From NCBI GenBank assembly GCA_000091205.1, contig AP006497.2: a stretch of DNA of 64,000 nt, one strand, 5' to 3'. This document shows, piece after piece, positions 1 to 64,000 of the stretch. The translations under genes were made by a program, and so were the position numbers. Positions within the stretch are counted from its first letter, which is position 1. Each line of letters opens with the position of its first letter. This DNA is from Cyanidioschyzon merolae. Taxonomy: Eukaryota. The notes under the pieces were generated by a model. The model saw nothing but the letters and a program-made list of their open reading frames with translations. It had not been told where the DNA came from and ran no database searches.

Positions 1-1135
1 CATACCAGCGTCGGGGATGTTTGAGCGCTCCTGCCGTAGCGCTTGTGGGTGGAAAAGTGTCGCTCGCCATGCGCGCTGCAACGACGTGTGCACCACGCAG
101 GCCGAGGTCCTCGGCGAGCACCACTTTCACGGGAATGCGCCGCAAGATCGTGCTCACACGTCCTTTTTCCCGGAAACGCTTCAGAAAATCCGACTTGCCT
201 TCCTGGAGCCATTCGAGGTTTTTAGGAGCTATTCCGCCCGCAATATAGAGACCACTAAACGGTAGGTATTTGAGCGCTGCGTTCCCGCACTCGGTACCGT
301 AGATATCCATCATCATACGCATCGCCTGCGCGCAAAGGCCACACTCGTACACGTAGCGAGCGATGGTTGCAGCGCCATCATTCGATTCTAGGATGGATTT
401 ATCGATACTTGGTTGCACTTTTTCGGGGTACTTTTCCCGCAGGAATTCATAAATGTTGACGAGTCCTCGTCCGCTGACGACGCGTTCCACAGAGACCCTA
501 TGGCCGCTGTCACCGAACTTGTTTCGCAAGTACTGCAGAAGCTCCAACTCTAGTTCCGTTATTGGCGCAAAATCTACATGACCTCCCTCGGTCGCGTGTG
601 CCTCATAGTGCCACACGGTGGATCCCTGACCCGACACATCCGGCTGGGCGCACGCAGTGAGGTAGCACTCCCCGAGACCAGTGCCGGCTCCGACACAAGC
701 TTTTGGCTCACCAGCACTCGGCTCGCCACGCTGCAAGACATAACACTCGTCTGGCTCCCTCAACGTGAGCAGTCCGTACCCGTTCGAAACAAAATCGTTC
801 AAGAAACGGACGCGATCAATATGGAACGCGTCTCGCAACTCATTCGCATCCAGAATCCACTGCTGTCGGTTCGTGAACGAGACCCGGTCGGCGACGACAG
901 GTCCCGCTACCGCAAGGCACATAGCAGCGATATAGAAGGAGGCATCGTTGAGGTGTGCACGCGCTTCCTGCACGAAAGTGTCCAGTACATCGTGGAAGCG
1001 GGAAAACTGCTCGTTCCTATACGATGTTCTGTGGACGCACGGCTGAGCGCAGACATCATCCGAGTCTGTCGCATCGAATATCGCTAGGCGAGCATTCGTG
1101 CCCCCTATATCACCTGTCACAATTAACTTGCGCAT
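1..1135 (-). CDS. glk: Bacterial-type glucokinase (Glk family). The start codon is inside the window and the ORF runs off the left edge, so the C-terminus lies beyond the window.
   Basis: Minus-strand translation from the ATG at 1135..1133 reads MRKLIVTGDIGGTNARLAIF ... GAGTGLGECYL ... EGGHVDFAPITELELELLQYL ... VVSGRGLVNIYEFL ... LYIAGGIAPKNLEWL ... LGLRGAHV. These match the E. coli Glk ATP-binding N-terminus (VGDVGGTNARLAL), the GGHVDFAP block, the SGPGLVNLY block and the C-terminal GGIVPRFLEFF block. There is no stop before coordinate 1. It is absent from the ORF track because it has no in-window stop. Confidence 0.8.
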   Translation of the reverse strand, partial: MRKLIVTGDIGGTNARLAIFDATDSDDVCAQPCVHRTSYRNEQFSRFHDVLDTFVQEARAHLNDASFYIAAMCLAVAGPVVADRVSFTNRQQWILDANELRDAFHIDRVRFLNDFVSNGYGLLTLREPDECYVLQRGEPSAGEPKACVGAGTGLGECYLTACAQPDVSGQGSTVWHYEAHATEGGHVDFAPITELELELLQYLRNKFGDSGHRVSVERVVSGRGLVNIYEFLREKYPEKVQPSIDKSILESNDGAATIARYVYECGLCAQAMRMMMDIYGTECGNAALKYLPFSGLYIAGGIAPKNLEWLQEGKSDFLKRFREKGRVSTILRRIPVKVVLAEDLGLRGAHVVAARMASDTFPPTSATAGALKHPRRWY

Positions 1136-1289
1136 TCCTAAAGCATGAGCCGGTAGGTTTGCAGGCACGAGCGCTCTTGCCGCAGCCGCAAAGCGATAGC
1201 GGTATTCGCAATCGCGTACAAGGTTCGTGTGGTGACGCCAGACCGGCGTCGCTTGTCGTTGCCGCACATCCCTGCTGCAACGACAAGTC

Positions 1290-1720
1290 CGTACAATGAC
1301 GCAGATATTTTGGTTTGAAAGAATGTTTATATGGACTATGGATATCCAGATTGCGGGGCGGGTATTGGCTTCTGGGCAAGCGTCCATTAAACTGGACCCT
1401 ACCTCCAAGTTCCATAACTTGTACTTTCTTTCGGATGCACTGATCGGTTCGAACGTTCTATCAGACGCCGAGTACCCGCATTGAGCTCCTGTCTTTGCGC
1501 TTCTACCGTTGGAGTCGATGCATCCCGAAGACAGAGCGACTTTACCATACCACTGAAGGGCGTCGGCTCGAGATGTCGTGTACCCGACGCCAGGTCGTAT
1601 CTCGTTGTATGTTCGTGCTTGGAGAGACTGTGCAACAGGCCTGCTTTCGCGGCCTTTCGCGTTAGCGCAACCTAGCTCATACAAAGAATTCTGAATACCG
1701 AGTCACCGACTCGCAGTATT
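1290..1720 (-). mobile_element. 5'-truncated copy of a non-LTR retrotransposon 3' end (copy C1, diverged subfamily).
   Basis: The reverse complement of 1296-1700 aligns by eye with the 3' end of the LINE at 38.9-39.3 kb and with copies at 34.1-34.5, 49.5-49.9 and 55.0-55.45 kb. Shared blocks include cgag(t/c)cgacgccc..cagtggtatgg, gaacgt(a/t)cgaaacgacc..atccga.a..aagta..gt.atggaacttggaggtag, and a terminal gtcaatgtaaacgtttt-like tail. Short track ORFs with the shared PTSKFHxLYFLSD / MELGG peptides are translation artefacts of this repeat. Confidence 0.55.
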
Positions 1721-3741
1721 GTGTCGAATACGTCGTCGGTTCGTGTAGCGGGCCTGTGCTCGGCAAACACCGGTAATGAGTGCACGAATCGACGAACCCG
1801 CGCGCTCATCTGGTTTGCCGGACCCCCGTCCTGATATGTAGAAGGAGAGTTTCGTATCCACTAGTGAGTGATGTCGTTCGTATAAAGCGATGTCAGGTGC
1901 CAGGGCTGCACGCGATGTGAACGAGCGCCCTTATCAACTACATGTACATGTAGAGGATGCAGTCACGCACGGAGATCGCTTCGTTCCTGCTGCCAGCTTG
2001 GACAGCGTAAGCATAAACCTGTCAGAATGACGGCAGTTGCGTTCCAGCAGCAGGTTCACTGTGGTCCCCAGTGAATATCTAGTGTTTCGACACGGTATAG
2101 AGCCGAGGCTAACCACATCCCACGGATCCGCTCTTTGGTGCACGAATGAGTCCCTCTGGTACGAGCCGCGGACTTGAGCCTGCAGGCATGCTCACAAATT
2201 TTGAGACATTCATGTCATTCCACTTTCTTCTCAATGCTCGTATCAGCATAGAATTCTCGTCATATACGAGACCCCGGATACTGTAATCTTTATTTCGCAT
2301 TAGGGCGTTTGTGTTCCGGGATGAAACTGAAGGTTTGTTGTCTCTGCGCTATGATTTGCATTTTCTGTCGCGCGATGAAACGGTGCAAGTCGTTGACTTC
2401 TTCTGACTCTGGTCTTCGACAGCTCCGGAATGTTGCGGCACTCGTTGTCGTGATTGTTCCATGTGGTGCCTCATCTGGGAGCGTCTTCCCGGCATCCTCC
2501 ACGCTCTCAGTGCAGCACGCTGTCGATCGGAGAAGTATATGACCTTCTTTCAGTTTCGTTCGTTTCTTCATTGGTGATGGCCCTCGTCGTTATCACTTTC
2601 AAGTTCGTATGTCGACTTGCGCAACGAGTACACGCTTTCGACGTCCGGCATTCGCAGATGTCCACCACACGCACATGCAGTATTTCTGTAAACTTCTGTG
2701 TGGTCGCTTTCTATGCGCTGCATTTACGACGGGATATCGGACGCATGGCTACTGCACCCCAGTTTACGAACCAGATGACCGTCTTTTCGCCACTCGGCAT
2801 CAGAGGAGAATGCAGATCGCCTAGATTGCATTCTGGTCAAACGAGTGACGCAGAGCACCTCAGCTGCTGGTCTCCAGAACGAGCTCTGTGTTTCAGTTAT
2901 TCAGGGAGAACGCTCAAATTCGCTCGCATATGAGTATTGTCGCCTGAAATCGTCTTTTCGCAAATGGTGAGACGAGCAGTACCATCCTCTGTCTGTTGCC
3001 TCTCTTTTTGTGTTTTCTTCGCGCTGTAAACGAACCTCGCCTGGTGGTCCTCTCTTCTGCTGCTGGAATGACGCGTCTCTGACTCCGGACTAGAGTCTGA
3101 AAAGGTAAATTCGACGTCTGAAAAACCCGGGTCCACGCGTACGAATCTTTGGTTATCTTCCAGAATGCGGAAGACTTTCGTTGTCTCCGTTCTCGCCTAG
3201 AGATATTCGGCGATGCTCGAGGTTGAACCCTGACATCGTACCCGTGCGAGAGAAAACGGAAACAGAATTGACTGTCTATGGCTTCAGCAGCTTTGATATT
3301 GGAGTTTTTCTGGTAAACCTTCCTGTTCGTTGACTTACTCCATTTCATTTCGTTCTTTTCCTACTCATGATTTCATGGTGAGGTGGAGTTCCCATGACAC
3401 CCGAGAAACTGAAAGAAACGTAACCAATTGTGAAGCCAAGCATCCTCGGGCGGGAGAGCGAACGTCTTGGACGGCGTGTACCTCTTCTGCCTTATGAATC
3501 CCGTTCTCGCCAGGTATTCGCAGTGTTGACACCCTCTTCCAACGATTTCGTAGTACAGAGAAAATGCGAAACGTGTCGGAGACGAATGCTTCAGTCAGAG
3601 AGAATCCTTCGAGGGAATTCGTCTCCTCAAGTCTGCCGCGAGCTCGACAGCCAATTTCATCTTCGGTTTTCATTGGCGATCACTTCCGGTGAAATAGGAC
3701 GTCGAACTTTCGAACGATCCGGCGGGTGCCGCACAGACAAG

Positions 3742-3758
3742 CTCTCTCTCTCTCTCTC
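3742..3758. repeat. (CT)n dinucleotide microsatellite.
   Basis: The run gctctctctctctctctctcg is read directly from the sequence. Confidence 0.9.
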
Positions 3759-4664
3759 GAAACGCCCTCGATTTAGTTACCATGCATCAGCTTGACTTAA
3801 TGAACGACACGAAACCCGATATTCATCAGGACGTGATTCGTTTCTGCCGTCGCCATCGTGATGGGAAGCTCCACGTGCATCTGCGTCATTCCAAAGAGAT
3901 ACGCCTTCATTGACGCTCACTGTTCGTGCCCTTCGGTTTCTTCTTCATTTCGTCCGGGTTACAAAGCACCGAATTCATCAACGCTTAACCTGAGACTCGA
4001 GCTGATACTTTTCCTGCAGTTGTTTCGGTGCCTCTTGAAACAAGCGATGACACAAGCGTAAGAAAGTTCTCATTCAGGGAAGGCAGCACGTTTTTGGGAG
4101 CGTTGCTCGCCCATGCTCTCGCTTTCTCGCGTGAGCGTCCTCTAGGCGTCTGTCACAAGGGAAACAAACGAGCGTGTGCCTGGCGTCAAAGGTCGCGAAA
4201 GAGAATTCTCAAAAAGTAGCAGTTCGTCAGAGCGTCTGGCTCGCTTTCCACTCCTTTGACGAGGATAGCTTCATAAGGAAGACGGAGGCTTTATCCGTTG
4301 AGGATGACGTTCCTCGAGGAAACAGCTCAGCTTCAAACTTCAGATGCGAAATTTTCCTTGCGTTACTGCTTCCCGTTCTCTCCCCGCGGTTAACTCGGAC
4401 GCTGCATCTCTCCTGCGCACCAGAGGATGCCGTACCCTTATCCAAACAGAATCATTTCGGTGTTCTCGTTGAAAAGCACCTTCGACCGCTGATTCAATAG
4501 AAACCCCCTGAAAGATCCGAAGCACCTCTGTCTTGCACCAGAAGAGACGTCCCTGTTTCAGCGCAGCGCTACGCGATGCACGGGTTGCATCCATCGCGCT
4601 CCGGCGCATGCGCGATCGATAGCGCCCAGTACTCGTGAAGCGTTCAACGCAACGTTCGTTATCC

Positions 4665-4686
4665 GGCAAGGCAAGGCAAGGCAAGG
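4665..4686. repeat. (GGCAA)4 pentanucleotide microsatellite about 80 bp upstream of the MECR-like start.
   Basis: The run ggcaaggcaaggcaaggcaaggcc is read directly from the sequence. Confidence 0.9.
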
Positions 4687-4764
4687 CCGGTACACTCCAG
4701 AGCACGATACGTGAGTTTTCAATAGAACATACTCCACATCCTTCAGATAGAGGTCAAGAGAAGC

Positions 4765-5955
4765 ATGGCGCTTGTTGCTGCGGGTTTTCGTACAGTGGTG
4801 CAGCGACGCTTTGGTAGCGCGCAAGCTGCAGCCGCTGCTGCAACAGAGTTCTTTTACGAACGAAACGGACCAGTCGACACAGTTCTAAAACGAAGATCCA
4901 TCGAAGACTCATCGTCGGGGAAGGCCCTGCCGCGGAACGCAGCTCGCGTCGAACTGCTCGCTTTTCCGCTGACGCCCTTTGATGTCGCAGCGATCGAGCG
5001 CGGCTATCGAAGCACGGGAGTGGCGGGTGTTCAAGGCATCGCCCGTGTTACAGCCGCGGCACCAGAGACCCCGTTCCAAGTGGGTGACCTGGTGTTGGCG
5101 TTGCCAGCGATGCCTGGCACCTGGCGTGATCACGCAACGGTGCCGAACGCGAGCGAAGCGTTCGTCGCTGTTCCCGCAACCTTGCGTCGTGCAATCGAGG
5201 ACAAAGTTCCCGGTATGCTTGAAAGAGCGGCAACTTTACTAGGGGCACCTGCAATGGCTTATAGGCTTCTGGAGGAGCATGGCATCCAACCCGGTGAAAC
5301 CATCCTGCTGAACGATGCCGATGGTGCGGTGGGGCTCGCCCTGGTGCAGCTCGCCAACATGCGCGGTATCAAGACGGTTTCCCTTGTCGATGATGAGATT
5401 CCCGAGGATGAATTACCACCTGAAGGCCATGTCGAATCCTATGCGGTGGTCGCTGAGCGTATTAAAGCACTCGGCAGCGATGTTGTGGTCAGCAGCTCAT
5501 TTGCCCGTCAGACGGCCACTTTTCGTGAATTAGTTTCTGAGCTTGCTGGTAATCGTGGTATGCCGCGTGTCGCTTTTAACGGATCAGGTGGTGCTTCGGC
5601 AAGGCAATTGATATCCTGTCTGCGACCGCATGGAACCCTGGTGACGTACAGTGGTCGCCGCGCTACCCAGCCCTTGGTCATTCCAACAAGCGCATTCACT
5701 GAATTTCAGCTGAATCTGAAGGGATTCAACCTCATGCTCTGGCTCGAGAATGCACCTCGAGACCAAGTCCAGGCTATGGTTGATGCGCTCGGGCAAGCGA
5801 TGACTCGCGGTGCGCTGACCGGCTGGCTCGAGCGAAAAAGCTTCGCATCCCTCCAGATCACCGACATTGCCACGATCCGATCAGGGACCAGACCTCGCCA
5901 GTTGGTCGCTATCACCGCAGCCGGGCAATCACTGGTCCAGTTAGCTGGGCCCTGA
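4765..5955 (+). CDS. Mitochondrial trans-2-enoyl-CoA reductase-like protein (MECR/ETR1 family, medium-chain dehydrogenase/reductase superfamily), 396 aa.
   Basis: ATG verified at 4765. Blocks PGTWRDHATV, NDADGAVGLALVQLANMRGIKTVSLV (NAD(P) Rossmann GxGxxG-like), HGTLVTYSGRRATQPLVIPTSAFTEFQLNLKGFNLMLW align with human MECR GTWRTEAV / [26 protein letters not shown] / [36 protein letters not shown]. The N-terminus MALVAAGFRTVVQRRFGS looks like a mitochondrial presequence. Confidence 0.7.
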   Translation: MALVAAGFRTVVQRRFGSAQAAAAAATEFFYERNGPVDTVLKRRSIEDSSSGKALPRNAARVELLAFPLTPFDVAAIERGYRSTGVAGVQGIARVTAAAPETPFQVGDLVLALPAMPGTWRDHATVPNASEAFVAVPATLRRAIEDKVPGMLERAATLLGAPAMAYRLLEEHGIQPGETILLNDADGAVGLALVQLANMRGIKTVSLVDDEIPEDELPPEGHVESYAVVAERIKALGSDVVVSSSFARQTATFRELVSELAGNRGMPRVAFNGSGGASARQLISCLRPHGTLVTYSGRRATQPLVIPTSAFTEFQLNLKGFNLMLWLENAPRDQVQAMVDALGQAMTRGALTGWLERKSFASLQITDIATIRSGTRPRQLVAITAAGQSLVQLAGP

Positions 5956-7748
5956 ACTTTGGCGATTGGAAGCAGACCCCGGAACTTACCGATGAAGGCT
6001 GTGCGCCTTCGACGGCGCCTTCGTACCGGAGCGCTGCCGTCGCGGAGCGCACCGCAGGTATCAGCAGGTACTGGATGCGTCGTGCATCGAGCGCCCGTCA
6101 CAATGAACGCACAGGTCGAATGAAGGACTCGTAGGAGGCGGCAGCGGCACTGGTGAAGAGCAGCGATCTTCAACGCGGACGCTGTCATCGGCTGGTGGCG
6201 CCCATCGTCTGCCCAAGTTGTGAGCGCGCGCACCGCGACCAGTAGTGCTATACTGATGACACTTTCCCCGCTTTACTCCTTTTCGTACGTGACTGGTGCA
6301 AGCGCGCATGCTCTGGACACGTGCAAGCCGAAATGCCGTAGCCCCCAGCGCACCGCGGAGCTTCGGATCTGGCGTGGCTCTTGAATACGAACGCATCTGG
6401 CATAGCGTCCCATTCTGGGTATTGCCGCGGCTTTATTGCCGCATTGCACATCGTAAGCTGTTCAAACCAGGTAGAGAGGAACCACCTCCGCTTCCAGGAT
6501 GTGTCGAAGGTCGCTGTCTAAAGTGCGTCCCGCTACACTTGGTATGGATACCCGAGTCGTTCGGAATCGTTCGCAGGCAGCAGCCGAGTCTACGCCACCG
6601 TGGAATCCCCCAGCGGGCTAGCGTCCTCAAGTCTACTGATTCATTTCATTTGTGCAAAATTCATGACCGGGTTCGTCCGTGTTGTGAAGATCGTGTATTG
6701 TGAGTCGAACACCGGGTGCGCAGTGTAAAGCGAACGTACCGCGTCAGTCTTACACGGTACCGGGTCGGGGCTAGCCCCTGAAGCGCTGTTTCGCTACGAA
6801 TGACGTTGATCCAGATCCCTCGTCGTTCATCGCAAACAAATACCGCGAATACGACTAGATCGCTGGTAGCGACCAAGGTCAACTTCGCACGCCCGGAAAC
6901 AGCGACCGCACCAGTGACCAGCTGCGACGTTTGGACACGGCTACGGTGCTGCAGCGGTTCCGCGAGTGCCCGCTGTCACCGTTCGAACACCCGAGCGACA
7001 CTTTGAAGACTGCCAGCCGGTTAGCGACACGTCCTGGCAGGAGTGTTCGACGAGCAGCGTTTCACGAGAAGTGAGCTGTCCAATGCTCGGTTTGCTCTAG
7101 TGTTCAGCGCTGCGTGCCGCGGGAAGCGAATGAGGAGCGCGACATCCAGTTTCCCCTGGAATCATTTGAGGCGTCTATGCTTTCCTGTGGAACGAGACTT
7201 CTCCAGTAGGGCGCTCTAGAACTGAAAGAATATACTGAGGTTTTCGTCGTCGCCAGCCTGCATATTCTTGGTGCTCCGGAGCGTAACGGAACGTCAGCAC
7301 CTCCGTCCATGCAGCTGCCTCGCCTCGGGGACGGGCAATCACCAGACAACCCATCGACATGGTCTAATAGTCGGCGTGGCAGTCAGCATACATGCTAAAT
7401 GGCCATGAACTCGAGGTTTTACAGGCACCACGATTCGCAAGTAGGTAGGCTCCGACATCGATACGGTCAACGGCAGTGAACGCTGCATGCTCATATGTGC
7501 CCCGCAGGTTGCACGTTGCAAAACCAGCAGAACCGCAGATACCAGCACGCGTGTATCGAACGACTCCTCATTGGAGTTGAATAAGAACGTAGTATCCGGG
7601 GAGCATTCGTTCCATTACCAACCGCGGATGCTTCCGTGTACGGGCGGTTACCGAACGTGGCCTCTATCGATGCAGCGCAATCGGCACCGTGCCAGGCTGG
7701 ACGCTGGTCGTCCAGTACTCCAGCGGGCGCTGCTCCAGACGGTCTACT

Positions 7749-9350
7749 TCAAACGCACTCTTGGCCGAAATCACGCGTAAAGCGCTCGTATGCTCCTAAA
7801 TCTGCTTTGCTGACAGTCGGCTTGGTATGGAGCAGTACTTCTTCGAAATCACTGTAACGGACATCGGGTACGAGCAGCTTGTCGGCTGGGACGTCGTACA
7901 GGTTCATTTCCACTGCTCCTGGTGCCGCCGGAGAGCACGGCGTCCAGAGTAGCTCTGCAGATGCAGTGTTCGTGAACCGAACACCGCGCGCCGCATTGTT
8001 GTTCGAGGATGTATCTTCGGCACCGCCGTCTCTCTGCAGGGTTCGATGGTGTGGACGCGGCGATACTTGTCGGAAATGCGTCGCCATTTGCAGGCGCCGA
8101 ATCGGCTGCATGATTGCATCACGGACAACGATTTCGATATCCGCACCGCTGTAGCCTTCAGTTACATGGGCAAGGCGCTCGAAATCGCAAGCGCTGAGAC
8201 TATGTGGTGTATCTCCGATGTGAATTTCGAACATTCTCCGACGCGAGCGTTCATCTGGAAGTGGAATGTATATCCGGCGCTCGAACCGCCGTCGAATAGC
8301 CGGATCCAGCTGCCATGGCAAATTGGTGGCGCCCAGTACCAAGACGTGCTTTCCCTCCTTACGAGTCTCATCACCAGTTGAAAGGCCTTCTTGCATCTGC
8401 ACCAAGAATTCTGTTTTGATTCTTCGAGTTGAATCAGAGTCAGATTCGGATCTGCTCGAACAGAGCGCATCCACTTCATCAATAAAGATAATAGAGGGTG
8501 CAGACTCGCGCGCCATTCGAAAGAGTTGTCGAATGAGCTTTTCTGATTCACCCTGCCATTTGCTGACCAGATCTGCAGACGACACGCTGAAAAACGATGC
8601 CGCACTTTCTGTGGCAACAGCCTTTGCAAGGTACGACTTACCGGTGCCCGGTGGGCCGTACAGCAGAATACCACGCCACGGTTCTCTCTTACCGGTAAAA
8701 AGCAACGGTAAGCGCATCGGGAGCACAACCGCTTCCTTCAGTGCCTCTTTCGCGCCGTCTAGACCAGCTACATCATTCCAGCGAACCTGGGGGCGTTCGC
8801 GAACGATCACGGACGCCAGTTGCTGGCGCAGGCGCTCGGTCTCGTCTTTGGTTGGAGCCGAGGCGGCGGTACCCGCTTTCTCAGCACCAGCGCCAGAACC
8901 GCCGCTTCCATCAGCAGGCCCTCTACCGCGGCGTCGCTCTCGAGCTGCTGCTGCTGCTGCTGCTGCTGCTGCCCCGTTCGACTCACCCGAGCCGGTGTGC
9001 GGGCTCAGGGTAGCCGCCGCCGTCGCACCTCCGTTTGTGTACGACTCGCTCTCGAAGGGCAACCCGTCCGCACCGTCGTCGCTCCCCGAGGCCTGTTCAT
9101 AGGCGCCACGCTTCAGCAGCTCCTTAATAGATTCAGCACGTGATATGTACTCACGCACACGAGTCTGTAAGAGCACCCGGGTTCTCTCGGACTTTTCCCA
9201 GCGAATCGCGGTCATCAGGTACTCGATAGCACGAAGATAGTAGTGATACGCCGCCTCAAACGTCTCATGGTCCCGTGTTCTCCGCGCCTCTCGATCAGTT
9301 TGAGTCGCTTTATTCGCGAACTCTATTCCTTTGTCCACAAACGAAGTCAT
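7749..9350 (-). CDS. VPS4: Vacuolar protein sorting 4 (VPS4/SKD1), an ESCRT-III disassembly AAA ATPase with an N-terminal MIT domain. The track ORF extends to 9467, but the homologous start is the ATG at 9350.
   Basis: The MIT domain begins [15 protein letters not shown]...[17 protein letters not shown]. The AAA domain carries Walker [23 protein letters not shown], Walker [11 protein letters not shown], an arginine finger region, and the Vps4 C-terminal helix ...[21 protein letters not shown]. The MIT-AAA linker contains a poly-Ala run (A10, encoded by the (GCT)n tract at 8944-8973) and a G/R-rich insert. Confidence 0.9.
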
Positions 9351-10209
9351 TACGCTTGTAACGCGGAAAGCGTCCCCCAGGCTGCAAGCCCAGGCTTTGG
9401 CAGACAAAAACGCACTGTTTTGCCTGGACAGCACCGCGCGCGCACGCAACGCGCACCCGCTGGCCATTGCGATGCGCTGCTGCGCGCGATCATCCGAACG
9501 GGGGTGTGTGTGCGTTTCGCCGGTGTCCAGTGAATATGGGATGCTGTGCTGTTCGTATTGTCCCTATATGTTCAGATATTTGTGGGCGAGTGTTCGTTGT
9601 ACTGTCTCGATTGTACAGGTTCAGAGAAATGGGGCTTGTGGATGCTATAGACGTTTTAGGATGCATGATCGTGTTTGTTTGTTTGTGTTTTGGAGTGATT
9701 TCTCTTCGATGCTTTGTCGCTGACATTCGGAAAGACAGCGGCGTGAAGACGATTCGCGATAAGCTCGAGCTAGGGATCGTGTCATACTGGATATGATGAT
9801 GATGGTGATGCAGGTGCTGCGTACGAGGCTGCACGCTTCTCCATGTGCACGGACGGCGAGCGCTAGTCATGCATATTTCAGGTTTCGGATCTTGCCGATC
9901 CAAGGCAAGTCGTGTGCGCAGCACACGGTGCAGTTGTTGATGGACAAGGTCGAATAGTCATCGATGTGGTTTCTTGGCGATTTGCTCATCAGCTTGGTCC
10001 GGATATTCACTGAAGGTGTCGCGTGAAATGATCGATTCCGTTCGGAAGATAAATCTTCCTCTCTTTGTGGCCTTGAATGAAACGATTTTCGACGCTAGTG
10101 TGATATCTTTTATGGGATGCAATCGTGGAGGCTCCGATCTTTACTGTTTGCATGAAAAAGGGTCTTGAACTCGGGCTTGCGTCATTGGAGCGATAGGTTA
10201 CAGTGAAGT

Positions 10210-10500
10210 GCGCGTCGCAGCGTGTAACGAAGCGAACACAGGCGGATGGAGATTGTCGTATTCCCTTCCAGCTTGGATTCTTCTTTCAGTGTTTGTTTTA
10301 TCATGGACAACAGTGCATGGAAACCATCGATCGATTGGAGCAGCTTGTAAAGCGGCATGTGACGAAGCGAGCACTGGCGAATGGACTTTGGTCGTATTCC
10401 TCTTCAGCTTGGATTCTTCTTTCAGTGTTTGTTTTATCATGGACAACGATTCATGCAAACCATTCATCGAATGGAGTGTCGAGCGCTCATATGGCCGGTA
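10210..10500. repeat. Tandem direct duplication, 2 copies of about 145 bp.
   Basis: Unit 1 (from about 10231) and unit 2 (from about 10375) both contain ccagcttggattcttctttcagtgtttgttttatcatggacaac followed by related sequence. On translation the peptide (I/L)P(F/L)QLGFFFQCLFYHGQ(Q/R)(C/F)M(E/Q)TI repeats twice. Confidence 0.75.
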
Positions 10501-10977
10501 GCCAGCGCACTCGCCGAAGGGGTCGCCCGGAACAATGCCGTATTCGTACGATACGGCACTGGGTGCATAGACGGTGTAGAGCATCTAGAAGAGCCCTATG
10601 GAGGCCTCAAGAGCATGTACCAAGCTATGAAGCAAGCGCTCACGAGCGACGGGGCGGCTCCTGGAGAAAGAGTTGTGGTGGACCTACCGACGCATCTGAT
10701 CGCAGGCAAGAGCCGCCCCTGTGAAGAATCTGACGAGGTTGTCTACAACGAAGATGAAACAGGCAGTGGAATAGTGGAGAGCTATTTTCGCCTGTGGATG
10801 ACATGCGTCGCCAACATTTGGAAGCTTCGAAATCGGCACCTTGACGATGCCATCGACATCCTTCGACTGCTGACAACGGAGCTAGAGGTACAAGAGAGAC
10901 AGTCACATCGAAAGACGTCGAGAATATGGAGCAAAAATGAAGCAGTCGGAGAACAAGGCGGCGGAGACTGGTGCTGA
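10381..10977 (+). CDS. Hypothetical protein (198 aa) with no recognisable family. It starts inside the second tandem-repeat unit and may be a pseudo-ORF.
   Basis: This is the longest ORF in a region otherwise unassigned from 9.5 to 12.9 kb. Codon usage resembles neighbouring genes (GC-rich third positions). I recognised no family motif. Confidence 0.2.
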   Translation: MDFGRIPLQLGFFFQCLFYHGQRFMQTIHRMECRALIWPVASALAEGVARNNAVFVRYGTGCIDGVEHLEEPYGGLKSMYQAMKQALTSDGAAPGERVVVDLPTHLIAGKSRPCEESDEVVYNEDETGSGIVESYFRLWMTCVANIWKLRNRHLDDAIDILRLLTTELEVQERQSHRKTSRIWSKNEAVGEQGGGDWC

Positions 10978-12941
10978 TCACAGTAAAACGGGTTGCAAAC
11001 TTTATCGTGTATGCGCGAGTTAGAGGACCCTCTCTATGCCATTCCGGCTCGGGCGTAGACTCAAACACCAACAGACATCTTGATCCGCGAGGCGTGTCTC
11101 GGCATGCTTTCGATGCTAGTAACGACAATTGATCTGCTTTCTGGCTAGTTTTTCTTTTTCGCAGGGTGCAGAATCGTTTACACAAAGCAGGTATCTCCGA
11201 TTGCGCAGTATTGTCAGCAGCCGGGAGAGCATCCATCTTTCCTCATCATACGCCCAGACGCTACCAGCTGCCGGCTACTGGAGACGCTCGTTTCGACAGC
11301 CGCTTCGTCAGCGTTCATGGTCGCTGAGGTGCATCAATCTCACCCGGTGCACGCCTGCTGCTGGCTCTCAGAAACGACTGCTTCGTCCCTGCACAGAGAC
11401 ACCCATGTTACGCCAATCGCAGACAGGTCGTCCGTTATGGAATACGTTCGCGACCTATCGACTGATATTCTGGGTAAAATGCAGGTTGGGAGCGCTGCTC
11501 GGCGAAAGGACGTCTTCACCAGACCCGCGAAGGCGTCACCTCGTAGACAAACGGATCGGGTCGGTGCATCCAATGTATCAGGCGGAAAGCTCTCTTCAAC
11601 CCAACCACCTCTGGAGACGAGGCTCTGTTGTCCATCTTCTGACAAGTCCGGTTTATCCTTTGTAGCAACGTGTGCCCTTGATATGCAGACATACTGCGAC
11701 AGTCCCCGAAGCTGTACTCTAGAAAATGTCTCTCGTCATGCGACGTTGAAGAGAGTCTGGCTATCACGATTAGGCTTTGCGGCAACCGGTTGCAGAGCTC
11801 ACAACGCCCCGCAGGCCTCTACAGAACGCGAACGAAAAAATATGATCAAAAGTACCAGGATTCATGGGCACTTATGGTGATCATGGAAGCGGCCGCAGTT
11901 TGTCGAGACAATGCCTTCGATGAGTCGCTCATGCATCCTCGATGAAACATAACAACATGTGCATCGTTCACGGGACATGCTTCAGCCATGGTTTTCGTAC
12001 GATCTACGATCGGCGCACCCGCCTAGATACTTTACAGGCTTTGTCTTTCGTGGAACAGGTAATTCAGTAGGATGTTTGCATACCAGAAGGCAACGGATCG
12101 CTCGCTGGCACTAGGCATGCACCAAGAAGACGTTCAGCAACGGAACGTGAGTTCCCCTGCTAAAGACGTCGAGCAGCTCCAATTTGGATATCGACGGACG
12201 ATGTTCCTCAGCAGCTCTTTCAAGCTCGTTCTCCTCTGCATTGCTTGAATGGTCAGTGACCTCGCGTCCACAGCAGCAAGCCCAAGACGTATATGAACGA
12301 GCTGCCGCTGACATAGCTGAGTGATAAGCGGCTAGTTGCCATCCGTACGCCAACATCAGAAAGCATCAGCATCGCTACCTTGTATACTTCCATCGTCGAG
12401 GTCGAGCGACCAGCGCAGATATCCTTGCGAACATCTGCAACAGAATTCGGTAAAACCGGTATCAACAAGTTGCTGATCTCCTAAACAAGGAAAACCATCA
12501 TGCTAAGCTACTGCTCTGGAGAGCAGCGCATGCTCCAAGCTCGCTGCGTTCAGCCATTCAGCATGAGCATAGCGCCACCGTGCTTGCTGCAGATATAAGA
12601 ATCCCGCCTATCTCGATAAAAGTGGCTGCTATGGGTGTACGCTGCCATCCGGGTCGCCGCACAGCAAGCGCACCACCAGCAACAGACGATGGAGCGTTAC
12701 TGCACCTGCGAAACAACGTTGCACATGCGCTGTGTTCAGGTTGTGGTGACGTCGCAGCACTAAAGCCGCGCCACGAAAGGAAGCAGCAACGAAGGCTATA
12801 GGCTCTGGACACTAGCACTGAGGATAACGTTAGATTAGAGTTGCACCCCTGAGACGAAGTTCTGCACGGTGAACGCTGTACGGAGCGAGCGGCGCCAGCT
12901 GCTGGGCGCAGCGGCCAGCGTTCCACTTCCAGTCACAGCGC

Positions 12942-15698
12942 ATGGGTCGGGCTCGGGAGCCCGCGTATCGTAAGAGGGGTTTTCAACGGACCTGGATCAG
13001 CAAAGTTTATCTGGCAAACTTAGGCGAGTCATCGGCGGTGGATGAAACGCAGTCCCCAAACCTCGGTCTAACGTGCTGGGCACCGTCGATATGTCCTGCT
13101 AGCCAGCACGGACGTGCTGGCGCTTTCCTCCCGCTGGCTTCTGGACCAATTGTTGGCCTCCTGAGGCACCGCCCGGACCGCAGAGAGCGCCTCCAGACGA
13201 GCTTGAACGCTCGGAGCGCCACCGCGGAAGCGAAACGCTTCTTTCTCCAGCGGCGTCGATGCCACCATGCACCGCAAGCCTTTTCTAGGGCGCTTCATAC
13301 ACCGCCGAGAGGCCAGCGCACGCTGCATGACTCCCAGTTTTTGGGAAGAGCAAGTGAGTTTCACCGACCTTGTCTGCTACGGCGACAAGCACGTGCACCA
13401 TGGTCCTTGTGCATGGAGCAAGGCGACCGCGCTTCCGCTTCGGAGCGTACAACTCCTCCGCGTACCGCAAATGACGTTCAGCAAGGCATCCAAGAGGCAA
13501 GTCAGCGAAAAGCCGGTGCACGAAGACACCCGGGGCGGCGTTTTGCTGCGTTTACGCAGATGCTGGCCCGTCGTTCGACCTACCGCGATGGCCTCGTGCT
13601 GCTCCTGCTCGTACTGCTGGCATATGCCATGGCGGGAACCACGAGTTATGCCATAACGCAGCGCTATGATCCAAGTGCGGTACGAATATCGTGCGACCCG
13701 CGCGTGCTACCGGCGTACGGTTTCCAGTCGCTCATGAGACTGGTACTGGCCTACGGATTCTCACTGGTATTCTCGTTAATCTACGCGTACATTGCGTACA
13801 GGGCCTCGTTTGCTGCGCAAGTGCTGCTTCTCATTATTGACGTTTTGCAATCCGTCCCTATTCTCGCTTTTGTCCCAGCAGCAGTGCTGGGCCTGATCGC
13901 CATGTTTCCAGGGCAACGCATTGGGGTCGAGCTGGCAGCGATGCTGTTGCTCTTCACCTCGATGGCGTGGAATATGCTTCTTGGCTTTTACCAGTCCCTA
14001 ATATCCATACCGCCGGACCTGATGGAGGCAGCCAGAATACTGCGACTCTCAGCGTGGCGGCGTTTTTGGTTGCTGGAAGCGCCTTCGGGCGTGTGCTCCC
14101 TCGTCTGGAACTCCATTATCTCCGTGTCCAGCGGGTGGTTCTTTCTGATAAGCATCGAGAGCTTCTCACTGGGGCCCGGCAGAGAATATCGTCTGCCGGG
14201 CTTGGGAAGTTTCCTTGCTGAGGCTGCGGATCGAGGCAATATGCGCGCGATCTTCTGGGGTCTGTTCACTGTAGTGTCGCTTATTATCTGCATCGATATG
14301 TTGATCTGGCGTCCGCTGATCGTCTGGAGTGAGCGCTTCAAGTTCTCGACGAACGCCAGTTCCGGCATCGGGGCGATCAGTTCGCTGCAGAGGAAGGCAT
14401 CGCGCTCGCCTTCGTCGTCGTCGTCTGGGCTGCGTTCGTCACTGGGGTCGGACGCTAATTTCGCGGATGAAGACGACGACCGCGAGAACGATAACTACGA
14501 CGACGACGACGACGATGATGATGAGAATGACGCGTCTTCTTTCGCGTGGGCTGGTGCACCACGTCGGCAGTTCCGTGTTCTGGAGCTTGTCCAGATACCG
14601 GATGCAACCGCGAGTGCCACAAGCAGCGCGCCCGGACTCGCGATCATGCACAGCATCGAAGGTGAGTCTGCTCCCGGAGCCGAGCAGGTTGTCATCCAAC
14701 AACGCGAACTGGACGCACCACGAAGCATCGTGTTTGCATATTTCCAGCGCTCTCCATTGATGCGTGCCGTTCACCGGCGATTCTTTCTGCCTCTCTGGCA
14801 GAAATTCATTGATGCAGACGTGATCTGGGAGCGTGCAACGGAAACAACTTCCCAGACGCTGGCACTAGCCTGGAAGCGCGTGCATCAGCCGCATCTGTTG
14901 CTGCGGCTCTGGGGCTTTATGGTTCGTTTGCTTACATGGAGCAGTGTGCTGGGCATCGCCTGGTTGGCGTTTCTGGCGTTTCGCGTTGCCCACCACGCGC
15001 TACGGATTCTGCAGACGATTTCGTGGCGCTCGTGGATCACCATTCTGAGCTGTGCTGGACTGACCTTTGGTCGTGTGCTGACGGCTTTAGCGCTCTCGTT
15101 ATTATGGACAGTTCCACTGGGGGTTGCTGTCGGGTGCTCACCGGCACTGGCTCGCGTCCTCCAGCCGCTAGTCCAGATCGCTGCTTCCGTGCCAGCGACG
15201 GCAGTATTCCCGTTTCTGCTCCTGGGGTTAGCGAATTTCGGCGGGCTTGGCTTGCAGATTGGCTCGATCCTCTTGATGATGTTCGGCACGATGTGGTACA
15301 TTCTGTTCAACGTCATTGCAGGTGCTGCAGCGATTCCCGCGGAGCTCTGGGAAGTTGACGCGGTTTACAACAAGGCCACAGACTCGTGGCTTGCTCGCCA
15401 GTGGAGACGATGGCGCTTTCTCATCCTGCCCGGTATCTTCCCATACCTCATCACTGGTATTGTTACGGCTGTTGGAGGCGCGTGGAATGCGAGCATCGTT
15501 AGTGAGTACGTCCAGTTCCAGGGCCAGATTTTATCGACCAAAGGTCTGGGGGCGCTCATATCGAACGCAGCGGCTCGTGGTGATTTACCGTTGCTGTTAG
15601 CGGGGACCCTGGTCATGTCTAGTTTGGTGCTGCTCACGAATCGTTTTGTCTGGGCGCCACTCTACAAGTTAGCGCGTGAACGCTACACGCTCAACTAG
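12942..15698 (+). CDS. Fused tandem ABC-importer-type permease with two BPD_transp_1-like transmembrane domains (NitT/TauT or SsuC/TauC/NrtB-like; compare bacterial duplicated-permease COG4986). A low-complexity Ser/Asp-rich linker joins the two domains. The conserved part probably starts at the ATG at 13560; upstream is an Arg-rich extension of 206 aa.
   Basis: ATG verified at 12942 and at 13560. Domain 1 (about 13560-14350) is six-TM-like and ends with an EAA loop MEAARILRLSAWRRFWLLEAPSG. The linker reads SSSSSS...DEDDDRENDNYDDDDDDDDEND (TCG and GAC/GAT microsatellites at 14411-14425 and 14497-14522). Domain 2 (about 14770-15698) carries a second EAA-like loop ELWEVDAVYNKATDSWLARQWRRWRFLILPGIFPYL and a C-terminal TM bundle. 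The EAA motif is the signature cytoplasmic loop of binding-protein-dependent ABC importer permeases. Confidence 0.75.
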   Translation: MGRAREPAYRKRGFQRTWISKVYLANLGESSAVDETQSPNLGLTCWAPSICPASQHGRAGAFLPLASGPIVGLLRHRPDRRERLQTSLNARSATAEAKRFFLQRRRCHHAPQAFSRALHTPPRGQRTLHDSQFLGRASEFHRPCLLRRQARAPWSLCMEQGDRASASERTTPPRTANDVQQGIQEASQRKAGARRHPGRRFAAFTQMLARRSTYRDGLVLLLLVLLAYAMAGTTSYAITQRYDPSAVRISCDPRVLPAYGFQSLMRLVLAYGFSLVFSLIYAYIAYRASFAAQVLLLIIDVLQSVPILAFVPAAVLGLIAMFPGQRIGVELAAMLLLFTSMAWNMLLGFYQSLISIPPDLMEAARILRLSAWRRFWLLEAPSGVCSLVWNSIISVSSGWFFLISIESFSLGPGREYRLPGLGSFLAEAADRGNMRAIFWGLFTVVSLIICIDMLIWRPLIVWSERFKFSTNASSGIGAISSLQRKASRSPSSSSSGLRSSLGSDANFADEDDDRENDNYDDDDDDDDENDASSFAWAGAPRRQFRVLELVQIPDATASATSSAPGLAIMHSIEGESAPGAEQVVIQQRELDAPRSIVFAYFQRSPLMRAVHRRFFLPLWQKFIDADVIWERATETTSQTLALAWKRVHQPHLLLRLWGFMVRLLTWSSVLGIAWLAFLAFRVAHHALRILQTISWRSWITILSCAGLTFGRVLTALALSLLWTVPLGVAVGCSPALARVLQPLVQIAASVPATAVFPFLLLGLANFGGLGLQIGSILLMMFGTMWYILFNVIAGAAAIPAELWEVDAVYNKATDSWLARQWRRWRFLILPGIFPYLITGIVTAVGGAWNASIVSEYVQFQGQILSTKGLGALISNAAARGDLPLLLAGTLVMSSLVLLTNRFVWAPLYKLARERYTLN

Positions 15699-16209
15699 GA
15701 GCAGCGCAGTGACGCCGATCCAGGTTGTTTCACTGCTAGGATTGGAGGCTCTTTGTGATGATAGATCCCCTGGTATCTGTGTTCGATACCTGTAGTGGTG
15801 CAACTTGCAAGACTAGACCCTAACTTTAAATCAGTTCTGTGTTTAGTACATGGCTCATGAATGACTAGTGCGTTCTTCGGGATTAGACGGTAAAATGCAG
15901 CACTTTGGTTACTCCGGGCGCTAGGCTTGCCCAGTGACAGTCTTCCCGATGACAGGTGCTTCAATACAACAAAGCGCATCCAGAGAGCGATGCAAGGCCT
16001 ACCTTCTCAGCATGATCGGTGTCGGGAAACGCCCTGCATGACAACGTGTCGTCAACCGTTATACCGGGGGCGGTACGGGAACGCTCCGTACGCGAAGCCA
16101 TCGTCATGCTGCGCGTTTGCTCTGCTTCTGCAGGTCCGAATCATCCATGCAACATATACAATCAATAACTTTTAGCATATGCGTCTCCGGATGCAAACAC
16201 AATGCATCA

Positions 16210-17088
16210 CTAGCGACTTTTTTGCTGGTGTGAAGACGCACCCCGTCGCTGCGGCGCCCTCGCCCGGACAGCTGCAGATTTCAATGGGTTCGGGAAGAAC
16301 GCGTTTCGGTTCAGTGACTTGTACTCGGCAAAGTTCTCCAAATACCACTGATGGTTGCTCCGTGCCCTGGGGTATAAGTTCGAAAACGTCCAAAGCGCGA
16401 ATGAGAACGCTGCCCACGTCTGTGCGGCGATCGCAAAACCCGTCCATTCCACAAACTCAGAGAAGTAGTTCGGCGCGCTGACGTAGCGATACAGACCACC
16501 ATATGGAATAGCGTAACGTTTCTCTTTGATCTCTTCAGGGTTTCGCCGCAACGCTCTCGTGATCGCGTCGCTATGCCAGTTGCCAATCAAGCCACACACC
16601 CAAAGCAATAAGCCGCTGCAGAATGCCCAGTCCAAGGACCGACGCGAGCGAATGACCAATTCGTAAACGAACAGTGCTTTCGCATTTAAATAGGTGTTAA
16701 TGACGCAGAACAGGATAGCTGTCGAAACAACAGTGAAGGTGGTAGGCTTCGAGCCTCCACGCATCCGCAGAGGGAACACAAAGGCGCGGTTCGCATAGTG
16801 AACAAGCCAACAGAACGCCAACGTAACAGTCATCCACTCCCGTTCATCAAACCCGAGCTTCAAGAGTTTGTCGGTACGCTGACGAAGCCAACGAGTCAGG
16901 TACACGGCCATAATCAGGAACGAGGGGCTCTCTTGTATGATCCAGCCCAGGTCGCTGCGCAGCGTAGGGCCCCAGCCGGTACGCAAATGCCGCCCGTATG
17001 GTGCTGATACGAGGAAAAGCACTGGAAACACAAGTACGGCGAGAGCAATCCAGCTCCATAATAGTGCATCATCCGAAAGAAGGTTCAT
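16210..17088 (-). CDS. 3-oxo-5-alpha-steroid 4-dehydrogenase family protein (SRD5A/DET2-like steroid or polyprenol reductase), 292 aa.
   Basis: ATG verified at 17088. It is a multi-TM protein with the C-terminal signature ...KRYAIPYGGLYRYVSAPNYFSEFVEWTGFAIAAQTW..., matching the Steroid_dh motif P.GG.FxYVS.PNYxGE..EW.G.A. Confidence 0.8.
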   Translation of the reverse strand: MNLLSDDALLWSWIALAVLVFPVLFLVSAPYGRHLRTGWGPTLRSDLGWIIQESPSFLIMAVYLTRWLRQRTDKLLKLGFDEREWMTVTLAFCWLVHYANRAFVFPLRMRGGSKPTTFTVVSTAILFCVINTYLNAKALFVYELVIRSRRSLDWAFCSGLLLWVCGLIGNWHSDAITRALRRNPEEIKEKRYAIPYGGLYRYVSAPNYFSEFVEWTGFAIAAQTWAAFSFALWTFSNLYPRARSNHQWYLENFAEYKSLNRNAFFPNPLKSAAVRARAPQRRGASSHQQKSR

Positions 17089-17483
17089 TATGAAAGGGGG
17101 CGATACCGCTTCACGTTCAAAACACCACGATCCAATTCTGTATCATAGCCGTATGTGAAGCGCGAGGTGATATGCGGTGCGGCGCATCATCAGAGACGCC
17201 ATCCCTGCACGAGATCGATGCGCCTGAACGGTTTCAATCTGTATATTTCTTGACATGATGGAAGGGAATGGACATGGCATGAACGGATCCAACACAGCCA
17301 TGAACGCCCATGATATAAATTAGAACATCAATGTATCTGTTAGTACAAGGAAGACAGTCGGTTGACGGATGCACCCCTGGCGGACGCACTGCGTACCCGC
17401 TGCAGCGACTGTGCAGAACGTTGCCTGCACCTCCGGCAGCTGGTCTCTTTGGTTACCGTGGTTCGCTCTTCACAGAGTCAGCG

Positions 17484-19586
17484 ATGGTGTTCTTGATTGT
17501 GGATTTTAGCGAAGTAAGCCGGGGTGGCGTGAAAGCGCGGGTCCAGGTTACACCGAACAGCCTGCTGTCGGAAGTTCTGCGACAAGCCTGGGAACAGGTG
17601 CAGACAAGGTGCGGGAGCGCTGTTGGCGACGCTGCCGAGCCTCGGCTCGCATCTTTACCGGCAAACTGGGGACTTCGGCATGGGAAACGCTGGCTAGACT
17701 TGTCGCTACCTTTTCGGCTGTCGGGTTTATCGGCTCAGGCCCGGATAGTTGTTGACGAGCGCAGTGTCAGTGAAACGGCGAAGACGAGCGTTACTGGAAA
17801 ACCTGGACAGACAGCAGACCTCGCTCAGGGCGTCACACCTGCGCATTCGCTGACTGTGGCTGTGCAGTACGAGAGCGACCCCCCAGAGCGCTACATCGCA
17901 CCTGCAGTATTGGAGGATACGCTCTGGAGCGTGCTCGAGCGGGCGAATCCGGAGCGTCTGTGGTGGTGCCGCCCCTACTTGCTAGTCGCACGGTACCTGG
18001 AGACTGCGCACTATGGAGTCAGCCATTTTCGAAGCCTCCGCTTACGAGATCTGGGCCTAAGTCCGGGCACGCGTCTCCTGATTCGAATACAGTGCCTCAC
18101 CACGGATGACGACTCCGGTGGCTGGGAGGAGGTGGAAGCGTCGGCAGGGGCGGCTCGATCGCCGGTCGCTTCCAACAGGCACGATCACGCGGATGCAACA
18201 GGCGGTTCTGATATCGCATCTGTGGACAAGGTGAGCAGCGGTCAGGCGGCGACGCGAGAATCACAGGCAACTGCCGATTTGCATCTGCAGCATGTCGAGC
18301 AGCAAAGTACGCACCTGGTTTTGGGAAATCCAGGAGCGAAGTCCGCTTTCGTGGATGCCCCAGCACGCGTGCTCGACACTGTCTCCCGAACGATCGAGGA
18401 GCCAGCAGCATCATCTCCGCAAGGAGAGCGCGTGCCGGTTACTGGCTCCAGTGATCCCTCGACTGCCAATGGTGATCGGCAAAGAGACACGCGAGCCGAC
18501 GCGAGCACGAACCCACGGACACCGTCGCCTTCAAGTCGAGGCGCGAGGCCGTCCACTTACGCTCTTGTCGAGATGCACGAAGTGGACACCTCTGTCCCGA
18601 AAGTCGATGGAGTCGTAGCTGAGCCAGCGGATGCACGAAACTCGGCCTCGTCGGTGAACACGGAATCAGGTACAACCCAGATACCTATACAGGGAGCGGA
18701 GTCAACCTCGGAGCTGCTGATTCCAGGTCGCACTGCATCTGACGCCCCTGTTTTAGAGACGAACGGAAATGCAGGAGCACCTGCAGGTCAGGTGCCTGAG
18801 CGGTATGTCCGTTTCTACCTGCCGACGACGATCCGCTTTGATGCGCAGCTCCTCGACCTACCCGATACTTTTTACGATCTAACACCGGGGGAACTGCGAC
18901 GGATCCTTCATGCACAGCAGCGACAACAGGAAGAAGCAACCGTTCTCCGAACCCGCAGGCATACAACTGCTTCACGAGCAGGCGCAACGCAGCCGGAGCA
19001 GTGTGTGGTACGTGTCCGGCTTCCCGATCAGACGGTCATTGAGGGTCGTTTCTGGTGCAACGAAAGCCTAGACGACCTGTACGCTTTCGTGCGGCGCTTT
19101 GTAACGAGCACGAACGGGGCCTTGGACGCATTCAAGCTCTATCAAACGCCACCGAAACGGGTGCTGCATGCCGGGCCAACAACGCTGCACCAAGTGCAAC
19201 TCTGCCCAGCTTCTGTGCTAGTCCTGGTTCCGTCAACATCGAATACGTATGTTACTCTGGGCTTGCGCCCAGAATTTCGTTCTCGCTTGGAGAAGTCCCC
19301 GCTGGAGGCTGCATTTGCGAAGGAGGTTGCACAGGCAGAGGCGCTGCGTCGCGAGTATGCTGGTGTCATTTCGTCACCACATACCACGCCACCGGAGGCT
19401 GCCGCGGCGACCGCAGACGGCACGGCAGCCAACGCCGGCAAGCAGATTCGTTCGGAAGATGCAGGTACCGGAGATCGCGAGCCGGATGCTTTCTCGAAGG
19501 CGGATAGAGCTCGCAACGACGCTGAGCAGCAGTTGAAGCAGCGGTTGCCCAAGTGGTGGCGGCGTCCTCCAGGTGGGCGTTCGTGA
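17484..19586 (+). CDS. UBX-domain protein of the TUG/ASPSCR1 (UBXD9) type: an N-terminal TUG-UBL1 domain, a long disordered middle and a C-terminal UBX domain. The track ORF starts at 17331; the homologous start is the ATG at 17484.
   Basis: The N-terminus MVFLIVDFSEVSRGGVKARVQVTPNSLLSEVLRQAWEQ...RWLDLSLPFRLSGLSAQARIVV resembles the ASPSCR1 TUG-UBL1 (TVKVTPSTVLLQVLEDTCRRQ...LDLSLQWRFANL). The C-terminus VVRVRLPDQTVIEGRFWCNESLDDLYAFVRRFV...FKLYQTPPKRVL has the UBX pattern (R.P.G......F.....L.DLY.FV......F.L....P). Confidence 0.7.
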   Translation: MVFLIVDFSEVSRGGVKARVQVTPNSLLSEVLRQAWEQVQTRCGSAVGDAAEPRLASLPANWGLRHGKRWLDLSLPFRLSGLSAQARIVVDERSVSETAKTSVTGKPGQTADLAQGVTPAHSLTVAVQYESDPPERYIAPAVLEDTLWSVLERANPERLWWCRPYLLVARYLETAHYGVSHFRSLRLRDLGLSPGTRLLIRIQCLTTDDDSGGWEEVEASAGAARSPVASNRHDHADATGGSDIASVDKVSSGQAATRESQATADLHLQHVEQQSTHLVLGNPGAKSAFVDAPARVLDTVSRTIEEPAASSPQGERVPVTGSSDPSTANGDRQRDTRADASTNPRTPSPSSRGARPSTYALVEMHEVDTSVPKVDGVVAEPADARNSASSVNTESGTTQIPIQGAESTSELLIPGRTASDAPVLETNGNAGAPAGQVPERYVRFYLPTTIRFDAQLLDLPDTFYDLTPGELRRILHAQQRQQEEATVLRTRRHTTASRAGATQPEQCVVRVRLPDQTVIEGRFWCNESLDDLYAFVRRFVTSTNGALDAFKLYQTPPKRVLHAGPTTLHQVQLCPASVLVLVPSTSNTYVTLGLRPEFRSRLEKSPLEAAFAKEVAQAEALRREYAGVISSPHTTPPEAAAATADGTAANAGKQIRSEDAGTGDREPDAFSKADRARNDAEQQLKQRLPKWWRRPPGGRS

Positions 19587-20799
19587 ATCCTTCTGTTCGG
19601 GTCAGGAAATCCACAGCTTTGCAGCTTCTGACTCGTGTTGCGTGCAGCGAGGGCAACTCAGCCGGCATGGACGCCCTCACAAACACGCCCATGCACACAC
19701 GCAAACGCACGTCTACGCCCCGGACTAGAGACAGAGCACTCGGTTGCCGGTACGGAGTCATCACGTCTACACATGCGGTTTGCGCCCAGTGCGCGTCTGC
19801 ACATATCCACGCAGGCGAAACAGATGCCGAATTTGAGACGCTCTGATCAGTCACCAGAGCGCTCTGTCGCCGGTAAACTTTCGTTGCGAGAGTCGCTACT
19901 TTTGCAGCAACTACCGCAGACATGAGTATAGTTTCTTTTACCCCGCAATTGCCTGCGTTTCCGCTACGCAGCATGGAACGCTCCCGTTGCATAATCCAGG
20001 CTCAGCTGCGCGGTGTCGTCCAGTTCGAGCCTCTGTCGCTGTCTTAGATTCTAAACCGGCAATGTATCGCTTGTTTAAACATCGCCGAAGCCTACAATAC
20101 AACAACCGCTCGGCAACAGTGGCGACACGTACAGCGTCTCTTGCTCGACGCCCATTCCAGGAGACGTCTCCGCACGATGTCTCACTATCTCATGATGCGG
20201 ACGAAGCGTCCTCATTCGGTCAGACGTTCTCAGGTGGCGGTTATGGCGCTGCTGGACCCCGAGCATTCTCGCATTCGCGTACGCACTGAGTGCCAGCATA
20301 CGATCCTGGGACGCGCTTGGCGCCTAATCCGCAAGCTTCTTTCATGGAGTCGGATTTATGCATCAGACCAGGATTCCCCGAGAAGGCATTTTCAGCTGTT
20401 AAGCAAGAAAAAAAGAGCTAAGCTCTCCGGATCCATCAGCATTCTACGTACCCCAGAGTGGTTTCCAAGTCTGGAAAGAAAGATAGACCAGGCTGGTGCG
20501 ATCGGTGTTCTGGGTGCAGCGTCTTGTGCTGACGCCTCCGGTAACGCGGAATGCGCCGGTTCCGCCACGGTTTTCGCACGGCGACGTCACGGCTTGGGCG
20601 AATGCCTCGTACGGTTTCTTTCATGACCTAGGACCGTTGTTTCTGACCAAGGATCCCCTAGTGACTGTCACCTATCGATATCGAAGGAAATGTCGTGAAC
20701 GGGTGAAGACGCGCAGTCTCAGCTCCGGGGCATCGATGCACGGAGCAGCAGCATAGAAGCTGGACGTATCTGGTCAATGATGATCCTATCCGTTCTCAT

Positions 20800-20880
20800 G
20801 CGTGACAATGGTAGATAAGATCCTAAACATTCATAAAATTACAAATAAGTATAATATAATACATATTCATAAAGGAGCAT
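20800..20880. promoter_or_regulatory. AT-rich island about 110 bp upstream of the RPS11 start codon; a candidate core promoter region.
   Basis: cctaaacattcataaaattacaaataagtataatataatacatattcataaagg is a roughly 80% A+T block in an otherwise ~57% GC window, sitting immediately 5' of a highly expressed gene class. Its function is inferred only. Confidence 0.3.
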
Positions 20881-20991
20881 GGGCGCCGTCGCAGCGCGCA
20901 CGTCGTCAGCGCATCGCAATCTCTGCCTCAGTGCACCGCTATTAGTTTGGACGCTAACGTCAAGTTTTCGTGTTGGTTAGTGTGACTGCGC

Positions 20992-21468
20992 ATGACCGAG
21001 GTGCAGACAGAGCGTGCGTTCCAGAAGCAGGAGGCGGTGTCGTTGAATGGGCCGGCAGTGAGATTCCATGGTGCCCGGAAGCGCTGGTACAAGTCTATCG
21101 GGCTCGGGATCAAGATCCCGCGCGAAGCCATCGAAGGCACGTATATCGACAAAAAGTGCCCCTTCACGAGCAACGTGAGCATCCGTGGCCGTATTCTTCG
21201 TGGCGTAGTTGTGAGTACTAAAATGACGCGCACAGTCATTGTGCGACGGGACTATTTACACTGGGTGGCCAAGTACCGGCGGTACGAGCGCCGGCACCGC
21301 AACATTCCGTGCCATGCCGCGCCCTGCTTTCGGTTACAAGAGGGAGACATTGTTACCATTGGCCAGTGTCGACCTCTGAGTAAAACTGTGCGCTTTAACG
21401 TTATCCGAGTTGATCGATCTGCTGGCGGAAAAGACAGGACTGGCAAGAAGATGTTCACGGGTCTATAA
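20992..21468 (+). CDS. RPS11: 40S ribosomal protein S11 (uS17), 158 aa, intron-less.
   Basis: ATG verified at 20992. [13 protein letters not shown]...[81 protein letters not shown]...[23 protein letters not shown] is nearly collinear with human RPS11 ([41 protein letters not shown]...). Confidence 0.95.
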
Positions 21469-22555
21469 GTGTTGCACATAGTGCGCAGGCGTGGCGAACG
21501 CGTTCCACGTAACCGGCGTCGCGAACATACACACACACTAGGAACCGTTAAGGCACGAGGGCGCCTAGATCGGAACAGGTTTCTGGAACTGATATGGGTA
21601 CGTCGGCAGTTCGTGCGGATAGGTTTGGGACAATCTTGAAGCGGTATGCGCGAGTCTGGTCGAGAGGCGTAGCTACCAGTTCACGGGCGCAAGCGCGTCC
21701 GACGAGACCTCTCACTGCCACGCCCAGAGGATGCCTCTCGTGCGGGCGTGAAGGATCACACATGTTCGTGTGTTGGGACCTACTTTTCTGCGTCTGTGAA
21801 GGTATGGCGAACGCTGTGGTGTGGGCGTTGTGCCCGATATAGGAGATGCATCGCGCGGTATCTGTTTGATGCTGGTTCAAACGTCTCTTTTTTCCAGCGG
21901 CGGAAGTATCCGATTCTATGTTGTTTTCCTCGATGGTGCAGTAATTGATCTGCCGACGCTCCAGAACCGCCCAGAGACACTGCGGTTACGCGCATCGCTC
22001 ACACTACATCCAACATGAGAGTTTAGAGTGCAATAAAAATCGCAGCACCGCACACATACACCTAGTGCAGAATAAAATAGGACGGGCCTAGTCACCTAAA
22101 ACGAGTGTACCCTCTGAAGCTTGCATTCCTTTGCATTGTCATGAACATAAGCGTTTACGGTTTGTAGGCGACAATTTCCTTTGCTTCCTACTCATCTGCG
22201 ATTTGAAACGCGCAGGTCCCTCACGTCCGTCCAGTTCCGTGTTCAGCAACCAGGAGATGTTGATGGTAGCTGTACGATCCCGACGTCGCTGATTTCGAAT
22301 GTTGCCCGTGTACTTCATGCGCAGGCGGTAGTTGCCATCTATACTGCAGTCGATATCTGCATTTGCGTTTTATACACGCTTGGAACGTGGTTCGCGGCGT
22401 TGACACTTGACTTTGGTTAGGTGTTCCCTCTGTGTCCACCGATTCTCCATGTCCTTCGATGGCCGGTCTGTGACTCGTCAGGGCTTCCTGCATCGCTCGA
22501 CACATGCCCTGCATGGATACCGGAGGCTCCCTCGATGCTCTCCTCCGACTCCCGG

Positions 22556-22987
22556 TCAGGTGCCGCACCCCACGATTACGCGCTTGTTCGATGCGAGCGC
22601 CTCGATGATACCTGCCTGCTGCATGCACAAGCGCATGATGTTCCACCCGATAATTGATTTGTGGAACGCGATGTCGTCCATGATGAAACAAGCACTGGAA
22701 GGAGAAGCCAGGCTGGACAATACCCCGAGAAATTTCGATCCATCGACGCTCGCTTCACTTGAAGCGATGGCTCCGATGACCCAAATCCGACTCCAAGACC
22801 CTGTTTCATGCAAGCAGAAGTGACGACAGCCTCCGGGAGCGCATCTCATGAAAGGTATCATGCCGCTGTCGAAAGCCGTTTCGTCGATGACTCCATAGCC
22901 AGAGGGACTTGTCGTTCGAATGGAATCGATCACGCGACGCGGGTTGTTCAACAAGCTTTCAGCATGATTGTGTACTGAACTCCTCAA
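22556..22987 (-). other. Hypothetical ORF (143 aa) paralogous to a truncated ORF at 9974-10168 (+). The family is unknown.
   Basis: Shared peptide block: 22.6 kb RRVIDSIRTTSPSGYGVIDETAFDSGMIPFMRCAPGGCRHFCLHETGS versus 10.0 kb REMIDSVRKINLPLFVALNETIFDASVISFMGCNRGGSDLYCLHEKGS. Both are on coding-like frames. Confidence 0.25.
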
Positions 22988-23528
22988 GGGACGACTTCGG
23001 GTTTGTTCCTTCGTCCATCAAGCGGCGTGAATCGTTGCGCCCATGAGTTGCCAACGAACGGAAAGATCAACAACTTGAAGCATGCGTGATTCGAGCATGC
23101 TTTTCATACGGAAATGAAAAGCTCAGACGCTTGAAAATGTACCTTGGATCATGGTCTTGGTCATGTTACGAACGTCTGTTCGACGCTTACGCGAATCACT
23201 CTGATTCCGATGACGTCATGAATTCCAGGGGCAAGGCATCGAAGACGTCACTCTGGACATACGACCGAGAATCCTAGAACTACACATGAATCCTCAACGC
23301 ATATTTCTGCACTTTGCAAGTCGAGACTTTTGCTCTAACCCATTCGGAAACAAAAGTCACAAAGCAGGAAGCGAGCATCCGGTACACTGCCCTATTCCAG
23401 TCTGGCACACAGACCGATGCAGCAGCGCCCCGATTCGGCAGCGGAACAGAAGCGCCGCTCCTGGACACACTGCTCCGTTTGTTTTTGAGCGCTCGCCGAG
23501 CTCCGGGGAATGCGTTCCGGGAACGATC

Positions 23529-26500
23529 ATGACATCCCAGCGAGAACTCCTTCGTTACGTGGAGAGTGATTTGCGGTCTCTGGTAGCGAAGCTGGGGAAA
23601 CGAAAAGTTGAACGAGCGTTTGTCGAAGATCTCCCGTTTCTTACGGAGCGTTTCTCGAGCTGGAAGAGTGCCGTGGAACGCGTACTGACGCAGTTGCGTG
23701 AGGATGATACGCAAGCTCGTCTTTCGTTCTCACTTTCGATCGACCTGGTGGGTCACGTGCTCATCCACAACGTACAGTCAGTGGAGAACTGGCGTAAAAG
23801 TGAAGCAAGTACGCTTCTTGCACTGGGGCTTCTGCACCGTCTCGCAAGCCAGGCAGCGTTGCCAAGCCACCGCGTCGCAGACGTCGTCGCCTTGCTGAGC
23901 TATTTCGTTCTCAGTGTTCAGAAACTGGTCCTTCGAAGCGAGTTTTCGAAGCGTCGTTGGTTGATTTATGGCGAGCGCAACGGTGCCCAGGTTCCGGGAA
24001 CGAACTCGGATCAATCGGACGCAACGGACTCGTTTTCACGTCGATCCTCGCCCGGAACAGTATCTTTGGTGGAAGAGGCCCTCGAGCAAGCCACCTGCGA
24101 GCAAACAGCTGCGGTCGGACAACGTGCCACCGAAACCCAAGTGCTGCCGGGAAACGACCTAGTCTTGGTCGAGCGGCAACTGCTACGAGTCCTCCAGGTC
24201 CTTTTCGAAATACCATCTGTGCAACACAGGGCCGGTGCAGCTCAGGAATACGATGTAGACGCTTCGAAATCAGACTCAGCGGCTAGTGTCTCCAAAATGT
24301 GCCAAGCATCCCTACCACAGCGACTATTTACGCTCCTGACGCTGATTGAGCAGCTTCCCGGAGTGACTGCAGTGGTTGCTCGCACTGCAGCAGCTGCGTT
24401 AGAGCGATACTGCACAGCATTATTCGAGGATCGTCTCTGGAGAGAGCAAGTCGCGATAGCTTTCGTGGAGGATCTCTGTTTGCTGACGCTGGAACGGCCG
24501 CCTGTTCACGGCTTTGGGACGCTCTTGTCCCTGCAGGTCCAGACGAACACGAGCAGTCCAGTCGAGTTGCCGGGTGCTTCGGCCTCTGCCGCAGAGCGCA
24601 CGTCATCATCGCTGCAGCAAGAGCGACGAGCACAGGCGTCGCCCGAGGCCGAGGACCTTGACGAAGCCCGAGAGGGCCATCCAGAATCGCTATCCGCCGC
24701 TCAAGTGACGTCCACTGGTGCGATGCAACAGAAGGAAACGTATTGCCTGGAAGTGATCACCCCAAGCCCTGATGTTATGACGTCGCTGCTGGCGGAAGCG
24801 CTGGGCAGGGCGATGCGTGGTGGTCTCGCTCCCCAGGCTTGCCTGCTCAAGCGTCTTTTTCCTTTCGTCGAAGCACAGCTGAATGAGGCCGAGCTCTCCT
24901 GGTCAATATGCAGTCTCGCAGCCGCGTTAATCCAGGCACCGGTGGCCTCGTTTGGCGCCCTGCTCGCGTCACTTGCTGGAAGGATGCTGGAGCAATTAAG
25001 GGTCTCGATGGATCCGAGCTATTCATCATCTGACACGAATCCTAATCAAGTTCTGTTGATGCATCATCGCGCACTCTTGTTGATCGAGACTTTTCGCGAT
25101 GCATTGCTTACCGGAGCGTCCACTGCAGAGGACCGTGCTTTTATCAGCAACAGCAGCAGCAGCAGCAGCTCCTGGTCACCACAAGCGCTACTCCGATACC
25201 TGGAGCGCGAATCAGATAGGACGTTCGCGTCACAAAACGCTGCTGCTGGAGCAGGCGATACGACCTCAGCGCTGGGTACGGAACAAAAATCGTTGCCTTC
25301 AGTCGATGAGCGACGTCGTCTTCGGGAGGACGTTGTTACGTCCCGAGAAACAAGCGCGGAGGCCTTTTCAAAATTGCCTGCGTCGGAGACCGGGGGTATA
25401 CTCACTCAGTGGGTGGCGATGCTGCAGCTGTGTGTCACCACCGGCACATCGATGGTGACGGAGCTGCAAATGCTGCCCACAGGTCCGTTGCGGCATCAGC
25501 GCCCGCTACTTCGCCAACTCGGGCAACTTATCGAGGAGCCCAAGCATAGAAACCTGGACGGCGAACTCTGGGGGCAGCTTACGAGCGCGGCGCTGGGTCT
25601 GCTTTTCGTCTTGTTGGAAGCCACCGATCCCGTGGCGGATGTGGACTTTCTGCGACGCACCTGGCCGGACTTTTTGACGGCGTTTGGAGCTTTGCTCGCA
25701 CGTGCACAGCAGGTTCCGGCGGTGGTGCTTCAGCCGCTCATCGAACGGGGCATGGATTCTTTGCTCCAGCGTCTGGCAGTTGTACGGAGCTCTGTGGACG
25801 CGCCCTCGATCATGAATGACTCCAGCACCGACGCATCTGGGCTTCTTGGTGGCTCTGCTGGGCAGCCACCTGCGATGCATGGCTCGACGTCGGCACTGGA
25901 ACCCTTTGAGACGGTGTTCATCTGCCTGTGTCGTACCCTGCGGCTGGTGCGAAGTACACGATCCGCCTCTGCTTCTGCTTCCGACAGCGAGGCTGTGCAT
26001 GTGTTGACCTGCCTTGGGCGCGTTTTACAGAGCAACTTGCAGCGCGCGCTTTCGACAATGCACGAATCGGAGTACAACACGAACACACCGCAAGCTGTGG
26101 TCGAACGCAGGCCGCTTTGTAGTTCCTGGAGTCCCAATACTTGGCTTGCTCTCGTGGAGAGCATTCTAATCGCAGGAGACGACGATCGTGATGCTGCCTC
26201 GGGTGAGCCGATGCTTGATCCCGTGATCGACAGCAGCTTCGAGCACTGGGACAAGTACCTATTGCAGCAGCAGCAGCAGCAGCAGCAGCAGCGCGCAGTA
26301 GGCTGCGTTCCCGCAGTGGCGTTGCTACGAGCGCTTTTCACTGTTGCTCACGCGGCCCAGGAAGACACCTCCACGCGGAACCGTGCCTTTTTACATGCCG
26401 TCTTCGTCGTCAAAGCATACTTGAACGCTGTCCAGCGGCAAGCAAGGGCAGCAATTGTTGCCTCAAACGGAGATGGACCCTATACTGGAAATGCCTGGAC

Positions 26501-29456
26501 AATACCAACATCAAATGCTACGAATGCTGCTGTTGTTACAGCAACCGGTCCCTCTGAATGGCCTGATGGTACAGGCACCGAGCAGGCATCCACGGAAACA
26601 GGCGAGCAAGTCGCTAGCGGCGCTATGTCGTATGCGAGCACCACTGGAACTCAACCGCCTTTCCTGTTTTGGCAGACACCAGTAGCGGCTCAAGTTTGGG
26701 ACTTGTTTGCGCAGTTCGTTCCCATGATGGCCTCTACAGATCACGTCCAAGTCTTGAATGGATGGCGCGGACTCTTCCAACAACTCTTCCTCGCACAGAG
26801 CATAGACGATAAGACCGCGGCGGCGCCAGATGCGGTACAACACGCGTTTCGACCGACACCGCAGGCACCGCTGTTCGCTCCGCTGCTGCAGCTTATCGAA
26901 CAGAGGCGAGATAACGCTCAGTCGGATCGAGTGGACGGGGCTGTGATCTCCAATGCGATATCGCCACTGCGTCTTTTCCGAGAGATTCTGCAGCTCGTCA
27001 TGACGCTGGTTCAGGACTATGGCGAGCTTTTCGTTGCTGACGGCTGGTACGCCGTGCTCACGCTGTGCAAGGAGGCAGTGCTTGCGGGTCACGACCCGCT
27101 GACATTCACATCCGAAACAGATCGCAAGGGTATTCATGATGCCGGTTTTGCCTTGCTGCAACTCTTGGCTAAGGAGTATGCGTCCAGTTTTTTGCACCAA
27201 CCGGCTGCATCAGAAGTTCGAACGCTGTGGCTAGAAACCTTGACATCATGGGCGCTGCATGCCGCTGATGTGAACATGGCGCTCAGCAGCATTGGGATGC
27301 TGTGGAGTCTCTGCGACCTCCTGCAACCGAGCGAATCAACAGATGCCGCGTTATGGTGCCGAGTGCTCTCTACCTTGGCGCGTCTCTGTATAACGGAGCG
27401 CGTCGATGTCCGAAACAGTGCACTGAAGACGTTTCTCGGAACGCTGTTGGCTCATGGCCAAAACCTAGTGGAGCACGACCGCTGGCGAGGGATCTGGGAA
27501 GAGGCGCTCTTGCCGCTCATCGAAGGGCTCTTGGTGCGCTCACCGGCACCCTCGTCGCTGGCTGGTGAAGGTACCGCGCTAGAAGCGCCAGTAGAGGCAA
27601 CATCAACAACCACCGATGCCTCTGCAGAGGCGACAGCGAAGCATGCGCCGGCACGCGCGCTCACCAGCGCTACTACCAACGATGATGGCAATGATAGAAC
27701 CATCGTCAAAGGTGATGCTGTTGTTGGGATGCATCCAGCAAGTGCAAAAGATGCAATCAAGCACTGGAACGCGAGTCGACTGCTTCTCATAGAGGGCCTC
27801 GTGCGACTTATCCAACAATACCTGGTTAGTCGCTGGTTAGCTCTGGAAGCATTTCCGCGCCACTGGGAATCGCTGCTAGACTATTGGGAGCAAACCAGCT
27901 GCCTCTATGACGTCCACAAGAGCCCGCCGTCGAACCAGGAAGCGCTTTTGATCGCACTGGTTGCGTTGTGGCAGACCTCGCTGGAAACGCTGAGCCAGGT
28001 CGTTTGCTGTGAGCCGGCATTGCCCGGCTCCCGATCGTCCAACCAAAGCGCTCGGCAACTCTGGTTGCAGACCTGGCAACGCGCCCAGCGACGGGCTTTT
28101 CTCGCCAACTGCTGGCCGCGTTTCTCTGTGAGCGTCGTCGAGAGCATCGTGCAGGCGTTGTTGTCGCTGTGCGGACGCGTTCAACAGCAGACACCAGATG
28201 TGGATATTCTCGATATCGTGCAGAGCCTGGGATACCAGTGTCTCGAGGCGCTTATCGAGGACACCATAGACCCCAAAGTCGCCAAGGCATCCTCCGCCAC
28301 ACTAGGGATGCAACGGGGCAAACCGGTGCAACGATCCGCACTCGTACGCGACGTTTTCGACGTGCTCGCGCGTTGGCCCGGTGACTCGGTAGGTGTTCAC
28401 CGATGTGCGCATCTGAATGCCCTGCTATCCTTCCTGGAACGTATATGCGGGAGCATTATACGAGCCACGACGGGATCAGCGGCTGGTGTGACCTCCAGCG
28501 ACGAACATTCTGTGATGCTCTGCATTGTCCAGGGCACGCTGGAGCGACTCGTACGCGGAATGCCTCCGAGTGCCACTTGTGCGGCAGAGCAGGAGCAGTT
28601 GGTGCTTCGTTTTCTGGAGCTGCTTGCGAGCATCCTGGTACCGAGGCGTACCTGGAACGGGAGTCTAGTAGCTGCTGTCGTCGACGGGTCGTCCACAGCA
28701 CCAACCGATGCACCAGCAGCATCTGCACAGCAACAGCCGAGCAGCCTGGTGAGCACCAAACATGTCAGCGGTGCGAACGCGTTTGTCGAGAGTGCCGTGT
28801 TCTCGCTTGCTGCCCTGGTTGACAAGCTTGAAGACAACGAGGAGACCAGGGCGCTGCTGACGGATGCGGTGCTTGCACGTATTGCTGCGCTGTGTGAGCG
28901 CTTTCTCTTCGAGCACGACATCCCCCTGCCTGAATCCTTTGACGGTGGCACGCTCCATATGATTCACACTGGTCAACTGGATGAAGAGAAATGCAGCATC
29001 GTGATGTTACAGCTGGGTGCGCGCCTCGGTCTGGTGGACTTGCTCGAGCGTGCACTGGGCCTCGCCCCGGATATCTCGGTGGACGAACACTGGTTTTTAC
29101 TCGTTACGAGCGCCTATCGCTTCAATCTGCGTCTTGCTGCTATAGAGGCTCTGTTTCACGTCGCTGCTGGACTGGATTCTGGGGCGGCACCTGCTTCGCC
29201 ATTTGCGCTGAGCCGCCTGGCGAGCGCCGCGTCTACGGTGGCCGCAGCACGTGTGGCAGTTCAGCGTTTGATGCAACGAGTCGAGCGGTGCGCTGCTGCG
29301 TATCGACGTCAGTCGGGGTGCTGTCCACTGCCGTACCTCATGCGAATGTTCGAGGCCTATGTGCGATTTCAGGCGGACGCGCTTACGAAGCGTGGTGTTC
29401 ACTTGTCCTCTGCAGCAGACGTTGGGACTCAGAGAGCAGCAAACGGCACAGCGTGA
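23529..29456 (+). CDS. MON2: MON2 homolog, a large ARM/HEAT scaffold of the BIG/GBF1-related family with no Sec7 domain seen (about 1975 aa). The track ORF begins at 23286; the homologous start is the ATG at 23529.
   Basis: The N-terminus MTSQRELLRYVESDLRSLVAK resembles human MON2 AVKKLLENMQSDLRALSLE. The C-terminal region SIGMLWSLCDLL...LWCRVLSTLARLCITERVDVRNSALKTFLGTLLAHGQNLVEHDRWRGIWEEALLPLIE matches MON2 SIGLLWNISDYF...[57 protein letters not shown]. I saw no FRLPGE Sec7 motif. Internal CAG microsatellites encode poly-Ser (25145-25169) and poly-Gln (26265-26291). Confidence 0.7.
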   Translation: MTSQRELLRYVESDLRSLVAKLGKRKVERAFVEDLPFLTERFSSWKSAVERVLTQLREDDTQARLSFSLSIDLVGHVLIHNVQSVENWRKSEASTLLALGLLHRLASQAALPSHRVADVVALLSYFVLSVQKLVLRSEFSKRRWLIYGERNGAQVPGTNSDQSDATDSFSRRSSPGTVSLVEEALEQATCEQTAAVGQRATETQVLPGNDLVLVERQLLRVLQVLFEIPSVQHRAGAAQEYDVDASKSDSAASVSKMCQASLPQRLFTLLTLIEQLPGVTAVVARTAAAALERYCTALFEDRLWREQVAIAFVEDLCLLTLERPPVHGFGTLLSLQVQTNTSSPVELPGASASAAERTSSSLQQERRAQASPEAEDLDEAREGHPESLSAAQVTSTGAMQQKETYCLEVITPSPDVMTSLLAEALGRAMRGGLAPQACLLKRLFPFVEAQLNEAELSWSICSLAAALIQAPVASFGALLASLAGRMLEQLRVSMDPSYSSSDTNPNQVLLMHHRALLLIETFRDALLTGASTAEDRAFISNSSSSSSSWSPQALLRYLERESDRTFASQNAAAGAGDTTSALGTEQKSLPSVDERRRLREDVVTSRETSAEAFSKLPASETGGILTQWVAMLQLCVTTGTSMVTELQMLPTGPLRHQRPLLRQLGQLIEEPKHRNLDGELWGQLTSAALGLLFVLLEATDPVADVDFLRRTWPDFLTAFGALLARAQQVPAVVLQPLIERGMDSLLQRLAVVRSSVDAPSIMNDSSTDASGLLGGSAGQPPAMHGSTSALEPFETVFICLCRTLRLVRSTRSASASASDSEAVHVLTCLGRVLQSNLQRALSTMHESEYNTNTPQAVVERRPLCSSWSPNTWLALVESILIAGDDDRDAASGEPMLDPVIDSSFEHWDKYLLQQQQQQQQQRAVGCVPAVALLRALFTVAHAAQEDTSTRNRAFLHAVFVVKAYLNAVQRQARAAIVASNGDGPYTGNAWTIPTSNATNAAVVTATGPSEWPDGTGTEQASTETGEQVASGAMSYASTTGTQPPFLFWQTPVAAQVWDLFAQFVPMMASTDHVQVLNGWRGLFQQLFLAQSIDDKTAAAPDAVQHAFRPTPQAPLFAPLLQLIEQRRDNAQSDRVDGAVISNAISPLRLFREILQLVMTLVQDYGELFVADGWYAVLTLCKEAVLAGHDPLTFTSETDRKGIHDAGFALLQLLAKEYASSFLHQPAASEVRTLWLETLTSWALHAADVNMALSSIGMLWSLCDLLQPSESTDAALWCRVLSTLARLCITERVDVRNSALKTFLGTLLAHGQNLVEHDRWRGIWEEALLPLIEGLLVRSPAPSSLAGEGTALEAPVEATSTTTDASAEATAKHAPARALTSATTNDDGNDRTIVKGDAVVGMHPASAKDAIKHWNASRLLLIEGLVRLIQQYLVSRWLALEAFPRHWESLLDYWEQTSCLYDVHKSPPSNQEALLIALVALWQTSLETLSQVVCCEPALPGSRSSNQSARQLWLQTWQRAQRRAFLANCWPRFSVSVVESIVQALLSLCGRVQQQTPDVDILDIVQSLGYQCLEALIEDTIDPKVAKASSATLGMQRGKPVQRSALVRDVFDVLARWPGDSVGVHRCAHLNALLSFLERICGSIIRATTGSAAGVTSSDEHSVMLCIVQGTLERLVRGMPPSATCAAEQEQLVLRFLELLASILVPRRTWNGSLVAAVVDGSSTAPTDAPAASAQQQPSSLVSTKHVSGANAFVESAVFSLAALVDKLEDNEETRALLTDAVLARIAALCERFLFEHDIPLPESFDGGTLHMIHTGQLDEEKCSIVMLQLGARLGLVDLLERALGLAPDISVDEHWFLLVTSAYRFNLRLAAIEALFHVAAGLDSGAAPASPFALSRLASAASTVAAARVAVQRLMQRVERCAAAYRRQSGCCPLPYLMRMFEAYVRFQADALTKRGVHLSSAADVGTQRAANGTA
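26265..26291. repeat. (CAG)9 trinucleotide repeat encoding Q9 inside MON2. A second (CAG/CAA)8 tract at 25145-25169 encodes a Ser run in another frame.
   Basis: Read directly from the sequence: cagcagcagcagcagcagcagcagcag. Confidence 0.9.
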
Positions 29457-30327
29457 CTTGAGCGCCCTTGAGCTAGGCGGAAAACGGGCTATGGACAACG
29501 TCGAAGCCGTACCGAGGTTTCCAGGGTCCGGTTGAAGCGCAGGCACGATTCTTGTTTGCACCCGTATCAGGCTTTGTGGCGACTCGAGCGGAACGCAGCA
29601 GCCACGAACGCAATAGGGGTTGCACGTCTACCCGTTTCGCCACCTGAGGAGAGAACTGGATGGATTCGCTGCGCTTCAAAGTACGACGCTGATGTTGCGT
29701 GCGAGATGTTCAACCGCACGCCGCTTCCTGATAAACGGGATCGGGTCAGCTCGATACTTTGCTCTTTACGATCGATGTTGTGGAAGCAGTTGCATATCGA
29801 TGCACAGCGAGAAACCTTTCTCACGGCCTGTGCGGATATCATGAGCATCGTGTGCACGGTATTTTGCTTTCTGCACCCGATTTTGTTGTGGGAGTAGTTG
29901 GTTGCTGAAGCAGAGCGAGACAATTCATTCGCGCCTGGTGAGCGTCTCGCTGGCATCCGCTTTCGTTCGCAGAGCCGTGCGCAGCAACATAATATAGGGC
30001 GCAGGTTCCCGCGTAGGAGCCTAGGGAACTCGCGCAGCGTCCTCCTGCAACAGCGCATCGCGGTTTCCGAAGTATCCTTGTGAGGCTCTTTACCCGCAAA
30101 ACCAGTAGCTGTTCTCAATAGCGTGAATGAAAAGGGCGGCATCTGCTCCAGAAGCCGTTATCGGGTGTAGCGGCGGCGACACTTACCTCAACGCAGTTCA
30201 TTGCGACAAGCGCAACCATCGTATGCACGGACGAGCCCCCGCTGATACCCATACGACTCACCAGGTAAACAACGAACACATACACGACATCAGTGTACAG
30301 GAAATGCTGCCGATGCAAAGTCCATCC

Positions 30328-31029
30328 CTACGGTGCAGGTCGATCGAGCAGTGCTGGATCCAGCTTGCAGTGCAGTTCCTGCTGCGCTTCGAATAGGCGA
30401 AGGAACGCCTCAACGGCGGCACGTGTATCCGCTCGCCAGCAGAGTGTCGCCCTCAGCTTATCGATAGATGATCTCTCCGCTGCACTATCGTTGTGCGCTG
30501 ACGCTGTATCCAGCGGAAGATAGCAGCGTTGCCGTAGGGTAGACTCTGGCCACTGGCCTCCTTCCGCCGGTACCAGCTCGAGAACGCGCCCCAGGAACCA
30601 GAACGTCACCGCCGGTCGACGAAGCGTGCCTTTCCCGTCCAAAGAGTCAGTACACGGGACCGCTTCACAGAGACTGCAGTGCCGAACCAGCGGTCGAAGT
30701 AGTTGCACACGGGCACCGGCCTCCTCGAAGGCCTCGCGACAGGCCGCAGCAGCGGGTGTTTCACCGACCTCGACACCGCCGGCCGGTAAGATGTAACGGG
30801 CTGGCTGTTGCCCCGCTTGTCGCTGATTAGCGCCGTCGCTGGTTTGATGTCGAGACGTCACAGCTAGGATGAAGCGCTCATCCGGTGACAGGGCCAACAC
30901 ACCGGCTCGCACGCGAGCATCCAAGGCGCTCCGGTCGGCGGAAAGCCTCTGGGCACAGCGGCACGGCTCGAAGCCAGTCACAGTTTGCCATCCGAGCTCC
31001 GAGACTGAAGCTGGTGTATCGTCCGACAT
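30328..31029 (-). CDS. Nudix hydrolase (234 aa from the ATG at 31029). The track ORF extends to 31407 from a GTG, and that extension overlaps the SmpB gene on the other strand.
   Basis: The canonical Nudix box GGVEVGETPAAAACREAFEEAGARV fits Gx5Ex7REUxEExGU. ATG verified at 31029..31027 (MSDDTPASVSELGW...). The codon at 31407 is GTG. Confidence 0.8.
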   Translation of the reverse strand: MSDDTPASVSELGWQTVTGFEPCRCAQRLSADRSALDARVRAGVLALSPDERFILAVTSRHQTSDGANQRQAGQQPARYILPAGGVEVGETPAAAACREAFEEAGARVQLLRPLVRHCSLCEAVPCTDSLDGKGTLRRPAVTFWFLGRVLELVPAEGGQWPESTLRQRCYLPLDTASAHNDSAAERSSIDKLRATLCWRADTRAAVEAFLRLFEAQQELHCKLDPALLDRPAP

Positions 31030-31240
31030 TATAGGGCGGCTCAGACCCCACCGCGCTACTGGTCTGGGGGTCGCATTCCCGCAGACCTTGTGCTTTGGTA
31101 CCCGCGAGCAACGCAGAAGCCGGTCAACGTCGCTGTTGCGCACTGTTCGAAACGAAGCGCTGTACGCGCAGGGTAACGTTTGTGTGAATCGAAACGCTTC
31201 TCTGCGGCTGTGTTCGCTGCTCGGGCGCCTTCGGGGACGC
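31030..31240. promoter_or_regulatory. Putative shared, bidirectional promoter region of about 210 bp between the divergent Nudix (-) and SmpB (+) genes.
   Basis: The call comes from the head-to-head arrangement of the two homology-anchored start codons. No motif was verified. Confidence 0.35.
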
Positions 31241-31876
31241 ATGGCTACCTTAAGCTTCCTTTTCGGTACGTCTTCTGCCAGGTTCACTTCAGGACACGAT
31301 GCATGGTCGCGGGCGGGTGTCCGAGCGTCGTGGAACGTGGCGCCAGCCCAGCGTTTGCCCCGAGCGAAGGTCGGACTGCGGACCCTGGTGGCGCGCACCA
31401 AGAGCACCTCGAGTCCTAGCGTCGAAAACCGTCGAATAAACTTTCAGTATGAGGTTCTTTGGACCTTGGAATGTGGAATAGAGCTCAAAGGAACGGAGAT
31501 TAAGTCGGTGCGGGCGGGGAAGATGAACATCCGAGACGCGTTTGCGCGGGCGAAGCGAGGAACCAACGACCTCTGGCTCTATAACTGCCATATTGCGCCA
31601 CATGACCGAACAGCGACGTTCTTCAACCACCAACCGACACGACCTCGCCGTCTCTTAGCGCATAAACAGGAAATTCGGCGGTTGCTGCAGGCTCAAGAGG
31701 AAAAGGGACTTACGCTGGTACCGCAGCGGTGTTACTTCGACCAGCGCCAGCGGCTGAAAGTGCTGCTCGCAGTCGCCCGTGGTAAGAAACTTCACGACAA
31801 ACGCGAGAGTATTCGGGAACGTGACGAGGCACGTTCCATGAAACGATTCGCCAAATACGACCTGAGAGACTTGTAG
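31241..31876 (+). CDS. smpB: SsrA-binding protein SmpB (tmRNA trans-translation cofactor) with an N-terminal organellar-type presequence of about 60 aa. The track ORF starts at 30869 and overlaps the Nudix gene; the ATG at 31241 is preferred.
   Basis: ATG verified at 31241. The presequence MATLSFLFGTSSARFTSGHDAWSRAGVRASWNVAPAQRLPRAKVGLRTLVARTKSTSS is R/S/T-rich with no acidic residues. The SmpB core NRRINFQYEVLWTLECGIELKGTEIKSVRAGKMNIRDAFA...LWLYNCHIAPHD...RPRRLLAHKQEIRRL...KGLTLVPQRCYFDQRQRLKVLLAVARGKKLHDKRESIRERDEAR is collinear with E. coli SmpB ([35 protein letters not shown]...TRKLLLNQRELDSL...[22 protein letters not shown]). Confidence 0.85.
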   Translation: MATLSFLFGTSSARFTSGHDAWSRAGVRASWNVAPAQRLPRAKVGLRTLVARTKSTSSPSVENRRINFQYEVLWTLECGIELKGTEIKSVRAGKMNIRDAFARAKRGTNDLWLYNCHIAPHDRTATFFNHQPTRPRRLLAHKQEIRRLLQAQEEKGLTLVPQRCYFDQRQRLKVLLAVARGKKLHDKRESIRERDEARSMKRFAKYDLRDL

Positions 31877-32140
31877 AGGGCCATGCCCACCAGCGTTGTG
31901 GCTGCATGCCTTGTGTCGTCCGCGATGCTGCTTCGAGGTCGTTTGAGCAACCGCGGTAGCCGCTGGGGCCCAGTTCCTTGGCTTGCATGAATAGGCACAT
32001 CGCCATTTCCCAGCGATTCCAAGAAGGAGACTCGAACCTGGAGGCCATGCATTTTTGCAGCTCAAGCCGCTGAGGCGCACACGCGCTACCACCGTTCTGG
32101 GTGTATGCATCTACGTTTATCCCGTTCCGATCCCGAGCGC

Positions 32141-32848
32141 CTAGCGGTGCTTTTCGTAAACCCCTTGTGCCCCTGCGACAATGACCACAGAGGCCATGTC
32201 GAGAAATAGTCCATGCTCGACAACGCCTACTGTGTCGCGCAGCGCTTGTGCTGCCTGGTAGGCATCGGCAATGGGCTTCTCGAAATACAGATCCACAATA
32301 TAGTTCCCGTTGTCAGTGACGTACAGGGCACCAGCGGCATCGCGACGTGCCTCAGCGCGGCAGCCTGCCAGGGCAGGAAGCGCGGCAATTTTCCGCATGG
32401 TATGCTGCCAACAGAAAGGTGTGACTTCCACAGGCATGGCTCCGCTGACGCCAAGACCCGGTACAAGCTTGCTCTCATCAACAATAACAATGAACTGTTT
32501 GGCGCAGACTTCGACCATTTTTTCCCGCAATAGAGCACCACCGCGTCCTTTCACCAGGTTCAGTGCCGAGTCAACCTCATCCGCTCCGTCTATGGCAACA
32601 TCGAGTTCTGCATCCTCGTCCAAGGTGGTCAAAGGGATATTCAAAGATCGCGCTTGCTCCTCGGTGCGCACCGAGGTTGGTACGCAGCGGATGTCGCGCA
32701 GTGCTCCAGCGGCGAGTTTCTGACCTAGCCGCTCGACCGCAAAAGCAGCAGTGGAGCCTGTACCTAGACCAACCACCATGCCCGAGCGAACGTAGTCATC
32801 GACTGCCTTGTACCCGACCTGTTTCTTGAGATCGTCGGCGCTCGCCAT
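32141..32848 (-). CDS. rpiA: Ribose-5-phosphate isomerase A (235 aa from the ATG at 32848). The track ORF extends to the ATG at 33052, giving a possible 68-aa N-terminal extension.
   Basis: MASADDLKKQVGYKAVDDYVRSGMVVGLGTGSTAAFAVERLG...VPTS...IDGADEVD...LVKGRGGALLREKMV... matches E. coli RpiA [35 protein letters not shown] and its catalytic DGADE and KGxGGAL blocks. Both ATGs were verified. Confidence 0.85.
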   Translation of the reverse strand: MASADDLKKQVGYKAVDDYVRSGMVVGLGTGSTAAFAVERLGQKLAAGALRDIRCVPTSVRTEEQARSLNIPLTTLDEDAELDVAIDGADEVDSALNLVKGRGGALLREKMVEVCAKQFIVIVDESKLVPGLGVSGAMPVEVTPFCWQHTMRKIAALPALAGCRAEARRDAAGALYVTDNGNYIVDLYFEKPIADAYQAAQALRDTVGVVEHGLFLDMASVVIVAGAQGVYEKHR

Positions 32849-33621
32849 TGATGTGGAGAAAACGCCCCCAACAGCTAGTCGACGTGAATGCGCGCGTAGC
32901 CAGCGTCCACTGGTACTGGCTGTTGTGCTTCTGCCCAGGATGCGTGTATACCGGTCAGTTCTGGCGCCTATGTTGCAAACCCGAGGTTGATTTTTGAGAG
33001 TCCACAGGAACGTTCCTGTTGGTGATGCGAAACTCACAGAGCGGTCGAACATAGCCTACGAATACGTCGACAGCTTACGACTCCTGCAAATGCGACTGGG
33101 GAGCGCAGTCGCACCGCGAGCCGATGCGCCTCCTGGGCAGCCGCTCGCGCTGCGCCACAGGCGCACGGCGTGTTACGAGCAGCACGCCTTGCGGCAGGCG
33201 CTGCTTCGCCTCGGCAGACCTGCTGGTCGTTTTGTGCACGAGGGTTGCAGCTGCACGTTCCATGTGGGTTGCTGAAGCGTCACGGCTGTATTGCCGTACG
33301 ATGAATGGCGGCGCATCCGGTGTTGCGCCTCACGCTAGGCGAAAGGCGACGCAGCAGTGGCACGATCCCTGGCGGGACTCGAACCGCTGCTCTCGCTACC
33401 GACTCTAGAACATAAAAGACGCACGTGTCGTGGACAGAGTTTGCATGTTTCCTGGTGAACTCCATTTGTCAAGCATGTTGGGTCGCATAGAGCGTGAGGC
33501 ACGCGCGGTTGCGTCTGTGCGGAACGCACACCCGTTTCGTTTCGGTGCTGCGCGCCCGAACGTGGACTGCGCGGTCGAGCCCCCAGACACCACGGCAGCG
33601 AACTGGATTTGGAATGGTAAC

Positions 33622-33650
33622 GATGATGGTGATGGTGATGGTGATGATGA
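33622..33650. repeat. (GATGGT)n / (GAT)n microsatellite.
   Basis: gatgatggtgatggtgatggtgatgatga is read directly. It would encode DDGDGDGDDE on the plus strand and an H9 run on the minus strand, but no supported gene contains it. Confidence 0.9.
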
Positions 33651-34089
33651 AATTCGAACTCCGAAGCAACCACAAAGGAAGTGTGCTTGATGGCCCGACA
33701 ACCGCTCGCAGTCGCATGTTCGGGATTCTCGGATCCGATGCATCAACGCCGTGCCATGGAGGCAGTGAAGAGGCGCAACCAGCAGCGAGTGCGACATGCG
33801 CGCCTGATGCTCAGCTGTCCGGGCATCATGCGGATGCCTGAAAACCCGCTCCGAAGCAGTACATCCAAAACCACGATGAATGCTGGTAAAAATGGAATGT
33901 ATTACAGCATGCATGGCGGCTGCATCGATTTGGAACTGTTGATCTGGGACCAAGATCCGGCTAGATGGATCCCAGAATACAAGTGCGAACGGCGGTGCAC
34001 GAATCGATATCCTCACCGCTTCCTATGCGCATGCATCTTTACAGCCTCCTGAACGCAACTGGACTCGAGACGGCGCTCTGTACGCAAAT

Positions 34090-34505
34090 CGTCCATGTTG
34101 TATGGTGAGGTACATGCGCTCACCGTGCCTCACCACGGAGCTTGCATCCCGCCGTCTACGCGGCACCCTGGTATCGAGCGCGCAGTCAAGGATCCCAGAA
34201 TGATCATGTATCCTGATTCCGTGTCGGGATGGAGCATTCCTTCATTCGACGCTCTCAGTGGTATGGCAAAGCCGCTCTGTCTCCGTGCAGCCTCGGTAAC
34301 AGTAATTCAGGCGCCAATGCGGGCGCTCAAAGCAGGCACCTGTCACACGACAGAACATACGAAACGACCAATACATCCGAGAACAAACAATGGAACTTGG
34401 AGGTAAGATGCAGCATGATGGACACTTCTTCGATTACCATTACCCATCCGGCAATATGGGATTCATGGTCAATGTAAACGTTTTGTCATCGAAAAAATCA
34501 GTGTA
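34090..34505 (+). mobile_element. 5'-truncated non-LTR retrotransposon 3'-end copy (C2, diverged subfamily).
   Basis: It aligns with the LINE 3' end and with copies C1, C3 and C4 (see C1 evidence). It ends with gtcaatgtaaacgttttgtcatcgaaaaaat. Confidence 0.55.
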
Positions 34506-35699
34506 CCATTTTCATCGCGTCCGGGGTGAAGGGCGAAGCACCGGTTGGTGCATCAAAAACAGTGTTGTGTCCCTAGACTGACGCAAGTTTTGGATAAAAA
34601 CGGGCGTTTACATCTTGTATGTGGACGCGTGCTCGCAACTGAACTCGCTCTAGCACGTTGCTTGCAAACACATAACTACCCGTACATAGTAGACACGGTT
34701 CCAAGGTAGCTTCAGCGTTACCGGGAAAGCCACCGAGCCTAGTTGCAGCGCAACGTGAAGCAGTTGTCACTTGCCTGCATCTGTTCAGGACAACTGAACG
34801 AGACAGTTTTCAAGTTGTCCACAGTTTAGGCTCAGTTAGCGAGAGGAATACCGTTGAACAGCGCCAGGTACCTGTCCAGAGTCATACCTCCCGTATCTGT
34901 AGTACATCCGCTGGAACGCTTGAGGCAGTTCTCTGCCAGCGCTCATGCGAGCCGTCGGCTACAGCCCTGTGGTGCCGCGGGACTCTTTAAACGCGGTAGA
35001 AATGGCAGCAGCAAACACTGCAGAATGATAAATAACAACAAAAGAAACCGGTCACAAACTATACATGAAAGAACAACTATCTTAACGCCCCATGCACCAC
35101 GTCCGCCTAGGAGGTCTAGTATTTCCGGAGGAGCTCTGAAAGTGGGTTAACACGGGGTGCTTGGGCGACGGCGAAGGAAGCCCACACCAGGGACCTTGAC
35201 CGTAACGAACGGAGGCGCGGAGGCAGTTGCAGCAGAGAATGATGACGAGAATTCTGAGCAGTTATCCGCTGCTCTCGAAACAACGCTGCGGGTTCCGGCG
35301 CAAATCCTGGATCCATCCTTGAACTCGGGCTACGTTTTACCTCCTACCTTGGCTACCTACCTCAACTTTGGAAGCAATCTCGGCGGATTCTGCGGAAGAC
35401 GGCTGGCAGCATGTTCGCGGTCGAAGCTGGAATGAGCGACTTACCCGCCTACGTGTTTGGGGAGCGGATACGAAGCCGCTGAAAGGGTGGTTTGCAGACT
35501 GTTCCCAGTGATTGAGGGGAGCTTCACGTGTCCGGCAAGATAAAGGTCGCATTCGAATCGACCTTGACTAGAGTCCTTCTGATTCTACGCTAGCGCTGCA
35601 GCAGACACTCAGTGAACGACTGGAATGCAGGAGGCAATGGTGGCGTGTGCGTTCTCACACCCTGGGGAGGGTGCATCTAAATTGACGACGTATCTCTGG

Positions 35700-38600
35700 A
35701 GTACCGCAGCGCTATTCCTATTCCCTTATGCGCTACGACTCGATAGGTTTCGCATCATGGAATATTTGTGGGATAACCTCGAAACTATACGACGAGATAT
35801 CGAATTACCAGTACAGTAATGAAGAACTGATACACGTCGAGGACTGTACAAAAGGAAAAGAGATCCAACGGGATACGGAGAAGGAGACACAGAAACCTCA
35901 TGATCCACCTAGATGCAAAATAACCAGAGAAAGCAGCTCAGGAAAGAGCCCGAAGAAGAAGAAGACCAGCAAGAAAAAAACAGAAGAATAGAAAAAAGAA
36001 CTCCCAAACGAGCCCATCACAAGTTATCCCCTGAAAGGGCACCCCAGCGGGAACTCAAGAAAGCCGTCGCCGAACCCAGGCACCTGCTCACAGCGCTGAA
36101 GATCCGAAATGCCGTGCATGCAAATCTTTAGACCAATTGGCACGCGAGTTTGTAGATGGGAATCAGAAGACTGCCAGAGAACTGGGACTGCTTGCACCAG
36201 AACACAACAGTTGCAAACCTCAGTACCTCAAACGACGTACCAAAACTCGGATTGATGAATGCCACCGACTCAATAAGATCCTCAACCGCACCGCCATACG
36301 CGCCAACGCCGGAGACAAGGAAGCGAAGGCAGTCCCAACGGCGCTACAGGCACAACATGAGGAAGCTATCAAAAGAAAGAAGAAACGTTCCAGAGAAGAC
36401 AAACGAGGGGATCGAAACCGCAAAATCGCCTCCCTGGCGAAATCTATGCTCGAGAGCACCACCGAAGATGAGACCTGGCGCTACATTCGATCGAGACTGG
36501 ACCCACCAAAAAAGTGCTTGGGGCTCACACCAATCGTTTATAAGAAAGCGCTGAGGACGGAGAGTGCCTCAGTGAATGAGGCCTGGACGGACCACGGCAC
36601 AGAATTACATGAAGACGCAACTGGGCACTGCCGAAACCGAAACTATTGGCACCAATATGCTGCAGAACTACCACGCCTCGACCCGGTACCGGAATGGAAC
36701 GACCCAATCTTCTGGCCTGAATCTGTTCGGGCCCTGTTAAGCTCATGCAACCGCAAAACACCTGGCATTGACGGTATCGCTGCCGAGTGGATGAAACTGG
36801 TGATCCCAAAATACGAGACAACAGGGACACCATCGATACCAGATAAACCTGACACAATCTTAGGCAAACGCCTTCTGGAGCTCATCCAACGCATGTTTGA
36901 AGAAGCCTACATCCCTGATGTATGGAGGGCTGCCGAGGTCGCACCGATCCTCAAAAAGGACTCCCACATACACAGACACGAACAACTACCGGCCTATCGG
37001 CCTCATCCCGTCAATCATGAAGCTACTTTTGCGCCAACCTCACGAACCGGATCCAGAGAGGCCTCGAGGAACGCAAGTTCTTCGCCCCAGGGAGGGCTGG
37101 ATTCCGGAGCCGCGAGGAGTGCATGAGCCATGCCCTGACCCTCACTGAAGTGGCGCAACGTCGCTTTATTCGTGACCGACAACCAACTTACGTATGCTTC
37201 ATTGACTTCCAAAAGGCCTTTGACACGGTCCCGCACGAGGCCCTATTTTTGAAGATGGAACGAGCCGGAGTCTCCGCAAAGTGCTTGGCGTTCTTCCGTG
37301 CGCTCTCTGCAGACTCGTGGATGCGCATCCGACTGGGCGACGGCTGAAGAACCCCTTCCATAAGAATCCGCCGTGGACTGCGGCAGGGCGAGCGCGCATC
37401 CCCGCTCCGTTTTAACATCTTCATCAACGATCTGCTGAACAACTGCAGACAATTCGCGGCTGAGGCGCCGTGGATAGACTGTGGAGATGCTCGGTGAGGA
37501 GCGCCCACATGGGAACTGCCTCGAAGGCCTTCTACTTGCGGACGATGTCGTGCTGTTGGCACCCGCCCTGGAAACGCTTGCGGCTAGCATGGAACAAGTC
37601 AGCGCCTGGGCCGATCGCTGGGAGATGAACGTAGGAGCATCGAAGTGCGGCGTCATGGTCATCCATGGAGACTCGCAGAGCATTCGCAATCGCTCGTGGC
37701 GGTTGCAGAATCAGGAAATTCCGATCGTGGAAAAATATCGCTACCTGGGGGTCGGTCTCACGCCGACGCTCGACGAAAAGGCACACGTCGACGTGGTGAT
37801 CGCCAAGATGCATAGACGTACAGCGATCGCACGCCCAGTCCTATCCGACCCCTCTATCCCCTTAGCAATCCGTACCAGGGCACGAAGGATGTGTATCATC
37901 CAGCCTGCGACCTGGGGTGCTGAATGGTGCGGCATGAAGCACCCAAATGCCTCGCGTCTGCAGACAGCCGCCAACAGGGCAATGAGACTCGTTGTTGTTG
38001 GATGCTCAGTGCAGAGCAGAGCAACCACCCCGCTGGCACTCGGACCTGAACTCCAAATACTCTCAATAGAAGCGATAGCACCAGGTTGCCGGGCACGCAT
38101 ACGGGCCAAAGGGCGCACTATGCGCACCTCTTTGAGTCGGGTTTTCATGCAGACCCCAACGCACCGCAAGAACACTTGGATGAAATCAACGCAGATTTGG
38201 GTGAAGCGCCTCTTAGGAGACAACATGCTCCAATCGTTCCCCAGGAATACAGAATTCTCCCGTCGCCTGAAGCGAACGGTCCAAACAACAGTACGGGAAT
38301 GTAGACATGCAGTCAGTCGCGCCCTTAACGCCGGCTTGACTCTATACCGGAACTACAACCTAGCATACACATGCAAGTACTGGTGGGAGGCGCTGGAGTT
38401 CCCGGGACTTGCTCGAGGTACCCAGTGGCTCGCGAAAATCCGCGTTGGTGGCTTCTGGCTACCAGCACGGGCTCTAAGCCGTATGGGAACACTGGAATCG
38501 CACTGGGAATCACACTGTCCCTGCTGTGGGGATGAGACCCCCAAGACGCTGACATATTTAGGCTTACAGTGCCCGCGCTGGATGCAGGAGCGCAACGAGC

Positions 38601-39300
38601 TCCTTGAAGGACAGCAGCAGCTGGGCATCATCGTGATAGCCGAAGGCCGGACACTCACTCTGAGTGTAGCACTGGCAACTGATGGTCCGCTAACGGAGCC
38701 TCAGCGCTCATTAATGGCGAACAAACTCACATGCTACCTTCTAGAAAAAAGGGTCCAGCGAATCGGATGCGAACACGGGTTTAGTGTTCTTTGTGCCTAC
38801 CCACTGGTGGGTGTCAAGCACAAACCCGCATTGCCAACCGACAACAACGCATTCCATGCATGATCACGAAGGAGAGAGGCGGCTCCCAGGATATATCCGA
38901 ACAGCCATGTTTCTCCAGCGTGTCGTGCAGCGAAGGCAAGCCTGCATCCGCAGACTGTCCAAGCACAAACTGACGTCGAGTTCCGATTCTACGTCGGGTG
39001 AAACACGCCTCGAGCCGACGCCCGCTGTGGTACGGTAACGCCGTTCTAGCTCGATGAACTATCTGCTCTAGCGTTCAAGCGCAAAGGCGAATATCGAACG
39101 GCAGGTACGAGGCACACACGATAGGACGTATGAAACGACCGGAATATCCGAGAAGAAGTATAGGTAATGGAACTTGGAAGTAGGCTGTTTGATGGATACT
39201 TCACCGCGCATTGGAAAACACAAAAAAAGTAAGAAAAGAAAAATGCGCATAATCGGAGAACGCTGGCCAAAGTAAACGTTTCGTCAATGAAAAAAATGCC
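35700..39300 (+). mobile_element. Degenerate LINE-like non-LTR retrotransposon (about 3.6 kb). It has an APE-endonuclease remnant at the 5' end, a frameshifted reverse transcriptase and a 3' tail.
   Basis: SWNICGI at about 35750 resembles the start of the L1-type AP endonuclease domain (SWN.NG). RT motifs lie in four different frames: PGIDGIAAEWMKLV...VWRAAEVAPILKK (motif 0/1), TNNYRPIGLIPSIMKLL (motif 2), FIDFQKAFDTVPHEAL (motif 3) and LLLADDVVLLA (YxDD-type motif 5). The 3' end at 38.9-39.3 kb is shared with five truncated copies elsewhere in the window. The boundaries are approximate. Confidence 0.8.
36137..38863 (+). pseudogene. LINE ORF2 reverse transcriptase region, inactivated by at least three frameshifts.
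   Basis: Track ORFs 36137..37126 (frame 2), 36897..37148 (frame 0), 37123..37347 (frame 1) and 37481..38863 (frame 2) each carry consecutive RT motifs in the canonical order. Confidence 0.8.
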
Positions 39301-39508
39301 GCAGTTGAAGGGAAACGTGATCTTGATATCTAGCATGTAGCTCTAATGTAAACGCTGTATTTTCGTTACCTTCATAGCCAAGTATAGTTTTCAGTTCATT
39401 GGAGTTCCAAACCTCAAACATGTGTATTCAATTGTTTTGTCGCAGTATATAACAGAAGCGTTCAAGGAGCTTTCTTTTTCAAAAAAAAAAAACTAAAAAA
39501 GGAAAGTT

Positions 39509-41660
39509 ATGAAAAAGCAAGTCGACAATCCTGGAGGCCGAGGGTCGTCGGCTGCCAAAAAAAAAACAAAAAACTCTGCCGAGTCCAGAAGAAAAGGAAG
39601 AGAAGAAGGACCGAAAGGAGGAGGCTCTCCGTCGAAGGCGGCAAGAAAGACGAATGTACGACGAGATGGTTGTGAAAGCCGGTTTTCTTAAACATATCAA
39701 GGATCCGTACAGGGAAAACTTGCGTGACGCTTTCGAAAAACGTGTCGACTCGTACTCCAAGAGTACTGTGAAGGCGTCGTCAGGGCTGATGCATTTGGTG
39801 AGCGAGATGTATCGCGACGTGACGCACATGGAAACGGTCGAGATTCGGGGCGAGTCTCTCGACATCGCCTTTATTCGTCACCTGATGCTTGATACAGGTG
39901 AAGCGCGGAGGGAAAATGTGCTAGTGCATGCCCTCCACGAAAAACATCCCTTTGACGGGTTCGAGGGTACTCGGTACAAGGGTGACCGGAATATTTACGA
40001 CTATGGGGCCATGAAGTAACTCACGAATCTGAAGAACCGTTTGACAGTGAACCTCGAACGTTTCATGATACGCGCCGTGTTTGCGCTCTACCCGGGCATC
40101 TCTCGCAAAGGAAAATGGGCGATTATCAATGGCATCACGAACGATCGCAAACATGAAGATGAGGTCGAATTTGTCGACAAGAAGGCGTCAAACGAGAACA
40201 CGAATGCAGCTTCTGTCATCCGTGCGGCTATAAAAGAGCATCGTGCAGTCTCGGGGCTGACGAACCCAACAGAAAAGGTATTAGATTTGAAAAAAGATAA
40301 GGAAAGATACGATCGCCTCGTCCTACGGTATTTCGTGTTTTAGGACCGAGAGCTCGAACGCAAGGCAGAGATGAAGCAGAGCGAGGAAAAAAATGAAGAG
40401 TGGGAGAGACGGAAGGCGTTCCTAATGGGGAAGCGCTTCAACGTCGTTCCAATATGCAACATCAAGTCACATTTCGTGACTGTCGACTCCGGCGTCCTTT
40501 ACGGCATCATGAAGGAGATCGGTCCGGAGTTCAACGTTAGCAGGGAGGAGTTCTCCAATGAAGCCCGTGAGACGTACTGGAAGAGTATCTTCGATTTCAA
40601 ACGTCTCAAAGTAAGCAAACAAAAGGTATTCACTGGGATGATCGAAACCGATGGGATGGCCATGTGTGTACACTATCGGCGGTTGAAGAAAGATCGTCCA
40701 GTCCCGCCCTCGGCAGCGCCCGTGACGAAGGATGAAGAAAAGGAGGAGGCTGGTCCTGCGACTCGGCAGGTAGAGGATAACGACCTTGTCGTTGGCTCGG
40801 TGAAGCATGAGGATGAGAAGGAGGCGGATCCTGCCACACAGAAAGTGCAGGATAACGACATTGTCGTCGGCACAGCCCCCGGAAACACTAATATCATAAC
40901 CATCTCTGTACCAAAGCGTGCGGAAGATGGTACTGATGGTAACTTATGTCAGAAAGACATGCGTCTTTTGAGGTTCTCGAGAGCGAGATACTATAGAGAA
41001 TCCGGTATAATGAATGCGAGGGAGAAAATTGGTACGTGGAATGCAGGAATGAAGGATCACCTGGAAGCTTTGAGCGAGATGACTAGCCGAGGAGCGGACT
41101 TTCAAGCTTTTCGGGAGTTCATGGAAGTTCGCGTTGCTCGTTGGGATGCACTGTGGAAAGAGTATACAAAGCCTCGGTGGGCTCGTCTACGTATGAATCT
41201 ATTCGGTGGGAGGCAGCGAGCGTCCGCGAACTTTTTCAATCAGTTGAGTGCCCTCAAAGAGGACAAGACTCAAAGGCTCGTAGTAGCATATGGAGCAGGG
41301 CGCTGGAAGACCCAAAAAGAAACTATGCCAGCTCCAACGACAAGAACATACAAGGAGTGTGCACGGCGTTTCGTTACGATACCTGTAGATGAGTTCCGAA
41401 CGTCCTAAACACAGCATGAACTGGGTTGTACACTTCAGAGCGTCGAGATGGAAAAGTGCCAGCGGAGTGCTGAGGATATAGCAACGTACGGACCGCTGAC
41501 GGAGGAGCTAATGGAAAGGAGGGCGAAAGTTCGGGGACTACTCGCATTAGTAAGTACAACCAGCGATGGCAAGAAACGTATGGAGTTTGTTCAACGAGAC
41601 TTTAACGCTACCATGAATATTCGAAGAGGTGCGGTGTTGGAGAAAAGACCTCCAGAGTGA
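39509..41660 (+). pseudogene. TnpB/Fanzor-like (RuvC-type) ORF of about 715 aa if read through. It is degenerate, with one frameshift in an A-run and three in-frame stop codons, and it lies about 200 bp downstream of the LINE 3' end.
   Basis: Five same-frame segments (39513-39653, 39654-40019, 40041-40343, 40371-41408, 41448-41660) are separated only by single in-frame stops. The ATG at 39509 is one frame off, next to the A10 run at 39556-39566. Segment ends read ...RRFVTIPVDEFRTS (compare TnpB ...VdP.yTSq before the zinc finger) and ...QRDFNATMNIRRGAV (compare TnpB RuvC-III DADvNAAiNI.rrG). A candidate RuvC-I reads [15 protein letters not shown] (compare Fanzor GIDPGvrNlaT, with the catalytic Asp replaced by Ala). 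The Zn-finger cysteines are mostly absent. The N-terminus is Lys/Glu-rich low complexity. There is an internal 24-aa tandem repeat ([15 protein letters not shown] / [15 protein letters not shown]). Confidence 0.45.
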
Positions 41661-41831
41661 ACAAGAAAGAACTTTATTGGACAACATCTCAAAGTCGATT
41701 TATATGAGAAGAAGTTGGAACCAGCAGTGGGTGGCCGGTCCAAAAAGACGGGGAGGCGTGTTTGCACTTCAGTTGGAGACGCTTTTGCTAGGGCACGTTC
41801 ACCACCACTCCTGTACACCGGTGGCGATGGC

Positions 41832-42698
41832 ATGCAGCCTAGGAGACGGTATCGAGGCCACGCAACCATAAACGAGGAACGACATCGTGCAGCACAGTTC
41901 GCCACTGCTGCTTCTGGGTATGTCGAAGAGAGGGAGGCGGCGCTTCGTGAGCAGTGCGTCGTTTTCCAGGGAAAGTTGCAGGCGTTTGCGAGAGAGCACC
42001 GACGGGAGATAGAGTCTGATGGCGCGCTTCGGACTCGTTTTCTGGAACTCTGTATGAACCTTGGTGTTGAGCCGTTTTTGTCTCGCCGCTCAGTATGGTC
42101 GCAACTGCTGGGACTCAGTGAGTGGTACGCCCGACTCGGGTTTCTGGTCGCGCAGATCGCTTTGGCGACACGGGACTGGAACGGTGGTGTCATTCGTCTG
42201 ACGGTTCTCCGAAGGGCGCTCCAGCGACGTCTGGACGTAGACTGTGGCACTCAGGAACCCAGTGAGAAACGCGCACGCATCGTATCCAACGACGATATCG
42301 CACGCGCAGTTCGAACCCTGGAGCGATTGAGGGCAGGGTTTCGGATCATCAGTATTGATGAAGGTAAAAAGGAGTGTTGCCTTGTCTCGGGAGCGGCTGG
42401 CGAGATCAGTTTTACAGAAGACGAGAAAGCCGTGTTGCAGCGTGCACGAGCAACAGGCGGTTCGATTTGTCGACAAGACCTGCCATGGGAGAATATTCGA
42501 TGGGGGCGATCCATAGAGCGTCTGCTCCAGCTGGGCATTCTGTGGGTCGATGACGGCGCAAGTGATGGCCAGCGACGATACTGGGCCCTCGGGCTGATCC
42601 CAGAATCCATCGAGGATCAGAATCCAGTTTCCGAGTCGGGCCCCAGCGATCGATACGAAGGTCGCCCCATAACCTCAGTGGCGTCTAAGCTCCCGTGA
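41832..42698 (+). CDS. SNF8: ESCRT-II subunit VPS22/SNF8 (EAP30), 288 aa from the ATG at 41832. The track ORF starts at 41715.
   Basis: ATG verified at 41832. ...QGKLQAFAREHRREIESDGALRTRFLELCMNLGVEPF...ALATRDWNGGVIRLTVL...DDIARAVRTLERLRAGFRIISI...RYWALGLI is collinear with human SNF8 (LEEFASKHKQEIRKNPEFRVQFQDMCATIGVDPL...LKHRNGGLITLEEL...DDLIRAIKKLKALGTGFGIIPV...HYWLPAL). Confidence 0.85.
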   Translation: MQPRRRYRGHATINEERHRAAQFATAASGYVEEREAALREQCVVFQGKLQAFAREHRREIESDGALRTRFLELCMNLGVEPFLSRRSVWSQLLGLSEWYARLGFLVAQIALATRDWNGGVIRLTVLRRALQRRLDVDCGTQEPSEKRARIVSNDDIARAVRTLERLRAGFRIISIDEGKKECCLVSGAAGEISFTEDEKAVLQRARATGGSICRQDLPWENIRWGRSIERLLQLGILWVDDGASDGQRRYWALGLIPESIEDQNPVSESGPSDRYEGRPITSVASKLP

Positions 42699-45600
42699 GC
42701 GGCCATCATGCGAACTTCACTATCGTACGTCCTGCTTGCAAGATGCGTGCCATTTCCACCCGGTGGACTCCGAGTGCTCTCGATACGTTCGTTGACAAGT
42801 CGGCACGACGAACGATGCCTGCGACCTTTGCTCTGGGATGGAAACTGAGCCGTCTCTGAATGTTGCAGCGGGCAGGGTCGAACGGCGATTTCCAGCACCG
42901 CTTGCAGTGCTGCTCGCTTTGAGGCTGTGACGCGTGCTCCTTTCATAAAGATGACTTTTGTTTCGCTTGGTACTGGGTCCATGGATCGAAGCAGGTTTCC
43001 CCAGAAGTACGGCTGCTGTGGGGATCCGCAATGGTTACCGCCCTTCCCCGAGAAACGTTCCTGTGCTGTCCAGGCACCAGGCCTGTCTTTCTGTCGAGAA
43101 GTTAGATTGCGTCGATGACCGTCCGGGTCAGATGCCTCATAGGTTGTCGCTGGACATGCTGCTGCGCAGGTAGGGTGCACGTCATTGTCTTTGCAGAAAG
43201 GCAAAATTCGGTGAATGCCGACCCTCGCATTCGAAACGGATTTTGGCTCGGTTTCCATATCGAAAACGATGTTCTGCAAGCGAACATCAATAAGTACTGT
43301 GGTGGACGTCTCTGATACCCGATTCGGAGAACGCTGGTGACGAACCTGGCCCTCGTGACTGTTGCTCTGTGTGGATGCTCGCGGTACCGCTTAGCAGGTA
43401 GCATCGCGTGCTGATCGCCAGCGAAGAGGACGAACACTGCACACCTCGTACACATGGTGTGCGTGGTGCCCACTGGAAGTACTGCACTCGTCGAATGCAT
43501 CGTAGACATGGTGCGCATCCTTTTCGTAGAGCACGGTCGATGCATCAACATGAATGATCGCAGAAGCACCGGTGCTGTCCGTAACCAGGAAACACAGTGT
43601 TGTTCTTCCCTGTACGACGCAACGCTAGTACCGCTCCAGTCCAGTGCTCCCCAATGGGGTAGAGGCATGGTGCAGGCAGTCGCCTGCTGGTCGCCGAGTC
43701 TACCGTAAGCGCCTTCTCCGGCATTGCATGCTTTTTCCTAGTCGTCGCACAGAGAAACAGAGAGAGCACCAGAGCACTATCGGGTGATGTCAACAGGGCG
43801 ACAACGCCCATGTACAGGGGCGCGTAGTCCTTCGGGTCTCGGTCTGTATCGACGGGTGCATTCGCGTGTGAGGTCGTCTGCGAACACTGACACATGAATA
43901 GGCCCGGTTCCGCATTCACGTGATATCCGGGCCACTTTGGTTCGATGCAGAGGCTATCGGAGGCATATCGACGGTCGCCGAGGTCTGCTGCACAACGCTG
44001 CGACTATAGAGCGGTGGTATCGCGACGTCCGCAGGACGCAAAGCATTGGCTCCAGAAGAGGCAAACGCATACGAGTGTGTGGGCGTTACCTCCGAGCGGC
44101 GACAGCGAATCCTCAGGGACAGGCGTACGCTTCGCTGATCACGCTGCAAAGGAAACACAGCGAGTATGCACTGGCGACCGTCAAGGACGCGTGACCTCGA
44201 GAATTTTCGTGTGCGATACCGCACGACGATACTCCCGTCGCTCTGCATTCTCGACAACCATGATATCCAGAATTTACCCAGGCAAGGATCCACGACGACA
44301 GCCTATCTCCCTGTCTGCGTGCTTCCGTGAATCAGCGACATACGCCAGGCACGATCGTTCACAGGCATTGAAGCAATCATCAACACCTTGGCTGGTAACC
44401 TACCCGTTCCAAACATGGAACAATTCTTCACATCTAGATTTTGTTCTTGTGGCGGTTTTGTTTCCGCCTCTTTCGGTGTTTGTGTTTGTTCATTTTCAAC
44501 TTGCGTTTTTTCAAAACGGAGGCGCAGTCCATGTTGGCCTCATCTTCGAGGCAGGTGAGCTTGCATTGTGACTCTCGCGAGCCCTGAAGACCCGCAGATA
44601 TCCATCGTCGAGACGAGTCGTATCCTGCGCAGAGCAACAATGTCAAGTCCAGCCTGGAAAGCGGTTGAGCGAACGGAGCCTTCGATGCGTAAACCTCGGG
44701 TACCGGTGACCCGGGCGCTATCCAACAGTCGTTGCCGACCGCCGGGCTGTGGAGCCTGGTTACAGTCCTTGGGCCAGTACGGGTGAGACCGTCCAAAGGA
44801 AAGCGTGTTCCCCTGCGAGTGCAGTTGCAAGGTGGTGCTTGCTTGAGGAACTGTGGCCAGAAAGCGAGCAGGTTCCAACGCCAAGCTCGCAGGAGGAGGT
44901 CACGCATCCGACACGCTGCACCAGCCACCCGGTCCTTCGGGATAGAACACGGCCTTTACCCGATAAGCGGCAACGCGATCAAGCTAGTTGGTCCACCTTT
45001 GTATTTCTACAAGGGTCTGGGCCCTACCGCACGCTGTGACACGCCACAGGTGCCACGTCTTCGTCCGCTCCAAGTGCCAACGCCGTGCACCAAACCGGGT
45101 AGACGTTATCCAGGCAGCGGGTACGGACTGCACAACGCAATAGCGGTTTATGCGAAGTGAAAGCTCGTCGCCCTAAACAGAGAACGTAGAAGAGAACGGC
45201 TGTGCGCTTTGCACCCGCGCTCGAGAGTACACACGACAGGCGTGTCAGGTGGAAATGGATTAGTTCCCGTCTTTCGATTTTTTCTGAACTTCCGTCTGGA
45301 TGGACAGCCCCGGTAATCGAAAAGCCAAAATAGAGGCTTATGGATGCACACGTAGTTTCAGGATTCTGCGTCGCGTTCTTTTTTTCCGGAATAACTGCCT
45401 CGACGCTGTGTCGGAGGCATTCGTTAGGTCACTGGTGTCAACTTGTGTCTCAAGGCGCTCGAACTAGGATTCGTAAAATGACCGATATCATTACCCGATT
45501 CATACGAACAAGTGTCCACCCTGCTCCTATATTTGTCCAGCATGCTCCATTCATGCATTCTTTGGTTTTCCAATTTTTCCAGTCCAAGGCAACAAGTGGG

Positions 45601-47952
45601 TGCAGCTGTTTGCGATAGCGGATTAACGAGGTTCGATGATCGTCGGCATCGTTCCTCGAGGACTTGTTCAACGGTTCGCGTCAAAATGCCACTGAACCCT
45701 GTAATGTCAAATGACAGGTTCCGTTTGGAAAACAAAGCCTTCTCTCTTTCTGGCCATCTCCGAGATGCCATTCGACATCAGCATGGTATCTACCTTGGAA
45801 AATGCTCGCAGAGGCGCCCGTCTCTTCTGTTTATATGGAACAGAGTCTTGCACTCGGCCTTGATTCGTCTTGGCGATCGCTGGCAGAGGAGCGGGCGTCA
45901 CAAGTTTGCACGAAGACAGCGTCGAAAGATCGAGATTTCTCGATATCACCTCTGGGCCAGATATCCCTTCCTTCACCTGTCCCTTGACGTGTACCGCCAC
46001 GTTCCTGAAACCCTTTATCGACTGGAACAGCGTTCGTTTGCTTGTACAGCGGACTGTGTACACGTCGAGCGGATCATCAAGAAGAAACCCTTAATGGTAT
46101 CGTTCAGCACCGGGCGTGGGAGCGGAGAAGAGAATCGGTGCGAGCCTTCTGTACCCGTCAAGGGCATCTGCCGAGCGATAATGAGAGCGTTCACGCGCCA
46201 AAGAGCAAGCCCCTGAGGAGAATGTGTTGTTGTTGGCATGTGGAAAGACCTGACCACAGGCATCTATAATCGCCTCGATGGGCGTCCTGCGGCTGTATAC
46301 AACGAAGATGAAAACATGGCAAGCGAAGCGTAGGTCGTAACCCCCCTCTGTTCATGACATGCATCGGCAGTAGCCGGAAGCAGCGTACTCGGGGCTTTGA
46401 CGCAACCATCAGCAACCTTCGGCTGCTCCCGATGGAGCTGGGGCGAAACGAGACACCAGCATATTCAAAGCTGTACATTCGGAAAAAGAAGCAGTCGCAG
46501 AAAAACCCCGTAAAGGTTGGCGTTCATGAAACTGGGAACAAACCCAGCCTTTAGAATGTACGTGCGAGTTAGAGGAACCGTCCAATTGTTATGCTCCTAA
46601 ATCTATAGATACGAAGAGTGTCTCCTCATTTTCGCATTGTGATTGAACAAAGTGAACGCTAGTGTAGACGGACAGGTCAGCTGCTCTCTTTCGGTTCGCA
46701 GCTGGTTCCGTATTCTCACCAGCCTGACGTTCATTTGCTGTATGAACTTGTTTGCTCCCAGAGTAGCGTTTATGTATCGGTACCAGCTATTCGTATCTGC
46801 TTTCGAGCGGGTGTTTCAGCAGGTCAACTGCGAGGGTGTGCGGATCCCGCTGCAGCTAACGGGTTTCCGCACTGCACTTGAGCCGTCGCAAACTTGCCAA
46901 TAAACCGTCAGCCGCTGGTTCGAATGCTTCCGGACTCCAGCAGGTAGCCCTCTGTTCGCGCGCGTCCTGCACTGCATTCGCTGGTATCATATGCGGCGGG
47001 CGTACCAGGGACGTTTTGGACAGAGAATGACGGCTTGAGCGGAAACGAACCCCCGACGACGGGCCCGAGCGTGCACAGTCGTGGAATGTTGGATCGCGAT
47101 ACCTCGACGATCGCTCTTTGGCAGGGTTGCGAGACTTTCCTCGCCGCTTTGTACTGTCGAGACAACAGCTGGATACTCGGTCACAACCCTGGACTTGAAT
47201 GCTGCATTCGTCAGGACAACGACAATGCAGCCAGCGTGCGCATGAGGCACCGAGAAGCCACAAATCGCTCCGAAAGTACCGACATACACGGAACTCGCCG
47301 ACTCGGTGCAGTACCGCGAAAAAGGCCCTCGCTTCGGTGCACCATCATGTGAATGCGTTCACGACGAGAACATAAGTACAAGACCCAGTACCAAAAGAAC
47401 TTGGTGCCTACACTGAAAGCTCGTTATCGAAGTCGCAAAATCAGCGCCTCAAGCTCTCACTTGGATGAATGTCCGAATGAACTGGGCATTTGCCTCCATC
47501 CTGGACGCGTCTCTATCGGTTCAACGTGAGAGCATATGCATACGCTCACTGGGCCGCGCTCCTTCAACGACGGCAACAAGACCTGGTCAATGAGTACTCG
47601 TGCCTGTGCAGCCCTGATTCCACACGAGACCACAATCGTCCATTTTCGGGCTCTTCACCCAGGACAAGGTATCTTCAAGACGCCATGCACAGAGAGGGCA
47701 AGCGCAGCGACGCAGCGTGCATCCATCTGGAGAAAGAAAATGGAATGCTCGCCTGTACCGGCATCAGCTGCATCCACCGAGAATGCCCTCGCCACTCAAC
47801 CGAACGATCGAGCTGTGGTACGCCATTGCGAGCCTTCAACAGAGACTCGGATCGTTGCTTACGGCATCGCACACGATTTCATCGCGAGCCAGTACTCCTT
47901 GTGACTCTGGCTCGACATGCAGCGTTCAGCTGCTCTGCTGTGCGGATGTTAG

Positions 47953-48912
47953 TTACCCAACACTGTCAGATGGTGCCGGTGTCATCGATGATGGTTGCGC
48001 ATCTTGGGACGCTCTTCGTAGCTGATGTTGTCGTTTCAGTAAATACTTTTGCAGGTGACTTCGTACTTGCTTGTTGTCACGCGTTCCAATGCGTTCGCTC
48101 ATAAGGCTTACATTGTATCGGCCATCCTCTGTTCGGCAGGATGGATCGTGAACAAGTTCGAGAAACTTGGCATGCTCCTCAGGTGTCCAGTGGCGATTCA
48201 TCGTTTCCGAACGGATGCGCTTTCTTCGAATGCTACCTGCTGTGGGCGTCTCCGAGGGTGCCTCCAGGGCATCCTTTCTGGCCATGGCAGCAGCACCGAT
48301 TGCCATCTTTGCTGCAATGCTGGCTGCTGCATTGGAGCCCACGTGGCGCGGAATCTGTGCCCGAGCTTGCAGCTCCTGTGCAGCAGCTGCTTTTTCTGTA
48401 GCGGCGATGGTATTCGCCGCAGCGATGCCTGCTAACCCAGGTGTATTGGCCGGTTGATGGTCCGCCACTGTCGCCAGATATACCAGGTTGGCATGCAGAC
48501 GGCTTCCTAGTGCTGCGCAGTGTTCAATACGGCCCAGTTCTTGTGCAGCGCATATGGCCCGAATCAAGTCATAGTTTTCATCCAAAATAAGTTGAATAGC
48601 GTCCGTCGTGAGCAGCGGAAACGGCGGTCGTGTCGTTGGGTTTTGGAGCGTCGATAACAGATGCGCCGCTGCCTGCTGCTGGGTCGTGACGCCTTCCCCG
48701 TCGCGCGGTGTGGCGCCCCCCGCTGCGGAGCACTGACTCCTGGACCTCGTGCCCGTCGAAGTGTCCATTTCTAACGTTATATGCTCTGTCACAACGTCTT
48801 CATGAACACTAGGCGACGAGGACGTTGCACAAAAAGACGTCGCCGTCAAAGTAGGTGTTTGCTGACCTCCTGACCCGTGAGCCGCAGCACCGGGAGCACT
48901 GCCGTTGTCCAT
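47953..48912 (-). CDS. Protein with an SS18/GIF-type SNH domain followed by a C-terminal Myb/SANT-like (SHAQKYF-class) domain, 319 aa from the ATG at 48912. The track ORF extends to a TTG at 49041.
   Basis: The SNH reads TTDAIQLILDENYDLIRAICAAQELGRIEHCAALGSRLHANLVYLATVADHQP (compare GIF/SS18 IQKYLDENKQLILAILENQNLGKLAECAQYQAQLQKNLMYLAAIADAQP). The Myb-like domain reads RHWTPEEHAKFLELVHDPSCRTEDGRYNVSLMSERIGTRDNKQVRSHLQKY. The Ala/Gln-rich middle is encoded partly by GCA/GCT repeats. Confidence 0.7.
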   Translation of the reverse strand: MDNGSAPGAAAHGSGGQQTPTLTATSFCATSSSPSVHEDVVTEHITLEMDTSTGTRSRSQCSAAGGATPRDGEGVTTQQQAAAHLLSTLQNPTTRPPFPLLTTDAIQLILDENYDLIRAICAAQELGRIEHCAALGSRLHANLVYLATVADHQPANTPGLAGIAAANTIAATEKAAAAQELQARAQIPRHVGSNAAASIAAKMAIGAAAMARKDALEAPSETPTAGSIRRKRIRSETMNRHWTPEEHAKFLELVHDPSCRTEDGRYNVSLMSERIGTRDNKQVRSHLQKYLLKRQHQLRRASQDAQPSSMTPAPSDSVG

Positions 48913-49489
48913 AAGCGCTCTGAGAAATCCAAGACCAGACAAGGTCAGAGGACAGCTCCCAGTGCGGCTTCTTTCACGCGACAAGAGGCCTGAGCGGAAA
49001 ACCTTGGATAGAGCCCTGCAATCGCACCGGCGCCGCTGCAAGGCGTCTACGCGACGTCAAACAGACAGTGCGCGAGCTCGCACCTGTAGCTTAACTTGAG
49101 CACGTCACGCTTGATGAGTGCGTAACCAGCTGGGTCAACTGCCCCGGCTCTGCTGGTACCGCAACACGAACGCGTAACGAACGAATGAATAAATGCAGGA
49201 AATGAAAATGTGCGCATTGCGCGCCACTAGGCAGCGCCAGGCGTACCAAGCGCGTACTGTAAAGAAAAAAAGAACAGAAACGAAACAGTAACTAGCAACG
49301 AGATAACATTTTCTTTCCCGTCTAGGACAAGCCTTAAAAGGGAGAAGAGGTTTCCGGGTTATCGAACGTTTCCTTCCTAGACGGAAGGCCCGCGATCCGG
49401 ACGAGTGTGCTGGGCTCGTGCTTCATGCTCTCTCCGGTTGCGGGCGCTGTAGTGAGATCTGAGCAGCTCCTCCGCAACGCAGTTTATTC

Positions 49490-49905
49490 TAGGAGCGGAC
49501 TACTGCATGTGGGCGTCGCGCTGGTCGCAATGGACTCCCAGTCCATCGCTCCCTGCCACCGCAGGCAACAGGTCTGTCTGCGCATTTCGCAGGATCCCAA
49601 CATGTTATTGAACCCCGATTCTGTGTCGGGTGAAGCATTCCGTGATTCGGCGCCCTCAGCGGTATGAAAAAGCCCTCCAGTCGCCGTGATGCACCTGTTC
49701 CAGCGGTGTAGGCGATATGGCTGGAGCTCAAAGCAGGCTCAGTGAACGATAGAACGTACTGAACGACCAGTACATCCGAAAGAAAGTACAAGTAATGGAA
49801 CGTGGAGAGAGGGTGCAACATGGTAGTCGTTTTACCGATCATCAAATTCCATACCGCATCCCGGAACATACGTGGTCAATGGAAATCTTTTGTCATCGGA
49901 AAGAG
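49490..49905 (+). mobile_element. 5'-truncated non-LTR retrotransposon 3'-end copy (C3, diverged subfamily). It sits immediately 5' of a second truncated copy, giving a nested or tandem insertion.
   Basis: It aligns with C1, C2, C4 and the LINE 3' end. Its tail (...gtggtcaatggaaatcttttgtcatcggaaagagaa) abuts the 5' end of fragment B at about 49905. Confidence 0.55.
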
Positions 49906-50475
49906 AATACCTTCTAGGCAAAAGGTCCAGCGAATCGGATGCGCATACGGGTTTCGTGCGCTTTCTGTGCTTACCTTCTGTGGTGGGTGTCACGCACAAA
50001 CCCGCATTGCCAACCGACAACAATGCATTCCATGCATGATCACGAAGGAGAGAGGCCGCTCCCAGGATATATCCTAACAGCCAAGTTTCTCCAGGGTGTC
50101 GTGCAGCGAAGACAAGCCTGCATCCGCAGACTCTCCGAGCACGAACAGACGATGAGACCCGATTCTACGTCGGATGAACCACGCCTCAAGCCGACGCCCT
50201 CTGTAGTATAGCAACGCCGTTCTGTCTCCGTGCAGCGACCGCACCGGCGCTATAGGCGCTATTGCTGTCGCTTTCGGCAGGCTCGGCACACGATAGGACG
50301 TATGAAACGACCAGAATATCTGAGACGAAGTATAGGTAATGGATCTTGAGTGTAGGGGGTTGATGGATACCTCATTGCGCACTGAAAAAAAGAGAAAAAA
50401 GTAAGAAAAGAAAAATGCACATTATCGGAGAACGCTGGTCCATGGAAACGTTTTGTCAATGAAAAAGAAATCGCA
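49905..50475 (+). mobile_element. 5'-truncated copy (about 570 bp) of the same LINE subfamily as the 35.7-39.3 kb element (fragment B).
   Basis: It is near-identical by eye to 38740-39300: ...aaaggtccagcgaatcggatgcg.a.acgggttt..., shared ORF2 C-terminal peptide CQPTT(T/M)HSMHDHEGER(R/P)LPGYI.TA.FLQ.VVQRRQACIRRLS, and shared tail acacgataggacgtatgaaacgacc.gaatatc.gaga.gaagtataggtaatgga...agtaagaaaagaaaaatgc.ca.tatcggagaacgctgg. Confidence 0.75.
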
Positions 50476-50568
50476 AAGAGAATCGCCGTAGCGTGCAGCG
50501 CGTCGATTGCGCATATCTATTTCGACGTGCTCCTGCTGCTTTTGGCTGTTAAAGTGCTCGCCACTGCT

Positions 50569-51075
50569 ATGCCGAACCCACGTGTGTATCTCGATATAGA
50601 AATCAACAAAAGCCCTGCAGGCAAGATCGTTTGCGAGTTGTTCGCTGATACCGTGCCGAAGACAGCTGAAAACTTCCGGCAGTTCTGTACGGGAGAGTCG
50701 AAAAAGGCGGCAGGGGGAAGCTACGAAGGGTGTCCTTTCCATAGGATCATTCCCGGTTTCATGATGCAAGGCGGAGACTACGAGAGAAAGAACGGCACTG
50801 GAGGGCGGAGCATCTACGGTGGCAAGTTTCCGGACGAGAACTTTACGCATCGGCACACCGGACGGGGGTTGCTCTCCATGGCAAATGCAGGCAAGGACAC
50901 GAATGGTAGCCAGTTTTTCATCACGTTCGCGCAAACGCCTTGGCTTGACGGGAAGCACGTCGTTTTTGGGAAAGTTGTTGAAGGGCTCGAGGTCCTTGAC
51001 AAGGTCGAGGCTGTAGGGAGTCGCTCGGGGACACCCACCGCAAGTGTGGTGATCGCATCCTGTGGCCAGCTGTGA
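50569..51075 (+). CDS. Cyclophilin-type peptidyl-prolyl cis-trans isomerase (CypA-like), 168 aa. The track ORF begins at a GTG at 50527.
   Basis: ATG verified at 50569. [43 protein letters not shown]...[43 protein letters not shown]...[56 protein letters not shown] is collinear with human PPIA. Confidence 0.95.
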
Positions 51076-52913
51076 GCGTGTATCGTGTCTGAACCGTCCG
51101 TCTTCTTGACGCAGAGGTTGCCACTGACCATCCAGGATACTCTAATACATAAAGGACAAGTGTAATATCCGAATGAGCTTGTCAGACGCAGGTCGGTCGC
51201 GGAGTGTGACGCTTGTCGCGCCCCTCCGTGCAAGGTTCAGCGATATCGCCACAAGCGTTCCACTAGCGGGCGTTTATGTTTGCCGTGGCCTGCTTCACCA
51301 TGCAGTCATTACCATTTGTCATGGTGATCCTAAAACCTCATTGGTGGTGTCGACTCTGGCATGCGCTGATTCTATAGCAAAGTATCTCGTCTAGGGCGCA
51401 TGCCCGACTGAAAAAGATTTCAAAACGAGGCCGGACCGATGATCCCGACCATAAACGTCCCGGATGGGCTCATATCGCCTGCAACCAAAAAACTTATGTC
51501 AGCGACGCAGCCGTCACCTGAACGCTCTGCGAACAATGGAACCAGGTTGCGCCAAAGGTCGTAGACCTGACGGATCCAAAGACCCTGCAACTGCCGAGCC
51601 TATGAAGAGGTCGCCCGGATTCGGAACCGCTGTTCTGCGGATGCCCACCCGAGGGACAGCACCGGCAGCGGCAAACCGTTTCTTCATCAGGCAATGCTTG
51701 GTACAGGCGTACGAGCCATGCTGAGCTGCTAACGAAAAGCTCGGCAATTTGACAGAGCCGCTGCCGCCGCGGACAATGGTTGCGCGCCTGATGCATAGAG
51801 TCATCATGATTTGGCGTCGTTTTCACCTATGTCTGAACTCGACGCCTCTTGACCCGGGATTCCTCTGAATGGATGTCGGACGGAGCTCCGCGCAAGCACA
51901 TGCTGCAGCCCAGAACGCGCGATGCCAGCAGCAGCGCGACCCCGCACCAGTGTACGCTCAGCGCGTACGAGGCGTGGCTCGGGGACGCTGCGTCGCGCTT
52001 TCCCCAGTCAGGCCAGTTATCCGCCGTTTTTTCCAGTCGTCATCCGTTGGCAGCAGCTCATGTGCATCATTCCCAGACATATACAAAGTATCTGGAACCA
52101 GTCCTGCAAAAAGATAGTCAATTCGATGCTCACGTGACTCGCGTATCGCTCTAGCAATAGTATCGCAGATCGGGGCTCCCGGTAGCGTTGGTGCTGCACC
52201 CGCAACTCGGGGTCTCTATTTCTCGATGGATGAGAAGGAAACGAGTGCGTGTCGCAGCTCCTGAAAGAACGCACGATCTCCGACATATCAGCGAATCCAT
52301 TCAGTAGGCATACGGGTTTCATCCCATGATCCGCTCGCAAACAGCTATCCTAGCAGTATGCGCCTAGCGCTCGAACGATGCAGCTTCGTGCTGGTTCGCG
52401 TCCATGCTCCAGGAAAGCGCGCACAGGGCGCAAGGCGATCGACGACCTTCGACCCGCTACGATGGCGCGTACAGCGCACACTGTCACGTGACCGAACGCC
52501 ACACATCGGCGTGATCGCCGTCTGCGCTGCGCCCGTGCTATCGCCGCCGTTGTGCACGACGGCAGCGTACGGATGGTTGGGGCGTAAATGTACATGGATG
52601 TTTATGAAGATACAAGAATTGGGGAGGGATACGTTTGAAGATACTGGAATTAATGTCGAGGGCGGAGGCCGGGCGCGCAGTGTCCCTTCCGCTGCGCCGC
52701 GCCGCGCCGCCCCGCCCGACCTGCTTCGCTACGCGCAAGTGCAACGATCGCTAAGCGCTTGTTGCGACCTTGGCATTCGCTCAACGTACCTGGAGGGGCA
52801 GGGCACTCAGTGGGTCTGCTCCTTTGATTGCGCTTTTGCGCGGAGAGTACCCGAGTACACTTCGGTTTCTGCTGTCGGTTCTGAGTCTTCCGTGGGCATT
52901 GTTGAACTGGTCT

Positions 52914-53459
52914 ATGCCGTTTAAACAATATGTTGTTGTGGGCAGGCGGTTGCCGGAACAGCAGCTCGTCAAGGGCGCAGTGGACGACACGCTCTACAAG
53001 ATGGTTATTTACGCGCCAGATCCTGTTAAGGCAAAGTCGAAATACTACTACTTTCTGTCGCAGCTACTGAAAACAAAGCGATCAACTGCGGAAGTGGTGG
53101 CTATTACGGAGGTCAAGGAGCGCGACACGACGCGCGTGAAGAACTACACCATTTGGTTGCGGTATCGGAGCCGCACCGGCCAGGTGAATATGCTGAAGGA
53201 GACTCGTGCAACATCTGTTGCCGGAGCAGTCGAGAATATATACCAAGAGATGGCTGGGAGGCACCGGGCACGAGCTGAGTCCATTCAGATTCTCCGCGTT
53301 CAGGAGACGCCAAGCAGTCAGTGCAAGCGTCCGGCAACGCTACAGCTTATTGACCCGCAGCTTCGATTTCCACTGCCTCGTCAACGCCAGAGAGCATCGA
53401 AGCAATCGCTTCGAACAACGTTCAAGGCGAAACTACCGGTGACCACGATAACCAAGTGA
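52914..53459 (+). CDS. RPL18A: 60S ribosomal protein L18a (eL20), 181 aa. The track ORF begins at 52770.
   Basis: ATG verified at 52914. MPFKQYVVVGRRLPEQ...YKMVIYAPDPVKAKSKYYYFLSQLLKTKRSTAEVV...RVKNYTIWLRYRSRTGQVNMLKETRATSVAGAVENIYQEMAGRHRARAESIQILRVQE...CKRPATLQLIDPQLRFPLP matches human RPL18A (REYKVVGRCLP...[35 protein letters not shown]...[58 protein letters not shown]). Confidence 0.9.
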   Translation: MPFKQYVVVGRRLPEQQLVKGAVDDTLYKMVIYAPDPVKAKSKYYYFLSQLLKTKRSTAEVVAITEVKERDTTRVKNYTIWLRYRSRTGQVNMLKETRATSVAGAVENIYQEMAGRHRARAESIQILRVQETPSSQCKRPATLQLIDPQLRFPLPRQRQRASKQSLRTTFKAKLPVTTITK

Positions 53460-53482
53460 GAACAGCTCGGCAAACAGCTAGT

Positions 53483-54673
53483 TTACAGTGGACGCGCAGT
53501 GGAGCTTGATGAAGCAGGCAGCTTAAGCCATTGTCTCATTTTTTCGTAGACTGCGAAACTGATGCCAACAGTGGGCGCTGCTTTGATAAAGTTAAGACTG
53601 AGTCCGCGATAGAGCGCCCGAACGCCTTCGGCACGCACGATACTGTAAATGGTGGAAACGACGCCTTGGCTGGGGATCCGCGGCTGCCGCTGGATAAACC
53701 TGCTCTGCTTTCGATCAACCTTGGTTTCCCACGCGTCCATGTTGTCACCAGCAGCAGCAGGAGCAGCAGCAGCAACATCAAAGTCCGTTGTTCGATGATG
53801 ATGATGATAATGATCCCAGCAGTGCGCTCGGCGGCGTACCGTTTCCAGCGGGTATGCTGCGCTCTGGCCAATAAGGCCGGCGCTGCCGCCACAGACCAGC
53901 GCGGATAAAGTTGGATAACGTTCCGCAAAGCCATTGTTTTGCGCCAGTTGCCGCAGGACGCCATACATGTAAAAGTTGATGCCTGCATATGGTATGATGC
54001 CAACGAGCGTTGCGGAGAGCCCACTGTACAAGCCACGCACACCGCCCCGTCGAAAGAGTGAACAAAGTGCGTCAAGGATACTGTGGTAGATCATACCGGG
54101 ATGTGCACCCCCGGAGAGCGCCACCGCCTGGGCAGCGAGGCGCGTACGTACGAGGTCCAGCGGATAGGTGGCCACGACGGCCGTGGAGCCCGCCAGAGCA
54201 CCCGCCAGAAACCGGAGGAAAGGTGGCGACTGCGACGAAGATGCGGCACTCTGCTGGTGCCTCCATCCACGAGCCAACATTCGGGACAGAAGCTCATGAT
54301 ATTTTTCAAAGGCTGTAAACTGTATCGCTGCGTAGGGAAAGATGCGGGTCAGAGTCGCGCTGTTTCCGCGAAAAAAACCGCGCAAACCCTCTTCTATGTA
54401 GATACTCCGAACAGTTTGCGGTATGGAGGAGTACGCACGCGCACCTCCATGCAGTTTCGAGACCTGAAGGAGGATTTTGACACGATCGAACGGGGCTACT
54501 GCAGTCTTCGCGACAGCTCCAGCTGTTCCACCCGCCAATAACGTTTTCAATAGCGTGACTGCGCGCTGCACTTCGCGAGTCTCTGGTTGAGAAGTCGGGC
54601 CCACGAAACTCCGGTGCACGGGTTTTGTCCTTGGCCGAGCGTGCGTGCGTGCATCTGCTGAATTTTCGTCCAT
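53483..54673 (-). CDS. Mitochondrial carrier family (SLC25) protein of about 396 aa with a His-rich and a Leu-rich low-complexity insert. The start is taken at the ATG at 54673; the track ORF begins one codon upstream on a TTG.
   Basis: Three carrier repeats with the signature LLAGGTAGAVAKTAVAPFDRVKILLQV, ...FLAGALAGSTAVVATYPLDLVRTRLAAQ and ...LVCGGSAGLIGQSAAYPLETVRRR (P.D/E..K/R motifs). The inserts HCWDHYHHHHRTTDFDVAAAAPAAAG and an L8 run are encoded by the (GAT)n and (CAG)n tracts at 53797-53813 and 53750-53774. The stop lies only 23 bp from the RPL18A stop, so the 3' ends are convergent. Confidence 0.85.
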   Translation of the reverse strand: MDENSADARTHARPRTKPVHRSFVGPTSQPETREVQRAVTLLKTLLAGGTAGAVAKTAVAPFDRVKILLQVSKLHGGARAYSSIPQTVRSIYIEEGLRGFFRGNSATLTRIFPYAAIQFTAFEKYHELLSRMLARGWRHQQSAASSSQSPPFLRFLAGALAGSTAVVATYPLDLVRTRLAAQAVALSGGAHPGMIYHSILDALCSLFRRGGVRGLYSGLSATLVGIIPYAGINFYMYGVLRQLAQNNGFAERYPTLSALVCGGSAGLIGQSAAYPLETVRRRAHCWDHYHHHHRTTDFDVAAAAPAAAGDNMDAWETKVDRKQSRFIQRQPRIPSQGVVSTIYSIVRAEGVRALYRGLSLNFIKAAPTVGISFAVYEKMRQWLKLPASSSSTARPL

Positions 54674-54984
54674 CAACGAATTCCCAAGTCGCTTTCGTGG
54701 CGATCCTCTGCTCGCCGCTTTCCACGTCTAGCACAGCGGGAGCCTGGTTGGAACTTGCTGATCACGCCCGCACGGCAACCGCTGCAGCAGCGGCAACGCT
54801 GGGCCTACGACGAACCGAACCGCGCACTCGAGCGCTGACTCCTGTTCACGCACTTAGTTCTCGTCTCCGTTAGCTGCTGACTGGAGCTGTGCTTGAGGGC
54901 GACGCCTTCGCTCGGTTCGTCAGCTGAAGCCATTCCAAAGCAGCACCATTTTCCGGTGAGTTCGTGCAAGCGGTTACGCGGCCG

Positions 54985-55450
54985 GTGCGTTGTTTTTTTT
55001 GATGACAAAACGTTTACATTGACCATGGATCCCAGATTGCAGGATGGATATTGGTAATCGAAAAAGTATCCATCATGCTGCTGTACCCTACCTCCAAGTT
55101 CCATCACCCATACTTCCTCTCGGATATACTGGTCGTTTCGTACGTTCTAACGTGCACCGAGTACCTGCCATGCCGTACCCGCCGTAGAGCCTATACTGCT
55201 GGTCCGGATTCAGCAAGGGAACGGAACGGCGTTGCCATACCACTGAGGGCGTCGACTCGAGGCATGGTTCATCCGACAGGGAGTTGGGATTCATTATCAT
55301 ACTGGGAGCCAGCAAGCTGCGCAGACAGACGTACTGCCTGCGACAGCGCGAAGCGATATCCTAGGAGTCCTCTGGGACCAGCGCGACGCCCAGAAGCAGC
55401 CCATCAGCACCTTGTGTCAGAATGAACTGCGTTGCGGACGAGTTGTTCAG
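54985..55450 (-). mobile_element. 5'-truncated non-LTR retrotransposon 3'-end copy (C4, diverged subfamily).
   Basis: The reverse complement aligns with C1-C3 and the LINE 3' end. The tail ...atggtcaatgtaaacgttttgtcatcaaaaaaaac ends at about 54990. Confidence 0.55.
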
Positions 55451-56984
55451 ATCTCACCATACCACCTGCCACTGGGGGAAGCATGAAACGCAAGCCCGGC
55501 AGACTTGTCCGGCTCGCGGGACCTTCCGCCTAAAAGGTAAACTTTCGACAATATGGAGACCTTTCCGCCTTGGCAGGCTTCGATGGCGTCGAGGCGGTCG
55601 ACTGAGCACATCCCCAAATCCTATAGTACGGCATCTGGCTCGGAAACGATGCACAACATTGAACCGGAGCATACTGTATATGTCAAGGGCATCTGTCGAG
55701 CGACGAAGCGAGCGTTCACGCGCCGACGAGCGAATCTCCGTGGCAAGCGAGATACTGTCGACATACGGGAGAACGCCTGACAAGCAGCAATTCTCACCGC
55801 TGCGGAAGGAGCATCGAGTTTGTGTGCAAGGAGGACGAAAATGGCGTGCAAAATTTAGACCATAACTTTCGTCTGAGCATGAGATGCATCCACAACAGCC
55901 TCAAGAGGCGTTATCGACACCTTAACGCTGATATGAACTTGCTTCACCTAGTTACAATGGATCAGGAGGAAAAACAGAGATCCGCGTATTTCAAGCGGGA
56001 GATTAGATAGACATATCAGACACATTCGCAGAAAAAGCCAGTAAATTCTAGAGCTGACGATACCGGGAGCAGACCCCAATGTTGGCCTGTGCGCCCGAAT
56101 CAGCAAAGTGGATCCAAGCTGTTTCATGCTGAAATGAGTGCGTACGCGTGTCCCGCTTCGTACGAATAGAAAAGTGCGGATACGCCAGTGACACCCGCCA
56201 TCGCTGCGGTTGGGCTCTCCACAGGTCTCTGCAGAGCATCTCACATCGCCTGCCGTTCTATGTTCCTACAGGACGCACAATACTTGAAGCATTACCCAAC
56301 CACAGGCAGAAGCGGGTGCATGTGCCTGCACTGCGCCTCGAATTCACACACACACAGACAGACATTTGTGGAACGTTGGCCACGGTGGGTCAGCCGTGCC
56401 TCATCGCATATGTGGCCTGCGAGACGACACCGGCTCAGGCAGCTCAGGCCCGTTTTTCTTACTGCAAGGCATTTGCGGCGTTGCAGCAGTTATCTGAAGC
56501 AGGCGTGCTATCCAGACGAACCGTTTTCTTGGGCGGAGCTGAACGAATATACCCGATATGAAGAGTAAAATGAGCTGACTGGTGTACAGCGAGATCCAGC
56601 GAGCTCCGGTAGTCTCCTCTTTGGTAGCCAACGGTAATCGCGTTTCCGAGCGACTCTGGTTCGAAGCATCGGTCATACACTCCATGAAAAATACCCCTGG
56701 GTGTTTATCATGAGCCTCTGCGCCCGCTTGACACTAGTGCATCGCTATACCAATCATAACCGATATGATAAGTGAACATAGCAAACGTGCACCATATGCT
56801 GCAAGGATAACCGTGCCCGTGTCCCTGGTCCATACTGCATAACGCGATGTATTTCGGAACCGCCTGATGATGATCATGCAGCCACGAACCGGAACGGCCT
56901 TCGTCTTCTCGACATCGCCTCGTGTCAAGGCATGCACGAACCTTGAGCGCGTCCGAGGCCATGGACAGGCTAGACAGCGCCCTT

Positions 56985-57635
56985 CTAATCGACTTCCATA
57001 TCGCTATCAACCGGTGATGCGAGCAGTCCCTCCGAAACAGCTTCCACCCCAGCTATCCTGACTTGATTCGCCGTTCGAGGACGACCAGGCTCTTCAATGA
57101 CCCATTCGTTTGCCTCTGCATACTCCCTGCAGCGCTGCTTTGCGTCCTGTATAGCGGAGCGGACACGGCGAATGCGCTGCTCCCAAGCGTCGAGTCGCTG
57201 CAAAAAAAGCTGCACCTCCTCGGTCTCGACCTGCGCACTCGCCTCTACGCCGTGCACTGTAAACACCTCACGCTCAGAGTCAATTTGACCGCAGATGACT
57301 CCGTTTTCTATTGCGGTGAGCAGCAACGATACGAGCTCGGAACGCTCTCTGATCCCGAGCGCAGCAGTCAACTCTCCGTACGACCACACGTTCCGCCTTG
57401 CAATCAAACGAAGCAGCGTCCCTACCGCTGAATTATAGCCCAGCAGTTCACCACCAGACTTTAGCCTCTGTGAGCCCGGTCTTTCAGCGTGCAACGCTGT
57501 GCACACAGCTTCATTGGTTTCGCCAGTAACGCTGTCTGTCACCACCGGTTCCACCGAACTGTGCAGTGCGGTAGCTGGCAGCCGCTGAGCTTCCCCCAAA
57601 GCCGTTGACGCCGGTGCTTTCGTATGCCCACTCAT
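56985..57635 (-). CDS. PCI-domain protein, probably COP9 signalosome subunit 7 (CSN7)-like, 216 aa.
   Basis: The winged-helix part LLRLIARRNVWSYGELTAALGIRERSELVSLLLTAIENGVICGQIDSEREVFTV resembles CSN7 (.Y..L..L.I.NVRELEDLVIEA.Y.D...G.IDQ.N..LEV). It is followed by a helical/coiled region QLFLQRLDAWEQRIRRVRSAIQDAKQRCREY, as in CSN7 C-termini. Confidence 0.5.
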   Translation of the reverse strand: MSGHTKAPASTALGEAQRLPATALHSSVEPVVTDSVTGETNEAVCTALHAERPGSQRLKSGGELLGYNSAVGTLLRLIARRNVWSYGELTAALGIRERSELVSLLLTAIENGVICGQIDSEREVFTVHGVEASAQVETEEVQLFLQRLDAWEQRIRRVRSAIQDAKQRCREYAEANEWVIEEPGRPRTANQVRIAGVEAVSEGLLASPVDSDMEVD

Positions 57636-57949
57636 AACCGTTTTCCCTGTTCAGTGCTTTGTACGGACTCCACATCCTTCAACAAACGCCTTCCCTCGCA
57701 CCAGCTGGCGAGACAAGTCCAAGCAGAAGACGTCAGTCTCAGTAACTGCGAACAGTTGAACTTGGCGGGCGCGCGGGCACCCACCCACTACCTGCTGCGT
57801 CCGTTGCGGCAACGCTGCTGCTTCCACGAGCAACGTGCTGGTGCATACTGCACCTCCTGAACTCTGCTGACACGCCTTGAATTGTTTTGGTTCCCTTCTT
57901 AGCACCAAAGTTGATCTCTCTTCGAACGTGACCACCTGGTGCTGGACGC

Positions 57950-59047
57950 ATGTCGAGTGAAAGCGGTGTGCCGGCAACGTCGGGTAGCGAAGCGGCAGAG
58001 CGTTTGACCAAGACGCTGTGCGGTGTTTACGCACTATGCTTCGTTATCGGGTGGCTCTACAAGCGCTGGCTCCTTCGGCGTTGGAAGCGCGCCATCCTAG
58101 AGGTATTGCGAGAACAATGTGCGGTGGTTGGCGAGGACCTTGTGCGCTTAGCGGGGTCCAGTGCGAGCCGGGACGCCACCACACTCGTTACCGACGTCTG
58201 GAAACGAGCAGACAACGGCGTGCTCGAAGTGTACGCCTCTGGGAGGCGGCACGTTGCTGGGGTTCTACTACGCCTTGATCCCGTTCCTCGAGAGGACGTC
58301 TTTACCTTGATTCACGACTTTTTGTTCGAGGAAGCACCGGATCGTCTGTCGATCAAGGCATTTATTTCTACGAAAATGGAGCGTTGCGTCTTTGCCTTGG
58401 CAAAGAAACATGAACTGAAACGCTTGCATGTCTCGTATCGAGAGCTCGAGCACTACACAGAGCAAGTCACAACCGTGGCACCGGAGCTCTCCAGTGAGTA
58501 CGGCGTTCTGGCGGATACGAAAGAACTCGCGCAGCGAATCTTGAACGCTTCTCGCGTCGCCCTGCTCAATCGATATGTCGATATCATTCAGCGGCTGCGT
58601 TTCAGTGATATCTATGAAGACGTACCTCAGGACGATGACGAGGATGCCCAAGAAGCTGATTCAGAAAAGCCGAATGCATCGGTGGAATCTCGCGAGCCGC
58701 CTGGTACGCTGCATCCCAGCAGCTGGAGCCAAGTCGTTCATTTGCAGCTTGCGTTACCTGTGAATCTGGAGTCGCTGTCGGAGGTGCTTCGCTTCTTTTT
58801 CGATTTGGTTGACGAGGTTGCCACGATGCGGATGTCGCATGAAGCGCAGCATGCGACGCAGGCGCTTCGGGAGCTCGTCCAGCGGGAGCGTCAGAAGCGA
58901 CTCAATCGAGCCCGAGCGAAAGAGGAGAAGGAAAAAGCCGAAGAGCGTGTGGCTCGTTTCGAAGACGCAGAACGCCGTCGCCGCGAACGTCGTGAGTACC
59001 GTCGCCGGGCCAGGAGCCAACGAGCACCCCTGCGCATCTTTTTCTGA
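57950..59047 (+). CDS. Conserved hypothetical membrane protein (365 aa) with one N-terminal TM segment and a C-terminal highly charged coiled-coil. It is possibly CCDC47/DUF1682-like.
   Basis: TM segment GVYALCFVIGWLY. The central block VLEVYASGRRHVAGVLLRLDPVPREDVFTLIHDFLFEE is conserved-looking. The tail RERQKRLNRARAKEEKEKAEERVARFEDAERRRRERREYRRRAR is Lys/Arg/Glu-rich. I assign the family from memory only. Confidence 0.35.
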   Translation: MSSESGVPATSGSEAAERLTKTLCGVYALCFVIGWLYKRWLLRRWKRAILEVLREQCAVVGEDLVRLAGSSASRDATTLVTDVWKRADNGVLEVYASGRRHVAGVLLRLDPVPREDVFTLIHDFLFEEAPDRLSIKAFISTKMERCVFALAKKHELKRLHVSYRELEHYTEQVTTVAPELSSEYGVLADTKELAQRILNASRVALLNRYVDIIQRLRFSDIYEDVPQDDDEDAQEADSEKPNASVESREPPGTLHPSSWSQVVHLQLALPVNLESLSEVLRFFFDLVDEVATMRMSHEAQHATQALRELVQRERQKRLNRARAKEEKEKAEERVARFEDAERRRRERREYRRRARSQRAPLRIFF

Positions 59048-59738
59048 TGCACAGGGCGAAAGCTGCGAGTTTCAGTGCGGGGCACCCCAGGCGTCGCCCT
59101 CGCGGTGCATTTACGCCGCTGAACGTCGCCCATGCCGGTTGTCTCTGCACGTATACGTCCATACTGGGCGTGTTCGGTCGCAGGTGTGCACCCTGCACGC
59201 TGCCGAGGCTCAAGCGCCCATCGCCAAACTGCCGCCAAAGCGTACGTATCGCTGGGTACACGCCAGGCAACTGGTCGCTGGTATCGCCAGTAGGCGTAGA
59301 CGCCTACCAGTGGTTCAGGAGTGGCATACCTGCAGCGTTGATCGGACGGTTTCCTGTTCCAGAGTTCATTGTGCTCATCTCACCGATAAACTTTAATGAC
59401 TAGGGCAAATTGAATTCGAGCATTTGCGCTTCCGGGAAGAGAACCACCAGCTTGTGAACATCTGGATTGCCCTTGGTACAAAGCGTTTTGGCATTTGCGC
59501 ACGCACCAAAAGAACCACCTACCGAGGTGATCTAGATGACCCCTGGTACATGGTCCTCGTACCTCGTCCATCATGAGTGCCATATGCGAGCACCGGATCC
59601 GTGCCAACGGGCAGAAACACATCGGGCTATTGCGTATGCATACGCTGCACCATCGCCAGACGCTGTTGCATGCGTTATCCGCACTGCTGGCACGTTACCA
59701 GCGATGCAGAGGCCCACAGAAGCCGGCCTGCCAAGTTC

Positions 59739-61070
59739 CTAGGCTTTAATCTCGCTGGTTTTCACGGGACGGCCTTCATCAAGGCTCTTCTTCGCTGCCC
59801 GTGCGATAACCATTGCTGCGCGACCGTCGCGGCCACTGGTCGGCATCGGTTTGTTGTTCAGCAGGCAGTCCACAAAAACTGAGACTTCGTTGCGATAGGC
59901 TCTCTCGTAACGATCCATGAAGAACGAATACGGCATTGCCGCACGACGCACGCTGCTTTTGTCCTCTAGCATCACATCATTCGGATACGCGTTTCCAAAG
60001 GATACTTGGCCTTTGCTGCCAAAAACCTCCACGCGCTGATCGTATCCGAAGCTGCATAACCTAGACACTTCCACCGTTCCGAAAGCACCGTTATCGAACC
60101 TCAGCAAAACGACCATGACGTCGGTATCGCCAGCCTCCTGGGCAATGCGCGGATCCACCCGACACGCCCCTACCGTGTAAACCTCCGTGCATTCCGCCCC
60201 GTTCATGAGAAAGCGAGCAACGTCAAAGTCGTGGATCGCTTGATCATTCGCCTGCCCACCGGACATTTTCAGGTACTCAATAGGCGGCGGTGCTGGGTCC
60301 CGCGATGTGAGCTTGAAGGTGAACGGCTCGCCGATATCTCCGCGAGCGACTGCCGCCTGGGCACTCGCGAAAAACGGATCAAAACGACGCTGGAATGCGA
60401 GCATCATCTTGACGCCGCTGCGCTCTACTGTCTGAATGACTTCATCCGCCTCAGCTAAGGTGATTGCAAGCGGCTTCTCACAGAATATATGCTTTCCTGC
60501 AGCGCAACATGCTTTGATCTGCGCTGCGTGGAGCGTTGACGGCGAACATATGAACACGGCGTGTATGTCCTTGTTCTCTACAAGATCCTCAAATCGCGTC
60601 GATACTCGTGGTATTCCGAACTTAGTGGCAGCGGACTGGGCTGCTTTCTCTATAGTGTCAACGATGTGCACAGCCCGGGCGTTTGGCAGACGCGAGAGCG
60701 TCTCTGCGTGCACCTGGCCGATACGCCCGGCCCCGACAATACCAATGTTGACGCAGGCTCCCGCGCTGCTTTGAGACGACAGCGAACGCTGCGTGCTGTT
60801 TAGTTGGCGCACAGCAAAAATCTCTCTAGTCGATCCGATGCCATTCGAGTTAAAAGTGCTCAGTCGAATCAATCGGCCACAAAACTTTGCAGCTTGCATG
60901 GTGGACGCCCAGTACACGCAACGAGCAGCGCTCAAGGGAGGCGCATCGTCCGAAACGACGCAGAAGCTGCAGCGGCGACGGCGGTGGAGAGCGCCGGCGT
61001 TGGATGAGCGGCGCCAGGCGCAGCATCTGCACTCTAGGATGTCGTTTCCATTTGATACCAAAACATTCAT
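59739..61070 (-). CDS. Gfo/Idh/MocA-family NAD(P)-dependent oxidoreductase (inositol 2-dehydrogenase-like), 443 aa. It carries an N-terminal extension of about 100 aa; an alternative ATG at 60899 gives 386 aa.
   Basis: Both ATGs verified. The N-terminal Rossmann fold reads NIGIVGAGRIGQVHAETLSRLPNARAVHIVDT...HAVFICSPSTLHAAQIKACCAAGKHIFCEKPLAITLAEADEVIQTVERSGVKMMLAFQRRFDP, with the EKP catalytic motif and the C-terminal GFO_IDH_MocA_C region. Confidence 0.85.
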   Translation of the reverse strand: MNVLVSNGNDILECRCCAWRRSSNAGALHRRRRCSFCVVSDDAPPLSAARCVYWASTMQAAKFCGRLIRLSTFNSNGIGSTREIFAVRQLNSTQRSLSSQSSAGACVNIGIVGAGRIGQVHAETLSRLPNARAVHIVDTIEKAAQSAATKFGIPRVSTRFEDLVENKDIHAVFICSPSTLHAAQIKACCAAGKHIFCEKPLAITLAEADEVIQTVERSGVKMMLAFQRRFDPFFASAQAAVARGDIGEPFTFKLTSRDPAPPPIEYLKMSGGQANDQAIHDFDVARFLMNGAECTEVYTVGACRVDPRIAQEAGDTDVMVVLLRFDNGAFGTVEVSRLCSFGYDQRVEVFGSKGQVSFGNAYPNDVMLEDKSSVRRAAMPYSFFMDRYERAYRNEVSVFVDCLLNNKPMPTSGRDGRAAMVIARAAKKSLDEGRPVKTSEIKA

Positions 61071-63343
61071 GAATGTTCATTATTTGCATGCTTTTGTCGA
61101 TGCAGCATTCGGGAACGACACGACGGAGCGATCTCGCTGAAACCCGAACTCGAATAAGCGACGTGACACGTTCAGTGAGACCTTCGGCAGGGGCTTTTTT
61201 CAACAACTCGCCAGGGAACGACGTCGATTAATTCGCGTCCTCAGTCTAGTGGCGCATATTGCTGGGTCCACGAGTTTCCTGAAAACGTAAAGATCGAAAA
61301 CTTGAAGAATATGTTATTGAAGCATGCGGTATGTATGGAGAAGAGAGACGTGGAGGCTAGTACTTGCTAGCAGGAAGATATCGATTACTTTATGAATCAG
61401 TGGTACACTGCATCGCGAATCATTTCCAAGCCACTTACGTCAAGAATCGCACCGGCAAACTTTCGAAGGAGTCGCTCTGAAACGACGACAGAGAATCCGA
61501 AAACTTCGTACGAGGAGTCCCTGAGCTCTGATACCTGCACTCCGTGCCTCCAGGCCGTGAATCTACAGTGCATTCGGGAACGTAATCGAGAGGCAGGAAC
61601 AAGGCAGCCTGTTCAGTGTACCAGGTTCATTGAGCACGAGTCCTTCGAAGGTGACCGCTGCCCAGCTCCCGTCAAGGCGCTGGGTCAACCAGCACGCAGT
61701 CAGCCCTATTTGCTTCCACATCCATAGCGCCAGGTGTCGCACAGTGGCATATCATATCAAACGGACATGAACTGCGTTTCAAGAGGAAAAAACCCTGCCG
61801 AGATGCCAGACGTGGAGACGCAGGCTCGCATCCCGGATCTCGACTACGAAACAAATTCTAGTCGGCAAGTTTCAGGGCTCTGGTGCTGTTTGACAAAGTG
61901 CATCCGCGCTGACAGACTATCTGAGGGTAAAGCGCAAAGCGTCTTAGTCTAGACGAGACAACCGTTGGTAGTGCAAACACGACATAGTTGTTGCCGGAAA
62001 AGCAAAGCTCCGCGAAAGCACTCGCGTCCCTGGCAACATTGCGATCGACGTTTCGCGAGCTGTCGCGTTCGATGAACAAACGAAAGTTGCGTCGTTCGCG
62101 AACGTCAAGTCCTCAGTGGAAACTGCGTTACTCGACCAGAACGAAAGTTTTTATAGGTAAAAGAGCAAGACTGAACCTTCTATGGGGTTTTACCCTTTTC
62201 ACTGGACCTGGCGGACCCGCTCTGGTGGTCAGGTGCGACTCTTTGGCGTGCTTGTGACGCTTCCACTTCTCGGTGGGAGCTGGTGGTGGTCGCAAAGCGC
62301 GTCCTTCCACGAACGATCCACAAATGTTGTACCTAACGACCGATTTCAGCGTGAAAAAGATGGAGGCAGTAACTCACGGGAGCTACCGCCTCCACAGTGA
62401 CGGTTGTAAGAGTTCTGGGAGTTGCCACGCCTTACTGCAAACGAGGTCGACCTGGTCGCTGCTCACCGGGAGGTTGTCTCGGGCCCAGCTCCGCCCGAGC
62501 TTTTTCCGCCAAGAGTCGCTCTGACTCGAGCAGTGCGTCGGCTTTGTCTCTGAGCAAACGAACAAACCGTGGAGCGTTGACGATCATAAGCACCAGAGCC
62601 ATGAGTATAATGTGCGCGTACGGGGCCGGTACTTTGGAAAAGTACCAGCCCAAAGCGCGCGCCATGTACTCCCCTATCACTGGACGACTCGAAATGGACT
62701 CCATGTTGCTCAAGGCTTGGCAAGTGTGGAGCTTGTCTTGAAGTGCAGGTGAGGTTTCGCTTCCACAGTGCCAGCTTCCGTTACCTTCCCAGGAACCTGT
62801 GCCGTTGACGCCACTGCCGCTGCCGCCGTCGATTGATAACAACCGCTTGCGGGAGCGCTGACGGAGACACAGTAGCCTTTGTAACAACCACTACTTGCAG
62901 TGATGCTTGCCTTTGTACGAACTGGTGCGGTAGACGCCTCTACAGCTGCTCGTAGCGAACAAAGGCACCTGAAAGCGCAAGCGTATAATCGTTAGCGTCG
63001 CGGCGTCATGACGCACAGCGGCAGCAAGTCTCCAACGACACGCCCTGTTGACTTTGGACGACAGGCATCGTTTCTTCAGCGTGTACGTTTGGGACCTACG
63101 CATTCGCGTACTTTTGCCTTTGTAAAGTAGAGTTTGAGTTGTTGGACCAGTTTTTTGGTGGAAGCCTCGGAATAGTTGGACAGCGTGTCTCGAACGATCT
63201 CGTGACATTGTGATCAACGTCGAGCGCTCTCCACGACCGCGTTTGTGCTGGTTGTCGCCTCGCACAACCGCCTCGAACTGTGCGATGCTCGGTACGCAAC
63301 AAGTTCAACAATCACGGCAGACCTGGGAACTAGACGCAGCATC

Positions 63344-64000
63344 ATGACCGACCTACGACCAACTTTCGGGAAGCGACCTCTGCGGCGCTCCGCAATACTG
63401 GAGCACTTGGCGGCAATTCGTTATCGTACGGGTCGCCGCTACCCTTGCGCCATACTGGACGGCGGCTTTGCTACCGAGATAGAACGATTAGGGCACGATC
63501 TGTCGACGACTGCAACCCAAGGAGAATGGGCAGCAGCCGTGCTTCACAAAGCGCCGCACGATGTGCAGCGAGTCCACAGGCGATACCTGGAAGCAGGTGC
63601 TGAAATCCTGACATCTGCCTCTTATCAGGCTTCTATGGCGAGCATTCCGACTGCAGTGGAGGTTCTAGCTCGGTCTCTTGATCGACTTGACACACAAGCG
63701 TCGTATGTACTGCGGGCTGTGTCGCTAGGCCCCCTGGCTGCTAGGCTTGGGGGCGGCCTCGAGTACCGCGGCTACGCGGATACCGAGCTATTTGCGGCGG
63801 GTGATGAGGCCGCACGTGAAACGTTTCGGCGGTATCACGAGCCGCGTATCGCTGCATGTGTACCGTTTTTTGCGGAAAACTCGAATGACCGGGATCTCAC
63901 GGGCGATGGCACGGTTCCGCGAGCTGACTTTATCCTCTTTGAAACCGTACCAGACGCCCTCGAGGCAACGTGTATTTCGGAGCTCATGACCAGTGATACG
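63344..64000 (+). CDS. Homocysteine S-methyltransferase (HMT/MmuM family). The N-terminal 219 aa are in the window and the ORF runs off the right edge.
   Basis: ATG verified at 63344. MTDLRPTFGKRPLRRSAILEHLAAIRYRTGRRYPCAILDGGFATEIERLGHDL...EWAAAVL...PHDVQRVHRRYLEAGAEILTSASYQAS...VSLGPLAARLGGGLEYRGY...RRYHEPRIAA matches E. coli MmuM ILLLDGAMATELEARGCNL..LWSAKVL..PELIREVHLDYYRAGAQCAITASYQAT...[20 protein letters not shown]...FHRPRVEAL. There is no in-window stop, so it is missing from the ORF track. Confidence 0.85.
   Translation, partial: MTDLRPTFGKRPLRRSAILEHLAAIRYRTGRRYPCAILDGGFATEIERLGHDLSTTATQGEWAAAVLHKAPHDVQRVHRRYLEAGAEILTSASYQASMASIPTAVEVLARSLDRLDTQASYVLRAVSLGPLAARLGGGLEYRGYADTELFAAGDEAARETFRRYHEPRIAACVPFFAENSNDRDLTGDGTVPRADFILFETVPDALEATCISELMTSDT

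What the first reader, a model, noticed from the sequence alone, without database searches (positions are those of the whole stretch)
12942..15698. Tandem-duplicated bacterial ABC-importer permease (two EAA-loop TM domains) fused in one eukaryotic gene with a eukaryote-style low-complexity linker
ABC-importer permeases of the EAA-loop class are overwhelmingly prokaryotic (or organelle-encoded). Here two such domains sit in a single 918-codon nuclear-style ORF. Each has a recognisable EAA loop (MEAARILRLSAWRRFWLLEAP; WRRWRFLILPGIFPYL). They are joined by a poly-Ser/poly-Asp linker encoded by trinucleotide repeats, and an Arg-rich extension of about 200 aa precedes the ATG at 13560. No ATPase (NBD) or substrate-binding protein gene lies in the window. 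The gene sits between ordinary eukaryotic housekeeping genes, which argues against bacterial contamination of the assembly. Candidate explanations are horizontal acquisition of a NitT/TauT-type (COG4986-like duplicated permease) transporter later adapted to the eukaryotic host, with the extension perhaps targeting it to an organelle, or a repurposed channel that no longer needs an NBD.
Basis: partly seen in the sequence, partly recalled or inferred. Interest (0 to 1): 0.8.

Follow-up and report, generated by a model that had tools for sequence, protein, structure and literature searches.

The report
Red-algal plastid ABC transporter permease gene
This is the already annotated Cyanidioschyzon merolae nuclear gene CMO283C: a double membrane subunit of an ABC transporter that most likely came from the cyanobacterial ancestor of the plastid, whose ATPase partner is encoded on another chromosome, so it is an ordinary organelle-derived gene of unknown substrate.

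Summary
A 918-codon ORF (12942-15698, +) carries two homologous BPD_transp_1 domains, each with an EAA loop. It also has a basic ~206-aa N-terminal extension and an acidic and Ser-rich linker containing a (GAC)n repeat.

[quoted passage not shown] It is not from a stramenopile.
- Orthologues occur in every named red alga among the top hits. The next best hits are all cyanobacterial 578-aa duplicated permeases (~53% identity).
- Local gene order is conserved with Cyanidiococcus.
- This points to endosymbiotic gene transfer plus a targeting presequence, not a recent horizontal acquisition.

The "NBD-less channel" idea is refuted. In about 90% of cyanobacterial loci the permease lies directly downstream of an ATPase (ABC_tran + AAA_assoc_C). 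C. merolae encodes that ATPase, with intact motifs, on another chromosome (CMK129C), and other red algae keep it too.

No binding-protein gene is linked. No curated family names the substrate. A published suggestion (bicarbonate) rests on 24% identity to CmpB. Fused Mg2+ and K+ sensor domains in bacterial relatives hint instead at cation homeostasis.

Verdict: already known gene, uncharacterised family, low to moderate interest.

The parts
12942..15698 (+). Complete intronless ORF of CMO283C (918 aa plus stop), annotated as 'unknown ABC anion transporter', C. merolae 10D
   Evidence: ORF listing. Exact-sequence match to XP_005537656.1 / BAM81620.1 / UniProt M1V613. Locus name from PMC10154280.
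12942..13559 (+). N-terminal extension (aa 1-206). It is basic and acid-poor, is not conserved, and is absent from the cyanobacterial homologues. Inferred organelle (plastid) targeting presequence. The true start codon (M1, M158 or M207) has not been established.
   Evidence: Alignment A1. Composition matches the extensions of SmpB, RpiA and CMK129C. Between strains it shows 4 synonymous and 6 nonsynonymous changes and no indels. Homology to the cyanobacterial N-terminus starts near aa 197, upstream of M207.
13560..14336 (+). Transmembrane domain 1 (aa 207-465), six predicted TM helices
   Evidence: Best Pfam BPD_transp_1 stretch is aa 276-451. Hydropathy. AlphaFold2 model with pLDDT mostly 85-93 in this region.
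14025..14084 (+). EAA loop 1 / coupling helix (aa 362-381, EAARILRLSAWRRFWLLEAP)
   Evidence: Invariant W372, R374, F375, W376, L378, E379 and P381 in A1. Lies between TM4 and TM5.
14349..14711 (+). Lineage-specific, disordered, Ser- and Asp-rich insertion (about aa 470-590) on the NBD (stromal) side. Present only in Cyanidioschyzon, Cyanidiococcus and Cyanidium.
   Evidence: Alignment A1 columns 545-660. pLDDT below 50. Net charge -15. Two of the three nonsynonymous differences between strains in the core (codons 502, 534), plus the single 3-nt indel, fall in it; the third (codon 646) lies in the conserved inter-domain segment.
14472..14515 (+). (GAC)n trinucleotide repeat encoding the poly-Asp tract
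   Evidence: Tandem Repeats Finder: period 3, 14.7 copies. A 3-nt length polymorphism against locus L092.
14712..14918 (+). Conserved inter-domain segment (aa 591-659). It contains the invariant S595, R603 (nearly invariant), S604, R608 and P617 (nearly invariant), and is modelled as helices with no hydrophobic membrane pass.
   Evidence: Alignment A1. Model helices, with mean pLDDT 89-94 over mature residues 391-420 (aa 597-626) and lower (61-72) in the remainder. Hydropathy.
14919..15695 (+). Transmembrane domain 2 (aa 660-918), six predicted TM helices
   Evidence: Second BPD_transp_1 stretch. NCBIfam partial matches at aa 699-896. Sequence match to CmpB 9u9z and NrtB 8w9m. Foldseek TM-score 0.67-0.69 to CmpB.
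15351..15431 (+). EAA loop 2 (aa 804-830, EVDAVYNKATDSWLARQWRRWRFLILP), with a 6-aa insertion shared with Cyanidiococcus and Cyanidium (Pyropia has a slightly shorter one at the same site)
   Evidence: Alignment A1: E804 and Y809 nearly invariant; R823, W824, I828, L829 and P830 invariant.

Best explanation
CMO283C encodes the membrane subunit of a two-component, type I (importer-fold) ABC transporter. The red-algal lineage most likely inherited it from the cyanobacterial ancestor of the plastid, and it is now nuclear-encoded.

Proposed working, with shown and inferred steps marked:
1. The two fused, homologous six-helix domains form the pseudo-heterodimeric translocation pathway (fold shown by model and fold search).
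2. Their two EAA coupling loops face the side where two copies of the ATPase CMK129C dock (topology predicted; docking inferred). CMK129C is an ABC NBD plus a C-terminal AAA_assoc_C domain, encoded on another chromosome.
3. ATP binding and hydrolysis by that ATPase drive alternating access (inferred from the family).
4. The ~200-aa basic N-terminal extension, absent from the cyanobacterial proteins, is a targeting presequence that delivers the protein to a plastid membrane, either inner envelope or thylakoid (inferred).
5. The acidic and Ser-rich linker is a tolerated, fast-evolving insertion on the stromal face, specific to Cyanidioschyzon, Cyanidiococcus and Cyanidium (shown).
6. As in the cyanobacterial operon, no substrate-binding protein appears to be part of the system (shown for cyanobacterial gene linkage only).
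7. The substrate is unknown, probably a small inorganic ion (inferred).
For: Identity: exact match to XP_005537656.1, named CMO283C in PMC10154280.

Fold:
- BPD_transp_1 in two stretches.
- The halves are homologous, E = 6e-13.
- 6 + 6 TM segments.
- AlphaFold2 model with pLDDT 77 and pTM 0.74.
- Best solved-structure matches are CmpB and NrtB (TM-score 0.63-0.69, rmsd about 3 A) and the fused-tandem FbpB.

Origin:
- Orthologues in Cyanidiococcus, Cyanidium, Galdieria, Gracilariopsis, Pyropia, Porphyridium and Rhodosorus, followed only by cyanobacteria at about 53% identity end to end.
- The best 80 of 305 relatives among 185,579 GTDB species genomes are all cyanobacteria, apart from one metagenome bin labelled Acetobacteraceae and a few labelled only 'uncultured bacterium'.
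- In an NJ tree the red algae form one group that sits next to the cyanobacteria.
- The gene order ADH - Vps4 - permease - steroid dehydrogenase - UBX is conserved with Cyanidiococcus.

Partner:
- The ABC_tran + AAA_assoc_C ATPase lies immediately upstream, on the same strand, in about 70 of the 80 GTDB cyanobacterial loci. In the 83-locus neighbour clustering, which adds L001, L004 and L006, it is the only widely conserved neighbour, in 75 loci.
- The C. merolae orthologue P0412 = XP_005536544.1 (CMK129C) has both domains, an N-terminal extension starting MFTIP, and intact Walker A, signature, Walker B and H-loop motifs.
- Orthologues are present in Cyanidium, Galdieria, Agarophyton, Gracilaria, Hildenbrandia, Pyropia and Porphyridium.
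- In the ATPase NJ tree it is sister to the cyanobacterial cluster.

Selection: the transmembrane domains show 0 nonsynonymous and 6 synonymous differences between strains. The extension shows 6 and 4.

Presequence: composition is like other N-extended organelle proteins in the same window.
Against: - No experimental localisation exists. The predictors quoted in PMC10154280 gave 'thylakoid lumen' and 'other' for CMO283C, and I could not run a predictor.
- The extension evolves almost neutrally and its start codon is unverified.
- The NJ trees are simple distance trees with only two outgroups. I ran 200 bootstrap replicates but never read out the support values. The two tree runs therefore cannot separate endosymbiotic transfer from an early cyanobacterium-to-red-alga horizontal transfer.
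- Presence or absence in green algae and glaucophytes was not tested.
- Whether a binding protein is encoded elsewhere is unknown.
- Transport direction and substrate are not shown.
Confidence: 0.82

Rival explanations
1. Cation (for example Mg2+) homeostasis transporter. The COG4986 / AAA_assoc_C module would be a binding-protein-independent ABC system that moves or regulates a cation. The red-algal copy would supply or balance that ion in the plastid. This rival concerns the substrate only; it is compatible with the best explanation's architecture.
For: Bacterial relatives of the ATPase carry fused cation-sensing modules:
- MgtE_N at the N-terminus (P0258). P0326 aligns with that extension, but Pfam found no MgtE_N domain in it.
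- MgtE_N + CBS at the C-terminus (P0266).
- The KdpD sensor domain (P0267, P0269).
- PTS_EIIA_2 (P0314, P0321).

The MgtE_N-fused ATPase sits in the same two-gene module with a 585-aa duplicated permease. PMC5746004 reports an M-box (Mg2+) riboswitch in the 5' UTR of the Bifidobacterium breve COG4986 transporter Bbr_0406-07. No binding protein is linked, as would be expected for a free ion.
Against: - All of this is indirect.
- No M-box was found by Rfam in the B. minimum locus or in 11 other loci.
- The CorA adjacency is a single case.
- The closest solved relatives carry oxyanions.
- Neither the cyanobacterial nor the red-algal ATPases carry these sensor domains.
- Fused sensors could indicate regulation by the ion rather than transport of it.
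Confidence: 0.15
2. BCT1-like bicarbonate (or nitrate) importer of the carbon-concentrating mechanism. CMO283C would be the CmpB/NrtB equivalent and CMK129C the CmpC/D equivalent, as suggested in PMC10154280.
For: The closest solved structures by sequence and by fold are CmpB and NrtB. The ATPase NBD is closest to CmpD and NrtD, E = 1e-52. The gene is listed as a candidate, and as a reciprocal best hit of cmpB, in PMC10154280. Some database names call the orthologues CmpB or TauC.
Against: - Similarity to CmpB is marginal: E = 1e-6 and 20-24% identity, covering one half only.
- NCBIfam NtrB, TauC and SaoP scores are 55, 35 and 62 bits against cut-offs of 209, 342 and 295. The same holds for the Nostoc orthologue.
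- The true cyanobacterial orthologues form a distinct two-gene module without a CmpA/NrtA binding protein, and with AAA_assoc_C in place of the NrtA-like domain of CmpC/NrtC.
- Neither gene responds significantly to CO2 (PMC10154280).
Confidence: 0.1
3. One reading: a horizontally acquired bacterial permease, later adapted to a (stramenopile-like) eukaryotic host, possibly working as a channel without an NBD.
For: Bacterial-type domain architecture in a nuclear gene. No NBD in the 64-kb window.
Against: - The organism is C. merolae.
- The gene is shared by all named red-algal lineages among the hits, and its nearest relatives are cyanobacteria.
- The cognate ATPase, with intact motifs, is encoded on another chromosome and is co-conserved across red algae.
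- The EAA coupling loops are under strong conservation.
Confidence: 0.03
4. Assembly artefact or bacterial contamination, or two separate genes wrongly read as one ORF.
For: None beyond the bacterial affinity of the domain.
Against: - GC content is even across the window.
- Eukaryotic neighbours lie on both sides.
- The same gene in the same local order occurs in an independent environmental strain (L092) and in Cyanidiococcus (L093).
- The fused two-domain architecture is ancestral: the bacterial homologues of 570-591 aa are also single polypeptides.
Confidence: 0.01

Closest known systems
[quoted passage not shown]
   Same: About 53% identity from the first to the last transmembrane helix. 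Same 6 + 6 TM fusion, same EAA loops, same conserved inter-domain segment. The partner ATPase has the same two domains.
   Different: The red-algal proteins are nuclear-encoded and unlinked from the ATPase. They carry N-terminal extensions of roughly 80-210 aa. Cyanidioschyzon, Cyanidiococcus and Cyanidium add a linker insertion of roughly 80-120 aa and a 6-aa insertion in EAA loop 2.
'Nrt/Ssu/Tau-like' possible novel ABC system of Ca. Liberibacter asiaticus (CLIBASIA_02415 / 02420; Proteins 2012, PMC3688454). The L. crescens orthologue B488_11500 is listed in the essential-gene set in PMC4837290.
   Same: Same module: a tandem-TMD permease plus an NBD with a C-terminal PF09821 domain, and no binding protein detected. 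No function has been assigned.
   Different: Alphaproteobacterial, so a more distant homologue.
CmpBCD (BCT1 bicarbonate) and NrtBCD (nitrate) transporters of cyanobacteria (PDB 9u9z, 9ua0, 9ua1, 8w9m, 8wm7, 8wm8)
   Same: Same type I importer TMD fold, with TM-score 0.63-0.69 per half. Same NitT/TauT-type NBD.
   Different: CmpB and NrtB are single 280-aa TMDs that homodimerise, and they need the binding proteins CmpA and NrtA. Their ATPases carry an NrtA-like domain, not AAA_assoc_C. Sequence similarity is only E = 1e-6.
Fused-tandem permeases such as Thermus thermophilus FbpB (FbpBC, PDB 9j4r)
   Same: Two type I TMDs in one polypeptide. The model aligns with it over both halves, 667 columns.
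   Different: 14% identity. A different subfamily and substrate (ferric ion), and it depends on a binding protein.
Nuclear-encoded, cyanobacterium-derived plastid ABC importer subunits in algae, for example the Chlamydomonas SulP / SulP2 / Sabc / Sbp sulphate permease (recalled from memory, not checked here)
   Same: BPD_transp_1 permeases encoded in the nucleus with transit peptides, together with a separately encoded ATPase.
   Different: That system belongs to the CysT/CysW family, has separate rather than fused permeases, and has a binding protein.

Membership tests
Type I ABC importer transmembrane domain (Pfam PF00528, BPD_transp_1) | Profile match above the curated threshold | tested here: met
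   78 bits against a cut-off of 26.4, in two stretches
Type I ABC importer transmembrane domain (Pfam PF00528, BPD_transp_1) | EAA coupling loop (EAA-x3-G-x9-I-x-LP) in the cytoplasmic loop between TM4 and TM5 of a six-helix domain | tested here: met
   Loop 1 (aa 362-381) is in exact register, with Gly replaced by Arg. Loop 2 (aa 804-830) carries a 6-aa insertion. The flanking residues are invariant.
Type I ABC importer transmembrane domain (Pfam PF00528, BPD_transp_1) | Three-dimensional fold like solved type I importer TMDs | tested here: met
   AlphaFold2 model with pLDDT 77. Foldseek hits CmpB, NrtB, FbpB, ModB and MetI. This rests on a predicted model only.
NitT/TauT-family equivalogs (NtrB, TauC, SsuC, SaoP; CmpB of BCT1) | Score at or above the NCBIfam equivalog cut-off | tested here: not met
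   SaoP 62 of 295, NtrB 55 of 209, TauC 35 of 342 bits. The Nostoc orthologue also falls below every cut-off.
NitT/TauT-family equivalogs (NtrB, TauC, SsuC, SaoP; CmpB of BCT1) | Cognate periplasmic binding protein (NrtA, CmpA, TauA, SsuA) encoded with the permease | tested here: not met
   No conserved third gene in 83 cyanobacterial loci. None in the Bifidobacterium locus, the unidentified bacterial loci L088 and L094, or by report in Liberibacter. Not testable genome-wide in C. merolae.
COG4986 + PF09821 two-gene module ('Nrt/Ssu/Tau-like' system) | Two homologous TMDs fused in one polypeptide | tested here: met
COG4986 + PF09821 two-gene module ('Nrt/Ssu/Tau-like' system) | Partner ATPase consisting of an ABC NBD plus a C-terminal AAA_assoc_C (PF09821) domain | tested here: met
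   CMK129C (P0412): ABC_tran at aa 122-259 and AAA_assoc_C at aa 478-599. The pairing is inferred from operon adjacency in about 70 of the 80 GTDB cyanobacterial loci (75 of 83 loci) and from co-retention in red algae. A physical complex was not tested.
Endosymbiotic-gene-transfer product targeted to the plastid | Closest prokaryotic relatives are cyanobacteria, and the gene is shared across the algal lineage | tested here: met
   Distance trees only, and the green and glaucophyte lineages were not examined.
Endosymbiotic-gene-transfer product targeted to the plastid | N-terminal presequence absent from the bacterial homologues | tested here: met
   Extension of about 196-206 aa, basic and acid-poor. 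All red-algal orthologues have extensions.
Endosymbiotic-gene-transfer product targeted to the plastid | Demonstrated plastid localisation and import | not testable with these tools
   Only the published predictor output is available: 'thylakoid lumen' and 'other' for CMO283C, 'thylakoid lumen' and 'chloroplast' for CMK129C (PMC10154280).

The most novel reading that the evidence does not exclude
CMO283C and CMK129C could be the plastid representative of a widespread but never characterised class of binding-protein-independent ABC transporters (COG4986 permease plus AAA_assoc_C ATPase) whose substrate is a cation such as Mg2+ rather than an oxyanion. That would make it a new kind of ATP-driven Mg2+ or cation transporter. 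Red algae would have retained it from cyanobacteria to supply or buffer the plastid.
Probability: 0.12. Interest if true: 0.65.

Novelty: already known. Interest (0 to 1): 0.22.

Why it matters
As a genome feature it is ordinary. It is one more cyanobacterium-derived plastid transporter subunit encoded in a red-algal nucleus. It is already annotated, and one paper has already discussed it as a speculative bicarbonate-transporter candidate.

The analysis adds three things.
- It corrects that candidate assignment. The gene is not a CmpB orthologue. It belongs to a distinct, functionally unassigned two-gene ABC module that is conserved in cyanobacteria, present in Bifidobacterium and reported in Liberibacter.
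- It identifies the partner ATPase, CMK129C, and shows that both subunits are retained in red algae from several classes.
- It flags cation-sensor fusions as a lead to the substrate.

Tried and rejected
- searching homologues with the Nostoc ATPase returned only close cyanobacterial relatives and gave no information on red algae. The representative-library search plus a cluster look-up solved this.
- an exact look-up of CMK129C DNA found nothing on record, so its neighbourhood was not examined.
- the first bootstrap tree script timed out and was rewritten. The rewritten script ran 200 replicates, but I never read out the support values.
- Rfam searches of 12 bacterial loci, and of the B. minimum upstream region, found no M-box or other riboswitch. 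The published B. breve M-box link could therefore not be reproduced in the sequences I held.
- the CorA gene next to the permease in Gloeothece is a single case and was rejected as evidence.
- I submitted the Nostoc ATPase for structure prediction without an alignment. The model is unusable (pLDDT 35), so the fold of AAA_assoc_C was not tested. The only statement available is the HHsearch 'winged helix' call in PMC3688454.
- no solved structure is related by sequence to AAA_assoc_C.
- codon-position GC of the N-terminal extension was uninformative about whether it is coding.
- a paper calls a Gracilariopsis NitT/TauT permease (PXF50084.1) 'chlamydia-derived'. I could not establish whether it is the orthologue of this gene. 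The orthologue found here carries a different database name (CmpB-like), so I did not use the claim.
- Contamination and two-gene readings were rejected on conserved gene order and the ancestral fusion.


Full report
**1. What is in the sequence**

The region 12942-15698 (+) is a single uninterrupted 918-codon ORF.
- Pfam BPD_transp_1 matches at 78 bits (cut-off 26.4) in two stretches.
- The halves, aa 207-465 and 660-918, are homologous to each other: 27% identity, E = 6e-13.
- Hydropathy gives six transmembrane segments per half.
- Both EAA coupling loops are present. Loop 1 (aa 362-381) is in exact register with the classical motif.
- The first 206 codons are Arg-rich (15.5%, net charge +22).
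- The linker contains a (GAC)n repeat at 14472-14515. This repeat varies by one unit in a 99%-identical environmental strain.
- GC content is uniform across the window.
- The neighbours are eukaryotic genes: Vps4, steroid 5-alpha-reductase, a UBX/TUG protein, a mitochondrial carrier, CCDC47 and EAP30/Vps36.

**2. Whose gene it is**

The translated ORF is letter for letter XP_005537656.1 / BAM81620.1 / UniProt M1V613, "unknown ABC anion transporter" of Cyanidioschyzon merolae strain 10D, on a 902,900-bp chromosome. In the literature it is CMO283C (PMC10154280). The window is therefore red-algal nuclear DNA, not stramenopile, and the gene is already annotated.

**3. Where it came from**

A search of 5.8 billion proteins returns, in order:
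- Cyanidioschyzon-like environmental sequences (99%);
- Cyanidiococcus (74%) and Cyanidium (58%);
- Galdieria, Gracilariopsis, Gracilaria, Agarophyton, Pyropia, Porphyridium and Rhodosorus;
- then only cyanobacterial "duplicated permease" proteins of 577-580 aa.

Further points:
- The alignment is collinear from the first to the last transmembrane helix at about 53% identity.
- Among one genome per 185,579 prokaryotic species, the best 80 of 305 relatives are cyanobacteria, apart from one metagenome bin labelled Acetobacteraceae and a few labelled only "uncultured bacterium".
- In a distance tree rooted with two non-cyanobacterial homologues, the red-algal and unnamed eukaryote-length sequences form one group next to the cyanobacteria. 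I computed 200 bootstrap replicates but never read out the support values.
- The local gene order ADH - Vps4 - permease - steroid dehydrogenase - UBX is the same in Cyanidiococcus yangmingshanensis and in an environmental strain.

This is the signature of an old endosymbiotic gene transfer, or at the least a transfer from a cyanobacterium before red algae diversified. It is not a recent horizontal acquisition and not contamination.

**4. The missing ATPase**

- In Nostoc punctiforme and Gloeothece the permease lies directly downstream of a 441-450-aa ATPase made of ABC_tran plus AAA_assoc_C (PF09821).
- Across the 80 GTDB loci the ATPase sits just upstream on the same strand in about 70. Three of the exceptions begin at a contig edge.
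- Clustering of all neighbouring ORFs in 83 cyanobacterial loci finds this ATPase in 75. No other neighbour occurs in more than 18, so there is no linked binding protein.
[quoted passage not shown] This is CMK129C in PMC10154280.
- It has both Pfam domains and 53% identity to the Nostoc protein. Its N-terminal extension starts MFTIP. Walker A, Q-loop region, signature (LSGGQRQRV), Walker B and H-loop motifs are all intact.
- Searching with it finds orthologues with the same two domains in Cyanidium, Galdieria, Agarophyton, Gracilaria, Hildenbrandia, Pyropia and Porphyridium, and then cyanobacteria.
- In a distance tree it is sister to the cyanobacterial cluster.

The "channel that no longer needs an NBD" idea is therefore refuted. 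The absence of an NBD from the window simply reflects how eukaryotic genes are scattered.

**5. Anatomy and likely mechanism**

An AlphaFold2 model of aa 207-918, built on 50 homologues, has pLDDT 77 and pTM 0.74. It is confident everywhere except the linker insertion.
- Its best solved-structure matches are the TMDs of the cyanobacterial bicarbonate and nitrate transporters CmpB and NrtB (TM-score 0.63-0.69, rmsd about 3 A).
- Over both halves it also matches the fused-tandem FbpB.
- By sequence, CmpB and NrtB are also the only solved relatives, at E = 1e-6 and 1e-4.
- The partner's NBD is closest to CmpD and NrtD, E = 1e-52.

With six helices per half, and the EAA loops between TM4 and TM5, both termini of each half and the whole linker (aa 456-659) lie on the NBD side. 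The linker has two parts:
- an insertion of roughly 80-120 aa (about 120 aa in C. merolae), disordered and rich in Asp and Ser, found only in Cyanidioschyzon, Cyanidiococcus and Cyanidium;
- a conserved helical inter-domain segment shared with cyanobacteria.

Between two Cyanidioschyzon strains the transmembrane domains show 0 nonsynonymous and 6 synonymous differences. The extension shows 6 and 4. The linker and inter-domain region take the other 3 nonsynonymous changes and the only indel.

The extension is absent from the cyanobacterial proteins and is not conserved among red algae. It has the basic, acid-poor composition of the extensions on SmpB and RpiA in this window and on CMK129C.

I infer the following:
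- a plastid presequence;
- a pseudo-heterodimeric TMD pair;
- two CMK129C subunits docking on the EAA loops at the stromal face;
- ATP-driven alternating access without a binding protein.

Localisation, start codon, direction and substrate are not shown.

**6. What it transports**

No curated model names either subunit. Every NCBIfam equivalog (NtrB, TauC, SsuC, SaoP; SaoA, TauB, NtrCD) falls far below its cut-off for the C. merolae proteins and for their Nostoc orthologues.

The same module was described in 2012 as a "possible novel ABC system" in Ca. Liberibacter asiaticus: tandem TMD, NBD with a PF09821 domain predicted as winged-helix, and no binding protein (PMC3688454). Its L. crescens orthologue is listed in that organism's essential-gene set (PMC4837290).

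PMC10154280 lists CMO283C and CMK129C as bicarbonate-transporter candidates, on 24% identity to CmpB, and reports no significant CO2 response. Given the distinct orthologous group and operon content, I rate that reading as unlikely.

An alternative lead points to cations:
- Bacterial relatives of the ATPase carry fused MgtE_N, MgtE_N + CBS, KdpD-sensor or EIIA domains.
- One such ATPase sits in the standard two-gene module.
- A Mg2+-sensing M-box is reported upstream of the B. breve system (PMC5746004).

I could not reproduce an M-box in the loci I held. This remains a hypothesis, at roughly 0.12-0.15.

**7. Comparison and verdict**

The gene is a member of the type I importer TMD superfamily and of the COG4986 / PF09821 module; every defining feature I could test was met. 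It is not an equivalog of NtrB, CmpB, TauC or SsuC: the scores fall below the cut-offs, there is no linked binding protein, and the ATPase has a different accessory domain. It works like a fused-TMD ABC importer.

The gene itself is already known and annotated. The family is uncharacterised. For a specialist, the existence of a nuclear-encoded, cyanobacterium-derived ABC permease with a presequence in a red alga is expected. Interest is low to moderate. It rests on the corrected orthology, the identified partner, and the cation-sensor lead.

Noticed in passing
window 30869-31876 (+): A nuclear ORF encoding SmpB, the bacterial trans-translation factor (Pfam E = 1.6e-50). It has a 184-aa basic N-terminal extension. 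This is another bacterial-type, presumably organelle-targeted gene, built the same way as CMO283C.
   Followed up: partly
window 32141-33052 (-): Ribose-5-phosphate isomerase A with a 122-aa N-terminal extension beginning MFDRS. Presumably a plastid isoform.
   Followed up: partly
P0412 (CMK129C, another chromosome), about aa 340-470: Between its NBD and its AAA_assoc_C domain, the partner ATPase carries its own low-complexity insertion that is absent from the cyanobacterial and other bacterial homologues aligned; the unnamed 556-aa relative P0261 has a shorter one at the same site. Its red-algal orthologues were not aligned. Both subunits thus carry disordered linkers that their cyanobacterial counterparts lack.
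   Followed up: no
window 15351-15431 (aa 804-830): A 6-aa insertion (TDSWLA region) lies inside the second EAA coupling loop. It is shared by Cyanidioschyzon, Cyanidiococcus and Cyanidium, and Pyropia has a slightly shorter one at the same site. This is unusual for a segment that contacts the NBD.
   Followed up: no
bacterial proteins P0258, P0266, P0267, P0269, P0314, P0321; locus L094 3425-6933: ATPases of this family occur fused to MgtE_N, MgtE_N + CBS, the KdpD sensor domain or PTS EIIA. Locus L089 has a PhoU gene directly upstream of the ATPase. These are recurrent links to ion-homeostasis regulators.
   Followed up: partly
window 36000-42000: A stretch with strong positive AT skew (0.17-0.20) and GC skew (0.17 at 40-42 kb). 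It contains ORFs with no Pfam match and one weak reverse-transcriptase hit (37481-38863, E = 6e-4, below threshold). No direct repeats of 40 bases or more were found.
   Followed up: partly
window 23286-29456 (+): A 2056-aa ORF with only a weak, sub-threshold Mon2_C match. A large, poorly characterised protein.
   Followed up: no
literature: PMC10853006 (Gracilariopsis chorda): That paper calls a NitT/TauT permease (PXF50084.1, K02050) 'chlamydia-derived' and says it is shared by red and green lineages. I did not resolve whether this is the orthologue of CMO283C or a second permease.
   Followed up: partly

Follow-up and report, generated by a model that had tools for sequence, protein, structure and literature searches.

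We analysed a window of 64,000 nt of nuclear DNA from the red alga Cyanidioschyzon merolae, in which a gene for SmpB and a gene for a Nudix hydrolase are arranged head-to-head. In its best-supported form, which rests on Pfam and NCBIfam matches and on the orthologue alignment, the SmpB coding sequence spans 31241..31876 on the positive strand (211 aa plus stop). The Nudix gene, CMO289C, lies at 30328..31029 on the negative strand; its 233-aa product has a PF00293 domain and matches exactly BAM81625.1, deposited as a 'hypothetical protein'. The divergent start codons are separated by a spacer of 211 bp (31030..31240), in agreement with the roughly 210 bp given in the initial annotation; the spacer is presumed to contain the promoter and 5'-UTR of both genes. 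The genes flanking SmpB are eukaryotic (Mon2-like, UBX and EAP30/Vps36). The host was identified by proteins identical to GenBank entries of C. merolae 10D, namely a 335-aa SmpB ORF (see below), CMO288C, CMO289C and ribose-5-phosphate isomerase, which did away with the oomycete or jakobid lineage that had been implied earlier.

The SmpB coding sequence is an exact substring of the GenBank entry BAM81626.1 / XP_005537662.1, whose GenBank title (BAM81626.1) is "ssrA RNA (tmRNA)-binding protein, small protein B". Residues 61-205 of the 211-aa protein matched PF01668 (E 5.1e-51, 172.8 bits for a cutoff of 27), covering profile positions 2-142 of 143, and the cutoffs of two NCBIfam equivalogs were passed as well: NF003843 (176.7 bits vs 130) and TIGR00086 (169.1 vs 119.1). 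The mature domain, delimited by PF01668 and the structure matches, corresponds to 31424..31873 (positive strand) and includes the C-terminal tail GKKLHDKRESIRERDEARSMKRFAKYDLRDL. This basic tail, with its GKK-HDKR motif, is required for tag translation; solved bacterial SmpB structures align through it (e.g., 7ljp, E 8e-39, residues 62-207). The GKKLHD-R columns of the SmpB alignment are invariant, and so are the RNA-binding and tail motifs. Over the whole domain the protein resembles the bacterial SmpBs of Thermus thermophilus and E. coli (ribosome-tmRNA structures 4v8q and 7abz), with which it shares a C-terminal tail of full length as well as the motifs GTE-KS-RAG and GKKLHDKR. It is 50-56% identical to cyanobacterial proteins across the domain, with one 2-aa and one 1-aa insertion relative to them. 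Unlike bacterial SmpB, it is the product of a eukaryotic nuclear gene and carries a 61-aa presequence.

Two start codons were compared for this gene. The longest ATG-initiated ORF runs from 30869 to 31876 on the positive strand, and it is this 335-aa ORF, with its first codon at 30869, that the GenBank record uses. Compared with the 211-aa form it has 124 additional residues at the N-terminus, so that the region preceding the domain reaches about 185 aa, and its CDS overlaps that of the Nudix gene in antisense for 161 bp. On comparing orthologues, the alignment with the Cyanidiococcus (207 aa) and Cyanidium (231 aa) proteins began at ATG 31241, and the stretch 30869..31240 had no similarity to their N-termini. 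Among ten environmental variants, the SNPs in the 636-bp CDS were both at third codon positions (2/2), as were those in the Nudix core (5/5), whereas four of the seven in 30869..31240 fell at codon positions 1 or 2; the numbers are small, and the upstream stretch lacks a third-position bias. The 211-aa form was also called by metagenome gene callers. The orthologue alignment and the codon positions of the SNPs favour 31241 over 30869, so the start at 31241 put forward by the initial annotation is better supported than that of the longer ORF. The GenBank start is probably 372 bp too far upstream, judging from these comparisons, and 30869..31240 is probably non-coding.

That the 335-aa protein is nevertheless a real or alternative product, translated from an ATG inside the Nudix gene, is distinctly unlikely: an open frame does begin at 30869, and the reference annotation adopted it, but the orthologues have nothing equivalent to the additional 124 aa, which run antisense to the Nudix CDS over 161 bp and show the SNP pattern just described. 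A related and very improbable reading is that a second SmpB isoform with different targeting starts at ATG 30869. The 211-aa protein is the form considered from here on; the N-terminus in GenBank, probably not the real one, would mislead targeting prediction. An earlier warning that the long ORFs of this locus are an annotation trap was thus borne out by the GenBank record itself. The two longest ORFs, 30869..31876 (positive strand) and 30328..31407 (negative strand), do overlap in antisense (30869..31407) as it had been stated; of the GTG initiation attributed to both, only that of the Nudix ORF stood, the SmpB ORF beginning with ATG.

The first 61 aa of the 211-aa protein, ahead of the conserved ENR motif, form an N-terminal extension (31241..31423, positive strand) for which the alignment showed no counterpart among bacterial SmpB proteins. 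Both the intact domain and an extension of about 60 aa agree with the nuclear SmpB gene with an organellar presequence that had been annotated. Ser and Thr together make up 26% of the extension, which contains 9 Arg+Lys and 1 acidic residue; there is no charge up to residue 13, and Phe occupies positions 6, 8 and 15. Its hydroxylated and basic composition fits a plastid and a mitochondrial presequence alike. A Phe near the N-terminus is present in the SmpB of all three Cyanidiales, and a requirement for Phe has been described in red-type transit peptides (PMC2222254). The extension is a putative plastid transit peptide. Our search for a published localisation experiment on C. merolae SmpB found none, and retrieved no papers on CMO290C or CMO289C.

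A scan of genome contigs with the single protein gave no relatives; an alignment-based scan succeeded. In the homology search, the closest matches were those of Cyanidiococcus (82% identity) and Cyanidium (58%); outside the Cyanidiales, every named match among the best 120 of 6682 was cyanobacterial. Likelihood placement of the Cyanidiales clade on an 83-taxon bacterial backbone (fixed NJ tree, home-made Gonnet-derived model) assigned a weight of 0.95 to cyanobacterial edges, divided mainly between the cyanobacterial stem (0.49) and Gloeomargarita (0.45), and 0.00 to alphaproteobacterial edges, the best of which was 35.6 lnL units below the best cyanobacterial one. Leave-one-out controls of this procedure were correctly placed. 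Other approaches gave the following results: group HMMs scored 188 bits (cyanobacterial), 164 (alphaproteobacterial) and 196 (mixed), and signature columns were cyanobacterial in 12 cases, alphaproteobacterial in 8 and neither in 25. NJ on ML distances located the algal clade beside Gloeomargarita, with a weakly supported cyanobacteria-only sister (37% of bootstraps). An exclusive split of cyanobacteria plus eukaryotes appeared in only 24% of bootstraps with Kimura-distance NJ, and four-point quartets joined the clade with cyanobacteria in 43% and with alphaproteobacteria in 46% of cases. None of these other approaches settled the origin. The best matches and the likelihood placement point to a cyanobacterial ancestry for SmpB, and only the placement was decisive.

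The initial annotation had found the presequence consistent with a mitochondrial one. We consider it exceedingly improbable that SmpB is imported into mitochondria to partner a tmRNA encoded there, the arrangement known from oomycetes and jakobids. An Arg/Ser/Thr-rich presequence with few acidic residues would suit the mitochondrial type too, and the crude quartet and NJ analyses left an alphaproteobacterial affinity possible, but the alphaproteobacterial weight of 0.00 and its lnL deficit (see above) speak against it. Moreover, the 62 mitochondrial genes of C. merolae are reportedly all protein, rRNA or tRNA genes (34, 3 and 25, respectively), and no tmRNA is known among them. The plastid of this alga, on the other hand, reportedly has 36 RNA genes, tmRNA included. 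Jakobids, oomycetes and Provora are the only lineages with a reported mitochondrial tmRNA (in part from Hudson et al. 2014, PMC4131195), and the host of the present gene is a red alga.

The list in Hudson, Lau and Williams 2014 contains the entry "Algal plastid-targeted: Cyanidioschyzon merolae" (tmRNA Website id 19184), that is, the C. merolae SmpB, and the authors state that the plastids of the listed algae encode tmRNA (PMC4131195). A tmRNA probe was included among the organelle genes on a C. merolae array that represents 243 genes of the plastid and 62 of the mitochondrion (PMC3372377). The plastid location of ssrA is taken from the literature. No Cyanidiales entry appeared in those supplementary files of the 2025 tmRNA database paper that were searched. 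Taken with the cyanobacterial matches and the 0.95 placement, the published listing as plastid-targeted contradicts the mitochondrial assignment and brings it close to refuted. We conclude that this nuclear gene of C. merolae very probably encodes the SmpB of the plastid and descends from the plastid's cyanobacterial ancestor.

No tmRNA or tRNA was found in the 64,000-nt nuclear window. A T-arm-like sequence at ~32025..32037 on the negative strand, downstream of SmpB, was considered as an unusual C. merolae tRNA gene and rejected: neither ARAGORN nor Rfam (E up to 10) detected a tRNA there, and manual folding gave no cloverleaf.

A plastid role would involve the following steps. The SmpB mRNA would be translated in the cytosol from ATG 31241, and the Ser/Thr/Arg-rich, Phe-containing N-terminal extension (~55-60 aa) would direct import into the plastid and then be removed. 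The mature protein may bind plastid-encoded tmRNA (ssrA) at its tRNA-like domain. Where plastid 70S ribosomes have stalled on truncated mRNAs, the complex, with EF-Tu, would enter their empty A site, and the conserved C-terminal tail of SmpB would probe the empty mRNA channel. A switch to the tag frame of tmRNA would then free the ribosome and mark the peptide for proteolysis. Import, cleavage and activity of SmpB are all predicted.

The gene resembles those that algae with red-type plastids have in the nucleus for a plastid-targeted SmpB (Jacob et al. 2005, J Biol Chem 280:5503; PMC4131195): both are nuclear genes with an N-terminal extension ahead of a complete domain and a cyanobacterial affinity, and both have, according to the literature, a plastid-encoded tmRNA as partner. 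There was no difference of substance between them, only the GenBank CDS start lying 372 bp upstream of the one that the orthologues support. With the mitochondrion-targeted SmpB known from oomycetes and jakobids (Hafez et al. 2013; Hudson et al. 2014) it shares the nuclear location of a gene for an organellar SmpB with a presequence; it differs from them in the probable organelle and in ancestry, the placement being cyanobacterial, and its lineage has no reported mitochondrial tmRNA. According to Hudson et al. 2014, the SmpBs of mitochondria form clusters separate from those of plastids and cyanobacteria (PMC4131195). The C. merolae gene fits the established pattern in which ssrA is kept in the organelle and smpB in the nucleus. 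Beyond housekeeping its importance is small: the gene itself is already deposited under its correct name and catalogued as plastid-targeted, and the sole small new point concerns the GenBank CDS, which shares 161 bp with the Nudix CDS and probably begins too far upstream. C. merolae is genetically tractable, and with the 211-aa form trans-translation in a primary red plastid could conveniently be tested in it.

The long ORF of the Nudix neighbour (30328..31407, negative strand) matched PF00293 (E 1.5e-11, 44.9 bits for a cutoff of 21.1), and the annotated start is the ATG at 31029. A canonical Nudix box, GGVEVGETPAAAACREAFEEAGA, spans residues 84-106 of the 233-aa form (window positions 30712..30780; GX5EX7REUXEEXGU regex), and none of the NCBIfam models reached its cutoff with CMO289C. 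Its closest solved relatives are diphosphoinositol polyphosphate phosphohydrolases, and it is like the DIPP-type Nudix enzymes (human NUDT3/4/10/11, yeast Ddp1) in the canonical box and in the motif P-R-(Y/W)-I-(L/V)-P-(A/G)-GG-(V/M)-E...AA-RE-EEAG, a likeness limited to about 43 residues (E 3e-5). A word-based search found homologues in Cyanidiales only. The N-terminus of CMO289C is acidic and without a presequence. An in-frame, Arg/Ser-rich and presequence-like extension from ATG 31242 was considered and rejected, being absent in both orthologues and needing a transcription start inside the SmpB CDS. CMO289C is probably a cytosolic enzyme unrelated to SmpB.

The head-to-head order of the two genes (Nudix on the negative strand, SmpB on the positive strand) is kept in three genera, the spacer of 211 bp in C. 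merolae corresponding to one of 153 bp in Cyanidiococcus and one of 292 bp in Cyanidium, and this conservation with short spacers would favour a functional pair, selected for co-expression from a shared bidirectional promoter. We regard such a pair as unlikely. It is the whole block that is collinear in the three genera (Mon2-like, Nudix, SmpB and ribose-5-phosphate isomerase, then EAP30 and SSXT), so conservation is not specific to Nudix and SmpB, and another divergent ORF pair with a spacer of no more than 242 bp is present in the same window. The spacer DNA of C. merolae, Cyanidiococcus and Cyanidium was not alignable and revealed no common motif, and no part of the C. merolae locus is more polymorphic than the spacer (5 SNPs over its 211 bp vs 2 over the 636 bp of SmpB). 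Scanning the spacer for sigma-70 promoters and terminators, a method unsuited to a nuclear promoter, gave nothing. The Nudix protein, moreover, has no presequence, its greatest similarity is to DIPP-type enzymes of eukaryotes, and Nudix is missing from the families listed as smpB neighbours in the examined passage of Hudson et al. 2014 (PMC4131195). It is very improbable that the conserved pairing of a lineage-restricted, DIPP-like Nudix with plastid SmpB reflects real co-regulation from one bidirectional promoter; if it did, cytosolic nucleotide or polyphosphate signalling would be tied to plastid ribosome rescue. We attribute the position of the Nudix gene, 211 bp from SmpB, to the compact genome and to inherited gene order.

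Two long ORFs, on opposite strands and overlapping each other, occupy positions 30328-31876: an SmpB ORF of 335 aa (30869..31876, positive strand) and a Nudix ORF of 359 aa (30328..31407, negative strand). The initial annotation had described both as GTG-initiated and overlapping antisense; the overlap was found, but only the Nudix ORF opens with GTG, the SmpB ORF starting with ATG. Read from the internal ATG at 31241, the SmpB product has 211 aa, and its assignment was borne out by family searches: nearly the full length of Pfam PF01668 is matched by residues 61-205 (E 5.1e-51), the two SmpB equivalog models of NCBIfam scored well over their cutoffs, and solved bacterial SmpB structures aligned with it including the C-terminal tail (e.g., 7ljp, E 8e-39, residues 62-207). 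The motifs GTE-KS-RAG and GKKLHD-R were invariant relative to the cyanobacterial homologues, and the gene is intact. Since the 335-aa ORF matched BAM81626.1 exactly ("ssrA RNA (tmRNA)-binding protein, small protein B"), the gene was already correctly named in GenBank; its likely locus tag, judging from its neighbours' numbers, is CMO290C.

The GenBank SmpB CDS begins at ATG 30869 and overlaps antisense, for 161 bp (30869..31029), the CDS of the Nudix gene CMO289C (BAM81625.1). The orthologues of Cyanidiococcus (207 aa) and Cyanidium (231 aa) aligned from ATG 31241, neither having a counterpart of the extra 124 residues, and the 211-aa form was the one predicted by gene callers on dozens of hot-spring metagenome contigs. 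The SNPs among ten environmental C. merolae variants, small in number, lay at third codon positions in the 211-aa CDS (2/2) and in the Nudix core (5/5), and at positions 1 or 2 of the SmpB frame in 4 of the 7 cases within the supposed SmpB extension; the 211-bp spacer had five. As orthologues, metagenome gene callers and SNP positions agree, the SmpB CDS probably starts at 31241 and not at 30869. The annotation trap attributed to these long ORFs was thus real, and the reference annotation, which uses the 335-aa form, appears to have fallen into it; this probable start-codon correction is the only addition to existing knowledge. C. merolae-like nuclear contigs differing at few positions (L003-L012) were common in hot-spring metagenomes (JGI, ENA); the roughly 1.8 kb surrounding the SmpB locus held 26 variable sites, a natural variation that can be used for checking C. 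merolae gene models.

The closest matches of SmpB were the Cyanidiococcus (82% identity) and Cyanidium (58%) orthologues; beyond these, all named matches among the best 120 of 6682 were cyanobacterial, with 50-56% identity. In a formal affinity test against a GTDB-derived set of 80 named bacterial SmpB genes, the simple approaches were not decisive between a cyanobacterial and an alphaproteobacterial origin: Kimura-distance neighbor joining (NJ) gave an exclusive split of cyanobacteria plus eukaryotes in 24% of bootstraps, quartets favored cyanobacteria in 43% vs alphaproteobacteria in 46%, signature columns were 12 cyanobacterial, 8 alphaproteobacterial and 25 neither, and group HMMs scored 188 bits (cyanobacterial) vs 164 (alphaproteobacterial). 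With maximum likelihood (ML) distances (Gonnet-derived rate matrix, gamma rates) the algal clade adjoined Gloeomargarita in the NJ tree, and over 100 bootstraps its sister was cyanobacteria-only 37 times and alphaproteobacteria-only 0 times. Likelihood placement was decisive and put the clade with cyanobacteria. Tried on each branch of an 83-taxon bacterial backbone, under a home-made model and with that backbone fixed, the Cyanidiales clade had a weight of 0.95 on cyanobacterial branches (stem 0.49, Gloeomargarita branch 0.45) and 0.00 on alphaproteobacterial ones, the best cyanobacterial placement beating the best alphaproteobacterial by 35.6 lnL units. C. merolae SmpB placed alone gave 0.91 for cyanobacteria. 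Leave-one-out controls behaved as expected: an alphaproteobacterium 0.999 with its own group, a cyanobacterium 1.0 with its own, and Chloroflexota and Synergistaceae sequences each 1.0 elsewhere.

Best matches, phylogeny, literature and presequence point to the plastid as the target organelle. The C. merolae plastid genome (Ohta et al., in 2003) reportedly has 243 genes, 36 RNA genes including tmRNA among them, and the mitochondrial genome (Ohta et al., in 1998) is said to have 62, i.e., 34 protein, 3 rRNA and 25 tRNA genes. A C. merolae organelle microarray of 243 plastid and 62 mitochondrial genes had tmRNA in its housekeeping cluster (PMC3372377). Hudson, Lau and Williams 2014 (PMC4131195) give "Algal plastid-targeted: Cyanidioschyzon merolae" in their list (tmRNA Website id 19184) and describe tmRNA as encoded by the plastids of these algae. 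Reports of mitochondrial tmRNA are limited to jakobids, oomycetes and Provora; the plastid location of C. merolae ssrA rests on this literature. The presequence begins with MA, has no charge up to residue 13, 26% Ser+Thr and one acidic residue, and carries Phe at 6, 8 and 15, with Phe also near the N-terminus of both orthologues; N-terminal Phe has been described as required for red-type plastid import (PMC2222254). Such a presequence fits a plastid transit peptide and, on composition, a mitochondrial presequence as well. Of the nuclear SmpB with a mitochondrial presequence first proposed, the nuclear and organellar parts stood and the mitochondrial part did not, given a red alga, the cyanobacterial placement and the listing as plastid-targeted; the proposal is partly supported as a nucleus-encoded SmpB for the plastid, already known and catalogued.

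For import and activity, we infer that the standard account of organellar trans-translation is the most likely. After synthesis in the cytosol the precursor would enter the plastid by means of its N-terminal transit peptide; mature SmpB would bind the tRNA-like domain of plastid tmRNA and, together with EF-Tu, be brought to plastid ribosomes that have stalled. There its C-terminal tail would sense that the mRNA channel is empty, after which the nascent chain would be tagged and the ribosome released.

The divergent Nudix hydrolase expected about 210 bp from SmpB was present: CMO289C starts at ATG 31029 (negative strand, 233 aa, exact match to BAM81625.1, annotated "hypothetical protein"), 211 bp from the SmpB start codon, with a Nudix domain (PF00293, E 1.5e-11) and a textbook Nudix box, GGVEVGETPAAAACREAFEEAGA. 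Mon2-like (+), Nudix (-), SmpB (+) and ribose-5-phosphate isomerase (-) follow one another in this order also in Cyanidiococcus yangmingshanensis, Cyanidium caldarium and one further metagenomic relative; EAP30 and SSXT genes come next in Cyanidiococcus and Cyanidium, and an EAP30-like ORF also lies downstream in C. merolae. Because the whole order is conserved, the Nudix-SmpB pair is old, but it belongs to a longer collinear block and is not a specially preserved unit. CMO288C (2056-aa ORF) and the isomerase gene next to SmpB (32141..33052, negative strand, annotated 303 aa) matched BAM81624.1 and BAM81627.1 exactly; together with the exact SmpB and CMO289C matches, this identifies the window as nuclear DNA of the red alga Cyanidioschyzon merolae strain 10D, on a 902,900-bp record. 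On geometry alone a shared promoter region is plausible, but we found no evidence of a functional link between the two genes: the spacers (153 bp in Cyanidiococcus, 292 bp in Cyanidium) did not align between genera and had no common motif, the N-terminus of the Nudix protein is acidic and has no presequence, the solved structures most similar to this protein are those of eukaryotic diphosphoinositol polyphosphate phosphohydrolases (43 residues only, E 3e-5), and a word-based search found its homologues in Cyanidiales only. Short head-to-head spacers are moreover not special to this locus, since a steroid 5-alpha-reductase-like ORF (16210..17088, negative strand) and a TUG-UBL1/UBX-domain protein (17331..19586, positive strand) diverge within ≤242 bp. 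A CATG palindrome (31240..31243) is common to the SmpB ATG (31241..31243) and a minus-strand ATG (31242..31240) opening an Arg/Ser-rich, presequence-like 71-aa in-frame extension of the Nudix ORF, probably a coincidence because it is absent from both orthologues.

As annotated, the isomerase is extended at its N-terminus by about 68 aa (MFDRSVSFASPTGTF...), Phe included, and a plastid transit peptide would be consistent with this longer form; metagenome gene callers mostly used an internal Met, giving a 235-aa form. Permuted and intron-rich tRNA genes are a known feature of C. merolae, and GGTTCGAGTCTCC, at about 32025..32037 on the negative strand (context 31985..32110), resembles a tRNA T-arm. 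A tRNA gene there was rejected: ARAGORN found none in the whole window, Rfam gave no match with E allowed up to 10, and manual folding yielded no cloverleaf. The interval from the isomerase to the EAP30/Vps36-like ORF (33053..41714) spans about 8.6 kb in C. merolae, about 1.4 kb in Cyanidiococcus (7887..9271 of locus L001) and about 0.8 kb in Cyanidium (7814..8597 of locus L002). In this interval A strongly exceeds T at 36-42 kb and G strongly exceeds C at 40-42 kb. It contains plus-strand ORFs that match no family, as well as a single weak match to reverse transcriptase (37481..38863, RVT_1 E 5.8e-4, under cutoff), and may be a decayed retroelement insertion. Elsewhere, a 136-bp unit is repeated in tandem in an intergenic region (10227..10476; 1.8 copies, 87% matches).

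Follow-up and report, generated by a model that had tools for sequence, protein, structure and literature searches.

A decayed LINE and five short non-coding copies of its 3′ module on chromosome 15 of Cyanidioschyzon merolae

Results

LINE A, a decayed non-LTR retrotransposon

The window, by which we mean the whole stretch of 64 kb that was analysed, is part of chromosome 15 of C. merolae 10D, as revealed by exact matches to the proteins BAM81618-BAM81635 on a record of 902,900 bp. It contains one dead LINE and five old, short and non-coding copies (B and C1 to C4) that share the last ~560 bases of the LINE. The LINE (LINE A, 35034..39296, plus strand) is a decayed non-LTR retrotransposon of ~4.26 kb whose extent was defined by homology to three copies from hot-spring metagenomes (L001, L124 and L123), with which it is 87–90% identical from positions 35034, 35045 and 35177 onward, respectively; the flanks upstream of the four elements differ from copy to copy. 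The first-pass annotation had described a LINE of 3.6 kb starting at 35700, but homology with the three metagenome copies begins already at ~35034-35045. The 5′ end of LINE A lies ~670 bp upstream of that earlier start. Flanking direct repeats were not found around LINE A by self-BLAST of the window, nor was a convincing target-site duplication. As is typical for LINEs, there are no terminal repeats, the 3′ end is A-rich, and variable 5′ truncation and target-site duplications were observed among the related copies; the tails of the copies range from A6 to A8 (A7 in LINE A itself). The sequence directly 3′ of LINE A (39297-41826) belongs to a repeat family of very high abundance. Since it is not single-copy DNA, an inversion between the window and L001/L123, where this 3′ neighbour is inverted and located upstream of the LINE, was rejected as only apparent.

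That the element is a non-LTR retrotransposon, as had been proposed, is borne out by a match to Pfam RVT_1 (4e-25) that spans residues 284-553 of the stitched protein (36950..37770, plus strand), by homologues with APE and RT domains and by PDB matches to R2 and L1 ORF2p. The LINE A protein has 87 homologues, many of them containing both APE and RT; among named and structural relatives, its RT is closest to LINE ORF2-type proteins, R2 and L1 ORF2p. R2 and L1 ORF2p were both found at ~1e-18 with equal scores, so that L1 and R2 are inseparable by PDB search. A C-x2-C...H-x4-C motif after the RT and weak matches to plant L1-like proteins with zf-RVT hint at a possible membership in the L1/Tx1 group. 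In the translation, a C-terminal Cys/His motif, HCPCCGDETPKTLTYLGLQCPRW, is present at 38513..38582 (plus strand) and was also found in the homologues P0014 and P0006; the reading frame stops at 38861-38863. Frameshifts around 36965-37030 and 37488, together with a stop at ~37346-37348, disrupt the RT, as judged from the reading frames and from indels relative to the other copies.

The long reading frame starts with an N-terminal endonuclease-like motif (MRYDSIGFASWNICGI...LIHVED; 35725..35835, plus strand, from the translation). This remnant of ~35 aa resembles, by eye only, TWNVGGL...ALQETKA of P0014, and the remaining ~190 aa of the APE domain are missing. The 392 aa upstream of the RT matched no Pfam endonuclease family, APE included, at E ≤ 1, and the same region did not match the APE of P0014 in BLASTP. 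Of the APE remnant and the frameshifted RT noted at first, the frameshifts were thus recovered, but the APE does not reach beyond the ~35-aa motif. All four A-family copies lack the body of the APE and carry frameshifts. PF03372 is present in more distant homologues and, therefore, LINE A is a deletion variant and not a member of an endonuclease-less family.

Short copies share the 3′ module of the LINE

The part of LINE A common to all short copies, as determined by blastn, alignment and nhmmer, is a 3′ module of ~555 nt comprising the last 42 codons, the 3′ UTR and the A7 tail (38735..39296, plus strand). All six copies predicted by the first-pass annotation are indeed alignable, by MAFFT as well as by blastn self-comparison of the window (E 1e-14 to 1e-160): LINE A and B are 82.7% identical over 568 nt (E 2e-160), C3 and C4 72% over 583 nt (E 7e-79) and C2 and C4 76% over 321 nt, and C1 matched the other copies with E-values of 1e-14 to 1e-22. 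Pairwise identities range from 55 to 84%. B, which had been called nearly identical to the LINE, is only 83% identical to the LINE A module, and the two subfamilies described before hold only approximately, with C1 as an outlier of 55–69% identity to all others. The extents given to the copies had been too short; they amount to 1308-1832 for C1 (minus strand; divergent, with a near-complete module, profile positions 38-595), 34056-34497 for C2 (plus; a C-type copy truncated at its 5′ end, which corresponds to about module position 107; A6 tail), 49269-49908 for C3 (plus), 49909-50471 for B (plus) and 54993-55581 for C4 (minus; a C-type copy with an A8 tail). A search of the window and the metagenome loci with an nhmmer profile of the six copies gave 31 matches, corresponding to 28 distinct copies after duplicate loci were collapsed. 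All have short A-rich tails, and no orthology was seen between the flanks of different loci. In a strain 99.6% identical to the window, B occupies its site, as does C4 with at least its 3′ end. Empty sites or polymorphism were not recovered, as the only contigs with the cyclophilin locus came from strains of 99.5–99.6% identity that already contain B.

B and C3 have recurring 5′ ends

B (49909..50471) is a head-less, module-only retroposon of 563 nt, delimited by blastn and by its shared 5′ end. It abuts C3 directly, as noted before, and the order of events in this nested pair is now settled: a target-site duplication, CG(G/C)AAAGAGAAT, demonstrates that B was inserted into the A-rich tail of C3. 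Its 5′ copy (CGGAAAGAGAAT, 49897..49908, plus strand) is at the same time the end of the C3 tail, its 3′ copy is found at 50472..50483 (CGCAAAGAGAAT, plus strand), and the two agree in 9 nt exactly and in 11 of 12 positions overall. The 5′ ends of B and of three head-less insertions with unrelated flanks (L077, L097 and L060) coincide within ~6 nt, and three of these four independent insertions are bounded by target-site duplications of 9–12 bp (exact over 9 nt in B, or 12 nt with one mismatch, 11 nt in L077 and 10 nt in L097). Such duplications, which the first-pass annotation had proposed to check at each copy, were thus found for B, as well as for L077 and L097, but not for LINE A, C1, C2 or C4. 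Candidates at C1, C2, C4, L046 and L071 were not convincing, and that of L116 is a decayed match of 11/15.

In LINEs, 5′ truncation is the rule. The short copies could therefore be independent, random 5′ truncations of full-length LINE RNA without a separate non-autonomous family, and B is LINE sequence from end to end, with the final 42 codons and their stop as part of it. Copies truncated at scattered positions exist as well (profile starts at 107, 199, 245, 294, 305, 325 and 451-480). Against this stand the 5′ ends that recur in independent head-less insertions and, as described below, a head that is common to six independent C-type copies and missing from every LINE copy sampled; given the recurring 5′ ends, random truncation is an unlikely explanation. 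The earlier view that all short copies are 5′-truncated holds for C4 and C2 but not for B and C3, which are full-length and whose 5′ ends are common to independent insertions elsewhere. B probably represents a discrete non-autonomous class of ~560 nt and C3 one of ~640 nt.

C-type copies carry a 103-nt head

C3 (49269..49908, delimited by nhmmer) is composed of a head and a module. The module was matched at 49346-49906 and the 103-nt head (AAAGAACAGAAACGAA...TCGAACGTTT) at 49269..49371 (plus strand; E 1e-23). Besides C3, the head was found in L046, L116, L071 (two copies) and L127, giving six independent copies (nhmmer E 1e-16 to 1e-25) whose upstream DNA is unrelated. LINE A does not have it at this position, nor does any other LINE copy sampled, and it had no match in Rfam or to a tRNA. 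C4 is truncated by ~59 nt and retained the last 44 nt of the head (match at 55581-55539, E 0.008). A shortened head upstream of C1 (to ~1880) was borderline (p 0.03–0.05) and is not claimed.

Where could the head come from? One possibility, which we regard as tentative, is that the C-type is an internal-deletion derivative of its own partner LINE outside the sample, in which the 5′ end was joined to the 3′ module in the manner of RIME/ingi or NARTc/L1Tc; in this case the internal promoter of that LINE would reside in the head. Indeed, the junction of head and module is the point where the head-less B type begins, and the head and the 5′ end of LINE A are both A-rich and share, by eye, ACAGAAA..AAC..ACTAG. 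The C-type module is only 50–60% identical to the A family, which agrees with such a derivation and indicates that the partner LINE of the C-type would belong to a different subfamily. However, a profile of the head matched no LINE 5′ end at E ≤ 10, Smith-Waterman alignments with three LINE 5′ ends did not outscore those with shuffled sequences or control regions (15 tests, lowest p 0.017), and L122, the sole other LINE subfamily sampled, had no match to the head. The idea that the head equals the 5′ end of the LINEs sampled was dropped, since the likeness seen by eye failed both the nhmmer and the shuffle tests.

A Pol III-type head was not found either: the whole window had no Rfam match at gathering score, only one chance-level match was obtained at E ≤ 10 in 49200-50600, and ARAGORN detected no tRNA in the short elements. 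A self-cleaving ribozyme or a tRNA-like structure at the 5′ end of the short elements was rejected on these negative results with Rfam and ARAGORN, and an HDV-like fold by inspection, as the first hairpin leaves no space for it. The short elements are non-coding, ~560 and ~640 nt long, and have a LINE-derived 3′ end and target-site duplications, as expected for SINEs.

The 3′ sequence is conserved

In an alignment of 18 copies, invariant or near-invariant columns define a most conserved internal block, GGACGTATGAAACGACC...ATGGAACTTGGAAGTAG, at 39115..39185 of LINE A (plus strand); the equivalent blocks are located at 50293-50360, 49752-49815 and 34350-34410 and, on the minus strand, at 55170-55086 and 1470-1397. 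At 39266..39296 (plus strand), LINE A terminates in the motif (G)CCAAAGTAAACGTTTCGTCAATG and a short run of A. Both the block and the terminal tail pointed out earlier are real: ATGGAACTTGGAGGTAG occurs five times with up to 3 mismatches (0.08 expected) and GTAAACGTTTTGTCATCGAAAA four times (0 expected). The LINE and its short partners thus have more in common at the 3′ end than poly(A), namely a conserved sequence that is invariant across 18 copies otherwise 55–84% identical, and this pattern suggests that the tail may be recognised by the LINE RT.

Neither folding nor covariation argued for a stem-loop in the tail, which had been suggested as a check. In single-sequence folds the last 50 nt folded no better than shuffled sequences (z-scores −1.4 to +1.5), and RNAalifold, run on the final ~85 and ~180 nt, gave either no pairs or −1.6 kcal/mol. 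The two conserved motifs contain stretches complementary to each other (GAACGT/ACGTTT and GACCA/TGGTC), which can pair in 81–83% of cells, but covariation in this pairing was not above that of shuffles. A terminal stem-loop is thus supported neither by RNAalifold nor by single-sequence folds or two hand-specified structures, none of them with covariation. For the 5′ part of the module, on the other hand, extensive structure is predicted (RNAalifold −22.6 kcal/mol for the C-type; z-score −1.9 for B), as would fit a family of structured non-coding RNA genes, or DNA-level duplications, unrelated to retroposition. Such an origin is practically untenable, since it is already contradicted by the target-site duplications and the continuity with the LINE ORF; furthermore, copies have A tails and 5′ truncations, their flanks are unrelated and no Rfam family was matched.

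Copies lie mostly near gene starts

As proposed by the first-pass annotation, which also suggested that they could contribute promoter sequence, copies are mostly found close to gene starts. The tail of C1 is 170 nt upstream of the ATG of a glucokinase gene (position 1135, minus strand; Pfam 1.5e-85) in the same orientation as C1, the tail of B is ~95 nt upstream of the ATG of a cyclophilin gene (50569) and C4 lies ~370 nt upstream of the start of a mitochondrial carrier. Gene neighbourhoods were surveyed with crude ORF calls, to which the glucokinase and the 168-aa cyclophilin, both missed by the survey, were added by hand. Within 1.5 kb downstream of the tail, the closest ORF was co-oriented in 13 of 15 cases and usually 70–630 nt away, and no copy was found in convergent (3′-3′) intergenic regions. 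These observations, together with the positions of C1, B and C4, would be in line with copies retained as host regulatory sequence, i. e. as promoter or 5′-UTR modules instead of tolerated junk. We consider this highly unlikely, since location in 5′-intergenic DNA alone accounts for the pattern: in tandem intergenic regions four copies are co-oriented and four anti-oriented, and the 13/15 bias towards the downstream gene, which we therefore rejected, reduces to this 5′-intergenic preference. Moreover, divergence among the copies is high except in the block that is conserved in the LINE as well.

Discussion

The six copies are homologous, B and C3 have discrete 5′ ends, three head-less insertions are bounded by target-site duplications, one copy sits in the tail of another and the LINE is decayed. 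We regard it as probable that the window contains one inactive LINE and five old insertions of non-autonomous retroposons which borrow the ~555-nt 3′ module of the LINE family. The short forms comprise a putative module-only type of ~560 nt (B), a type of ~640 nt with the 103-nt head (C3), 5′-truncated copies of the latter (C4 and C2) and a divergent one (C1). Their RNAs would be copied into the genome by a LINE-encoded RT through target-primed reverse transcription, and the conserved 3′ sequence, instead of a long poly(A) tail, would guide the RT to its template. Priming at an A-rich nick would leave target-site duplications of ~9–15 bp, a short A run and occasionally a 5′ truncation, and B would have landed in the A-rich tail of C3 in this way. 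We infer both the mobilisation in trans and the sequence-specific 3′ recognition from sequence comparison.

Several observations run counter to this explanation. Target-site duplications were not found for LINE A, C1, C2 or C4. All four A-family copies are defective, with the APE body missing and frameshifts present, and trans-mobilisation would, therefore, need other family members outside the sample. The head-less B is wholly LINE sequence, and a strong site-specific stop of the RT on LINE RNA could mimic a discrete family. Finally, the 3′ recognition structure expected of "stringent" LINEs is supported by neither folding nor covariation.

A more far-reaching idea, which we consider doubtful, is that the ~555-nt module forms a mobile RNA unit in itself, equipped with a 5′-end signal, an internal start or processing site at the conserved ACCTTC/GAAGGT hairpin located 128 nt inside the LINE ORF. 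Such a unit would retropose alone (B) or with a foreign head (C-type), or be swapped between LINE bodies (the L123 mosaic). With several hundred copies next to gene starts, it would be the predominant retroelement of Cyanidioschyzon, and the 0.7% quoted for transposon content would be a several-fold underestimate.

A non-autonomous family that borrows the 3′ end of a LINE has parallels elsewhere. The Zepp elements of Chlorella, reportedly described by Higashiyama and co-workers in 1997, are said to form tail-into-tail clusters. Like these, C3 and B are arranged head-to-tail with the new copy in the A-rich tail of the older one, here with a target-site duplication, but the C. merolae window has a single pair and neither a long nested array nor a telomeric location. 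EhLINEs of Entamoeba encode a restriction-enzyme-like endonuclease, unlike the homologues of the C. merolae LINE, which carry APE. The short elements of C. merolae nevertheless resemble EhSINE1 in being protist SINEs of ~550 nt with target-site duplications and no head from a recognised Pol III gene, and in sharing, like the EhSINE1/EhLINE1 pair, a 3′ end with a LINE of which every sampled copy is defective, EhSINE1 being mobilised through this end; in Entamoeba, however, the shared part is ~70 bp and not ~555 nt (PMC2996970). The trypanosomatid pairs ingi/RIME and L1Tc/NARTc (PMC2996970) are similar in that protist elements of a few hundred nt consist of LINE sequence, as B does throughout, and have no Pol III head. 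RIME and NARTc keep a 5′ motif of the LINE, whereas in B the 5′ part of the LINE is missing and the head of the C-type bears no significant likeness to the sampled LINE 5′ ends. LINE/SINE pairs that share the 3′ tail ("stringent" recognition) are known from eel (UnaL2/UnaSINE1) and zebrafish (ZfL2) (PMC1636434, PMC4176376). As in these pairs, the non-autonomous elements of C. merolae have a LINE 3′ end which is conserved while the rest diverged, and the terminal A run is short, without a long poly(A). The shared part, however, is 50–100 nt in the fish elements but ~555 nt in C. merolae, where it extends into the ORF, the C. merolae elements have no tRNA, 5S or 7SL head, and a counterpart of the conserved 3′ hairpin by which UnaL2 is recognised is undetectable in their copies. 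Mechanistically, there is no departure from known LINE/SINE biology: the window contains an ordinary LINE and non-autonomous partners of a kind already known, old and inactive.

C. merolae serves as a model for minimal eukaryotic genomes and is quoted with 26 retroelements and a transposon content of 0.7%. The census of the genome paper, which covers RT-related elements only, lists 26 class I elements, all of them non-LTR-like and only three with an intact RT ORF (PMC1955436). LINE A is almost certainly one of the 26. Short copies without RT are not mentioned in that paper (PMC1955436) or in the other papers found and thus seem to have gone uncounted so far in this transposon-poor genome. Five of them are present in the 64 kb of the window and three in ~75 kb of related contigs retrieved for another purpose; the majority of copies are located in promoter-side intergenic DNA. 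If this density is typical, there would be hundreds of RT-less partner elements, amounting to a few percent of the genome, and the repeat census would have to be revised. They would then provide dated insertion markers for the comparison of Cyanidioschyzon and Cyanidiococcus strains, and their sequences would be worth watching for when promoters of C. merolae are dissected.

Six related retroelement copies in the window

The decayed non-LTR retrotransposon LINE A (35034-39296, +) and five short copies, B (49909-50471, +), C1 (1308-1832, -), C2 (34056-34497, +), C3 (49269-49908, +) and C4 (54993-55581, -), were all recovered by a blastn self-comparison of the window. LINE A (38735-39294) and B (49908-50466) were 82.7% identical over 568 nt (E 2e-160), C3 and C4 72% over 583 nt (E 7e-79) and C2 and C4 76% over 321 nt; C1 matched the other copies with E-values of 1e-14 to 1e-22. 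The conserved block ATGGAACTTGGAGGTAG occurred five times at ≤3 mismatches (0.08 expected) and the terminal motif four times (0 expected). Since all six copies were recovered and mutually alignable in MAFFT, and the motif counts were far above expectation, the six-copy family with its block and terminal motif, as described in the first-pass annotation, is real. Corrections apply to B, which is 83% and not nearly identical to the LINE, and to C1, C3 and C4, whose true 5' ends lie 110-220 nt farther out. The window has a high gene density, nearly no introns and a G+C content of ~55%, and five of its long ORFs are identical to C. merolae 10D proteins (BAM81618, BAM81620, BAM81621, BAM81627 and BAM81635).

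Coding capacity and extent of LINE A

A LINE A protein, stitched together from three reading frames, was used for searches. It matched Pfam RVT_1 (4e-25) and had 87 relatives in the database search, the closest of which were fragments from JGI hot-spring metagenomes with 53-84% identity; farther relatives contained APE (PF03372/PF14529) and RT domains. In a comparison to solved structures, R2 and human L1 ORF2p tied with ~1e-18 each. Judged by its predicted protein, LINE A is a non-LTR retrotransposon. Metagenome copies at loci L001, L124 and L123 were 87-90% identical to the window from 35034, 35045 and 35177 on, respectively. Because homology begins there and the flanks beyond differ, LINE A starts near 35034 and is ~4.26 kb long, and not 3.6 kb from 35.7 kb as first assumed. 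A majority consensus of the four LINE copies restored a 485-codon stretch covering most of the RT, with some frameshifts persisting; those at 36965-37030 were present only in the window copy. The ORF ends at 38863, downstream of a C-x2-C...H-x4-C motif. Upstream of the RT, no endonuclease domain was found by Pfam at E≤1, and the APE of the homologous protein P0014 gave no BLASTP match to this region. The sole APE-like piece, SWNICGI...LIHVED, is similar to the first ~35 residues of the P0014 APE (TWNVGGL...ALQETKA), and the other ~190 residues are absent from all four LINE copies. Of the proposed APE remnant, only this APE-like start stands.

The short copies have recurrent 5' ends

The metagenome collection was scanned once with ATGGAACTTGGARGTA, which gave 120 loci, 15 of them with real copies. 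An nhmmer profile run on window and loci yielded 31 matches, corresponding to 28 distinct copies after duplicate loci were collapsed; the flanks of the copy-bearing loci showed no mutual orthology. Four copies, B and those at L077, L097 and L060, consist of the module common to all short copies and the LINE 3' end, and their 5' ends fall within ~6 nt of each other, with mutually unrelated DNA upstream. This end corresponds to LINE A position 38730-38736, 128 nt ahead of the stop codon, and sits at the 5' base of a small conserved hairpin (ACCTTC...GAAGGT). Exact target duplications were found precisely at both ends of three of these head-less copies: AAAGAGAAT for B (CG[G/C]AAAGAGAAT if one mismatch is allowed), ATCAGTGCTTC for L077 and CCAGCAATTG for L097. 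A second type carries a 103-nt head, starting AAAGAACAGAAAC, 5' of the head-less start point. C3 has this head in common with five independent copies from the metagenomes (L046, L116, L127 and two at L071), and homology among its bearers ends upstream of it. Full-length copies measure ~560 nt (B type) or 620-660 nt (C type). Of the head, C4 has retained just the 3'-most 44 nt (E 0.008); C2 begins at around module position 107, and the other metagenome copies have scattered 5' starts.

All short copies had initially been regarded as 5'-truncated LINE 3' ends. C4 and C2 are 5'-truncated, as copies of the C type, but B and C3 are not and share recurrent 5' ends with independent insertions. A 4-5 kb LINE RNA truncated at random is an unlikely source, since it would not be expected to yield both a sharp full-length mode and scattered truncations. 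Because these two coexist, the short copies are best explained, from their sequences, as discrete elements that arose by retroposition of RNAs of defined length. The B-type 5' end may mark where transcription starts, where the RNA is processed or where the RT is very strongly stopped. Neither 5' end type matched an Rfam family (ribozymes, tRNA, 5S, 7SL, snRNAs), and ARAGORN found no tRNA-like sequence at the 5' ends. By eye the head resembled the A-rich LINE 5' end; this likeness was not borne out, as the head profile found no LINE 5' end among those sampled and local alignments scored no higher than shuffles or control regions.

C3 and B abut directly, and one had been suspected to have inserted into or beside the tail of the other. 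The C3 tail reads ...GTCATCGGAAAGAGAAT and B starts directly after it; the B tail, ...GTCAATGAAAAAGAAAT, is followed by CGCAAAGAGAAT, a repeat of the C3 tail end, and then by unrelated DNA. Since the C3 tail end recurs after B's own tail, it was evidently B that inserted into the A-rich end of an older C3, duplicating 12 bp of the C3 tail.

Conserved 3' sequences and RNA folding

In an alignment of 18 copies, invariant and near-invariant columns clustered in GAACGTACGAAACGACCAG...ATGGAACTTGGAGGTAG and in the terminal GGTCAATGTAAACGTTTTGTCATCG, which is followed by a short A run. The 3' stem-loop envisaged for this region was not borne out: RNAalifold predicted zero pairs for the last ~85 nt of 14 C-type copies and nine pairs, all invariant (-1.6 kcal/mol), for the last ~180 nt of all 18 copies, and ten terminal 50-nt segments did not fold better than shuffles (z -1.4 to +1.5). 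Covariation was absent from a hand-drawn terminal hairpin (UUUUG/CGAAA) and from a GATGGA/TCCATC helix. C4 folds, at minimum energy, with its two conserved motifs paired to one another (AGAACGU with ACGUUUU, GACCA with UGGUC), and these helices were paired in 81-83% of alignment cells, the structure being derived from one of the aligned sequences; this value reflects conservation of both sides, without compensatory change. Structure is clearer in the module's 5' part than at the 3' end, with a consensus energy of -22.6 kcal/mol and a long CGGACGAGU/ACUCGUCCG helix in C-type copies and a weaker consensus (-7.7 kcal/mol, with a few compensatory pairs) in the A/B group. As the tail is shared and conserved and the A runs are short, the RT may reasonably be presumed to recognise the 3' end.

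Subfamilies and a mosaic LINE

An identity matrix across the module gave three groups and an outlier: the A/B group (LINE A, L001, L124, B, L060 and L119; 75-84% identity), a neighbouring group (L077, L097 and L104; 70-73%), the C group (C2, C3, C4 and most metagenome copies; 60-76%) and C1, which is 55-69% identical to all other copies. None of the sampled LINEs carried a C-type module. The LINE at L123 (2968-7007, aligned to window 35177-39296) is a mosaic, with ~90% identity to LINE A as far as 38280-38530 and ~60% beyond. The same body thus bears another 3' end, and LINE bodies have swapped their 3' ends.

Position relative to genes

The positions of 25 copies were surveyed with crude ORF calls, supplemented manually with two missed window genes, glucokinase and a 168-aa cyclophilin. 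Looking up to 1.5 kb downstream from the tail, the closest ORF had the orientation of the copy in 13 of 15 cases. Across the window and 20 metagenome loci, 15 copies could be assigned to an intergenic type from the crude ORF calls; ~7 were in divergent regions and eight in tandem ones, with no copy in a convergent (3'-3') region, and co- and anti-oriented copies in tandem regions were balanced (4:4). Given these counts, the copies favour promoter-side intergenic DNA, beyond which there is no orientation preference. The proximity to gene starts first seen in the window thus extends to the surveyed copies, which usually lie 70-450 nt from an ORF start.

Other repeats and features of the window

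Directly 3' of LINE A (junction 39296/39297), window 39297-41826 is a member of a highly abundant interspersed repeat that probably corresponds to the 253-copy, ~3.2-kb element in PMC1955436. Its 345-aa ORF (40371-41408) has homologues in 292 protein clusters from hot-spring metagenomes (53-94% identity), many with PF26935/DUF8286, and contains a 75-bp tandem duplication (40727-40871, 77% identity). The repeat has identical ends in different contexts at L001, L025, L116, L123 and L127. Retroelement ends recur beside its left end: besides the LINE A 3' end, which abuts it in the window, LINE 5' ends lie 45-57 nt from an inverted copy (L001 1063-1120, L123 2923-2968) and a C-type head ~93 nt from another (L127 8987-9080). 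A second dispersed family (10023-10476, 22492-22932, 45706-46439, also 22978-23281 and 61205-61505; 64-85% identity) is not related to the LINE, includes a local tandem duplication (10217-10340/10352-10476) and also matched L046, L077, L083, L088 and L097. A 918-aa ORF (12942-15698), annotated in C. merolae as "unknown ABC anion transporter", has bacterial-type ABC permease domains (BPD_transp_1, 1e-21) and may be of bacterial origin. Four low-complexity stretches of 25-32 nt in coding regions (8941-8972, 25145-25171, 26264-26295 and 53746-53777; 93-97% identity) are probably simple codon repeats.

Discussion

As in known LINE/SINE partnerships, in which a non-autonomous retroposon bears the 3' end of its LINE (PMC1636434, PMC4176376), the short elements of C. 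merolae share their module with LINE A. Unlike canonical SINEs they have no Pol III-gene head by Rfam and ARAGORN, and in this and in size they resemble Entamoeba EhSINE1 and the trypanosomatid RIME and NARTc (PMC2996970). The part shared with the LINE is ~555 nt compared to ~70 nt in Entamoeba, and the short elements, in contrast to RIME and NARTc, have no demonstrable LINE 5' motif. A search of the literature, confined to papers, turned up no description of these short elements in C. merolae.

The copies are old; their pairwise identities are 55-84%, and in a strain 99.6% identical to the window B occupies the same site, as does at least the C4 3' end. Retroelements cover ~7 kb (11%) of the window, and ~75 kb of related contigs, chosen for an ORF that belongs to a different repeat family, contain three more copies. 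Were this density typical, a genome would, by rough extrapolation, carry several hundred copies. For C. merolae, 26 class I elements, all non-LTR-like and three with an intact RT ORF, and a transposon content of 0.7% have been reported (PMC1955436). In sum, the window contains an ordinary inactive LINE and its non-autonomous partners, and the finding matters chiefly for the count of repeats in a model minimal genome.

Follow-up and report, generated by a model that had tools for sequence, protein, structure and literature searches.

A dead CMe-1A (Fanzor1) copy with both ends trimmed, beside VPS22 in Cyanidioschyzon merolae

A 64,000-nucleotide stretch of contig AP006497.2 from Cyanidioschyzon merolae (assembly GCA_000091205.1), hereafter the window, carries at positions 39509-41660 a string of five open reading frame (ORF) segments that lies just downstream of the 3' end of a LINE and resembles the RuvC region of TnpB and Fanzor proteins. 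A preliminary description, made from the sequence alone, took this string for a Fanzor copy in decay or, alternatively, for a nuclease-dead derivative that had been domesticated, and the locus therefore raises the question of what kind of element it represents, where that element begins and ends, and whether any part of it could still be in use. The ORF string is a real part of one copy of the CMe-1A/CMe-1 Fanzor1 family, and very probably positions 39297-41826 as a whole are a dead, end-trimmed and now neutrally decaying copy of CMe-1A, the single-ORF Fanzor1 element of C. merolae. Three proteins encoded in the window are identical to GenBank entries of C. merolae strain 10D. The features of the locus are collected in the table.

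Table. Features of the CMe-1A copy and its neighbours (window coordinates)
Feature	Position	Strand	Remarks
Degenerate, frameshifted non-LTR retrotransposon (LINE)	36035..39296	+	A7 run at 39290-39296; a neighbour, not part of the element
Fanzor1 relic CMe-1A	39297..41826	+	~700-3145 of the 3169-bp consensus; both ends trimmed
Non-coding leader of the Fanzor element	39297..39508	+	~57 nt preceding it in other copies missing here
Start codon and N-terminal basic segment (MKKQVDNPGG...)	39509..39566	+	ends in A10 run with +1 frameshift
Premature TAA stop	40017..40019	+	Tyr in paralogues and consensus (GAMKYLTNLKN)
Premature TAG stop	40341..40343	+	Leu in paralogues and consensus (RYFVFLDRELE)
Acidic 25-aa (75-bp) repeat linker just upstream of RuvC-I	40721..40870	+	25-aa insertion relative to CMe-1 protein (tblastn)
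RuvC-I catalytic position	40875..40877	+	GCC (Ala) versus GAC (Asp) in consensus VVGADPGNTNII
Glu of DEFRTS, the alternative (rearranged) RuvC-II glutamate of Fanzors	41391..41393	+	retained
Premature TAA stop, directly 3' of DEFRTS	41406..41408	+	Tyr in paralogues and consensus
RuvC-III Asp of the RDFNA(T/A) motif, RDFNATMNIRRG	41598..41600	+	retained; D725, invariant; aligns to NRD of Parasitella Fanzor1
Premature TGA stop	41658..41660	+	TTG (Leu) in published consensus; Arg in orthologous relics of related strains
Former C-terminal coding tail and start of 3' end	41661..41826	+	stops at 5' arm of terminal hairpin (CACCGGTGGCG)
Host gene VPS22/EAP30 (ESCRT-II), BAM81628.1	41832..42698	+	Pfam EAP30, E=4.1e-28

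Family membership, extent and reading frame

CMe-1A/CMe-1 is a C. merolae Fanzor1 family of ~150 copies with a 3169 bp consensus and a 734 aa protein (Bao & Jurka 2013, Mobile DNA 4:12; PMC3627910); CMe-1 is listed as Fanzor1, with no associated transposase, by the authors who defined Fanzor (PMC3627910). A blastn comparison with the published CMe-1A consensus aligns consensus positions 703-2196 to 39300-40800 at 84.0% DNA identity and positions 2120-3145 to 40799-41826 at 88.9%. At the protein level, tblastn finds CMe-1 residues 18-729 in the window copy at 77% identity, and the intact paralogue P0001 gives a single match in the window with 71% identity over 752 aa (E=0). This divergence from the consensus (84-89% DNA identity) is typical of a family whose copies are ~80% identical to it (PMC3627910). 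The element boundaries, at 39295-39310 and 41812-41827, recur in most of the metagenome copies that reach those points. Consensus positions 1 to ~700 are absent, which makes this a 5'-truncated CMe-1A member to which a LINE tail is joined instead; in the consensus the 5' end is a 635-bp module identical to TE-N2_CMe (PMC3627910), and TE-N2 copies are present at other places in the window.

Translation of 39507-41800 in one frame yields a continuous Fanzor-like protein broken by single stop codons; the ORF string described earlier is thus present, with some refinements. The ATG at 39509 lies in a different frame and is brought into the main frame by one inserted base (+1) in the A10 run (39557-39566), where the DNA alignment shows the window to be one base longer than the paralogue consensus; that consensus, MKKQVDDPGGPGSPAARKKQKTVPSPEEKEE, is read in one frame across the N-terminal segment. 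The three in-frame stops and the A10 frameshift that had been noted are likewise confirmed, and since 40017, 40341 and 41406 encode Tyr, Leu and Tyr respectively both in the paralogues and in the published consensus, those stops are specific to this copy. Intact paralogues do exist, and comparison with them shows the stops, the frameshift and an Asp-to-Ala replacement described below to be peculiar to the window copy. The ORF had also been taken to end at 41660, which proved incorrect: the TGA there is a fourth premature stop at a position where the published consensus reads Leu, and the ancestral stop lies at ~41789-91, the published 734-aa protein reading through 41658. The metagenome majority consensus also carries a stop at 41658; as the native end of the ORF this stop was considered and rejected, as the published 10D consensus reads through it.

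The existence of separate ORF segments might be explained by a functional gene whose stops lie inside short introns. Nothing besides the segments themselves speaks for such a gene, and its probability is close to nil: each interruption is one codon substituted relative to the paralogues with no inserted sequence, the frameshift sits in a homopolymer run, and the published CMe-1 family is single-exon, being tabulated as 734 (1), that is, one exon (supplementary file 1, PMC3627910). The gaps of 22-40 nt between segments had been judged too short and irregular for ordinary introns; they are indeed not introns but single-codon interruptions, and their lengths are merely a product of listing ATG-started ORFs.

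Substitutions relative to the consensus at first, second and third codon positions number 48/36/96 (p=5e-8) in the window copy and 1381/1134/2222 in the other 24 copies. The twofold excess at third positions, common to the window copy and the others, indicates that the lineage was protein-coding for most of its history. Most copies are broken as well, with an open frame of more than 700 codons in one of the 24 full-length metagenome copies.

Fanzor1 homology and the state of the catalytic site

The similarity to TnpB/Fanzor proteins proposed in the preliminary description is real, and it is seen only by profile or by fold. A local Pfam-A search assigned no significant family to the read-through protein or to seven relatives, intact ones included, the only trace being Cas12f1-like_TNB at E=0.23 for P0001, and a single-sequence phmmer search against PDB sequences returned nothing but a chance match to angiogenin (E=0.38). 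A profile of nine homologues searched against PDB sequences, by comparison, finds 9cf0, the Parasitella Fanzor1, at E=4.6e-13 in two stretches that take in the DPG (RuvC-I), DEFRTS and NRD motifs. Fold comparison used an AlphaFold model of P0001, the closest intact paralogue, and not the broken window copy; it gave seven PDB matches with E<=1e-3, all of them Fanzor1 (SpuFz, GtFz and PpFz), with E from 4e-14 to 2e-9, target TM-scores up to 0.64 and probability 1.00; the model is of moderate quality (pLDDT 63, pTM 0.52).

That the protein belongs to an unrelated transposon family, with RuvC-like motifs present by chance, might be suspected from the lack of a significant Pfam-A match and from the labelling of the relatives solely as DUF8286. 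This reading is refuted by the PDB match, which takes in all three motifs, by a fold whose significant matches are exclusively Fanzor1, and by the 77% identity to a protein that the definers of Fanzor themselves list as Fanzor1; we regard it as having virtually no chance of being correct.

We note separately that DUF8286, the sole precomputed Pfam label on the relatives, corresponds to Fanzor1; a literature search for DUF8286 returned no paper.

The catalytic residues can be placed by alignment within the family and with Parasitella Fanzor1. The RuvC-I aspartate (D484) is invariant in the nine-sequence family alignment and aligns to DPGR of the Parasitella protein; the consensus reads GADPGNTNII with a GAC codon, and the replacement of this residue by Ala, suspected earlier, is confirmed by the codon present in the window. 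The first D of the Fanzor1 pattern D...[TS][TS]...RD is therefore missing from the window copy, which fails as an enzyme and not as a homologue. The remainder of the pattern is present, as EFRTS and RDFNA, both invariant in the family. Within VTIPVDEFRTS the glutamate, E656, is invariant and aligns to DEFRTS of Parasitella Fanzor1. Fanzors with a rearranged RuvC-II carry an inert residue at the canonical Glu position and an alternative conserved Glu ~45 residues downstream (PMC10530073); in the CMe-1 family the canonical position probably corresponds to VVAYGAG, ~37 residues upstream of the DEFRTS Glu. The D, E and D are invariant even though identity among these relatives is only ~32-43%.

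Just upstream of RuvC-I, the repeat linker has two units in the window copy, one in the published consensus and four in an intact paralogue, for which Tandem Repeats Finder reports an array of 75 bp x 4.0 copies (L001); the same program reports no repeat in the window copy. Alignment conservation falls across 40706-40855.

The preliminary description regarded the zinc-finger cysteines as lost from this copy. They are indeed absent, but as a clade-wide trait and not through decay of the window copy. Two CxxC motifs occur in none of the 137 relatives scanned, the published CMe-1 included; 123 have none at all, and the 14 with a single motif are all more distant, the first appearing at rank 24 of the hit list and the rest below about rank 100. 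With the family profile, 631 cluster representatives are found at E<=1e-30, and the ~100 best-scoring of these have no zinc ribbon. A C4 zinc finger between [TS][TS] and RD is part of the 2013 Fanzor motif definition (PMC3627910), and this feature is absent across the CMe-1 clade, which is a zinc-finger-degenerate subclade of Fanzor1. It is kept within Fanzor1 since the family is defined by descent, for which sequence and fold speak here, and since its definers list CMe-1. Fanzor1 comprises the clades Fanzor1a-d, of which Fanzor1c is associated with LINEs (PMC10530073).

By analogy with characterised Fanzors, the ancestral element would have encoded a TnpB-like nuclease of ~734 aa with a RuvC site made up of an Asp (GADPG), the rearranged Glu (DEFRTS) and a further Asp (RDFNAA). 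This nuclease is predicted to have bound an RNA transcript of the element's own 3' end and to have cut DNA matching the sequence next to the element's right end. The window copy cannot work in this way, since a +1 frameshift and four premature stops break its ORF, its RuvC-I Asp is Ala, and it lacks ~700 nt at the consensus 5' end as well as the last ~24-40 nt, which include half of the terminal hairpin. The equivalent D-to-A change abolishes cleavage in a tested Fanzor, ApmFNuc, where the RuvC-I mutation is D324A (PMC10530073). RNA-guided double-stranded DNA cleavage by the window copy is excluded by the broken ORF.

The two ends, the neighbouring genes and possible reuse

At the left end, the neighbour is a LINE whose stitched reverse-transcriptase segments match Pfam RVT_1 at 46.7 bits (cut-off 29.6 bits; E=4e-12), and copies of its tail elsewhere end at the same A-run (A7-8) with unrelated flanks. 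In other copies of the Fanzor element ...ATCGCGCTCGGTGAGCGCACCTGGGAGATCGGGCAGTCAACTGACACGACGCGCA stands directly upstream of TGCCGCCGTTGAAGGG; in the window the A7 run of the LINE is joined straight to TGCCGCAGTTGAAGG. The ORF had been placed about 200 bp from the LINE tail, and its start is in fact 213 bp away, although the element itself abuts the A7 run exactly, at 39296/39297.

CMe-1A copies have in common a precise right end with a terminal hairpin, and their 5' sides are heterogeneous modules built of LINE-tail-related sequence; within the published 5' module, TE-N2_CMe, the LINE tail occurs as its reverse complement, and in one class of copies it lies in direct orientation, the junction being identical and the 5' truncation of the LINE variable (288 bp to >3 kb). 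From the precise right end, the LINE-tail-derived modules and the direct-orientation class it can be argued that CMe-1A may spread by a LINE-linked mechanism defined by its 3' end, for instance by 3' transduction after LINE read-through or in some other one-ended way, and not by a cut-and-paste transposase. We consider this improbable, as many copies begin at one discrete left end and some of those that appear 5'-truncated are inverted rearrangements. By eye, no convincing target-site duplications were found around composite and truncated copies, and no poly(A) tails were seen. As for a transposase, there is no TnpA (Y1 or serine) or other transposase ORF in or beside the window element, and no DDE_3 remnant either in the window (best E=0.07) or in the 5' modules of the copies; L056 and L058 are the only loci with DDE_3 remnants. 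The left and right ends were also considered as mutual terminal inverted repeats and rejected, only ~9 nt being similar, in one copy class only.

At the right end, full-length copies run ~35-40 nt further than the window copy and close with a ~19 bp terminal hairpin containing several G.U pairs, of which the window copy has neither the loop nor the 3' arm; with the covariance model R1 the hairpin is detected elsewhere in the family and not at the window site. The 3' stretch in the window shows no unusual folding stability (z=+0.89), compared with z=-2.65 for the 229 nt at the 3' end of L001, an intact copy. A structured omegaRNA had been proposed at the 3' end of the ORF, and this was not demonstrated: RNAalifold on 39 aligned 3' ends gave no consensus structure (-0.42 kcal/mol), likely owing in part to misalignment of the hairpin arms by indels; covariation in the terminal hairpin under the covariance model was not significant (80.7% of cells paired, shuffles 80.2%); the minimum-free-energy structure of the L001 3' domain, projected on the alignment, showed covariation no higher than shuffles; and Rfam had no match over 38000-42500 at E<=1. 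In view of this lack of significant covariation we do not claim an omegaRNA.

As an observation in its own right, the long G.U-rich terminal hairpin of full-length copies is a candidate omegaRNA 3' stem.

Beyond the relic lies VPS22, whose 288-aa product is an exact match to BAM81628.1 and whose ATG is found 5 bp past the right end of the relic, in the relic's reading frame. In P0095 and P0097, two metagenome ORF calls of 416 aa, VPS22 is preceded by a fused stretch that shares the residues specific to this copy (FVQRDFNATMNIRRG). The relic is fixed between the degenerate LINE and VPS22, and the ancestor of several Cyanidioschyzon strains carried it in this relic state already.

Such conservation at the same locus in several strains might be expected of a domesticated, nuclease-dead derivative, for example a host-kept RNA-guided DNA-binding factor, as might the loss of the RuvC-I Asp with the other two catalytic residues kept and the third-position substitution bias. 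That bias, however, is equal in all paralogues and dates from the time before insertion, when active master copies were diverging; the ORF is broken up by a frameshift and four in-frame stops; both element ends are lost, including the proposed guide-RNA end; and the ORF calls in the related strains begin only past the third stop. We therefore consider domestication of the protein most unlikely. Of the two alternatives of the preliminary description, the decaying copy is supported, by the profile and fold matches, the comparison with intact paralogues and the alignment with the published consensus; domestication is not, given the stops, the frameshift, the trimmed ends and an orthologous relic in related strains that has the same copy-specific substitutions.

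A further possibility, additive to a neutrally decaying pseudogene, is that the 3' part of the relic has been co-opted as promoter and 5' UTR of VPS22. The right end of the relic is 5 bp from the annotated ATG, the terminal hairpin of full-length copies has been deleted exactly on the VPS22 side, and the arrangement is common to related strains. Moreover, more than 5.7 kb of transposon sequence (Fanzor relic and LINE) lies directly upstream of VPS22, so that transcription must begin within it or read through it. In strain P0107, on the other hand, just ~35 nt of the relic remain before the ATG, with unrelated sequence beyond them, which would speak against most of the relic being needed; co-option is a minority possibility, appreciable though unlikely.

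The family was already known, and this copy, one of ~150 catalogued in the C. merolae genome in 2013, is dead and matters little alone. The locus illustrates that a TnpB/Fanzor RuvC nuclease can be recognised from raw sequence even where Pfam-A is silent. The C. merolae family is part of a large clade in which the C4 zinc ribbon is lost and the catalytic D/E/D is nonetheless kept under selection. The zinc-ribbon-less clade, the G.U-rich hairpin and the correspondence of DUF8286 to Fanzor1 are modestly useful side results.

Relation to known Fanzor and TnpB systems

The closest system is CMe-1A/CMe-1 itself, from the same species, with a single ORF and no terminal inverted repeats. Relative to the CMe-1A consensus, the window copy is short of the final 24 bp and of the 5' ~700 bp, which hold the TE-N2_CMe module and the core's left end, and it has a LINE tail in direct orientation at its 5' side in place of the TE-N2 module; relative to CMe-1, it has one additional 25-aa repeat unit, the frameshift, four stops and the Asp-to-Ala replacement.

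Among Tc1/mariner-borne Fanzor1 elements (Bao & Jurka 2013) are the nearest relatives found outside Cyanidioschyzon, represented by P0056 and contigs L073-L076. Their Fanzor1 protein is 39% identical over 99% of the query, of similar length and with a zinc-finger-less C-terminal region. A DDE_3 transposase gene lies directly upstream of the Fanzor gene in all four contigs, and a weak 30-nt inverted repeat is found on both sides of the element, whereas CMe-1A has neither a transposase gene nor terminal inverted repeats.

The structurally and biochemically characterised nucleases SpuFz1 (PDB 8gkh), GtFz1 (9cer) and PpFz1 (9cf0) have a fold like that of P0001, and PpFz1 is matched by the profile as well; they have in common with the CMe-1 family the DPG...DEFRTS...NRD arrangement with its rearranged RuvC-II glutamate, but show just 12-14% sequence identity in structural alignments. 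PpFz1 has a CxxC...CxxC zinc ribbon (DEFRTSSFCPKC...) where the CMe-1 family has a cysteine-poor RGLLWC.ST segment.

Finally, bacterial TnpB (IS200/IS605, IS607) belongs to the same superfamily of RuvC-type RNA-guided nucleases, whose elements are expected to have their guide RNA at the 3' end. In contrast to these elements, CMe-1A has no TnpA and resides in a eukaryotic host, and its protein has a large helical N-terminal half and the rearranged RuvC-II glutamate and is missed by the Pfam OrfB models.

Identity of the element and its lesions

When P0001, an intact paralogue of 752 aa, was compared with the window by tblastn, it gave a single co-linear match with 71% identity (E=0), which rules out a chance string of ORFs and bears out the reading of the segments at 39509-41660 as one protein; all of the motifs quoted in the preliminary description were also found. 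Single-frame translation of 39507-41800 is long and protein-like, interrupted only by single stop codons, and the ATG at 39509 lies in a different frame from the main ORF. Taken over 24 full-length relatives, the majority consensus runs MKKQVDDPGGPGSPAARKKQKTVPSPEEKEE uninterrupted, and the A-run at 39557-39566 has one base more than this consensus; the frameshift previously proposed in an A10 run is therefore real.

One Fanzor1 family, CMe-1A, has been recorded in C. merolae; its copies number about 150, each match the consensus at ~80% identity, and include some that are still intact (Bao & Jurka 2013, PMC3627910). It was described as lacking terminal inverted repeats and with target-site duplications given as undetermined; the supplement provides a 3169-bp consensus, of which the 5' 635 bp correspond to a separate repeat, TE-N2_CMe, and a single-exon CMe-1 protein of 734 aa (PMC3627910). 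Consensus positions 703-2196 correspond to window 39300-40800 (84.0% DNA identity) and 2120-3145 to 40799-41826 (88.9%), and CMe-1 residues 18-729 align with 77% identity. The protein alignment reveals all of the lesions: four in-frame stops (see table), one additional 25-aa repeat unit, and a change of GADPG to GTAPG. Because the codon at 41658 is Leu in the published consensus, whose ORF extends 46 codons more, the stop there is premature, and the ancestral ORF end corresponds to about 41789-91 in the window, not to the end first assigned to it. We note that this codon (alignment A2, columns 98-100), which follows ...KRPPE, is hypervariable between copies (TTG, TGG, TCG, TAG, TGA, CGA); many copies have a stop, and the frame beyond it remains protein-like. 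Copy number also varies for an acidic 75-bp (25-aa) tandem repeat in the linker upstream of RuvC-I.

A search of a 5.8-billion-protein collection returned 65 relatives, most of them 55-80% identical and from JGI metagenomes, with DUF8286 as their precomputed label; the local Pfam-A did not recognize the family. A profile built from nine diverse members retrieved 4,924 cluster representatives with E<=1e-3, of which 631 also pass E<=1e-30, and among PDB sequences it matched one molecule, the Parasitella parasitica Fanzor1 (9cf0, E=4.6e-13), pairing DPGR with DPGR, DEFRTS with DEFRTS, and NRD with NRD, as the proposed Fanzor kinship predicts. P0001 was modelled with AlphaFold at moderate quality (pLDDT 63), and the model's seven significant matches to PDB structures are all Fanzor1 (SpuFz, GtFz and PpFz, E 4e-14 to 2e-9), with no other structure having an E below 0.3.

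Between a decaying Fanzor copy and a domesticated, nuclease-dead derivative, the two readings offered previously, the match to the CMe-1A consensus, the stops, the frameshift and the trimmed ends support the former: an inactive relic of CMe-1A, a family already known. Differences from the consensus at codon positions 1/2/3 number 48/36/96 in the window copy (p=5e-8) and 1381/1134/2222 in the other copies together. This third-position excess shows that much of the divergence arose in coding lineages and predates loss of coding, with the stops and frameshift arising later; Bao & Jurka suspected such divergence during coding (PMC3627910). Just one (L001) of 24 full-length metagenome copies still has a frame that stays open for over 700 codons.

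Catalytic site, zinc ribbon and candidate omegaRNA

Across nine aligned sequences, which share ~32-43% identity with P0001, three residues are invariant: Asp in DPG, Glu in EFR(T/S)(T/S) and Asp in RD.N. In Fanzors the canonical RuvC-II glutamate has been lost and an alternative Glu ~45 residues downstream is used instead; replacing the RuvC-I Asp by Ala abolishes cleavage (PMC10530073). The Ala seen at this position in the preliminary description is confirmed (GAC to GCC, 40875-77), and would suffice to inactivate the enzyme if there were no stops.

The zinc-finger cysteines are indeed absent, as had been reported, but their loss does not reflect decay of the window copy. A scan of the stretch from the TS to the RD motif in 137 relatives gave a pair of CxxC motifs in 0, a single one in 14 (more distant) and none in 123, and the published CMe-1 protein has no CxxC there either, so that zinc-ribbon loss is a trait of a large and otherwise conserved clade. 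Among P0109-P0258, the ~100 best-scoring cluster representatives have RGLLWC.ST in place of a CxxC...CxxC zinc ribbon and more distant clade members retain CxxC and C.ST.C; the catalytic D/E/D is invariant throughout.

An RNA-guided mechanism is inferred from characterised Fanzors. In the intact copy, the 229 nt at the 3' end are more stably folded than shuffled sequences (z=-2.65), and the window copy folds no better than shuffles (z=+0.89). Of the structured 3' RNA envisaged across paralogues, a terminal hairpin is present in full-length copies, but covariation does not exceed shuffles by RNAalifold and two pair-counting tests, and it is not significant for the right-end hairpins; Rfam gives no match.

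Element ends and neighbours

Homology with most of the related loci reaching these points begins at 39295-39310 and ends at 41812-41827, and conservation along the element is flat (about 0.8-0.85). The related loci reach beyond the window copy at both ends, by about 57 nt at the 5' side (...ATCGCGCTCGGTGAGCGC...GACGCGCA) and by about 35-40 nt at the 3' side, the latter completing a ~19-bp hairpin with several G.U pairs (for example, CACCGTTGGCGTCGTTCGA-CTT-TCGAACGGCGTTGATGGTG). A covariance model of this hairpin matched about 30 copies and gave no match at the window copy, which is thus trimmed at both ends. In full-length copies (L001, L004, L012, L028, L038, L044, L071 and others) the right-end hairpin spans ~16-19 bp, several of its pairs being G.U, and GGT/GGTG-like short repeats often follow it; arm sequences differ between copies with pairing kept, and in L001 both arms lack 3 nt at matching positions.

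A degenerate LINE ends in an A7 tail to which the left edge is joined straight; its stitched reverse-transcriptase segments score 46.7 bits against RVT_1, and independent copies of the tail stop at the same A-run. Within the LINE (36035-38860), the reverse-transcriptase motifs PGIDGI, DFQKAFDTVPH and LADDVVLL are dispersed over three frames. At the right, the VPS22 ATG is 5 bp beyond the relic. Three window ORFs are exactly GenBank proteins of C. merolae strain 10D (BAM81618, BAM81620, BAM81628). The relic frame runs on into VPS22 by chance (41658-41834), and in related metagenome strains, where an Arg codon stands in place of the TGA at 41658, gene callers give 'VPS22' proteins of 416 and 361 aa; P0095, P0097 and P0108 have a Fanzor C-terminal fragment as N-terminus. 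These 'fusions' are probably an annotation artefact. The N-termini of the 416-aa forms bear private substitutions of the window copy (e.g. FVQRDFNATMNIRRG), which shows that the relics of those strains are orthologous to it and predate the strains' divergence.

Features of the window and of related metagenome loci (L numbers)
Feature	Position or loci	Strand	Remarks
In-frame stops, window copy	40017, 40341, 41406; 41658	+	single-frame translation, CMe-1 protein alignment
75-bp repeat, window	40721-40870		two units
75-bp repeat, L001	11146-11449		four units (Tandem Repeats Finder)
75-bp repeat, published consensus			one unit
VPS22/EAP30 homologue	41832-42698		Pfam EAP30, E=4.1e-28; annotated; directly downstream of relic
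TE-N2_CMe copies (at least four)	55001-55571	+
	49241-49898	-
	34189-34491	-
	1316-1572	+
	also 38993-39184
5' module class A	L013, L015/16, L019, L022, L030
5' module class B	L004, L005, L026/27, L035, L039, L057, L061, L062, L069, L072
Other 5'-module groups	L046, L007/8; L048, L014/17, L038/40

5' modules and transposition context

The 5' side of the CMe-1A core is heterogeneous: the repeated modules preceding the core fall into several classes and include at least three or four distinct ones. The 3' end is constant, and one ~775-bp module has ~100 nt like a Fanzor right end before it. The published TE-N2 module includes the LINE tail in reverse complement (77.6% identity at nt 84-271), and in a second class the tail runs in the direct orientation, its junction identical and the LINE truncation points differing. 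Given the 77.6% identity, TE-N2 may be a SINE-like element that derives from the LINE tail and was catalogued in the opposite orientation. A further repeat family is common to window 45707-46419 and 61231-61510 and to L001 16591-17653 (64-66% identity).

Target-site duplications were sought around CMe-1A copies and none were found. Two Cyanidioschyzon-like loci, L056 and L058, have DDE_3 remnants (33-35% identity, E=2.6e-9) at 4654-5453, close to a Fanzor copy. In all four contigs containing it (L073-L076), the gene for P0056, the nearest relative outside Cyanidioschyzon (39% identity), directly follows a gene for a DDE_3 (Tc1/mariner-type) transposase, and a weak 30-nt inverted repeat flanks both genes in elements of ~3.6 kb. 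With the transposase gene upstream, these resemble the Mariner-borne Fanzor1 elements of Bao & Jurka 2013, whereas CMe-1A has no transposase.
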